Positions 1-32,997 are shown, counted from the first letter of the stretch. The stretch: DNA of 32,997 nt from an uncultured Bacillota bacterium (GCA_934427095.1 CAKRYM010000001.1:1-32997); one strand, 5' to 3'. Notes: generated from the letters alone by a model not told the origin. Made by a program: numbers and translations.

Positions 1-1
1 G

Positions 2-769
2 ATCTCGGAAATGGGGATCCGCTACTCGGCTCTCCCAGGTCATACACTGGAATTGGCCGATGCGCTCAACGAACAGCTTTCCTCCAAGTGGCGTGATCTG
101 CGAGGCATGGAAATTGTGTCCTTCGGCGTTTCCAGCGTCAAGGCCAATGAGGAAGATGAGCAAATGATCAAGGAACTGCAGCGCAATGCAGCCTTCATGG
201 ATCCTACTCGGGCGGCGGCTCATCTGGTGGGTGCACAGGCCAGCGCCATGCAGGCGGCCGCCAGCAACCCCAACGCCGGTCCCGCCATGGCTTTTATGGG
301 CATGGGAATGGCCGGACAGATGGGTGGTATGAACGCGCAGAACCTTTATCAGATGGGCGGGCAGCAGGCCCAGCCTGCCTCTGCTCCTGCACCAGCCACC
401 CCTAGCGGTTGGGTCTGTTCTTGTGGACAGAGCGACATCACCGGCAACTTTTGTCCTAACTGTGGCAACAAAAAACCAGAGCCAAAGCCTGCCGCTGACA
501 GCTGGAAATGTCCGCAATGTGGTGCCACAGTCACCGGAAAGTTCTGCCCCGAGTGTGGTAAGCCAAAGCCTGAAATAGACGGCTGGACCTGCTCCTGTGG
601 GGCGGTAAACAAGGGGAAATTCTGCGCTGAGTGTGGAGCGAAAAAGCCCGCCGGTGTCCCTCAGTATAAATGCGATAAGTGTGGTTGGGAACCGGCCGAC
701 CCCACTCATCCGCCCAAGTTCTGTCCGGAGTGCGGCGATCCTTTTGATGACGGTGATCTGCAGGGATGA
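2..769 (+). CDS. SPFH/Band-7 family protein (COG4260, B. subtilis YdjI-like), C-terminal part with four tandem zinc ribbons. The 5' end lies outside the window
   Basis: The frame is open from nt 2 with no upstream stop, so the Met at 11 is probably internal. The segment SALPGHTLELADALNEQLSSKW..GMEIVSFGVSSV..EEDEQMIKELQ looks like the end of the SPFH domain of lumpy-skin-disease-virus virion-core-like proteins. A Q/M/G/A-rich linker follows, then 4 x CxxC-x8-13-CxxC units with K/P-rich spacers. Confidence 0.7.
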   Translation: MSEMGIRYSALPGHTLELADALNEQLSSKWRDLRGMEIVSFGVSSVKANEEDEQMIKELQRNAAFMDPTRAAAHLVGAQASAMQAAASNPNAGPAMAFMGMGMAGQMGGMNAQNLYQMGGQQAQPASAPAPATPSGWVCSCGQSDITGNFCPNCGNKKPEPKPAADSWKCPQCGATVTGKFCPECGKPKPEIDGWTCSCGAVNKGKFCAECGAKKPAGVPQYKCDKCGWEPADPTHPPKFCPECGDPFDDGDLQG

Positions 770-1761
770 AGCAGGGCCGAAAAGTCGCAGTATTCTGTAC
801 CGTGGCACTGGCCTTGGCTCTGATTTTTGTGGGATACATTGATATGAGAAATCAAGGAGGTGATCTAGCGAAACTTTACGGAGGCGATGCACCGATGCAG
901 CAAGACCCTGCCGTACCCCCCGGCACATTGAGCGGCGTCACATACAGCCACACCAGCGGCATGGTTGCCAGAGCGGATTTTGCCATCACGCTTTCGCCGG
1001 AGGCCATTCTGGAAACCAGCTATTATTCGGCGCTTGATCCGGAGACGGCAGAGGACGAGGACTGGTATCACCCGTCCACCAAAGAGAATGTCCCCATCAC
1101 CGCGGCTCAGTGGTCGGATGTGGAGCAGATCATTCTGGAGCTCTACCCGCTGATGGAGCCCATCCCGGAAAACCGGCGTGAGGTGAAGCTGCCACCGGGG
1201 ATCGAAGTCATGGATGGCGGGGACTCCACCAGCCTGATGCTGACCTGGAGCACAGAGGACGGTACGCAAAGCATCCGCTATTACATGCCGAACGACCGCC
1301 GGATCCGCACACTGATCGCTCTGCTAGAGGAGTTGGCCGACCCCATTGGGCGGGAAATCCCCCGCTATGCCCCGCCGGAGCTGATGGGCTTTTATATCGG
1401 GCAGTCCGGGGCTCTCTTCTCCAAAGACTATTCTTTTCAATTCGATCGGGAGCTGTCCGACGTGCATGGGGAAGATGCTCCATATGTCCTCTACGCCAGA
1501 TTTACCCCGCCTGACCGGAATCGGGAGATCTGGGGGCAATGGACGGTGCCGGACACTATGTGGGACGACTTCGCTGCGTTTGCCCGGGAGATCGGCCTGG
1601 AGGATCAGCCGGACGGCAGATCGGAAAAACTAAACTGCACACTCTACTATTCTGACGGCAGTCAGCAGGGAAAGAAATTGGACAAAAAGATGGCGGATCA
1701 GATCCGAGACTATCTGATGCAGCTGGCTCTGCAGATGCCGGATGAACAAGCACAACGTTAA
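766..1761 (+). CDS. Hypothetical membrane-anchored protein (single N-terminal TM helix, acidic extracytoplasmic domain)
   Basis: 331-aa ORF whose ATG overlaps the upstream TGA (ATGA at 766-769), suggesting translational coupling. It has the hydrophobic N-terminus VAVFCTVALALALIFVGYI. I recognise no family. Confidence 0.55.
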   Translation: MKQGRKVAVFCTVALALALIFVGYIDMRNQGGDLAKLYGGDAPMQQDPAVPPGTLSGVTYSHTSGMVARADFAITLSPEAILETSYYSALDPETAEDEDWYHPSTKENVPITAAQWSDVEQIILELYPLMEPIPENRREVKLPPGIEVMDGGDSTSLMLTWSTEDGTQSIRYYMPNDRRIRTLIALLEELADPIGREIPRYAPPELMGFYIGQSGALFSKDYSFQFDRELSDVHGEDAPYVLYARFTPPDRNREIWGQWTVPDTMWDDFAAFAREIGLEDQPDGRSEKLNCTLYYSDGSQQGKKLDKKMADQIRDYLMQLALQMPDEQAQR

Positions 1762-1798
1762 AATCCATTGATCAAAACATAAAACAGGAGGTATGACA

Positions 1799-2206
1799 AT
1801 GAAAGGTCAAAAAGCTATGAAAATAACGTCTATTCTCATGATCATCGGTGGTATTATCGCCGCTATTGCAGGTGTTATCGCTATTCTCGGCGTCAGCGCC
1901 TTGGCAGCGATGGGAGGCAGCATGGAGGGTATTGGTTTGTTCTATGCAAGTTCCATTATTGTAACTGTAGCTTCTGTTATTCAGTTTATTGCGGGGATTA
2001 AGGGTGTTGGCGCGAGCAAAGATCCTCAGAAGGCTGCTTCCTGCATAAAGTGGGGCATTGTCATTGCAATTTTAAGCATTGTTTCTATGGTTATTGGTAT
2101 TGTTGCTGGAGGGGAATTCAGCATTACCAGTTTGGTCCTCAATTTGTTATTGCCGGGATTGTATATCTATGGCGCAATGCAGATGAAGAATGCCGCCAAC
2201 ATTTAA
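1799..2206 (+). CDS. Small polytopic membrane protein, unknown function
   Basis: ORF 1793-2206. AGGAGG at 1785-1790 favours the ATG at 1799. About four hydrophobic helices (IIGGIIAAIAGVIAILGV, IIVTVASVIQFIAGI, WGIVIAILSIVSMVIGIVAG, LVLNLLLPGLYIYG). Confidence 0.55.
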   Translation: MKGQKAMKITSILMIIGGIIAAIAGVIAILGVSALAAMGGSMEGIGLFYASSIIVTVASVIQFIAGIKGVGASKDPQKAASCIKWGIVIAILSIVSMVIGIVAGGEFSITSLVLNLLLPGLYIYGAMQMKNAANI

Positions 2207-2231
2207 TCAGATCTAGAAAGGAACAGGGGCT

Positions 2232-3080
2232 ATGGGACTCTTTGGAAAGTTATTTGATAAAAAGGAGTGTTCTATCTGCGGCGGTGAGATCGGACTGCTT
2301 GGCAACCGTAAGCTGGAGGATGGTAATCTGTGCAAAAGCTGCGCCGCTAAGCTTTCTCCCTGGTTCAGTGATCGCCGCCAGAGCACGGTGTCAGAGATCC
2401 AACAGCAGCTGTCCTATCGGGAGGCAAATCAGACGAAAGTCTCGTCATTTCACATTACCCGGACCCTGGGTGAGCGCACCAGGGTGCTGCTGGACGAGGA
2501 CGCAGGCCTGTTTATGGTCACTTCTGCCAAAAATCTGGAGGAGACCAATCCTGATGTGTTGTCCTTCTCCGATGTGACCGGATGTAAGTTGACTATTAAT
2601 GAGAGCAAAACGGAAATTCAATACAGAGATGAGGAAGGCGATCGGCAGAGTTTTAATCCCAAACGGTATGCTTATGCCTATGACTTCTACATTGTGATCA
2701 ATGTCAATCACCCCTATTTTAACGAGATCCGTTTTAAGCTCAACAACGATTCAGTGGACAATAATGCAGAAACATTGCTGGACGGACCGAACAGCATGGG
2801 TTCGTTGCGTGGCAGTTTTCGGCCTAAAATTGGCGCTATGGGAGGTAGTTCTCTTACTTCCAACGCAGAGGAAGTGCGTGCCAGTGTGGAATACCAGCAA
2901 TATGAGGCAATGGGACTGGAGATTCGCGATGCACTGCTTCAGGTTCGGCAGCAGGCACGGGATGAGGCGGCTGTAGCCGCAGCCCCTAAGACAGCGGTGA
3001 CCTGTCCTTACTGCGGAGCAACCACCACACCAGATGCCAGTGGTTGCTGCGAATTCTGCGGCGGAGCTATCAACGGATAA
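2232..3080 (+). CDS. DUF4428-like zinc-ribbon protein (N- and C-terminal CxxC..CxxC ribbons)
   Basis: The N-terminus MGLFGKLFDKKECSICGGEIGLLGNRKLEDGNLCKSCAAKLSPWF matches my memory of the DUF4428 signature. A second ribbon, VTCPYCGATTTPDASGCCEFCGG, sits at the C-terminus. Confidence 0.6.
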   Translation: MGLFGKLFDKKECSICGGEIGLLGNRKLEDGNLCKSCAAKLSPWFSDRRQSTVSEIQQQLSYREANQTKVSSFHITRTLGERTRVLLDEDAGLFMVTSAKNLEETNPDVLSFSDVTGCKLTINESKTEIQYRDEEGDRQSFNPKRYAYAYDFYIVINVNHPYFNEIRFKLNNDSVDNNAETLLDGPNSMGSLRGSFRPKIGAMGGSSLTSNAEEVRASVEYQQYEAMGLEIRDALLQVRQQARDEAAVAAAPKTAVTCPYCGATTTPDASGCCEFCGGAING

Positions 3081-3145
3081 AACCTATAAGCAATGTATCG
3101 CGAAAAAATGCAAGCAGAGAAAAATGAAAATGAAGGGAGTACACC

Positions 3146-3829
3146 ATGAAAAAGTATGAAATTTTAGGAGGCAATCTACCTGTCGTTGTATGTGAATTAT
3201 CTGCAGGCGAATCCATGATCACAGAGAGTGGCAGTATGAGCTGGATGAGCCCGAACATGAAAATGGAGACCATTTCCGGCGGTGGCATGAAGAAGATGTT
3301 TGGCCGGATGCTGTCAGGAGATTCTATTTTCCAAAATAGGTTTACTGCAGAAGGCGGGGACGGAATGATTGCTTTTGCCTCAAGCTTTCCAGGCGCAATC
3401 AAAGCACTGAATATCAGCACTGGTCATTCCATGATCGTGCAGAAAAGCGCTTTTCTTGCTTCTGAAGCAGGAGTGGAGTTGTCCATGCATTTCCAGAAAA
3501 AACTGGGCTCGGGACTCTTTGGTGGCGAAGGCTTCATTATGCAGAAGCTGAGCGGAAACGGCACTGCGTTTGTTGAAATCGATGGCCATGCGGTGGAGTG
3601 TGATCTGAGCGCCGGACAGGAGATGATAGTCAGCACAGGATATTTGGCGGCAATGGAAGAGAGCTGCACCATGGATGTTGTCGCAGTCAAGGGCGTAAAA
3701 AACATGCTGATCGGCGGAGAGGGTATTTTTAATACCGTTGTCAGAGGCCCGGGCAAGGTGATCTTGCAGACGATGCCCATCAGCAAGGTGGCTGAATTAC
3801 TGATGCCATTTTTTAGCAATAAAAAATAA
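3146..3829 (+). CDS. AIM24 / TIGR00266 (DUF124) family protein
   Basis: 227 aa with AAGGGAG 7 nt upstream. Typical family motifs: YEILGGNLPVVVCEL..GESMITESGSMSWM, GGEGFIMQKLSGNGTAFVEIDG, GEGIFNTVVRGPGKVILQTMP. Confidence 0.85.
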   Translation: MKKYEILGGNLPVVVCELSAGESMITESGSMSWMSPNMKMETISGGGMKKMFGRMLSGDSIFQNRFTAEGGDGMIAFASSFPGAIKALNISTGHSMIVQKSAFLASEAGVELSMHFQKKLGSGLFGGEGFIMQKLSGNGTAFVEIDGHAVECDLSAGQEMIVSTGYLAAMEESCTMDVVAVKGVKNMLIGGEGIFNTVVRGPGKVILQTMPISKVAELLMPFFSNKK

Positions 3830-3862
3830 ATAAATCAGAGATAGAAAGAAAGGAGAGCGGCA

Positions 3863-5317
3863 ATGAAAAACAAGTTAAAGATATCGTGCTTGCTTCTCGC
3901 GATACTGATGTTGTTTAGCCTCACGGCCTGCGGCGGCGATAATTCACTCCCTGAAGGAGACGGAGGAAATTCATCCAGTCAGGAAATGGTGTCTCCCAAG
4001 ACGATTAATACCAACCTGTGGGATCTGACCTATGATGAGGACGATGGCTGGGTCTATGAAGAGGATGATTTTTATGATGATGAAACATTCTCCAAGATCA
4101 TCCTGACGATCCCCAATGAAGCAGGCGATTCGTACATCATCAATGCGGAGATCCGTGTTTCCATTGAGGATCCATATTCCTTCCGCAACTATCTCACCAG
4201 CTACGGTTTTGACGAGTATGAGTACGCAGTCAATCAGGCCTATGATTTTACCCCCGTGGGCGGTATCGACTGCCTCGAACAGGAAGGAAACTATTGGGGG
4301 TCTCCGTGCCTGCGCTACTTTAATCGTGTAGAAGGAGCTGGCGCCACTGTGTTCCTTGAGATCATCGGTGAATACGAGGACGAGCGCGTTGATAAGCTGC
4401 TGTCCGGACTGACGATCCATCTGGAGGATACGGGGAATGAGGATGGCCCCTGGTCTTGGGAAGGAGAGCCCTTTTCCACCGAATCGCACAGCGCCATGGT
4501 GGGAACCTACACACTGGATAGCCAGTGGATCCCCATCACGGATTGCATTATAACAAAGGAAACATTCAATCATGCAGCTGCTGCTATTGGAAATCAGGTA
4601 TTTCTTCTGGTAGATGGTGCGTTGAAACGCTATGATTACGACGGTTCATCCCTGACTTTTGCAGAGGATATTGCACTGGATAGTGAATATGAAAACATTT
4701 CCGCTGACACGACAGGATCCCTCTGGCTTGGGAATTTCATGGAGCCGCTGATCAGCTGGAAGGATGGCGCAAAGACAGCATCCTATGATGGGCCTGATTA
4801 TGTGGCCATGCACCCGTCCGGGACTTGGGGAATCAGTTGGTTCTCCAGCGCGGAGTGCGAGAAGATTACCCTCTCTGGCGGTACGATAGCAACAGAGCCC
4901 ATCGTTTTCAAAGAGGTTGATTTGGTCAGCCATCTGATGGTCGATGAGAACCACATCTATGTCTGCGGATCTGCTGTAGATGAAAGCGGTCATAAGGTGT
5001 TTGTCTACGACACGGCAGGCAACTTGCAGCTGACGCTGGCAGATTCCGATGGAAGCGGTTTGGGTAGCGTCACCTTTGTTACAGAAACAGCAAACGGCTA
5101 TCTCGCCTTAGATGGAAATATGCGTGAGGTAGTGCTCTGGGCAAAGGATGGCACTTATATTGGCAAAGCGGATGACAGTGATCTGTTCGGCACAAGTTAC
5201 CCGTGGTTCTGCGGCGGGACGAAGCTTTCCGATGGCAGTATCCTAGTCATTATGACAGAGACCAGAGCGGATAAATCCGCGCAGGAGCTGGTTGCTTTCA
5301 AGCTCAGTGGATTTTAA
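3863..5317 (+). CDS. Lipoprotein, unknown function
   Basis: AAGGAG RBS. Signal peptide with lipobox LFSLTAC-GG. The 484-aa mature part is acidic, and the C-terminal half has repeat-like beta-rich segments. I recognise no family. Confidence 0.65.
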   Translation: MKNKLKISCLLLAILMLFSLTACGGDNSLPEGDGGNSSSQEMVSPKTINTNLWDLTYDEDDGWVYEEDDFYDDETFSKIILTIPNEAGDSYIINAEIRVSIEDPYSFRNYLTSYGFDEYEYAVNQAYDFTPVGGIDCLEQEGNYWGSPCLRYFNRVEGAGATVFLEIIGEYEDERVDKLLSGLTIHLEDTGNEDGPWSWEGEPFSTESHSAMVGTYTLDSQWIPITDCIITKETFNHAAAAIGNQVFLLVDGALKRYDYDGSSLTFAEDIALDSEYENISADTTGSLWLGNFMEPLISWKDGAKTASYDGPDYVAMHPSGTWGISWFSSAECEKITLSGGTIATEPIVFKEVDLVSHLMVDENHIYVCGSAVDESGHKVFVYDTAGNLQLTLADSDGSGLGSVTFVTETANGYLALDGNMREVVLWAKDGTYIGKADDSDLFGTSYPWFCGGTKLSDGSILVIMTETRADKSAQELVAFKLSGF

Positions 5318-5329
5318 GGAGGGGAAAAC

Positions 5330-6400
5330 ATGAAAAACACAAAGTTCCTTTTCCTGTTCCTTGCGTTGCTGATGCTGGTCAGCCTCACGGCCTGCGGCAA
5401 AGATAATTCGGAAAATACGGAAACAGGTCCTGTTGTATTGGAAGTCGGAGACTTTGAGCTGATCTACAAGGGCGCAAGTATGATGAAGGATTATGATGGA
5501 AACGACGCCCTCGTTTTGACGCTGGACTTCATCAACAATAGTAAGGAAACCACCAACTATTTTTGGTCCATTTACGAAACAGCTGTGCAGAACAACACGG
5601 AGCTGGAGATGGCCATAGTTTATCTCAACGTGGACACCATGGATACCGTGGACAACAGCCAGCATAATGACGTGGCTCCCGGCGACACACTTGAGATTCA
5701 AACTGCCTTTGAGCTGAATGATACTACCGGCGAGGTAGAGGTGACTTTCGAGGAGATGATCGGCAACAAAAACGACTCCATCACCATTGATCTCTCCACC
5801 CTCAGCCAGGAATCCGCAGAAAGCGGTACAGAGACGCTTACCGGCGGCAAGACCGCGGGCTCCAACGGGGAGGCCGATGTATTCAACGGCGATCAGCTGC
5901 GCGACTGGTGGAACGGCGAATGGTACGGCTGGTGGGTGATGACCGGTTGCTGGGGCGATTATGAAGACATGGAAGGCCAGTGGTGGGACATCTGCGGTAC
6001 CATTGACATTGGCGAGGACGGTATGGGTACCGTCACCCTCTGGGATGTGGACTACATGAAGTCGGAGCCCATGGTATCGGCCTCGGTCAGCCTGAATGAA
6101 GCCGGAACCAGCGAATACGGTACCATGATGTCCGAGGGTGGATGGTTCATGAGTATTCCCCTGGAACATTCGGACTGGATCGTTGACCCGGGGCTTTTGG
6201 ATTATCCTAACATGATCCACATCGATGGCAACTATGAAAACGGCGAGGATGAATTCTTCTATGATATCTACCTGCGTCCCTGGGGAACCTACTGGGATGA
6301 TGTGACTGAGGAAGATTTACCCTACTATTATTCCGACTGGTATCTGCCTTTGATCGAAGCAGGCGAGTCTATGCCGGATAGCATCGGAGTAGGCCTGTAG
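5330..6400 (+). CDS. Lipoprotein with a DUF5067/DUF4352-like N-terminal domain and a Trp-rich C-terminal domain
   Basis: AGGAGG RBS. Lipobox LVSLTAC-GK. The segment FELIYKGASMMKDYDGNDALVLTLDFINNSKETTNYFWS..VAPGDTLEIQTAFEL resembles the DUF5067 Ig-like fold of Firmicutes lipoproteins. The C-terminal domain is rich in W, D and E. Confidence 0.65.
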   Translation: MKNTKFLFLFLALLMLVSLTACGKDNSENTETGPVVLEVGDFELIYKGASMMKDYDGNDALVLTLDFINNSKETTNYFWSIYETAVQNNTELEMAIVYLNVDTMDTVDNSQHNDVAPGDTLEIQTAFELNDTTGEVEVTFEEMIGNKNDSITIDLSTLSQESAESGTETLTGGKTAGSNGEADVFNGDQLRDWWNGEWYGWWVMTGCWGDYEDMEGQWWDICGTIDIGEDGMGTVTLWDVDYMKSEPMVSASVSLNEAGTSEYGTMMSEGGWFMSIPLEHSDWIVDPGLLDYPNMIHIDGNYENGEDEFFYDIYLRPWGTYWDDVTEEDLPYYYSDWYLPLIEAGESMPDSIGVGL

Positions 6401-6501
6401 AACTGAAGTGTCTAACAACCAATGCGTCTGTGACCGGTGCGGCAATATGAAAAACCTGAGCGTGCTTTATGTCGCAGGAGGTATACGCATATAAATGGGG
6501 G

Positions 6502-6531
6502 TTGCTCCCGCTCCATCGGGGGCGGGAGCAA
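6502..6531 (+). terminator. GC-rich hairpin between lipoprotein genes (possible weak terminator or attenuator)
   Basis: ttgctcccgc (6502-6511) pairs perfectly with gcgggagcaa (6522-6531) around a 10-nt loop. There is no clean T-tract after it (tctaaattt). Confidence 0.3.
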
Positions 6532-6580
6532 TCTAAATTTGCGCAATGGTATGGAACGGTAGAGTTTGAAAGGAGCGGTT

Positions 6581-7756
6581 ATGAGAAGGATATCCAAACG
6601 AGTGATCGCATTTTTTCTGGCACTGGTTCTGATGCTGTTTCTCTGTGCCTGTGCGCAAAAGCCGCCATTGGGAACGGAAGTAGACGAGCCGAAAGTAAGT
6701 GCAGGCAAAGAAACGTTACCCAATATGATTGACAAGATGGATGTGCAGACCGAATTTTCCGAGGAAGCAGAACAATCTCTTGATTGGCTGCGCGACAGAA
6801 TGGATTTCCCGAAGACGATGTTCGGCGCAGCGTATTTGGGCTATACCGGAGAAACTTCTGTTGGAGATTGGCTTGCGGAAGCAGATCAGGCGATGCTGCA
6901 GCAATACCCCTTTATTTCAGAAATCGACGCGGATCACATCATCGGCAGCGAGGGACATCTGTACTGTATCGTGCCGGTCGATGAAAATGCGACAGTTGCC
7001 ATCAACCGTGTGCAATGGAATGAGAACACATATACCTATGAGGTTGCTGAAGTCCTCTATCGGTCGGAGAGTGGTGAACCGATACTGCTCTTTGCAAATC
7101 TCGACGGCGTTGCATACGAGGCCGACACGCAGCTCTGGATTACTGACAACGCAGGGAATACCTGCGAATGGTATCCATCGCTGGATGCCATGAGCTGTCT
7201 TGCGCCGTGTGTATCGGAAGCTGGAGAATACCTTTCGTTTGACTTTACGGAATACGGATGGCTGGACGCTCCTTCCGAGCTTACACAGTGGCTGAGTGAC
7301 GGCTATAGCGGAGTATATGCCTCCGGACTTGGCGGCTGCTGGACGACACAGGCAACGGCATGGGATACGGACCGTACTGCCAATTACTACCTGTGGTTCT
7401 TTCCTGAGGATGAAGCGGGCGGAAGTGTCGATGTGTATTGGGAGTACGAGGGCACTGATCTTTCTGAAGTGATGTGGGAAGAGGTGTGGAGCGGCTCCTG
7501 GACGATCACATCCGTCATGGATGGGCCAAGCTATGTGACCATTAGTCTGTCCCTTGTGGGCGGTAAAAACTATGGCATTGTAGACGGCCCATACTATATC
7601 TCTGAGACATATCCGCTTCTGATCAGTCCTAGCGGTGAGGAGATGGTGATTGGCGCGGGGGCTAACGGCATCAGTCTGCCGTTTATGCCGAAGTACGAAT
7701 CGCAGATGTGTATACTGACACTGGACAGCTGGCTCACGGAAAGCCCATTAGGCTGA
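6581..7756 (+). CDS. Lipoprotein, unknown function
   Basis: The listed ORF starts at TTG 6566. The ATG at 6581 follows AAGGAG (6570-6575). Signal peptide MRRISKRVIAFFLALVLMLFLCAC-AQ has a lipobox. I recognise no family. Confidence 0.65.
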   Translation: MRRISKRVIAFFLALVLMLFLCACAQKPPLGTEVDEPKVSAGKETLPNMIDKMDVQTEFSEEAEQSLDWLRDRMDFPKTMFGAAYLGYTGETSVGDWLAEADQAMLQQYPFISEIDADHIIGSEGHLYCIVPVDENATVAINRVQWNENTYTYEVAEVLYRSESGEPILLFANLDGVAYEADTQLWITDNAGNTCEWYPSLDAMSCLAPCVSEAGEYLSFDFTEYGWLDAPSELTQWLSDGYSGVYASGLGGCWTTQATAWDTDRTANYYLWFFPEDEAGGSVDVYWEYEGTDLSEVMWEEVWSGSWTITSVMDGPSYVTISLSLVGGKNYGIVDGPYYISETYPLLISPSGEEMVIGAGANGISLPFMPKYESQMCILTLDSWLTESPLG

Positions 7757-7835
7757 TTTTCTGCAGATTCCAAGGGGGACATGGTCTGCTTTGGTATGGA
7801 GCGTTGTAGCACCGGCATGGAAAGGAGGCATTTAG

Positions 7836-8969
7836 ATGCCATCACAGGTAACAAATTATCAGTGCCCAGCCTGTACGGGGCCACTCCATTTTGCGGGAGA
7901 ATCCGGAAAACTGGAGTGCGAGTACTGCGGCACCAGTTACGATGTAGCGGAGATCGAGGCGCTTTATGCAGAGAAAGAGGAAAAGGCGGCGGCAGCTCAG
8001 CAGGCGGCAGAGGAAATGAACACGGAACGGACCACATCTTCCGATGATGGAGGTACGTGGGACACCTCAGGCTTCTGTGCGGACTGGGGCGCAGAGGGCG
8101 AGGCCATGCGGGCCTATAGCTGCCCAAGCTGCGGCGCAGAGCTCATCTGTGATGAAAGCACGGCGGCAACATCCTGCCCCTACTGCGGGAATCCTACGGT
8201 GGTACCGGGACAGTTTTCCGGGCAACTGAAACCGGATTTCGTCATTCCCTTTAAGCTGAGTAAGGAAGACGCCGTAAAGGCTCTCAAGAACCACTACAAA
8301 GGAAAATTTTTCTTACCAAAAAGTTATATTGGCGAAAATCATGTTCAGGAAATCCAGGGGATCTATGTTCCCTTCTGGATGTTCGATGGCGAGGCAGAGG
8401 GTGATGCTTATTATGAAGCTACACACTCTCATACTTACCGTTCCGGTGACTATGAGATCACGGAAACGAAACATTACGACGTTTACCGGGCAGGATATGT
8501 CACGTTTGAGAAGGTGCCTGTGGATGCCTCTAGTAAGATGCCGGATAATCACATGGATTCTATTGAACCTTATGACTATAATCAACTAAAACCTTTTTCC
8601 ACGGCGTATCTCCCCGGTTTTCTTGCCGATAAATTCGATGTGACAGTGGAGGAATGCCGGCAGAGAGCGGATCAGCGCTGCGAGGGAACCTTATCCTCGG
8701 CGCTGCGCAGCTCTATAGGACATTATGATACCTGTACGCTTAGAGGGGAAAGCATCAGCCTGAAAAGGGGAAAAGTACATTACGCACTGATGCCCGTCTG
8801 GATGCTGAACACCAAGTGGAAGGGTAAGGATTTCTTGTTTGCCATGAATGGACAGACTGGAAAGCTGGTAGGTAATCTGCCGGTCAGCTGGGGAAAGTTC
8901 TGGGGATTGTTTGCTGCCATAGCCGTCCCCCTGTCGATACTTAGCTCGGCACTAATTATTGTGCTGTGA
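7836..8969 (+). CDS. YdjG-like membrane protein with two N-terminal zinc ribbons and a C-terminal TM helix
   Basis: GGAGG lies 8 nt upstream. Ribbons are YQCPACTG..LECEYCGTSY and YSCPSCGAEL..SCPYCGNP. A conserved-looking core (FVIPFKL..A....HYKGKFFLPK, GIYVPFWMFDG) is followed by a C-terminal TM helix (FWGLFAAIAVPLSILSSALIIVL). The architecture matches B. subtilis YdjG-type proteins. Confidence 0.55.
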   Translation: MPSQVTNYQCPACTGPLHFAGESGKLECEYCGTSYDVAEIEALYAEKEEKAAAAQQAAEEMNTERTTSSDDGGTWDTSGFCADWGAEGEAMRAYSCPSCGAELICDESTAATSCPYCGNPTVVPGQFSGQLKPDFVIPFKLSKEDAVKALKNHYKGKFFLPKSYIGENHVQEIQGIYVPFWMFDGEAEGDAYYEATHSHTYRSGDYEITETKHYDVYRAGYVTFEKVPVDASSKMPDNHMDSIEPYDYNQLKPFSTAYLPGFLADKFDVTVEECRQRADQRCEGTLSSALRSSIGHYDTCTLRGESISLKRGKVHYALMPVWMLNTKWKGKDFLFAMNGQTGKLVGNLPVSWGKFWGLFAAIAVPLSILSSALIIVL

Positions 8970-8985
8970 GAAGGGGGTATCAGAT

Positions 8986-10311
8986 ATGAAGAAAACATAC
9001 TCCGTTTTTGTGCTGATTTTCCTGCTGACCCTGTCTCTCTGTACGCCTGCTCTAGCTTTGACGGAATATGGCGTGATCTATGATGAAACAGGTGAGCTGG
9101 GATCTAATACTCTGCTTATGCAGGGCGAACAGACCCTGCCAGAGCTTTCCCAGACGCTGGGCATCGACCTGCGGGTGGATGTACTAACCCAAATCAGCTA
9201 TGACAGCATCACCGATACCGCTGCGGGGATCTATGCCAGATACGATTATGGCTATGGCGAGGAAAAGGAAGGCGCTACGCTGACCATTCTGATGGAAATG
9301 CAGGATACAGGTACCTACGCCATGCCCGCCGACGGCTGGTGCATTTACGCCAATCTGAGCGAAGAGCGGGGCAGTAGCCAGGCCCTGGCCGACGCCATCT
9401 ACAATGCGGTACAGCCCAATATGGTGGAGCGGGCGTGGAACGGTGAGGATATCACCATGAGTGCCACCGCACTGACCCAGGCGGTAGACGCTATGGCAGA
9501 GGCAGCAGAAGATTACATCCTCACAAATTGCCCACTGGACAACTCCGGTGAGGATGTGGGTATGGGAGCATCCCAAGTATCTGAGCCCACTGAGCAAAGC
9601 GGCGTAACTATGCAGTATGTATTTGACATCAGTGACCTCCTTACCTACGAAGAATGGGCGGAACTGGAGGCTCGGGCCGAAACCTTTTCCCAACGCCATC
9701 ATTGCGGAATCTATTTTGTCATTGTGGATGACTACACAGAATATGGGTCTGGCAGCGTCTACGACATCACCAGCCAGCTCTATCATAACAGTGCGCTTGG
9801 CCTCGGTGCTGATCGGGATGGGTTAATCGTTCTGCTTAGCATGGATGAACGGGATTATGCCATGTTCGTCTATGGAGAGTACGCTGAATATGCTTTCGAT
9901 GAATATGGGCAGGAAAAGTTGGAGGAAGCATTCCTCGAAGATTTTGGGTACAATGACTGGTATAGCGGCATTTCCCACTATCTGGATACTTGTGACGAAT
10001 ATCTGACTAAGGCCGAAGAAGGCAAACCGGTGCGCCCTTCTTACTGGGGGGGGGTCCTCATGATGACGGGGCTTTCCTGTCTGGTGGCAGGGATAATCTG
10101 CCTTTTACTTATGCGTAACATGAAAACGGTCTATCAAAAGGTGGAGGCTGATACATACCTCACCGCAGGCGGATTACACCTGACAGAGCAGTACGACCAC
10201 TACACCCATACCACTGAGACACGTACCAAAATTGAAAAAGCAAGCTCAAGTAGCAGCTCAAGCAGCAGCGAAAGCGGTGGCGGCGGTAGCGGCCGTAGCG
10301 GGAAATTCTGA
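8986..10311 (+). CDS. TPM-domain protein (YdjH/YgcG-like) with a TM helix and a Ser/Gly-rich tail
   Basis: The ATG at 8986 follows GAAGGGGG, and the listed start at 8959 overlaps the upstream gene. It has a signal peptide. A clear TPM-like segment is YVFDISDLLTYEEWAELEARAETFSQRHHCGIYFVIVDDY...GLIVLLSMDERDYAMFVYGE, and a weaker N-terminal TPM-like half precedes it. TM helix GGVLMMTGLSCLVAGIICLLL. The tail SSSSSSSSSESGGGGSGRSGKF is typical of this family. Confidence 0.75.
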   Translation: MKKTYSVFVLIFLLTLSLCTPALALTEYGVIYDETGELGSNTLLMQGEQTLPELSQTLGIDLRVDVLTQISYDSITDTAAGIYARYDYGYGEEKEGATLTILMEMQDTGTYAMPADGWCIYANLSEERGSSQALADAIYNAVQPNMVERAWNGEDITMSATALTQAVDAMAEAAEDYILTNCPLDNSGEDVGMGASQVSEPTEQSGVTMQYVFDISDLLTYEEWAELEARAETFSQRHHCGIYFVIVDDYTEYGSGSVYDITSQLYHNSALGLGADRDGLIVLLSMDERDYAMFVYGEYAEYAFDEYGQEKLEEAFLEDFGYNDWYSGISHYLDTCDEYLTKAEEGKPVRPSYWGGVLMMTGLSCLVAGIICLLLMRNMKTVYQKVEADTYLTAGGLHLTEQYDHYTHTTETRTKIEKASSSSSSSSSESGGGGSGRSGKF

Positions 10312-10480
10312 CAAGGGATCTTCGCCATGAAGAAGTTGATCCTGCACCGATTCTTTCCGGCGCTTCTGTGTATGACGCTGGTTCTGAGCCCACTCCTCTT
10401 GGGTGAAGGCATAATCACTCCTATGGGTGAGAAAAGAAACAGGAACATGAGATATTTAGCGGAGTGAAAGGAGAACTTGT

Positions 10481-11050
10481 ATGGGCATTTTTGATAAGCT
10501 GAAACATTCTGCCATGGATACCGTCATGACGGCTGCCACATCCATCGGAAATAAAAGCGAAACCTTTACCTTCACAACGCTTCCTGAGAACCTTGCCGAA
10601 CTGCAGTCTCTCAGAGAGGCAACCCTTGATACCCCATTTCAGACGGCGGCGCTGACTGTCCTGGCGTTGTGTGCCTATGCCGCAGATCGACAGATCGGTC
10701 TTGATATGCTGAACTGGCTGCGCGGACCACGACCTTTGAACGGACAGGACATTTCTTTCCTGAATGACCGCTTCCGTGATGGAAAGACCTACCTGCCTTT
10801 CTCTTATTTTGTTGGCTCTACTGCCGATAACAACTACACGCCCATCCAGCCCTATACCATTCGAATCGAAAGCAACCATGTTTCTGGTGAGGAGCAGGGC
10901 TATATGAAACTGTTTATTCCCTGCGGTGGCGCGGATTCTCCTCGCCCGATCAAGCTACGTCAGCGTGGCAGTGATGGGAAGTGGTTCCTCTGGGAGCAGT
11001 ATCTGCTCACCGGTGTCCGCACACCAAAGGCCGCCGATCCATGGGCGTAA
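10481..11050 (+). CDS. Hypothetical soluble protein
   Basis: 189 aa with AAGGAG 8 nt upstream. Same CTG-type codon usage as the upstream cluster. I recognise no family. The N-terminus is MGIFDKLKHSAMDTV. Confidence 0.55.
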   Translation: MGIFDKLKHSAMDTVMTAATSIGNKSETFTFTTLPENLAELQSLREATLDTPFQTAALTVLALCAYAADRQIGLDMLNWLRGPRPLNGQDISFLNDRFRDGKTYLPFSYFVGSTADNNYTPIQPYTIRIESNHVSGEEQGYMKLFIPCGGADSPRPIKLRQRGSDGKWFLWEQYLLTGVRTPKAADPWA

Positions 11051-11154
11051 AACAAATGGAGTATTCGCTGAGGAATCGAATCTGGTAATGGAAAGTCAGG
11101 ATGCCTATGGCGATCAATGAGGGAAACTTTCGCATTTGATAGAGGGTGCCGATT

Positions 11155-11532
11155 ATGAAAACAGTTCTATTTATATCATCCAATAAGATGCTCGGGCAAG
11201 GATTGTCGGCGGCCTTTCAATCAAAGTCGCAATTAGATTTTTTGTGGGCAGCCCAGCTCAATTATGCACAGGCTATCATGGGAGTCGATATTTTCCATGC
11301 TGATGTGGTGATATTGGATATTGTGGATCAGACAGATATGGATCAGGCAGTTGAAATCTGCCAGTCAATTCGCCAGAATGAACAGGGCGTAAAGATATTG
11401 CTTCTGGTTAGACCGGAACAAGCTGTTGTGCGCAAAGTAGCTGTGGACACCAAAAATACTGGTTTGGCAGATGATTTCGTCTTTTATGACAGTTCCCTGA
11501 CCTATCTACTTGCAAAGTTGGAAGCATTATAA
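11155..11532 (+). CDS. Stand-alone receiver (REC)-like domain protein, degenerate active site
   Basis: The listed ORF starts at GTG 11146. The ATG at 11155 follows GAGGG. It shows a CheY-like alternation: TVLFISS (beta1), DVVILDI (beta3, Asp retained), KILLLV (beta4), ADDFVFYD (beta5). The acidic pair after beta1 and the conserved Lys are absent. Confidence 0.5.
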   Translation: MKTVLFISSNKMLGQGLSAAFQSKSQLDFLWAAQLNYAQAIMGVDIFHADVVILDIVDQTDMDQAVEICQSIRQNEQGVKILLLVRPEQAVVRKVAVDTKNTGLADDFVFYDSSLTYLLAKLEAL

Positions 11533-11753
11533 TTTTTGTTGTATCAAAGGGATCTGCGTTAGAAAGAACGCATGTTTTGATAGATTGGTAAAAAGCCATC
11601 ATGAAATAGATGGTAGGAAAATATATTGTTTTAAAGTGGCTTTGATCAATTCAGAGCCGCTATTTCTTTTTCTTTTGCGATGACGCTCATATCATCAAGA
11701 ATACGGCAATAGAGCTGCCGGGAAGGTTTATGGATAACGCATGGATTTTGCCC

Positions 11754-11782
11754 TTTACATATATAGGACGCCTATATATAAT
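11754..11782 (+). promoter_or_regulatory. Sigma-A type promoter of the PadR gene (TTTACA-17 nt-TATAAT)
   Basis: -35 TTTACA at 11754-11759, a 17-nt spacer, and -10 TATAAT at 11777-11782, about 35 nt upstream of the PadR ATG. Confidence 0.5.
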
Positions 11783-11805
11783 ACGATATATAGATCGTCT
11801 ATATA
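11759..11805 (+). promoter_or_regulatory. Two tandem palindromic operators (probable PadR autoregulatory sites)
   Basis: ATATATAGG-ACG-CCTATATAT (11759-11779, perfect 9+3+9) and TATATAGA-TCG-TCTATATA (11787-11805, perfect 8+3+8). The first fills the promoter spacer. The second covers the expected transcription start. Confidence 0.55.
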
Positions 11806-11816
11806 AGGGGGCAAGC

Positions 11817-12164
11817 ATGGACTTAGATAAAAGTTTAATTAGCGGTAGTATGACGCTACTGGTTATGAAATTACTGGAAAACGGGGATATGTATGGTTAT
11901 CAGATGATGGAAGAGTTAAAACAACGGTCGGACAATACCTTTCATTTAAAAGCAGGCTCCTTATACCCTTTGCTTCATAGTTTAGAGGAAAAAGGGTATG
12001 TTTCTGCTTATGAACAAGAAGCTTCCGCCGGAAAGCCCAGGCGTTACTATCACCTGACAGCCCAAGGTCAGCAAGCCTTACAGGAAAAAGAGGAAGCTTG
12101 GCATGTCTATGCGCAAGCAGTCAAACGGGTGCTGGGAGGAGGGGTGTGCTGTGAGGGAGCCTAA
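11817..12164 (+). CDS. PadR family transcriptional regulator
   Basis: The ATG at 11817 follows AAGGGGG. LLVMKLLENGDMYGYQMMEELKQRSDNTFHLKAGSLYPLLHSLEEKGYVSAY.....GKPRRYYHLTAQG is the classic PadR winged helix. The listed start at 11730 would translate the operator region. Confidence 0.85.
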   Translation: MDLDKSLISGSMTLLVMKLLENGDMYGYQMMEELKQRSDNTFHLKAGSLYPLLHSLEEKGYVSAYEQEASAGKPRRYYHLTAQGQQALQEKEEAWHVYAQAVKRVLGGGVCCEGA

Positions 12165-12956
12165 AACCATAGCTGCTTATTTGGAAACCGTTGCGACGCA
12201 AATTCGCTGGAAACGGGCGCGGCCGATGGTGACCTTGGAACTGGCCCAGCATTTAGAGGATCAGCGGGATGCCTTAGCTGCCGAAGGATATGAGAACGCC
12301 GAGGAATTGGCTGTGCAAGAAATGGGGGCCCCGTGGCAGTTGGGGCGGAATTAGACCGCATTCACCGGCCTAAGCCCCAGTGGGGACTATTGGCGCTCAC
12401 CGTTTTGCTGGCCTTAGCCGGGGTTATGCTCAGAATCGGGTTGACAGCCAATTGGGCAGCTTATTCCCTAGCTGTTGACCCATCCAAAACCATATTGGCT
12501 TTTGTGTTTGGTTGCGGCGCTTTGCTGTTTGGGTATTTTGTAGATGCTGCTTTTTTAGGCCGTCACGGTAACGCCATTTATTGGGGAACGTTGCTGGTTA
12601 GTATTACGGTGTTACTTCTTTCCCAGCGGATCAGCGGCCTTTTCTATTATCTCCGTTATGTGGAATTATGCTTCCCTGTGATCTATGGTTTTTGGCTGTA
12701 TACTTGCCGCAAAAAAGGTTGACTGGGGTTGCTTTTCGCCATGCTTGGTTTAATTCCTCTGGGCGGGATTTGCTTACTTACTCCCCATGCTTTGGGATTT
12801 TTGCTGGTAACTCTGACGGGTTTTGTTTTGCTTTTGACTGCTGCTTGGAACGATTGGTTTGCCGTGGGCAAGCGGCTGAGGAAATCACCTTCCTGCCGGG
12901 ATACCGCATCAAGATCAGCGTGGAAAAAGAATAACAAGAAAGAAAGCCCTACATAG
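12151..12956 (+). pseudogene. Disrupted gene: permease-prefix-domain plus FtsW/RodA/SpoVE-like membrane protein
   Basis: A GTG at 12151 after GGAGGAGGGG overlaps the PadR stop. The N-terminal part (IAAYLETVATQIRWKRARPMVTLELAQHLEDQRDAL..ELAVQEMGAP) continues in another frame as VAVGAELDRIHRPKPQWGLLALTVLL. That requires a frameshift near the G5C4 run at 12324-12332. An in-frame TGA at 12720-12722 sits where Trp would fit (KKG*LGLL). The combined length of about 268 aa is too short for the family. Confidence 0.55.
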
Positions 12957-12970
12957 GCTTTCCTTTCTTG
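12935..12970 (+). terminator. Stem-loop at the end of the pseudogene
   Basis: caagaaagaaagcc (12935-12948) pairs with ggctttcctttcttg (12956-12970) with one bulge. The final stop codon lies in the loop. The T-tail is weak. Confidence 0.35.
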
Positions 12971-12988
12971 TAAACGAAGCTTGTAAAC

Positions 12989-13036
12989 GAAAACATCCGC
13001 AATCTTTCTTTCTCGGAGAAGGGTTGCGGATGTTTT
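12989..13036. terminator. Bidirectional intrinsic terminator between convergent genes (hairpin repeat copy A)
   Basis: aaaacatccgcaa (12990-13002) pairs with ttgcggatgtttt (13024-13036), followed by ttttgttg. It lies between the plus-strand pseudogene and the minus-strand EamA gene. In reverse complement it is 45/48 identical to 18174-18221. Confidence 0.6.
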
Positions 13037-13064
13037 GTTGAACATAAGGCCAGCGCTGGTCGGT

Positions 13065-13925
13065 CTATAGATTTAGCAGGGCTAGAGCAATACAGACCAA
13101 AACCAGGCTCAGCCATTGTCGGGGGCTAAACTTACTGTGGAATACCAAACGGTCAATGAGGCTGACCGTTAGAATAACTGCTACGCTATAAACGGGAAAT
13201 ACCACCGAAGCGGGTAAGCGCATTACCGCTTGTAACAGACACATGGTTGTTAATTGATTGGGAATTCCGATCAATAACCCATAGCAAATATCCCTTTTGC
13301 TGATGGTCCGTTGTCCCAGCAAAAAGTAGACAATACTCAAAAACAAACAAGTCAAAAAAGAATAAAACAGAAATAATCCATCATAGGTCGGGTTGCCGGC
13401 ACTTTCAAAAATTTTGGAGTTGAAATCGGCCACCCCGCCGATCACCAGTACCAAAATCAGCAGCAAGCCGCTGGATTGTACGAAATTCTGTGTCTTGCCT
13501 TCCATGTACAGGTGTTTTTCTGGCAGATTAAACAAGACCACAGCGGTTAACGCCACCACAATGCCGCAAATTTGCAGTACACTGGGGCTTTCATGAAAAA
13601 AGAGAATTGCGCCAAAGGTGGGCAACAGTACCCCCAGCTTGGCGAAAATGGCAGATAAAGCAGCGCCGTTTTGGCGAACGCAGATTTGAAATAAGATCAA
13701 CCAGACAATAAACAGGCAGCCGTTGAAAATGCCCAGTCCCAAAGGGAAAGCTCGTTCTGCCTCCCAAATCCATAGAGGCTGATGAACAAAAAAGGCGCTA
13801 AGCAAAACGGCGGCCAGATAATTGATCATTGTAACAGCTCTGCGATTGTGTAAATTCGCTTCTGAAAAACGCACCACAATGGATTCTACCGAGTTACAGA
13901 GGATAGCCAAAAGCAAAAACAGCAC
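13065..13925 (-). CDS. EamA/DMT-superfamily transporter
   Basis: 286 aa with a GTG start preceded by AAGGAG at 9-nt spacing. About ten hydrophobic helices in two halves. The assignment rests on topology, not on clear motifs. Confidence 0.55.
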   Translation of the reverse strand: MLFLLLAILCNSVESIVVRFSEANLHNRRAVTMINYLAAVLLSAFFVHQPLWIWEAERAFPLGLGIFNGCLFIVWLILFQICVRQNGAALSAIFAKLGVLLPTFGAILFFHESPSVLQICGIVVALTAVVLFNLPEKHLYMEGKTQNFVQSSGLLLILVLVIGGVADFNSKIFESAGNPTYDGLFLFYSFLTCLFLSIVYFLLGQRTISKRDICYGLLIGIPNQLTTMCLLQAVMRLPASVVFPVYSVAVILTVSLIDRLVFHSKFSPRQWLSLVLVCIALALLNL

Positions 13926-13967
13926 GGATTTATGCTCCTTTACGGTTCGGTTTTGCCTTTATGGGCC

Positions 13968-14699
13968 TTATAGATCTTTGAAATCCACCTGCCGCAGGAA
14001 TTTGCGCAGCTGCGGATTATCGCATTGTTCAAAGATATATTCCGGCGTTCCTTCGGCCTCGATGTGCCCCTCATAAAGGAAGATTACCCGGTTGACAAAA
14101 TAGCGAATGGCATTGAGCTGATGGGTTACAATGATCATGGTCTGTCCTTCCTTGGCCAGGTCATGAATGGTTTCAAAGACTTCATGGGCCAATTCTGGGT
14201 CCAGGGACGAAGTAGGTTCGTCAAAGAGTACGACCTTAGGATGCATAGCCAAAGCTCTGGCAATGGCTACCCGCTGTTTTTGTCCGCCAGAAAGACTGCT
14301 GGGATATTCGTTGATTTTGTCCAACAGATGGACCTTGTCCAACAAATCATGTGCCAGCTGTTCTGCTTGAGCTGCGGGCATTTTATGAGCAGTAATGCAA
14401 GGTTTTTTTACATTATCACCCACGGAATAATGGGGGAAGAGGTTGAAATGTTGGAATACCATGCCGATCTTCCCCTTGGCGCTGCGGGCGTTTTTCATGG
14501 GTACATCTTCTAATAGAATTTTGCCGCTGTCGATTGGTTCTAACCCGGCAATGCAGCGAATCAGCGTGCTTTTCCCTGAGCCGGAAGCGCCAATGACCGC
14601 CACTACCTCATTGCTGTCCACTGACATGCTGAGGTTTTGTAAAACTTGGTTGTTGCCAAATCTTTTTGAGATATCACAAACCTGAATCAATTTACCCAA
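13968..14699 (-). CDS. Polar amino-acid ABC transporter, ATP-binding protein (GlnQ/ArtP-like)
   Basis: Walker A GASGSGKST, Q-loop, signature LSGGQKQRVAIARAL, Walker B VVLFDEPTSSLD and H-loop VTH. I chose the TTG at 14699 because GGAGG lies 7 nt upstream and it overlaps the permease stop. The listed ORF extends spuriously to 14786. Confidence 0.9.
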   Translation of the reverse strand: MGKLIQVCDISKRFGNNQVLQNLSMSVDSNEVVAVIGASGSGKSTLIRCIAGLEPIDSGKILLEDVPMKNARSAKGKIGMVFQHFNLFPHYSVGDNVKKPCITAHKMPAAQAEQLAHDLLDKVHLLDKINEYPSSLSGGQKQRVAIARALAMHPKVVLFDEPTSSLDPELAHEVFETIHDLAKEGQTMIIVTHQLNAIRYFVNRVIFLYEGHIEAEGTPEYIFEQCDNPQLRKFLRQVDFKDL

Positions 14700-15349
14700 A
14701 CTGAAAGCCTCCGTTCTAACCACTTGGCCAAGAAGGTCAAGGCATAGCAAATAACAAAGTAAATGATCGCCACGGAAATGTAGCATTCAAAGGGATGGTA
14801 TGTTTTGGCATAAATCTGATTGCTCAGCTTCATCAGCTCCACCAATGGCAGAACCGATACCAGCGAAGTTTCCTTAATGATGGAGGATAACCCGTTCATA
14901 AACGGCGGTACTGCAATGCGTAGGGCCTGGGGCAAAATGATGTTTAAATTGGTTTGCACAGGGGTATATCCCAGCATTTCCGCTGCTTCATATTGGCCTT
15001 TATCAATAGAGAGAATTGCCGCACGAACCACCTCAGACAAATAAGCGCCGCTGTTTAAGCCCATGGTAACAATGGAAGCGGTCATGGCCGAAATGGAAAT
15101 GCCAAAAATCGGCAGGGAATAATAGACCAAAAAAAGTTGCACCAGCAACGGGGTGCCCCGGAAAAATTCCACATAGGCAGTGAGAAGCACGCTAAATACC
15201 TTCGGTAGCTTACATGTGCGTAGGCTACCCACTACTATGGCCACCAGCGCGGCGACCACAAACGCGGATATCCCAATGATAATCGTTATTTTTAATGCGG
15301 CTGGCACCAGGGGTAAATACTGGGCCACCACGGAAAAATCTAAATCCAT
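14687..15349 (-). CDS. Polar amino-acid ABC transporter permease (His/Glu/Gln/Arg/opine family)
   Basis: 220 aa. Typical motifs: FRGTPLLVQLFLVYY, and the EAA loop KGQYEAAEMLGYTPVQTNLNIILPQALRIAVPP. Confidence 0.9.
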   Translation of the reverse strand: MDLDFSVVAQYLPLVPAALKITIIIGISAFVVAALVAIVVGSLRTCKLPKVFSVLLTAYVEFFRGTPLLVQLFLVYYSLPIFGISISAMTASIVTMGLNSGAYLSEVVRAAILSIDKGQYEAAEMLGYTPVQTNLNIILPQALRIAVPPFMNGLSSIIKETSLVSVLPLVELMKLSNQIYAKTYHPFECYISVAIIYFVICYALTFLAKWLERRLSVWVN

Positions 15350-15375
15350 AGAAAACCACCTACATTTTCACAGAG

Positions 15376-15408
15376 TCAATAGGCGCTCAGAGGGTGAGCG
15401 CCTATTGA
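15376..15408 (-). other. Intercistronic 13-bp stem-loop between the binding-protein and permease genes
   Basis: tcaataggcgctc (15376-15388) pairs perfectly with gagcgcctattga (15396-15408) around a 7-nt loop. No U-tract follows it on the minus strand. Confidence 0.5.
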
Positions 15409-15425
15409 TTTACGTTTCCTTTTTC

Positions 15426-16271
15426 TTACTGAGCTAACCATTCATTTTCGATCTGCGCATAGGTACCGTTTTCTTGCAACACGGCCAGCGCTTCTTCCAT
15501 GGCGTCAATCAGTTCCACAGCGCCTTTTTTGGCGACCATGCAGATGCCGGGGGCCTGGATGGGATCGTCAATTACCTTGAATTCCGGGTTGTTTGCGGCC
15601 TGAGCCTTGGCATAAGTAGCACCTACTACGATGGCCTCAATGTTGCCGTTTTTCATATCAGCATAGGCGTCCACGTTTCTGGTGTAATGGTTTAATTTGG
15701 CAACTTCAATCCCCATATCCGCCAGAGATTCTGCGGCAGTGGTTGCGGCGCAAGCGTCCTGTACGCCTACGACTTTACCGGCCAAATCTTCTTTGCAGGT
15801 AATTTCATCATTGTCTGCCATGACGACAATCACGTCGGCCAGAACATAATAGTTTTCGCTCAGTTCCACAGCGTCCGTAGCTGCGGTGGCTTCTTCTGGG
15901 GACATGGCGGACATAATCACATCAAAGTCACCGTTGTTCAGGCCGGCAATCAGGCTTTCCCAGGGAATATTCAGGCATTCTACTTCCACGCCCATTTCTT
16001 CGCCAATAGCCTGGGCCAGTGCGGGGTCAAAGCCCACAATGTTGTTTTGCTCATCAATGCTTTCGAAAGGCGGATATTCCGGGCACATGCCTACGCGCAA
16101 TACGCCGCTGTCTAAGACAGACTGGAGGGAGTTGTCCACCGTTTCTTCGGTGCCTTCCGTACCTTCTGTACCGTTATTGCCCTGTTCTTCCGTGTTTGCA
16201 CTCTCACCGCAGGCGGTAAGCAGTGCTAAGCCCATCAGCAGTACGAATACAATTGTCAACAGTTTTTTCAT
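15426..16271 (-). CDS. Amino-acid ABC transporter substrate-binding lipoprotein (SBP family 3)
   Basis: The ATG at 16271 has GAGG 6 nt upstream, whereas the listed start is GTG 16283. Lipobox LALLTAC-GE, a low-complexity linker, then LRVGMCPEYPPFES...GFD..LA..I......V....W..LI..L..G.FD.I.S.M, which is typical of family 3 SBPs. Confidence 0.85.
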   Translation of the reverse strand: MKKLLTIVFVLLMGLALLTACGESANTEEQGNNGTEGTEGTEETVDNSLQSVLDSGVLRVGMCPEYPPFESIDEQNNIVGFDPALAQAIGEEMGVEVECLNIPWESLIAGLNNGDFDVIMSAMSPEEATAATDAVELSENYYVLADVIVVMADNDEITCKEDLAGKVVGVQDACAATTAAESLADMGIEVAKLNHYTRNVDAYADMKNGNIEAIVVGATYAKAQAANNPEFKVIDDPIQAPGICMVAKKGAVELIDAMEEALAVLQENGTYAQIENEWLAQ

Positions 16272-16324
16272 GGTGTACCTCACATTTCCTTTTTGTTTTT
16301 ATTTTTTCAACAGAGTTTTCTCTG

Positions 16325-17422
16325 TTAAAAAGCGTTTTTGTTGTCCAAGGCCTTGCTGATTGCCGCAAGATGCCCTGCATCTGTGGGCCCGATGAATTCA
16401 AACAACAGGCCGTCAGCGCCTAACTTTTGGGTGAGTAAAGCCATTTCCTGTGCATCATGGCAAGGAATGGCAAGGAGCATACCTGCATCTTTCAGTTGCT
16501 TTAGCAGGGGAAGCTGTTCGTTGAAATCTCGGCGCCAGGCCTCAATATTCCAATAAATCCCCTGCAAACCTGAGCATTTGCTCAGTAAAGGCAAAAAACG
16601 GAACAAATCCGTGCTGTCCAGATTGAACATGCTATAATCCAGTCTGGCGCAGGCTGCTTCCAACAGGGGCAAGGACAACGTCTGAAAAACAGCAGGGGAC
16701 AGCATGACGGAAATATCCGAACGCACGCCGTCAAATTTTCCCTCGGCCAACACGGGAAACCAGGAGCCTGATTGCCCGTAACCCTGTTCCGTCAAAAAGC
16801 GGTAGATGTAATCGTAAAAATCATAAAACAGCGCATTAAAGGCTAAAGCCGTATCAAGCACTTGTTCCGGTTGGCGAAGGCAGGCTTTGCAAAAATTGTT
16901 CTCTCCCAGCAAAAGGGCAACCGTGGTTAAAGCATCGGCGCTGGTGGGGGGATTGACAAAGGCCAAGTCCCCCACGGCTTGGCAAATGTTTATGTAAATC
17001 TGCATCGCCTTCTGCACAAAAGGGAGATCTGCACGAAACTGTGGTTTGGGCCGCTCCAAAAGGTCTGGCACAGAGGTAAAACGGATAAATTCCGTCTGCT
17101 CATGCATCTCAAAATCATAGCCCGCCAAGCAGGCGAGCGCCACAATATCCCGACCCAACATCACCTGGGCGTTGGGTACGCTTTCCCATAGATAATCATA
17201 ATTCCAGAGTTGCTGTTGGATATAGTTCAGATGCCAGTCAGGGTTGTCGTCTTTTTGCCGGCGGCTTAGCCCCGGGAATTCCTTCGCCTTAACAAGGGGA
17301 TGTTTCTTGGCTACCTTTGCATAGAGCAAGGGCTTGTCCATTTCTTTATGCTGCCAGAAATCCGCAAAACGAGCAGCTACACTAGGGTAATCCGGTTTTA
17401 ATTGAAAAGATTTGCGCATCAT
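16325..17422 (-). CDS. Uroporphyrinogen-decarboxylase (URO-D)-like fold protein, function unknown
   Basis: 365 aa, starting directly after the upstream stop (TAAATG). The size and the C-terminal TIM-barrel-like pattern (GIYWNIE....LPLLKQLKDAGMLLAIPC) resemble URO-D/MtaA-like proteins. This assignment is weak. Confidence 0.4.
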   Translation of the reverse strand: MMRKSFQLKPDYPSVAARFADFWQHKEMDKPLLYAKVAKKHPLVKAKEFPGLSRRQKDDNPDWHLNYIQQQLWNYDYLWESVPNAQVMLGRDIVALACLAGYDFEMHEQTEFIRFTSVPDLLERPKPQFRADLPFVQKAMQIYINICQAVGDLAFVNPPTSADALTTVALLLGENNFCKACLRQPEQVLDTALAFNALFYDFYDYIYRFLTEQGYGQSGSWFPVLAEGKFDGVRSDISVMLSPAVFQTLSLPLLEAACARLDYSMFNLDSTDLFRFLPLLSKCSGLQGIYWNIEAWRRDFNEQLPLLKQLKDAGMLLAIPCHDAQEMALLTQKLGADGLLFEFIGPTDAGHLAAISKALDNKNAF

Positions 17423-17971
17423 TTATAGTTGAGAAAGGATGTGCTGGGCTTCGCTGTCAGGGTCTGCTTCGTTGACCGCCAAAAATTTTACCTTAAGGCC
17501 CGCCTGTTCTAACATCGCAGCAAGCTCTTCCATCATCACTCCAGGTTCTTGCAAGGGGCGAAGGGTAGCGATTTTTTCCGGCAACCCGTAGCCGTCGCCA
17601 ATTTCCCCGTACCAATTTCCTGAACAGGTGGTGTTGACTGCACAGGAGGGGCTACCGTTTAGCCCAATGACTCCGGCGATTTCATAGCCATGCTGGGCAA
17701 AATCTTGCACCTGCTCAAGAATAGGCTGCAATAATTCCCGACAACGTTGGCGAAAGCTTGGAAACGCCAGCTGCTCTTTGACCTGCCCCCACCGGCGAAT
17801 ACCGCAGCAATGCTGCTCCACGCAAGGCAGTTGAATAATGCCATAGCCGGCGGCTAGTAATTCCGTTACCAGCTTTTGGCAACCTCCAGCTACGGTGGCG
17901 ATTCCTTCTACTTTGGCGTTGACGTTTAACAGACAATGCGCCAAAAGAACGATTTTTTTTGCTCGTTTCAT
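17423..17971 (-). CDS. DUF523/TudS-related Cys-rich protein (putative desulfidase-type Fe-S protein)
   Basis: 182 aa. The motifs VLLAHCLLNVNAKVEG, IIQLPCVEQHCCG and GLNGSPSCA resemble the Cys ligand pattern of the TudS (thiouracil desulfidase)-related family. Confidence 0.5.
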   Translation of the reverse strand: MKRAKKIVLLAHCLLNVNAKVEGIATVAGGCQKLVTELLAAGYGIIQLPCVEQHCCGIRRWGQVKEQLAFPSFRQRCRELLQPILEQVQDFAQHGYEIAGVIGLNGSPSCAVNTTCSGNWYGEIGDGYGLPEKIATLRPLQEPGVMMEELAAMLEQAGLKVKFLAVNEADPDSEAQHILSQL

Positions 17972-18007
17972 GTTATCCCGCCTATACTTGGTGTAAAATC
18001 ACAAATG

Positions 18008-18036
18008 ATTTTAAGAAATAATTTTATAATTTTCAA
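18008..18036 (-). promoter_or_regulatory. Candidate sigma-A promoter of the minus-strand six-gene operon (TTGAAA-17-TAAAAT)
   Basis: On the minus strand, TTGAAA (plus-strand 18031-18036), a 17-nt spacer, then TAAAAT (18008-18013), about 35 nt upstream of the ATG at 17971. Confidence 0.4.
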
Positions 18037-18173
18037 CCAATATCAGGATAAACACTAATTTTGCGGTCTTATTTTATAAATTGATAGAAGCAGCAAGTTT
18101 TTTCTTCATGAAAAGCGGAAAGGATATGTTAAATAAGGGGTGTGTCTGGGAAAAGAATATCTTTGGACAAAAT

Positions 18174-18221
18174 AAAACATCCGCAATCCTTCTTCGAAAA
18201 AGAAAGATTGCGGATGTTTTC
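18174..18221 (-). terminator. Intrinsic terminator downstream of tRNA-Asn (hairpin repeat copy B)
   Basis: aaaacatccgcaatc (18174-18188) pairs with gattgcggatgtttt (18206-18220), with inner pairing ttctt/aagaa. On the minus strand it is followed by ttttattttgt. Confidence 0.6.
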
Positions 18222-18296
18222 TGGCTCCCCGAGTTGGATTCGAACCAACAACACCGCGGTTAACAGCCGCGTACTCTACCGTTGAGCTATCGAGGA
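18222..18296 (-). tRNA. tRNA-Asn (anticodon GTT), CCA encoded
   Basis: The minus-strand 75-mer TCCTCGA-TA-GCTC-AACGGTA-GAGT-A-CGCGG-CTGTTAA-CCGCG-GTGTT-GTTGG-TTCGAAT-CCAAC-TCGGGGA-G-CCA folds as a canonical cloverleaf. It has a 7-bp acceptor with one G-U, a GGTTCGAATCC T-arm and the anticodon loop CT-GTT-AA. Confidence 0.9.
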
Positions 18297-18530
18297 TCAT
18301 GCGCTTTTTATTTTATGCTAAGGATGAGAAAATATGCCTGGTAAAAATTCCCTAATCCCCGTCTGACTACGCTGGTTTATCCGTAAAGGAGAAGGGATAT
18401 TGTTATTTTTCCTTCAATATGATAAACTATTTTTAATAGGTTAAATGAAGCTAAGAAAAGCATTGCCAGCAAAAGGGCAAACGGTTACCCCTTTGCTTTG
18501 GTAGCGTATGATGCGAAGGAGGCATGATAC

Positions 18531-19097
18531 ATGACAATGGAGATTCAGGAATTTTTGCAGACCGTACAAGAGCAGGCTGCAGCTGCCGCCAAAGAATTGA
18601 TCGAAATAGCCAAACCAGAAGCAGGAGAAATTTTTGTGGTTGGCTGCTCCTCCAGTGAAATCACAGGGGAAAGAATCGGCCATGGCTCTAATGTGAACGT
18701 GGCGGAGGCTGCCTTTGAAGGCATTTATCCTGTGGTGAAAGAAGCAGGGCTGTATTTGGCTGCCCAGTGCTGCGAACATCTAAACCGCGCGATCATTATT
18801 GAAAAAGAAGCGGCTAAACAATATGGTTATGAAATTGTGAATGTGAAACCCCAGATCAAGGCAGGCGGCTCTTTTGCTACGACAGCTTTTGCTCGCTTTA
18901 ATGCCCCAGTAGCGGTAGAATATATCAAAGACGGCGCTTTGGGCTTAGATATTGGCGATACCTTTATCGGCATGCATTTACGTCATGTGGTGGTGCCGGT
19001 ACGCCTTTCTTTGAAGGAAATCGGTTCTGCTCATTTGACCGCAGCTCGTACCCGGGCTAAGTTTATCGGCGGTGAACGCGCCATTTATTTAACCTGA
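18531..19097 (+). CDS. TIGR01440 (UPF0340, YwlG-like) family protein
   Basis: GGAGG lies 8 nt upstream. 188 aa with the motifs GEIFVVGCSSSEI.GE.IG, LAAQCCEHLNRA, GGSFAT, IGDTFIGMHL and ARTRAKFIGGERA. Confidence 0.85.
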   Translation: MTMEIQEFLQTVQEQAAAAAKELIEIAKPEAGEIFVVGCSSSEITGERIGHGSNVNVAEAAFEGIYPVVKEAGLYLAAQCCEHLNRAIIIEKEAAKQYGYEIVNVKPQIKAGGSFATTAFARFNAPVAVEYIKDGALGLDIGDTFIGMHLRHVVVPVRLSLKEIGSAHLTAARTRAKFIGGERAIYLT

Positions 19098-19112
19098 TCC
19101 TTTGATTTGAAT

Positions 19113-19144
19113 AGACAAGACGGCGAAAGCCGTCTTGTCTTTTT
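19113..19144 (+). terminator. Intrinsic terminator after the TIGR01440 gene
   Basis: agacaagacggc-gaaa-gccgtcttgtct is a perfect 12-bp stem with a GNRA-type loop, followed by tttt. Confidence 0.75.
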
Positions 19145-19269
19145 ATGCAGAAGAAACCAGCGGGAATTTCCGCTTTTTTCTGGCAGGATATGACGGGATA
19201 GTGAAGAAATTAATTGAATCTGTGAATTTTTTGGAATTCTCGGACTTGGCAAATAAAGGAGGAGTGGCT

Positions 19270-20844
19270 GTGGCTGCAGAAGCGCAGATTGCCATCCAGA
19301 CCAAAGGGGTCACCAAGATTTTCGATCAAACCATAGCCAATGAGGATATTAGCCTGGATATTCGCCGGGGGGAAATCCTAGCGTTGTTAGGTGAAAACGG
19401 CTCTGGCAAGACCACCTTAATGAATATGCTGGCCGGGATTTATTATCCTGACGCCGGGGAAATCTGGGTCAATGGGGAAAAAGTGTCCATCACTGACCCC
19501 AGAGAGGCGCACCGGTTAGGCATCGGTATGGTGCATCAGCATTTTAAATTGGTTGATGTGTTTACTGCCGCGGAAAATATCGTCTTAGGGTTACCAGGCA
19601 AGATGATCATTGACCGCCGGACTTTGACAGAAAAAATCCGGGAAATTTCCTCCCGTTATGGGTTTGAAATCGACCCGAATAAAAAGATTTACGATATGTC
19701 TGTTTCGGAAAAGCAGACCGTGGAAATTGTAAAAATACTTTATCGCGGCGCTGATATCCTGATTTTGGACGAGCCCACCGCTGTCCTTACCCCCCAGGAA
19801 ACCCGCCGCCTTTTTGCTATCCTTCGCCGTATGAAGGAGGATAATAAAGCCATTGTCATCATTACCCATAAGCTAAACGAGGTGCTAGAGGTTTCTGACC
19901 GGGTACATATTTTGCGCAAGGGGAAATTTGTGGGCACGGTCAACACTAAGGAAACCACAGCCGCGGAATTGACGAAAAAAATGGTGGGCCGTGCGGTTTC
20001 TTTGTCCATTGAGCGGCCGGAGCCTGTAAACCCAACCTTGAAAATCCGGGCCAAAAACCTGACCTGCTATAATGGGGAAGGGGTCAAGGTCTTGGATCAG
20101 GTGAGCTTTGATCTCTATTCTGGGGAAATTTTGGGCGTGGCTGGTATTGCCGGCAGCGGCCAAAAAGAGCTTTGCGAAGCCTTGGCTGGGTTGCAGCCCT
20201 TACGCACCGGGGAGATTATCTATTACAGCACAGATAAAGCCGGCCAGGAAAAAGAAGAGGATTTGGCCGGTGAGCCGCCCTTTGAAATGATTAAGCGGGG
20301 CATTGTCATGAGCTTTGTGCCTGAGGACAGGCTGGGCATGGGCCTGGTGGCGGATTTGGATATGACCGATAATGTGATGCTTCGTTCCTATTACCGGGGC
20401 AAAGGCCCTTTTGTGGACCGGAAAACCCCGCGCCGCCTTTCTGAACAGTTGATTGACCGTTTGAGCATTAATACCCCAGGTACTTTTACGCCGGTCCGCT
20501 TACTTTCCGGCGGTAATGTGCAAAAGGTGCTTCTGGGCCGGGAAATCGCCGTTGATCCCCAGGTGTTGTTGGCCGCTTACCCAGTAAGAGGGTTGGATAT
20601 CAATAGCTCCTATACGGTATATTCCCTGTTGAATGAAGAGAAAAACCGCCATGTGGCGGTAATGTTTGTGGGCGAAGATTTGGACGTGTTGTTGCAAATT
20701 TGCGACCGTATCCTGGTCCTTTGCGGTGGCGCGGTCAGCGGTATTGTAGACGCCCGTACGGCAAGCAAGGAAGAAATCGGTTTGCTCATGACCACCAAAG
20801 GCGGTCTGCAAGAAGAGGAAGAGGCGGTGTCAACCTATGCATAA
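19270..20844 (+). CDS. ABC transporter ATP-binding protein with duplicated NBDs (BMP/nucleoside-sugar CUT2-type)
   Basis: I chose the GTG at 19270, which lies 7 nt after AAGGAGG. The first NBD has GENGSGKTT, SVSEKQTVEIVKIL and ILILDEPT. The second, degenerate NBD has GIAGSGQKE and LSGGNVQKVLLGRE. The listed N-terminal 45 aa cross a terminator and are implausible. Confidence 0.85.
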   Translation: MAAEAQIAIQTKGVTKIFDQTIANEDISLDIRRGEILALLGENGSGKTTLMNMLAGIYYPDAGEIWVNGEKVSITDPREAHRLGIGMVHQHFKLVDVFTAAENIVLGLPGKMIIDRRTLTEKIREISSRYGFEIDPNKKIYDMSVSEKQTVEIVKILYRGADILILDEPTAVLTPQETRRLFAILRRMKEDNKAIVIITHKLNEVLEVSDRVHILRKGKFVGTVNTKETTAAELTKKMVGRAVSLSIERPEPVNPTLKIRAKNLTCYNGEGVKVLDQVSFDLYSGEILGVAGIAGSGQKELCEALAGLQPLRTGEIIYYSTDKAGQEKEEDLAGEPPFEMIKRGIVMSFVPEDRLGMGLVADLDMTDNVMLRSYYRGKGPFVDRKTPRRLSEQLIDRLSINTPGTFTPVRLLSGGNVQKVLLGREIAVDPQVLLAAYPVRGLDINSSYTVYSLLNEEKNRHVAVMFVGEDLDVLLQICDRILVLCGGAVSGIVDARTASKEEIGLLMTTKGGLQEEEEAVSTYA

Positions 20845-22006
20845 CAACAAAAAAACAGAACATACGCCTTTTGTCCGCATTGTACGCCGGCCCACGATTA
20901 GCCAAGGGAAAATTTGGGCGATTCGCGGCGCAGCCCTGCTTTTTGCCTTATTGACCGGGGCCTTGCTTATTCTTTGCCTGGGCCATAATCCCTTGCAGGT
21001 GTATGGGGAAATGTTGAACGGCGCCTTGGGTTCCGCTACCGCCGCCAAGGAAACGGTGAAGTTGACCATTCCTTTGCTGGTTACTTCTTTGGCTGTGGCC
21101 ATATCCTTCCGTATGAAGTTTTGGAATATCGGCGCAGAAGGACAAATTTTGGCTGGGGGCATTTGCGCCACCTATTTCGCCTTGTTTTTCGCGGATAAAA
21201 TGCCCAGCTTTTTGTTGCTGATTGTTATGGCTGTCGCCGCTATGGTAGGCGGCGGGATTTGGGGGGCTATCCCCGCGATCTTTAAAGCCAAATGGAATAC
21301 CAATGAAACTCTGTTTACGCTGATGCTCAATTATATCGCCTTGGGTATCGTGAAATATTTACAAGCTGGGCCGTGGATCAAAATGGAAGGGGGCTATCCC
21401 AAAATCGCCATGTTTGATGCAGCTGCCCGCTTGCCTGAGGTGTTTGGCGTACATATCGGCTGGATCTTTGCCTTGCTTTTGGTGGCGTTCTGCATCGTGT
21501 ATATGAATCGCACCAAATACGGCTATGAGATCACGGTAGTGGGTAGCTCCGTACAAACCGCCCGCTATTCCGGCATGAGCGTACCCAAAATTATTATCCG
21601 CACCATGCTCCTGGCTGGCGCCATGGCTGGGTTTGTGGGCTTTTTGCAGGTGTCCGGGGCGGACTATACCTTGCATGAATCCACAGCAGGCGGCGTTGGC
21701 TTTACCGCCATTACTGTGGCTTGGCTTTCTCAGCTGAAGCCGGCAATTATGATTGTGGTAGCCTTTTTCATCTCCTTATTGGAAAAAGGCGCTGGCCGGA
21801 TTCAAACGACTTTCGGTATTCCGGATGCAGCTTCCGATGTGTTGATCGGGATTATCCTTTTCTTTATGCTGGGCTGTGAATTCTTTGTCAATTATCGCTT
21901 GATTTTCCGTTGGCAACATGCGAAGCTGCCGCCGGAAAAAGAACTTGAGCCCATGGCAAAAGAGGAAACAGGAAAAGACCCCTTGCCGGAAGGAGGCGAA
22001 GCCTAA
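20837..22006 (+). CDS. ABC transporter permease (BMP-family system, YufP/NupB-like)
   Basis: An 8-nt overlap with the ATPase gene. Polytopic. Motifs FRMKFWNIGAEGQ and RTKYGYEITVVGSS...ARYSGMSV are typical of the BPD_transp_2 family. Confidence 0.85.
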   Translation: MHNNKKTEHTPFVRIVRRPTISQGKIWAIRGAALLFALLTGALLILCLGHNPLQVYGEMLNGALGSATAAKETVKLTIPLLVTSLAVAISFRMKFWNIGAEGQILAGGICATYFALFFADKMPSFLLLIVMAVAAMVGGGIWGAIPAIFKAKWNTNETLFTLMLNYIALGIVKYLQAGPWIKMEGGYPKIAMFDAAARLPEVFGVHIGWIFALLLVAFCIVYMNRTKYGYEITVVGSSVQTARYSGMSVPKIIIRTMLLAGAMAGFVGFLQVSGADYTLHESTAGGVGFTAITVAWLSQLKPAIMIVVAFFISLLEKGAGRIQTTFGIPDAASDVLIGIILFFMLGCEFFVNYRLIFRWQHAKLPPEKELEPMAKEETGKDPLPEGGEA

Positions 22007-23007
22007 TGGAAGTATTTGCCAATTTGTTTGTGGCTGCGATTTTGGCGGGGACGCCTTTGCTGTTTGGCACCATTGGGGAAATTTTAACGGAGAAATCCGG
22101 TAACTTAAACTTAGGTGTGGAAGGCCTCATGTATATGGGTGCCATTGCCGGCTTAGCCGGGGTGTATTTTGTGGAACAGTATAGCGGCGCTTTGTCCTCT
22201 CCCGCTTTGGTATTGGGCTTGGCTTTGCTGTGTTCTTTCTGCTTCGGGGCTTTGGGCTCTTTGATTTACGGCTTTTTAACCATTACCTTAAGAGCCAATC
22301 AAAACGTGACCGGTTTGACCCTGACCATTTTTGGTACGGGCTTTGGGAACTTTTTTGGTTCTCTTTTGGGGAGCAATTCCGAAAGCACGTATATGACCAT
22401 TTCCACTACAGCCAGAAACGCCTTTGCCAATGCGCCCTTATTCCCGGCTTTGGCCCAGGCGGAAGTGGGCAGTTTCTTGTATTATGTGAACAAGATGTTT
22501 TTGTCCTATAACTGGCTGGTGTATTTCGGTATTGTCCTGGCCCTCTTTTTGACTTGGTTTTTGAACCGCACCCGCGCTGGTTTGAATCTGCGGGCCGTAG
22601 GGGAGGACCCTGCTACGGCTGATGCAGCGGGGATTCCCGTTAACCGCTATAAATATTTGGCTACGGTGATCGGCGGCGGTATCTGCGGCATTGGCGGTAT
22701 GTACATTTCCATGGTGACCAGTAATGGGGTTTGGGTATATAATTGCGTGAACGGCCGTGGTTGGATTGCCGTAGCTCTGGTGATTTTCGCCATGTGGAGC
22801 CCTTCTTTGGCGATTTTCGGCGGCGTAGTGTTTGGCGGTTTGTCCATTTTGCGCATGTATTTCCCCTTGGGCATTGCCATGGAACTATATGATTTGCTGC
22901 CTTATGTGGCCACCATATTGGTGCTGGTCATTACCAGTATCCGGCAAAACAAGAGCCATGCCATGCCCAAACATTGCGGGCTGAATTATTTCCGGGAAGA
23001 ACGTTGA
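22006..23007 (+). CDS. ABC transporter permease (BMP-family system, YufQ/NupC-like)
   Basis: TAATG overlap with the upstream gene. Motifs GEILTEKSGNLNLGVEGLM and RTRAGLNLRAVGEDPATADAAGI. Confidence 0.85.
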   Translation: MEVFANLFVAAILAGTPLLFGTIGEILTEKSGNLNLGVEGLMYMGAIAGLAGVYFVEQYSGALSSPALVLGLALLCSFCFGALGSLIYGFLTITLRANQNVTGLTLTIFGTGFGNFFGSLLGSNSESTYMTISTTARNAFANAPLFPALAQAEVGSFLYYVNKMFLSYNWLVYFGIVLALFLTWFLNRTRAGLNLRAVGEDPATADAAGIPVNRYKYLATVIGGGICGIGGMYISMVTSNGVWVYNCVNGRGWIAVALVIFAMWSPSLAIFGGVVFGGLSILRMYFPLGIAMELYDLLPYVATILVLVITSIRQNKSHAMPKHCGLNYFREER

Positions 23008-23040
23008 CTTCTGTGCGGGTAAGAAGAAACATAGAAACAA

Positions 23041-23078
23041 AAAAGCAGCTGGCATAAGCCTAAGCTGCTTTTTGTTTT
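23041..23078 (+). terminator. Intrinsic terminator after the ABC permease genes
   Basis: aaaagcagct (23041-23050) pairs with agctgctttt (23063-23072), followed by tgtttt. Confidence 0.6.
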
Positions 23079-23102
23079 GGGTAAGAGAAAAACGCGATGA
23101 CG

Positions 23103-23132
23103 GCATAATTCTGGCAAAATCCCCATATACAT
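23103..23132 (+). promoter_or_regulatory. Possible sigma-E type (mother-cell) promoter of spoIIID
   Basis: GCATAATT (23103-23110), 13 nt, then CATATACAT (23124-23132) resembles the B. subtilis sigma-E consensus (-35 ATA-containing element, -10 CATACAnT). It lies about 30 nt upstream of the ATG. This is pattern match only. Confidence 0.3.
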
Positions 23133-23162
23133 GGCGTATAAGCCTGGGAAGGGGAGAAGGGT

Positions 23163-23432
23163 ATGCAGGAACATATTCGCCAGCGTGTGCTGGAACTGAG
23201 CCGTTACATTATTGAAAGCCGCGCTACGGTACGGCAAACTGCCGGCGCCTTTGGCGTCAGCAAAAGTACCGTACACAAAGACGTGACGGAACGGCTGCCG
23301 CTGTTGAACGAAGCCATTGCTGCTCGGGTGCGCCATGTGCTGGATAACAACAAAGCTGAGCGGCATCTGCGCGGGGGAGAAGCCACCAAGCAGAAATATC
23401 TTCATTTGCGGGACATGACCCAGGGGAAATAA
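23163..23432 (+). CDS. spoIIID: Sporulation transcriptional regulator SpoIIID
   Basis: 89 aa. IRQRVLELSRYIIESRATVRQTAGAFGVSKSTVHKDVTERLP..N......VR.VLD.NKAERHLRGGEATK is the highly conserved SpoIIID HTH sequence. Confidence 0.9.
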   Translation: MQEHIRQRVLELSRYIIESRATVRQTAGAFGVSKSTVHKDVTERLPLLNEAIAARVRHVLDNNKAERHLRGGEATKQKYLHLRDMTQGK

Positions 23433-23450
23433 GCTCGCAAAGGATAACAA

Positions 23451-23487
23451 AAGAGCCGGTACTATGTACCGGCTCTTTCTCTTTTTT
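23451..23487. terminator. Bidirectional terminator between spoIIID and the convergent HD gene
   Basis: aagagccggtac-tat-gtaccggctctt is a 12-bp stem. T-rich tracts follow on the plus strand (tctcttttttcg), and A-rich sequence precedes it, giving a U-tract on the minus strand. Confidence 0.7.
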
Positions 23488-23493
23488 CGTAAG

Positions 23494-24063
23494 TTAGGCT
23501 TCTTTGGGACCTAATCCTAAGGCCGTCATTTCTTTCTGCATCCCGCGAATGGTCAGCTCCATGACCTGGCTTAGCTCCATATTTAACATTTCGCAGCCTT
23601 TGCGAATCACATCCCGGTCGCATTTGGCGGCAAATTTTTTGTCCTTGAATTTTTTCATGGCACTTTTTACTTCCAAGTCGCTGATGCCTGTGGGGCGCAT
23701 CAAGGCCGCGGCCATAACAATACCGGTCAGCTCGTCCACGGTAAAGAGGCTTTTTTCTTGGTCGGTTTTGGGTTCAACATCGCAGCAAAGGCCCCAGCCA
23801 TGGCTCATAATGGTACGGATTTCTTCTGGGGAAACCCCTTCCGGCGCCAGAAGCTCTTCTACATGCAGGCAATGTTCAGCAGGAAATTCCTGATAATCTA
23901 CATCATGGAGATAGCCGATAGCTTGCCAATGTTCCACATCCCCTTGAAAATGTTCCGCCATTGCGCCCATGGCGGCGCTGACAGCCAGAGCATGGTGGAA
24001 GAGATGCTCTTCTGTGCAGTGTTTGGCTAAGATTTCTTTTGCTTGTGCTAAGGTTAATGCCAT
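23494..24063 (-). CDS. HD-domain metal-dependent phosphohydrolase
   Basis: 189 aa. HHALAVSAAMGAMAE.....E.WQAIGYLHDVDY carries the H...HD signature. Confidence 0.7.
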   Translation of the reverse strand: MALTLAQAKEILAKHCTEEHLFHHALAVSAAMGAMAEHFQGDVEHWQAIGYLHDVDYQEFPAEHCLHVEELLAPEGVSPEEIRTIMSHGWGLCCDVEPKTDQEKSLFTVDELTGIVMAAALMRPTGISDLEVKSAMKKFKDKKFAAKCDRDVIRKGCEMLNMELSQVMELTIRGMQKEMTALGLGPKEA

Positions 24064-24225
24064 GTTACGGCCTCTCTTTCTGCTTAGTGTTGTTCTTTAC
24101 ATAGCCTTCTTCTATCTGTGGAAAAGAGGAATATACTAAATTGCATCCTTAGGAAAAGAACAAGATAACATTCGCCTGAAAGCGGTATTTTCCTGCCAAG
24201 GCAAGTGGGGAAAGGAGATTGCTTC

Positions 24226-24873
24226 ATGGAAAAGGCCAGAAAAGGAAGAATCAAAACTCGCCGTAAGAAGCTGTTTCGGCTCCTTTGCCTCAGCCTTTTT
24301 TTGCTGGGACTGGCTGTTTACGCGGAATGGCGCTTGGCCCCTCGCTTAGCGGTATTGGCTGCGCAACAGGCTCATGCCATGGCCATGGCGGAAGTCGCCA
24401 AAGCAGCCAGACAGGAGATTGCCCAGGCAGAAGCCGTGAATTATCAGGAGCTGATGCATTTTGAGCGGGATGAACAGGGCTATATCACCTTGCTCACTAT
24501 GGATACGGCCCTGGTAAACCAAGTGATGAGTGATACGGCTTTGACCGTGGAAGCGAGCCTGGAAGACATGAGCAAGGAAAAGCTGTCTCTGCCTTTAGGG
24601 GTTCTTTCTGGTAGTGAGATTTTGTCTGGCTTTGGCCCGGATATTTCTTTTCGTATGCGGGCTGCCTCTGCTCCCACCATTACCTTAGAGGATGATTTCC
24701 TTTCCGCAGGGATTAATCAAACTCTGCACAGCATTTACCTGAACATTAAAACCGAAATTCGGATTATTGTCCCTTTTTCCGAGGAAACCACGGAAGTGGA
24801 AGTCTGGCTTTTACTGGCCGAGGGCATTATCGTGGGCTATACGCCGGATACCTATCTTTCCTTAGGCAATTAG
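24226..24873 (+). CDS. yunB: Sporulation protein YunB
   Basis: The ATG at 24226 has AAAGGAG upstream. N-terminal TM helix. Conserved YunB motifs: LPLGVLSGSEILSGFGPDISFRM, FLSAGINQTLHSIYLNIKTEIRIIVPF and IIVGYTPDTYL. Confidence 0.75.
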   Translation: MEKARKGRIKTRRKKLFRLLCLSLFLLGLAVYAEWRLAPRLAVLAAQQAHAMAMAEVAKAARQEIAQAEAVNYQELMHFERDEQGYITLLTMDTALVNQVMSDTALTVEASLEDMSKEKLSLPLGVLSGSEILSGFGPDISFRMRAASAPTITLEDDFLSAGINQTLHSIYLNIKTEIRIIVPFSEETTEVEVWLLLAEGIIVGYTPDTYLSLGN

Positions 24874-24916
24874 GGAAATTTTCAGGATGATTTCAGACGG
24901 AATCAGCCGGGAAGGT

Positions 24917-24945
24917 TTGATTATTCGAATCAGCTGTGATATAAT
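24917..24945 (+). promoter_or_regulatory. Sigma-A promoter upstream of the PBP gene (TTGATT-17-TGaTATAAT)
   Basis: -35 TTGATT at 24917-24922, a 17-nt spacer ending in TG-A (extended -10), and -10 TATAAT at 24940-24945. Confidence 0.55.
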
Positions 24946-24987
24946 ACCAAAATGGAAACTCCAAGGTAAGGAAAGGAGTAGAAGAAA

Positions 24988-27807
24988 TTGACCAAGCAAC
25001 CTGTATCTTCTTCCTCTGGACAGCGTAGGAAAAAAGCTGGCCGTAAGGGGAATTATCCTTTTTTTAGTGTTTTACTTATTCTCTGCGCAGTTTTCCTCAC
25101 TTGCTGCGTGGTGATGATCGGCTATGTTGTTTCCCTGAAAAGTGAATTACCAGAGATCACCGCAGAGGATTTGACTAATGCCCAGACCAGCTTTGTCTAT
25201 AATGACCAGGCTGAAGTTGTAGCGGAACTGCATGGTGGCGAGGATAGAACCAATGTGGATTTAGCGGAAGTGTCCCCATATTTCCTGGATAGCCTTATCG
25301 CCAGGGAGGACATTCGTTTCTATTCCCATAGCGGCGTGGATTTCCGTTCCATTGCCCGCGCTTTGGTGGTGGATATAAAGGATTCTATTGCCAGTGGTGG
25401 CGTTACCTTTACCCAGGGCGCTTCTACCATTACCATGCAGCTGGTAAAGAACGTGATAGATGAAACAGAAAAAACCATTCCCCGGAAAATTAAGCAGGCT
25501 TTGCTGGCCGTAGAATTTGAAAAAAATTACGGCAAGGACGAAATCCTGTATTACTATGTGAATGAAATCTACCTTGGACCTGGGGTGTATGGGGTGGAAG
25601 CTGCGGCGGATTATTATTTTAATAAGAGCGCGGCGGACCTTAGCCTGTCTGAATCCGCAGTCATCGTAGGGTTAATCAGTAACCCTGGCCTCTATTCTCC
25701 CTTTGAAAATCCAGAAGGTTGCCGGGAAAAACGGGATCAGGTCTTAGAGTCTTTGGTGAAGTATAAGAGTGAGTACGCTGCCCAGGCAGAAGCGGCCAAA
25801 GCAGAAGAGATTCAGGTGTATGTGGGTGAGGAGGAAGACGAAAGTACTTATCAGCATCCCTGGTTCGTGGATTATGTCATCAGCGAAGCGGAAGATATCT
25901 TGAGCAGCTTAGGCAGGGATTCTTCTCTGGTCTATACTGGTGGGTTCAATATTTACACCACGCTCAATGAAACGGTACAAAACGCATTGGAAACGGTGTA
26001 TAGTAATCCGGACAACTTCCCGGATAGCTCTACCGAAGATATCGTAGAAAGCGCCATGGCCATTACTAACCCCAATACCGGTGCGGTTGTTGGTTTGGTG
26101 GGCGGCCGGGAATACACGGCTCGCCGCGGCTTTAACCGCGCGACGGATTTGATTCGTTCCCCTGGTTCTACCATTAAGCCGGTGGTGGTCTATGGCCCTG
26201 CTTTGGAACTGGGGTATGGCACTGGCTATGTCTTGGACGATATTCCCTTTACCTTGGGGTCCTGGTCGCCTAAGAACGACGATGGCGCTTATATGGGCTT
26301 GATTACTATGCGTACTGCGGTGATCCGCTCCCGCAATATTTACGCAGTGAAAATGTTACAGGAAATCGGCTCGGAAACCGGGTATCATTACGCCAATGAA
26401 ATGGGGCTGAATTTGGACCCCTCTGACGCTGGGAATTTGGCCATTGCCTTAGGTGGTTTGACTACCGGCGTTTCGCCTTTGCAGATGGCGGCAGCTTTTG
26501 CCACCTTTGCCAATGCGGGGATTTATACGGAGCCTTATACCATTACCAGCATTACTACTTCTGACGGGGAGGAAATTTATTCTGTTGATCCGGTGCAGAA
26601 CGATGTCTTTACGGCTCAAACCGCGCATATGATGACCAGTATGCTGAAAGACGCGGTCAGTAGCGGTACGGGCTATCGCGCTAAGATTAGCGGTTGGGAA
26701 ACGGCCGGCAAAACCGGTACCAATGGCTTGCCTTCCGGTCGCGAGGACCCGGATTATGCCGGGAAATCTGGTACCAAAGACGCCTGGTTCTGCGGTTACA
26801 CCCAAGTGCTGTCTGGTGCGGTGTGGGTAGGTTATGATAATAAAAAGGATGAGAACGGCACCTTACAATATCTCAGCAATGTTTATGGCGGTTCTTATCC
26901 GGCGCAGATCTTTAACAAGGTCATGACCTTGGCTTTGGAAGGACAGGACCCCGTCAGCTTTAAGGATCCAGGTGGGATTTCCTGGGTGGATGTGGACACG
27001 AAAACCGGCGGCTTGCCTACGGAATTGACGCCGGATGAATATGTTCGTTCGGAAATGTATGTGTCTGGTCAGGGCCCGACTTCCGCTGGGGTCAGTGAAT
27101 GGCGTACCGTGCAGATTTGCCAGGACAGCCAGTGCATCGCTTCGGCCTATTGTCCCAATGTCACCACAGCTTCCCGTTTGGTGGCTACGGTGGATCCCAA
27201 TTGGTCGGATTCCACTATTTCTCGCATCTCTGACTATAGTTTGCGTATTTCCGATCAAATTTGTGAGGTGCATACCACCTATCAAACGGGGTTGCAGGCG
27301 GTATATGTCTGCACTGACCCGGCCCATAACGGTCAGTTGGTGTTGGCCAACGTCGCCGGCCAAGGCGGGGAGGGCGGCTGCCCAGAGGAATATGTGGAGC
27401 TTAGGTATTATAGTCCCAGCTCTATTCCTACACAGCAGTGTAATCTCCCAGGCCATGAAGTGACCTCCTATGGGTCCTTTGATGATCCCAATGATGGCAG
27501 CAATTTCCTGTGGAATTGGGGGAATGCTAATTCCACGGTAAAACCCAGTACCCCTTATGGCCTCAATGGCCAGGCCTATGATAGCTATATTTATCTTTCC
27601 TGGAGCGTGGGTAGCCAACCAGGAGATGTGGTGTATATTGTCGAACGTAGTCATGGAAATGACACCGAACGCTATCAGGTCAGCAATACGGAGTATCTGG
27701 ATTCTTCCGTAACGGAAGGCGAAACTTACACCTATCGGGTTTATGCCTATAGTGCGGCGAGCAAGGCTACCAGCGGCTGGTCGGAAAAAGTCAGCGTCAC
27801 TTATTAA
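24988..27807 (+). CDS. Class A penicillin-binding protein (PBP1A-type transglycosylase/transpeptidase) with a Cys-rich and FN3-like C-terminal extension
   Basis: TTG start after AAAGGAG. N-terminal TM helix. GT51 motifs EDIRFYSHSGVD, GASTITMQLVKN and RKIKQALLAVEFE. Transpeptidase motifs SPGSTIKP, SRN and KTGT. About 235 extra C-terminal residues. Confidence 0.9.
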   Translation: MTKQPVSSSSGQRRKKAGRKGNYPFFSVLLILCAVFLTCCVVMIGYVVSLKSELPEITAEDLTNAQTSFVYNDQAEVVAELHGGEDRTNVDLAEVSPYFLDSLIAREDIRFYSHSGVDFRSIARALVVDIKDSIASGGVTFTQGASTITMQLVKNVIDETEKTIPRKIKQALLAVEFEKNYGKDEILYYYVNEIYLGPGVYGVEAAADYYFNKSAADLSLSESAVIVGLISNPGLYSPFENPEGCREKRDQVLESLVKYKSEYAAQAEAAKAEEIQVYVGEEEDESTYQHPWFVDYVISEAEDILSSLGRDSSLVYTGGFNIYTTLNETVQNALETVYSNPDNFPDSSTEDIVESAMAITNPNTGAVVGLVGGREYTARRGFNRATDLIRSPGSTIKPVVVYGPALELGYGTGYVLDDIPFTLGSWSPKNDDGAYMGLITMRTAVIRSRNIYAVKMLQEIGSETGYHYANEMGLNLDPSDAGNLAIALGGLTTGVSPLQMAAAFATFANAGIYTEPYTITSITTSDGEEIYSVDPVQNDVFTAQTAHMMTSMLKDAVSSGTGYRAKISGWETAGKTGTNGLPSGREDPDYAGKSGTKDAWFCGYTQVLSGAVWVGYDNKKDENGTLQYLSNVYGGSYPAQIFNKVMTLALEGQDPVSFKDPGGISWVDVDTKTGGLPTELTPDEYVRSEMYVSGQGPTSAGVSEWRTVQICQDSQCIASAYCPNVTTASRLVATVDPNWSDSTISRISDYSLRISDQICEVHTTYQTGLQAVYVCTDPAHNGQLVLANVAGQGGEGGCPEEYVELRYYSPSSIPTQQCNLPGHEVTSYGSFDDPNDGSNFLWNWGNANSTVKPSTPYGLNGQAYDSYIYLSWSVGSQPGDVVYIVERSHGNDTERYQVSNTEYLDSSVTEGETYTYRVYAYSAASKATSGWSEKVSVTY

Positions 27808-27859
27808 TCGGTATCTGTAATCGGATGATTATTTTATATTTGTTTTGGAGGTAATTACC

Positions 27860-28624
27860 ATGTCAGGACATTCTAAATGGGCCAACATCAAACGCAAAAA
27901 AGGTGCTAATGATGCAGAGCGCGGCAAGATTTTTACCAAAATCGGTCGCGAAATTCAGGTAGCAGTAAGACAGGGGGGCCCTGATCCTGCGGGCAACTTC
28001 CGGTTGAAGCTTTGCATCCAGAAGGCGAAGACCAATAATATGCCTTCGGACAATATTAAACGCTGCATTGAAAAAGCCGCTGGCCTGGGAGAATCCGCTG
28101 CCATTGAGGAATTCTTCTATGAAGGATACGGCGCCGGTGGGGTGGCCATTCTCTGCGAAATGATGACGGACAACCGTAATCGTTGCGCCAGCGATATTCG
28201 GTATATCTTTAGCCGCAATAACGGTAACTTGGGGGAAACGGGTTGCGTTGGCTATATGTTTGACCGTAAAGGCCAAATCACCGTAGAGCTGAATGGGGCG
28301 GATGAGGACGAGCTGATGATGGCTGCTTTGGACGCTGGGGCGGAAGATATGGTCACGGATTATGACGAGGAAGAGGACGTAACCACTGCTACCATTTATA
28401 CCGCTCCAGGGGATCTTGGGGCGGTGCAGGATGCCTTAACCACAGCGGGCTACAATGTGGTCACCGGCGAAGTGATTATGAAACCCAGCAATACCGTGGA
28501 AATCACGGATGTGGAAACCGCGGGCAAGCTCATGAAACTGATCTGGGCTTTGGAAGATAATGACGACGTGAACAATGTCTATTCCAATCAGGAAATCCCG
28601 GATGAGATTATGGCCCAGCTCTAA
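27860..28624 (+). CDS. yebC: YebC/PmpR family DNA-binding transcriptional regulator
   Basis: The ATG at 27860 follows GGAGG. The MSGHSKWANIKRKKGANDAERGKIFTKIGREI signature is unmistakable. Confidence 0.92.
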   Translation: MSGHSKWANIKRKKGANDAERGKIFTKIGREIQVAVRQGGPDPAGNFRLKLCIQKAKTNNMPSDNIKRCIEKAAGLGESAAIEEFFYEGYGAGGVAILCEMMTDNRNRCASDIRYIFSRNNGNLGETGCVGYMFDRKGQITVELNGADEDELMMAALDAGAEDMVTDYDEEEDVTTATIYTAPGDLGAVQDALTTAGYNVVTGEVIMKPSNTVEITDVETAGKLMKLIWALEDNDDVNNVYSNQEIPDEIMAQL

Positions 28625-28634
28625 ACAAGAGAGA

Positions 28635-28666
28635 AAACCCCTCCCTGTTTCAGGGAGGGGTTTTTG
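28635..28666. terminator. Bidirectional intrinsic terminator (yebC / convergent anti-sigma gene)
   Basis: aaacccctccct-gtttc-agggaggggttt, followed by tttt on the plus strand and preceded by an A-run. Confidence 0.75.
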
Positions 28667-28704
28667 TGTGGGAACAAAGGTTTTACGGATTTTTTCTAGG
28701 CTGG

Positions 28705-30045
28705 TTATAGCCTTTGCAGGCTGAAGCCTTCTTCTACGCTACCCGTTAATTGGTAAGTAAAGGCGCCGCTATATAGGGACAAAGGTTGGGCCGCCAGATG
28801 ATAGGTTTCCCCATTGGTTAAGGTGATTTCCGGGCTAATCTGCATTTCCGTAATTTCTTCTTGGGCCAGATCAGCTGAGGCAAAAGTAAAGTTCAATGTC
28901 TCTCCAAAGAAAAACGGGCTTTCGTCAGCATGGATAGTGCCTTGGCTGGTAATCAACTCCCCATTCACAGATAAAGAAAGGGCCAGGGCAAAGATTTCCG
29001 CTTCCGTATGATTGGTAATGGTTAAATCTAATTGATCTGTATTGGTTTGGGGTAGGGGCAAAGGCAGGGAAGAATTGCTACGCCCCAAATGGCGTAGAAG
29101 TCCTTCTAGCTGGGAGGGAGCAGTGGCAAAGCTTTTGATCTCCTGTCCCAGGTCTTCTGTGGCCATTGCGGCACTGATGCTTAGCGTCTTTTCTCCTGTG
29201 GAGGTGGTATAGATCCAGTTAATCTGATCCAGATTACCGATTAAGGCCAAAAGCAGATAAGCGTCTTGGGCCATCAATTCCTCTGCGGCAGCAATTTCCC
29301 CTGGGGAAAATTCCTTTTCCAACAGAATGTCCCAGGCATAGGGCTCACCTTCTGTATGCAGCTGATTGGTGTAGCTGCCCAGTTGCTGACTAACGGAAAG
29401 CAGTTCCGCTAACTGGGTGATGGCCGGGGCGTCCCCCACATAAGGAGTCTGGGTGGCGTAGAGGGCATTGGTCAATAGGGAGATTTCTTGACCTTGCTCC
29501 CAAAGAAGCCGGTCGCCTAAATAAACTTGCGTAATGGGCGCGGAAGCAGTATAAGAAAGGGTAAAATCTCCTTGATGGAAGGGGGAGGCTAACACCGTAT
29601 ATACGGTCAGCTGTACCATGCCCGGTTCTACTTCCTGCCAACGACAGCGGGCAAAGGCAGCAGCGAAGCTCATCAAGGTACCTTCAATTTCCACGGTATT
29701 TTCCTCTACCTGCGTATTACAGTATACCAGATTAGGATCAGCCTTTTGCCCCAGGAAAAACAGTTTCACCCCCAATAGCCCCAAAGCCAGGACTAAAGTG
29801 AGCAAAATACCCCAGCAAAGCCGGCGGCGATTCTTCCGCTTGATTTGGCGTAAATAGTCTACCTGCGGCTGGGTGTCGGCCAAAGTTTCCGTAGGCGTTT
29901 GCATATTCTCTAGGATAGCTTGGCAAGCGGGGCAATGGGCCAGATGGCTAGCAATGGCTTCATTGCTCACTGGGCTGGTTAGCCCATCCACATAGGAGGG
30001 AAGCAAGTCCCGGATAATCTCACAGCGAATGGTTTCCTTCATCAT
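28705..30045 (-). CDS. Anti-sigma factor: zf-HC2 domain, TM helix and a DUF4825-like extracytoplasmic domain
   Basis: The N-terminal HLAHCPACQ motif follows IIRDLLPSYVDGL. TM helix LCWGILLTLVLALGLLGVKLFFL. The external segment ALYATQTPYVGDAPAITQLAELL resembles DUF4825. AAGGAG lies 7 nt before the ATG at 30045. Confidence 0.7.
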   Translation of the reverse strand: MMKETIRCEIIRDLLPSYVDGLTSPVSNEAIASHLAHCPACQAILENMQTPTETLADTQPQVDYLRQIKRKNRRRLCWGILLTLVLALGLLGVKLFFLGQKADPNLVYCNTQVEENTVEIEGTLMSFAAAFARCRWQEVEPGMVQLTVYTVLASPFHQGDFTLSYTASAPITQVYLGDRLLWEQGQEISLLTNALYATQTPYVGDAPAITQLAELLSVSQQLGSYTNQLHTEGEPYAWDILLEKEFSPGEIAAAEELMAQDAYLLLALIGNLDQINWIYTTSTGEKTLSISAAMATEDLGQEIKSFATAPSQLEGLLRHLGRSNSSLPLPLPQTNTDQLDLTITNHTEAEIFALALSLSVNGELITSQGTIHADESPFFFGETLNFTFASADLAQEEITEMQISPEITLTNGETYHLAAQPLSLYSGAFTYQLTGSVEEGFSLQRL

Positions 30046-30523
30046 GGTTCAACTCCTTTTTGATCCGTTCTTTCCCCCGGTAATAGGTAACCCTGGCCCA
30101 GTTTTCCGAGCGGGACAAAATTTGGCCAATTTCCCGGAAGGAGAGCTGCCCGAAAATGCGGAGGTACATCACTTCCCGTAACGGTTCCTCCAGCTGATGG
30201 AGATGGGTTAACAGCGTTAAGCGAAAATCTTGTGCCAATAGGGCTTCCTCTGGGGAAGAAGAAGCGCTGTTCTGCTGCTTTTCCTCCTCCAAGGCTGCGG
30301 CGGGCGGATGCTTCCTGTTATAGGCCAGTAAGGTGTGTTTGGCAATGGCTGAGAGCCAGGTCAACACTTGGCAGCTCCCGTCAAAGCGGTCTGCGCTTTT
30401 TACTGCTTGATAAAAGGTTTCCTGGGTCAATTCCTCTGCCAAATCCGGTTGCCGGGTTAAGGAAAGGAGATAGGCGTATATGGCTTGGGCATAGGTTTGG
30501 TAAAGCGTTTCCATGGGGGGCAT
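30020..30523 (-). CDS. ECF-type RNA polymerase sigma factor (sigma-70 family)
   Basis: AGGAGG lies 8 nt upstream. Region 2 is AEELTQETFYQA.....FDG.....TWL..IAKH, and region 4 is LREVMYLRIFGQLSFREIGQILSRSENWARVTYYRGKERI. It overlaps the anti-sigma gene by 26 nt. Confidence 0.85.
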   Translation of the reverse strand: MPPMETLYQTYAQAIYAYLLSLTRQPDLAEELTQETFYQAVKSADRFDGSCQVLTWLSAIAKHTLLAYNRKHPPAAALEEEKQQNSASSSPEEALLAQDFRLTLLTHLHQLEEPLREVMYLRIFGQLSFREIGQILSRSENWARVTYYRGKERIKKELNHDEGNHSL

Positions 30524-30705
30524 AGCGCCGCCTCCTTTCTTGTTTTATGGATTAATGACGAAAAATCAGGTTTCGTTACAGGCAAAGAAAAATTTTTTTC
30601 TGTTTTTTTTTGCTTGCGGCTTAGCCTCGATTATACCAAGCTGTGCAAAGAAAAACAATGACCTAGGGTGCGTATGAAACTGGCCTTTGCTGCATAAAAC
30701 GAAGC

Positions 30706-31596
30706 ATGGATACTTTTCAGCGCAGACCAGCTCCACGTCGGAGCGGCAGAAGAAAACAAAATAAACCCATTTTTTGGGGCAAAAAACGGGATAACTTGGA
30801 CAAGGACAAGAATCAGGATCAGTTTTCCTTGGCTGCGGTCATTCTAACCCTTGCTTTTGTTTTGGGCTTGTCCTTAGGGATGGGGCTACCGCAACTTTCG
30901 GCAGAAGCAGACGCTGCTCCGCTAATCGATGATACGGAGGCTTTGCTGATTTTACCCTGGGAAAAAGAGGAAGAAGATCCTGCACAAGCCCCAGAGGGCG
31001 CCATGGCGGTGATTTATTGTACCCATGCCAGCGAGGAATACGCGGGAGAAACCAGGGTTAATGGGGAACCTGGCGGCGTCATGGATGTGGCGGCGGCTTT
31101 GGCAGAGGGGTTGGAAAGTTATGGCGTTACGGTGATTTTTGACCAACAGCTGCATGATTGCCCCAGCTATGATGATGCCTATACCTCTTCCTTGGCTTCC
31201 TTAACCTCGATTTGCGAGGAATACCCGGAAGCGGAATTGCTGATTGACGTGCATCGAGACAGCGCCATTCCCGGGGTAGACACTACTTTGACCCAAGGGG
31301 ACAAAAGCTATGCCCGCATGATGTTTGTGGTGGGCACCAATGAAAAGCTGGAGCATCCGGATTGGGAAACCAATTACGCTTTTGTGAAGGATGTTTGTGC
31401 TGAGCTGGAGCAATTGGTCCCCGGCATTACCAGGGAAGAGCGCGTGTATAGCGGCCGGTATAATCAGCATATGGGTAAACATGCCATTTTGGTGGAATTT
31501 GGTACCAATGAGAATGAGAAGGAGGAAGCCATTGCTTCCGCAGAAGTCTTGGCAGAGGCTTTATGCTTGGCTGAAGGTTGGATTACGGCGGAATAA
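30706..31596 (+). CDS. spoIIP: Stage II sporulation protein P (SpoIIP)
   Basis: N-terminal basic region plus a TM helix. Motifs VIYCTHASEEYAG, LIDVHRDS, MFVVGTNEKLEHPDWETNYAF and GRYNQHMGKHAILVEFGTNENEKEEA. The RBS is weak, so the start is uncertain. Confidence 0.8.
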   Translation: MDTFQRRPAPRRSGRRKQNKPIFWGKKRDNLDKDKNQDQFSLAAVILTLAFVLGLSLGMGLPQLSAEADAAPLIDDTEALLILPWEKEEEDPAQAPEGAMAVIYCTHASEEYAGETRVNGEPGGVMDVAAALAEGLESYGVTVIFDQQLHDCPSYDDAYTSSLASLTSICEEYPEAELLIDVHRDSAIPGVDTTLTQGDKSYARMMFVVGTNEKLEHPDWETNYAFVKDVCAELEQLVPGITREERVYSGRYNQHMGKHAILVEFGTNENEKEEAIASAEVLAEALCLAEGWITAE

Positions 31597-31604
31597 AAAT
31601 TTTC

Positions 31605-31633
31605 TTGGGAAAAAACAAATAATGTGCTATACT
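31605..31633 (+). promoter_or_regulatory. Sigma-A promoter upstream of murJ (TTGGGA-17-TGcTATACT)
   Basis: -35 TTGGGA at 31605-31610, a 17-nt spacer with a TG extended -10, and -10 TATACT at 31628-31633. Confidence 0.5.
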
Positions 31634-31681
31634 ATATAAGATACAGAAAAATTAGACACAGCAAATGAGGAGGTGCAAAGT

Positions 31682-32997
31682 TTGTCCAAGCTGGAGAAAG
31701 GTCTGGTCTTTCGTGCCGCGGCATTTTTAATGCTGGTGCAAGTCCTCTCCCGGGTATTGGGATATGCCAGGGATGTGGTGCTGCTGAACATGTTCGGCCA
31801 GTCCTATGTGACAGACGCCTATAACGCAGCCTTTTCCATTCCCGATTTTCTTTATACCGTGTTGATCGGCGGTGCCATTAGCTGCGCCTTTATTCCGGTC
31901 TTTTCTTCTTATATTGCCCGCCATGAGGAAAAAGAAGCTTGGCGGGTTAGCTCCATTTTTACTAGCTGGATTTTGCTATTCTTGGCTGTGGGGCTAATCA
32001 TTGCCTTTATCTTTACGCCCCAGCTGTTGCGGATGCTGACGGATTATACCGGAGCAGAGTTGGATTTGCCGGTGTTGTTGACCCGCATCACCCTGATTCA
32101 GGCCTTATTTATGTCCCTTTCCGCCATCAGTACCGGGGTTTTGCAGTCTCATCAGCATTTTACCTGGCCGGCTTTGGGCACCTTGTTTTACAATATTTGC
32201 ATTATTCTGGGGGGCATTTTCCTTTCTCCCATCATTGAAGCCCGCTGGCCCGGTTATGGGGTAGCAGGCTTTTCTATTGGTGTGGTGATTGGTTCAATCA
32301 TCACCTTGGCAGTACAGATTCCGGTCTTGAAAAAGGTCGGCTTCCGTTGGTTTTTCCAGCTGGATACCCATCACCCTGGTCTGCATCAGCTGGTCAAGCT
32401 CATTATTCCAGTGTTGATTGGCCTTTCCGTGTCCCAGATCAATCTCTTTGTTACCCAGAAATTGGCTACTGGTTTGGACGATGGTGTGTATACGGCTTTG
32501 CGTACGGCAAACCGTTTTATGCAGTTGCCTCTGGGCATTTTTGCCACTGCCATTGCTACGGCGATTTTCCCTTCCATGACCACTCAGGCTGCGGTTGGGG
32601 ACATGCAGGAGATGAAAAAAAGCCTTTCCTTGGGGGTACGCACGGTTTTGTTCGTGACTTTCCCTGCGGCTGTAGGCTTAGGGTTAATTGCGCAGCCGGT
32701 GATTCGCCTGCTTTATGAATTTTCTGGTAATTTTACGGCCACGGATACAGTTTTGGCTGCCCAGGCCTTAATTTGGTATTGCGTAGGTTTGCCGGGGTAT
32801 GCAGCGGTGCAGGTGATTATTCGCGGCTTTTATGCCATTCAAAATACCGTAACCCCAGTGGTGGTCAGCGCCATGGCCATTGTCATCAATATCGCGTTTT
32901 CCTTGCTTTTGGTGGGGTCCTGGCAGCATGTGGGACTAGCCCTGGCTTATTCCTTGGCTGGTATCGCCCAATGTGTATTGCTGGTGATTTTCCTCAG
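31682..32997 (+). CDS. murJ: Lipid II flippase MurJ (MviN), N-terminal ~438 codons. The 3' end lies outside the window
   Basis: This gene is absent from the ORF track because it has no stop inside the window. TTG at 31682 lies 8 nt after GAGGAGG. The translation LSKLEKGLVFRAAAFLMLVQVLSRVLGYARDVVLLNMFGQSYVTDAYNAAFSIPDFLYTVLIGGAIS.AFIPVF and later ALRTANRFMQLPLGIFATAIATAIFP are classic MurJ motifs. The frame is open to nt 32997. Confidence 0.88.
   Translation, partial: MSKLEKGLVFRAAAFLMLVQVLSRVLGYARDVVLLNMFGQSYVTDAYNAAFSIPDFLYTVLIGGAISCAFIPVFSSYIARHEEKEAWRVSSIFTSWILLFLAVGLIIAFIFTPQLLRMLTDYTGAELDLPVLLTRITLIQALFMSLSAISTGVLQSHQHFTWPALGTLFYNICIILGGIFLSPIIEARWPGYGVAGFSIGVVIGSIITLAVQIPVLKKVGFRWFFQLDTHHPGLHQLVKLIIPVLIGLSVSQINLFVTQKLATGLDDGVYTALRTANRFMQLPLGIFATAIATAIFPSMTTQAAVGDMQEMKKSLSLGVRTVLFVTFPAAVGLGLIAQPVIRLLYEFSGNFTATDTVLAAQALIWYCVGLPGYAAVQVIIRGFYAIQNTVTPVVVSAMAIVINIAFSLLLVGSWQHVGLALAYSLAGIAQCVLLVIFL

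Follow-up and report, generated by a model that had tools for sequence, protein, structure and literature searches.

A conserved gene cluster of gut Oscillospiraceae, probably a PspA-independent relative of the YdjGHI membrane-stress module of Bacillus subtilis

Results and Discussion

The window analysed here, the whole stretch of 32,997 nucleotides from an uncultured Bacillota bacterium, begins with a block of genes that lie on the plus strand, to which all coordinates below refer. An ORF check of the window recovered all eleven genes that the original prediction had described between positions 1 and 11050 as a same-strand series with short gaps or overlaps, including the ATGA overlap of g1 and g2 (766–769). 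The block had probably been closed one gene too early, as it is co-directional over positions 1–11532 and a twelfth gene, g12, which accompanies the cluster in related genomes, probably belongs to it. Within the block the intergenic distances range from −4 to 79 nt, except for the gap between g7 and g8 (165 nt, which grows to 180 nt with the g8 start set to the ATG at 6581) and the gap before g11 (169 nt). Pfam profile HMMs backed every domain that had been named, i.e. Band_7_1, DUF4428, AIM24, DUF5067 and TPM_phosphatase.

The first gene, g1 (2–769), is the 3' part of a YdjI/SamI-like gene and encodes the end of an SPFH/Band_7_1 domain, a low-complexity stretch and zinc ribbons. Its start is cut off by the end of the contig and the window holds residues 220–474 of 474. 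In another assembly of the same genome the full-length gene is present (L001:8580–10004; L numbers denote the loci compared) and its product matches PF13421 (Band_7_1, E = 1e-19) at residues 52–277, therefore about 58 residues of the SPFH domain fall into the window. The PF13421 match and the ribbons bear out the proposed SPFH protein with a zinc-ribbon tail, although most of the SPFH domain lies outside the window. The stretch behind the domain is rich in Q, A, G and M, the tail contains CxxC...CxxC zinc ribbons with a Pfam DZR match in the same place, and no TM segment was found in g1, which is soluble. The second member of the core, g9 (7836–8969), encodes a tail-anchored, YdjG/SamG-like protein that carries a pair of zinc ribbons at its N-terminus, then a conserved domain of some 230 aa, and a single TM segment at its C-terminus. 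At E ≤ 1e-3 its family numbers 7144 representative clusters, the family alignment shows no exchange at any of the eight zinc-ribbon cysteines, and a homologue is named ‘TFIIB-type zinc ribbon-containing protein’ at NCBI. The third gene, g10 (8986–10311), codes for a YdjH/SamH-like membrane protein (PF04536 TPM_phosphatase, E = 2e-20), in which an N-terminal signal/TM segment is followed by an extracytoplasmic region with the TPM domain (residues 212–339) and, behind a further TM segment, by a cytoplasmic tail rich in Ser and Gly. Direct reading gives the eight zinc ribbons that had been counted before, four in g1 and two each in g4 and g9. Homologues of g1 and g10 are present in 64 and 62, respectively, of the 80 genome loci L005–L084. 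The published descriptions of YdjI, YdjG and YdjH match the architectures of g1, g9 and g10 (PMC8581546, PMC11237479); YdjH is described as a TPM protein, and in YdjG a pair of zinc ribbons is combined with a domain and a TM segment (PMC11237479). All three Ydj-type components are thus found as predicted, their likeness to the B. subtilis proteins resting on Pfam families, architecture and these published descriptions.

Among the accessory genes, g2 (766–1761; 331 aa, N-terminal TM anchor) gave no Pfam match even at E ≤ 1 and has recognisable homologues in only five genome loci, the slot after g1 being otherwise occupied by divergent TM-anchored proteins of 187–363 aa. It is followed by g3 (1799–2206, with the start at 1799 set by the gene callers and an alternative at 1793), a small polytopic membrane protein of 135–137 aa with three to four hydrophobic segments and no match in Pfam, which is found directly before g4 in eight genome loci and in most metagenome loci anchored on g4. 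The product of g4 (2232–3080) is a cytoplasmic zinc-ribbon protein (PF14471 DUF4428, E = 1e-16), whose DUF4428 ribbon at the N-terminus and second ribbon at the C-terminus flank a beta-rich middle domain that includes a long helix; the family alignment shows invariant cysteines. Comparison of its AF2 model (pLDDT 79) with known folds gave nothing significant, the best hits being the bacterial PH domains 3dcx and 3hsa. A cytoplasmic protein of the AIM24/TIGR00266 family is encoded by g5 (3146–3829; PF01987, E = 3e-72; TIGR00266, 105 bits; PDB 1yox (PA3696), E = 6e-41).

The three predicted lipoproteins all carry a lipobox. For g6 (3863–5317; 484 aa, LTAC) no known domain was found in Pfam and homologues occur in six genome loci, g7 (5330–6400; LTAC) has an N-terminal DUF5067 (PF16729, E = 2e-24) and is found in 15 genome loci and in most g4-anchored loci, and g8 (6581–7756; 391 aa, LCAC), again with no known domain, belongs to a family of 24 proteins spread over 16 genome loci, where paralogues frequently stand behind g10. 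The g8 ORF opens at a TTG at 6566, and the ribosome-binding site AAGGAG belongs to the ATG at 6581. Behind g10, g11 (10481–11050; 189 aa) had been described as a soluble unknown; no signal peptide was detected, in line with the first word, but the protein does have a family, DUF6935 (PF22043, E = 5e-63). Its AF2 model (pLDDT 84, pTM 0.81) found no fold match in the PDB. Homologues are present in 16 genome loci and 26 of the 38 sufficiently long g4-anchored loci, located before g1 or after g10. The last gene, g12 (11146–11532; 128 aa), shows a faint resemblance to receiver domains and a weak GlnR_1st match (E = 0.006). A paralogue lies upstream of g1 beside a two-component system, and homologues flank the cluster in L001, L004, L005, L006, L009, L013, L086 and L095.

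The hairpin reported for the gap between g7 and g8 is real and forms a stem-loop at 6493–6540 with a 16-bp core (6497–6532), the 180-nt gap as a whole folding with −63.5 kcal/mol (z = −2.9). No T-run comes after the stem-loop, and it matches no Rfam family; the same junction carries it in four relatives (L004, L005, L013 and L088), with one compensatory pair. A terminator-like hairpin with an 11-bp stem (11635–11661) and a T-run (tail ATTTCTTTTT, the whole element at 11635–11671) follows g12 and is likely the end of the transcription unit. The gaps of 165–180 and 169 nt, one of them with a strong hairpin, may mean that the block is transcribed as more than one unit.

Genes with HisKA_7TM, HATPase and Response_reg plus GerE domains adjoin the cluster in L001 (this genome), L006, L014, L025 and L026, and such a 7TM-kinase/LuxR two-component system is also found beside it in most long metagenome loci; this adjacency suggests that the system may control the cluster. 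SLH-domain proteins are encoded directly upstream in L001, L004 and L109. The wider chromosomal context is of a housekeeping type, with ABC transporters, a class A PBP, YebC, SpoIIP and YunB. As SpoIIP and YunB inside the window indicate, the host is a spore-former.

In order to follow the core through related genomes we counted its linkage over 78 g9-anchored genome loci, and the adjacency of g10 over 76. The SPFH gene lies directly upstream of g9 in 36/78 loci and upstream with other genes between in another 22/78, the TPM gene follows g9 directly in 59/76, and in 12 loci of this set g9 and g10 occur without g1 within reach. The B. subtilis order G-H-I was seen in 3 of the 78. Enterococcus gallinarum has the same triad, annotated as SPFH, hypothetical and TPM, and Comamonas has a pair of SPFH and TFIIB-type zinc-ribbon genes. 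Thus g1, g9 and g10 are usually adjacent as I-G-H in Clostridia and some Bacilli, and the different order that had been noted is no peculiarity of this locus; it is common across Clostridia, where SPFH, YdjG-like and TPM genes follow each other without PspA, and is also found in Erysipelotrichaceae and Enterococcus. With a validated probe PspA was absent from all 84 loci examined, and upstream of position 1, where a pspA had been considered possible, there is none in the 8.5 kb before g1.

Since the SPFH gene stands directly upstream of the YdjG-like gene in many loci, the genes between them are a lineage-specific insertion, yet they are not random. In Oscillospiraceae a set of additional genes has entered the space between g1 and g9 or joined the cluster at its ends. 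Of the metagenome loci anchored on g4 (DUF4428), 34/44 have g1 upstream, the other ten being without detectable g1, and 27/30 have the YdjG-like gene downstream, so that the repeated co-localisation that had been set as a check beforehand was found in genome and metagenome loci alike. In most loci g11 is located before g1 and not after g10 as here, and in L035 g4 is found after g10; the linkage of g4 and g11 to the core outlives such changes in gene order. In fact g4, g11, g3, g6–g8 and g12 stay with the core through rearrangements, down to about 56–60% protein identity. The composition is a mosaic, with g2, g5 and g6 found only in close relatives. AIM24 occurs in 4/80 genome loci, and between orthologous g4 and g6 genes the AIM24 gene of this locus has its counterpart in a TM2 protein in Dysosmobacter sp. 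Phy; in the metagenome loci this slot holds a TM2-domain protein in 41/56 and AIM24 in 2/56. AIM24 is therefore not a defining component but one of two proteins able to occupy the slot, and the argument that had been built on yeast Aim24 and SPFH proteins at the inner membrane carries little weight, because the slot usually holds a TM2 protein.

[quoted passage not shown] In contrast to this locus and the 84 related loci, that operon contains pspA as the effector, its order is G-H-I and not I-G-H, and it is without the eight extra genes found here between I and G and the two after H. YdjI has been published with a single zinc-finger/ZnR motif, whereas g1 has four zinc ribbons. The 7TM-kinase/LuxR two-component system is a further difference, as the Bacillus operon is reportedly part of the sigma-W regulon. 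In Clostridia, Erysipelotrichaceae and Enterococcus there are three-gene SPFH/TFIIB-type zinc-ribbon/TPM operons, made up of orthologues of g1, g9 and g10 in the order seen here and again with no PspA; they carry only generic annotation and are without the DUF4428, DUF6935, AIM24/TM2 and lipoprotein genes of the Oscillospiraceae version. The Lia system of Firmicutes (liaIH-liaGFSR) is likewise an envelope-stress module beside a two-component system with a LuxR/NarL-type regulator, but its effector is the PspA homologue LiaH with LiaI, it has no SPFH, TPM or YdjG-like protein, and the kinase here differs by its 7TM sensor region (HisKA_7TM). In the flotillin/NfeD operons (floA-yqeZ, floT-yuaF) an SPFH scaffold is also encoded with dedicated membrane partners, yet flotillins are self-anchored in the membrane and have NfeD proteins as partners, while g1, which lacks a TM segment, is paired with the zinc-ribbon and TPM proteins. 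AIM24/TIGR00266 also occurs in a membrane-linked stress cluster, the ‘group I’ Ter clusters (Anantharaman, Iyer and Aravind 2012, cited in PMC5822837); Pfam found no TerD, TerB, TerC or TelA genes here, and AIM24 is optional.

The cluster could also be an accretion without functional unity, in which only g1, g9 and g10 cooperate and the rest are unrelated envelope genes in a permissive site, carried by co-transcription. The contiguous triad in 36/78 loci, the large differences of the inserted set between genera, the replacement of AIM24 by TM2, the confinement of g2 and g6 to close relatives and the way in which the strong, conserved stem-loop and the two long gaps split the block all fit this idea. 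We nevertheless regard it as unlikely, since g4 and g11 occur together in 14 genome loci and still lie beside the triad despite rearranged order and 40–60% protein divergence, a linkage that chance hitch-hikers would hardly keep, and the reciprocal g4-anchored search recovers g1, g9 and g10 in most loci. A role in wall or spore-envelope assembly, with lipoproteins, TPM protein and SLH neighbours organising peptidoglycan or S-layer synthesis in growth or sporulation on an SPFH scaffold, would agree with the upstream SLH-domain proteins, the spore-forming host, the mislocalised cell-wall synthesis in B. subtilis ydjG/H mutants (PMC8581546) and the YdjG central domain reported as YpeB-related (PMC11237479). 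As no peptidoglycan or S-layer enzyme is part of the cluster and most triad-only loci have no SLH neighbours, it appears improbable, and it overlaps with the stress-module reading rather than excluding it.

More improbable still is an anti-phage or abortive infection system, in which the SPFH/zinc-ribbon scaffold would sense membrane damage by phages and AIM24 or TM2 would be the exchangeable effector. Conflict systems typically show such an exchangeable slot within an otherwise conserved frame, and DUF4428 stands in for the membrane-targeting N-terminus in some relatives of the membrane-bound nuclease SNIPE, which cuts phage DNA during injection (bioRxiv 10.1101/2025.11.03.685801). The N-terminus of g4 matches phrog_888 and DUF4428 relatives are found on viral contigs, and work cited in PMC5822837 ties AIM24 to Ter clusters affecting phage and colicin resistance. 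Distant DUF4428 proteins occur alone on these contigs, without the triad, therefore DUF4428 is not specific to this system. The cluster matched no PADLOC models beyond zinc-ribbon noise, Pfam found no enzymatic effector domain of any kind, such as a nuclease, NTPase or protease, the flanks contain housekeeping and sporulation genes and no defence island, and the cluster is broadly kept across the family and not patchy between strains. Nothing in the PADLOC result or the housekeeping context thus favours the envelope-triggered phage defence that had been considered before.

Conclusion

We propose, with a probability of about 0.6, that this chromosomal block of a gut Oscillospiraceae bacterium is related to the YdjGHI (SamGHI) membrane-stress module of B. 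subtilis but enlarged and independent of PspA. The function we infer and all steps of the mechanism are drawn by analogy, modelled on SamGHI (PMC8581546; bioRxiv 10.64898/2026.02.06.704340). In this model g9 and g10 would form a membrane receptor, and its extracytoplasmic TPM domain in g10 would act jointly with g2 and the lipoproteins in reporting on the envelope's condition. The receptor would gather g1, the SPFH protein of the cytosol, in foci at the membrane. Additional adaptors beneath the membrane may be g4, with its zinc ribbons, and g11, AIM24 or TM2 could be an alternative partner or output, and the adjoining two-component system might control expression much as LiaRS controls liaIH. 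The cluster itself is real and conserved in gut Oscillospiraceae, where g4 (DUF4428), g11 (DUF6935), g3 and lipoproteins of the g7/g8 type are the recurrent new partners of the core.

Results and Discussion

The cluster comprises twelve co-directional open reading frames on the plus strand (g1 to g12, window 1–11532), most of them preceded by good ribosome-binding sites, which confirms the same-strand gene cluster of the original prediction and extends it to twelve genes. Pfam searches likewise support the domains that had been assigned to g1, g4, g5, g7 and g10. At its core are g1, g9 and g10, whose likeness to YdjI, YdjG and YdjH of Bacillus subtilis (renamed SamI, SamG and SamH) was judged from Pfam families and architecture against the published descriptions. 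The gene g1 is cut by the 5' end of the window, with only residues 220–474 inside, and the rest was read from L001, another assembly of the same genome region. The full-length protein of 474 aa carries a Band_7_1/SPFH domain (PF13421, E = 1e-19, residues 52–277 of the L001 copy) followed by a Q/A/G/M-rich stretch and four CxxC...CxxC zinc ribbons, and shows no hydrophobic segment. [quoted passage not shown] In g9, CxxC pairs at residues 10/28 and 96/114 form two zinc ribbons, whose cysteines are invariant across the family, and a single TM segment (358–376) lies at the C-terminus. This agrees with YdjG/SamG, described as a membrane protein with two N-terminal zinc ribbons, a central domain and a TM segment (PMC11237479); for YdjG itself the central domain is reported to have an NTF2-like, YpeB-related fold. 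Adjoining this YdjG-type gene, as expected for YdjH/SamH, g10 encodes a TPM membrane protein (TPM_phosphatase, PF04536, E = 2e-20) with an N-terminal signal/TM segment and a TM segment beyond the TPM domain. PDB sequence searches with g1, g10 and g11 gave nothing useful. The protein g10 and its closest relatives are 430–450 aa long vs 260–290 aa for most TPM partners, and the extra ~200 N-terminal extracytoplasmic residues (window 8986–9620) had no Pfam match and may represent a second, degenerate TPM-like domain.

To place the triad among its relatives, we used the g9 family, which comprises 7144 representative clusters at E ≤ 1e-3. A diverse profile of 27 members led to 80 species-representative genome loci with 10-kb flanks (L005–L084), in which genes were called homology-first with amino-acid-composition scoring and labelled by phmmer against the window proteins. 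Over the 78 loci with a called g9, g1 is located immediately upstream of g9 in 36 and upstream with other genes between them in 22, while the Bacillus G-H-I order with g1 downstream was found in three; 12 loci had no g1 within reach of g9 and in the remaining five the contig was too short upstream. Gene g9 is directly followed by g10 in 59 of 76 loci. Uninterrupted I-G-H triads were found in Oscillospiraceae, Lachnospiraceae, Faecalibacterium and Erysipelotrichaceae. Using tblastn on annotated records we also found a triad in Enterococcus gallinarum, the nearest Bacilli relative seen (g1 E = 2e-70, g9 E = 9e-61), whose products bear the annotations SPFH domain-containing protein, hypothetical protein and TPM domain-containing protein, as well as a pair of SPFH and TFIIB-type zinc-ribbon proteins in Comamonas. 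The E. gallinarum triad (L165, NZ_CP116511.1, 16673–31722) is located on a 484-kb 'plasmid' together with dnaX, recR, tmk, holB and the ribosomal protein genes rplKAJL, a content by which this replicon resembles a chromosome or a chromid.

No PF04012 protein is encoded among the called genes of L001 or of locus L004, and an E. coli PspA probe, itself recognised as PspA_IM30 with E = 9e-49, matched none of the ORFs of 84 loci in phmmer at E ≤ 10. A pspA gene upstream of the window, as considered in the original prediction, was not found in the 8.5 kb 5' of g1 in L001, and the single operon with pspA that characterises YdjGHI/SamGHI is not present here. From the g1 placement counts and the negative PspA probe it follows that the I-G-H order without pspA is the norm for the g9 family outside Bacillus. 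The gene order, which had been regarded as different, is therefore the usual one, although g1 does come first and is separated from g9 by eight genes; these represent an insertion into an otherwise compact operon.

The accessory genes were counted over the same 80 genome loci. The DUF4428 gene g4 is present in 20 of them, followed by g11 (DUF6935) and g8-type lipoproteins with 16 each, g7 (DUF5067) with 15, g3 with eight, g6 with six, g2 and g12 with five each and g5 (AIM24) with four; g4 and g11 occur together in 14 loci. As a reciprocal test, a metagenome search was anchored on the g4 family and 80 further loci were mapped. When only loci with enough flank are considered, g1 is found upstream in 34 of 44, g9 downstream in 27 of 30 and g11 in 26 of 38. 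Thus the predicted co-localisation in relatives was recovered from both anchors. The genes g3, g4, g7, g8 and g11 stay linked to the triad at 56–60% identity even if the order changes, as g11 precedes g1 in the commonest gut version vs following g10 in the window, and g4 sits after g10 in the genome locus L035. That the linkage outlasts divergence and reordering argues for a functional coupling of these five genes to the triad and against chance neighbourhood. Accretion without any functional coupling is less likely for them, and it is possible for g2, g5 and g6.

In the commonest human-gut arrangement, whose extra genes were checked with Pfam, divergently transcribed genes for a response regulator, a HATPase protein and a 7TM kinase are followed by those for a g12-like protein, an SLH protein, g11, g1, a TM-anchored protein of 187–363 aa, g3, g4, a DUF5640 lipoprotein, a TM2-domain protein, g7, a lipoprotein of ~290 aa, g9, g10 and g8. 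At the g2 position, this version encodes a 363-aa protein (L109:8434–9525) with a C-terminal CPAC...CAEC zinc ribbon, which adds another zinc-ribbon protein to the system; g2 of the window does not have this ribbon.

The AIM24 protein g5 is a full-length family member according to PF01987 (E = 3e-72, 243 bits vs a cut-off of 25.7) and TIGR00266 (104.9 bits vs 96.6), and it matches PDB 1yox (E = 6e-41). Only a small clade has this gene, comprising the window, L005, L006, L009, L013, L086 and L088. The place between the orthologous g4 and g6 is taken by a TM2 protein in Dysosmobacter sp. Phy, and among the 56 metagenome loci where this position is visible 41 encode TM2, two AIM24 and 13 neither, making TM2 (PF05154) the majority occupant in gut metagenomes. 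This TM2 protein (L004:5355–6014; L109:11209–11868) consists of a ~150-aa N-terminal domain without assignment and the C-terminal TM2 domain. Several neighbours of AIM24 in the larger membrane system originally suggested are linked to the triad, but AIM24 itself is optional. Different from the Ter/TelA clusters with AIM24, Pfam found none of the TerD, TerB, TerC and TelA families in the twelve window products.

Among the other products, g4 (DUF4428, E = 1e-16), g7 (DUF5067, E = 2e-24) and g11 (DUF6935, E = 5e-63) belong to Pfam families, while g2, g3, g6 and g8 had no Pfam match. Lipoboxes are present in g6, g7 and g8; a single TM segment lies at the N-terminus of g2, and g3 contains three to four hydrophobic segments. 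Structures of g4 and g11 were modelled from shallow alignments of database matches. The AlphaFold2 model of g11 is confident (pLDDT 84, pTM 0.81), with helices in the N-terminal half and a four-stranded sheet after it, but the Foldseek comparison proposed for this soluble protein revealed no relative in the PDB (best E = 0.6). Two DUF6935 homologues (L050:7821–8618, minus strand, and L054:1313–2080) start with a lipoprotein signal peptide and have a long linker, whereas g11 of the window and most other copies have no such signal; based on these signals the domain can apparently work on either side of the membrane and would be extracellular in some genomes. The model of g4 (pLDDT 79) shows an N-terminal zinc ribbon, a helix, a beta-rich domain (~77–170), a long helix and a C-terminal ribbon. 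Foldseek found no significant fold match for it; the best by probability were the bacterial PH domains 3dcx and 3hsa (~0.7, non-significant), which is only a hint at a PH-like domain. SNIPE, a membrane-bound nuclease cutting phage DNA at injection, is reported to have homologues without TM segment whose N-terminal domain is either PH or DUF4428 (bioRxiv 10.1101/2025.11.03.685801), and from this both domains may play a similar membrane role, again as a hint and not a result. The N-termini of g1, g4 and g11 are similar (MGLIKAAF, L001:8580–8610; MGLFGKLF, window 2232–2260; MGIFDKLK, 10481–10510), the motif being highly conserved in the g4 family. It presumably resembles the N-terminal amphipathic membrane-binding helix of PspA/Vipp1.

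The intergenic gaps in the block range from −4 to 95 nt except for two larger ones, 165–180 nt between g7 and g8 and 169 nt 5' of g11. The hairpin originally noticed in the g7-g8 gap is real, a strong stem-loop (window 6493–6540) with a 16-bp core and no T-run. The loci L004, L005, L013 and L088 all keep it between g7 and g8, and one pair is compensatory. An Rfam scan of the block assigned it to no family; it may serve mRNA processing or stability, or act as an attenuator within the cluster. A terminator-like hairpin is located 3' of g12. It is overlapped by the sole Rfam match, an L20_leader (window 11587–11674), which is sub-threshold (27 bits vs a gathering score of 58.7, E = 0.07) and most likely due to chance. 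A promoter scan was uninformative on internal promoters, as the site count was not above that of shuffled sequence.

The 8.5 kb 5' of g1 in L001 encode a GerE-domain protein, a 7TM sensor kinase (HisKA_7TM), a HATPase protein and a Response_reg+GerE regulator, together with a g12 paralogue, two small unknown proteins and an SLH fragment. The set of separate HATPase protein, HisKA_7TM kinase, LuxR/GerE-type response regulator and small g12-like protein (L001:1–7050; L109:1251–5088) adjoins the cluster here and in many relatives, often divergently transcribed. Downstream in the window follow genes for a PadR regulator, ABC transporters and an EamA transporter and, at 24205–31596, YunB, SpoIIP, a class A penicillin-binding protein, YebC and a zf-HC2/DUF4825 anti-sigma factor. 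These genes identify the context as the ordinary chromosome of a spore-forming Clostridium, and close homologues are named Dysosmobacter, Oscillibacter, Flavonifractor and Evtepia. A mobile-element or prophage origin was rejected because of the housekeeping flanks and because matches to viral contigs are limited to distant DUF4428 proteins without the triad: six IMG/VR contigs (L167–L172) encode proteins 30–56% identical to g4 but no SPFH, YdjG-like or TPM gene. An IS110 transposase and three serine recombinase genes are located a few kb 3' of the cluster in L004 (16459–21140), L005 and L013, though not in the window, which suggests a mobile element inserted nearby in these three.

In B. subtilis the membrane proteins YdjG and YdjH recruit the soluble SPFH protein YdjI, which stabilises PspA foci (PMC8581546), and a 2026 preprint, in which YdjGHI was renamed SamGHI, argues for a membrane stress sensor with PspA-independent effects (bioRxiv 10.64898/2026.02.06.704340). 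By analogy, g9 and g10 would form a membrane receptor with g1 as the recruited scaffold. In the most likely assignment, to which we commit, the extracytoplasmic products (g2, g6–g8 and the TPM domain of g10) would act in sensing, the cytosolic proteins with zinc ribbons or DUF6935 would serve as sub-membrane adaptors, AIM24 or TM2 as alternative partner or output and the neighbouring two-component system as regulator. Gene content and linkage are the only established part; all functional steps are ones that we infer. A role in phage defence, which had been considered before, is not supported, as PADLOC-DB 2.0 gave only zinc-ribbon-level matches (E ≥ 3e-4; PDC-S64, Cas12f), none spanning a full model, PHROGs matches were confined to families of unknown function such as phrog_888 for the N-terminus of g4, with no defence family, none of the products is an enzymatic effector and the surrounding genes are housekeeping ones. 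The SLH neighbours and the wall phenotype of Bacillus ydjG/H suggest a role in the cell wall, S-layer or spore envelope, which overlaps with the receptor and scaffold assignment. Going further, the cluster could be a self-contained, PspA-independent envelope-surveillance machine of ~12 genes in abundant gut Clostridia, with an SPFH scaffold linked by zinc-ribbon adaptors to extracytoplasmic lipoprotein sensors and exchangeable AIM24/TM2 outputs, all under dedicated 7TM-kinase/LuxR control, its adaptors being the DUF4428 protein, perhaps with a PH-like domain, and DUF6935 with its predicted fold and no solved relative. This is tentative, and we put its probability at roughly 0.3.

Conclusion

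The triad and its link to PspA have already been published (PMC11237479, PMC9239133, PMC8581546). Neither the I-G-H form without PspA nor its expansion in Oscillospiraceae by DUF4428, DUF6935, TM2/AIM24 and lipoproteins was described in the papers found by full-text literature searches, in line with the earlier statement that no system of this composition was known. In these searches AIM24 was not linked with SPFH or TPM, DUF6935 was not mentioned at all, and DUF4428, TM2/AIM24, DUF5067-type lipoproteins and a two-component system were, like DUF6935, not tied to SPFH or Ydj-type proteins. SPFH proteins and YdjGHI/SamGHI are only now emerging as membrane-stress sensors in Bacillus, and the PspA-free I-G-H form, the common one in Clostridia, fits the recent proposal of PspA-independent SamGHI roles. 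The Oscillospiraceae expansion offers candidate partners of the module, namely DUF4428, DUF6935, TM2/AIM24, DUF5067-type lipoproteins and the two-component system. From comparative genomics we regard the cluster as a solid lead with testable partners, its most exotic-looking component AIM24 proving optional, and it places bacterial AIM24 and TM2 in a concrete genomic context that can be tested. If the envelope-surveillance reading were true, it would give bacterial AIM24, TM2, DUF4428 and DUF6935 their first functional context. The relatives of the host (Dysosmobacter, Oscillibacter, Flavonifractor) are common in the human gut, where the module may aid the survival of bile, antimicrobial peptides or phage.
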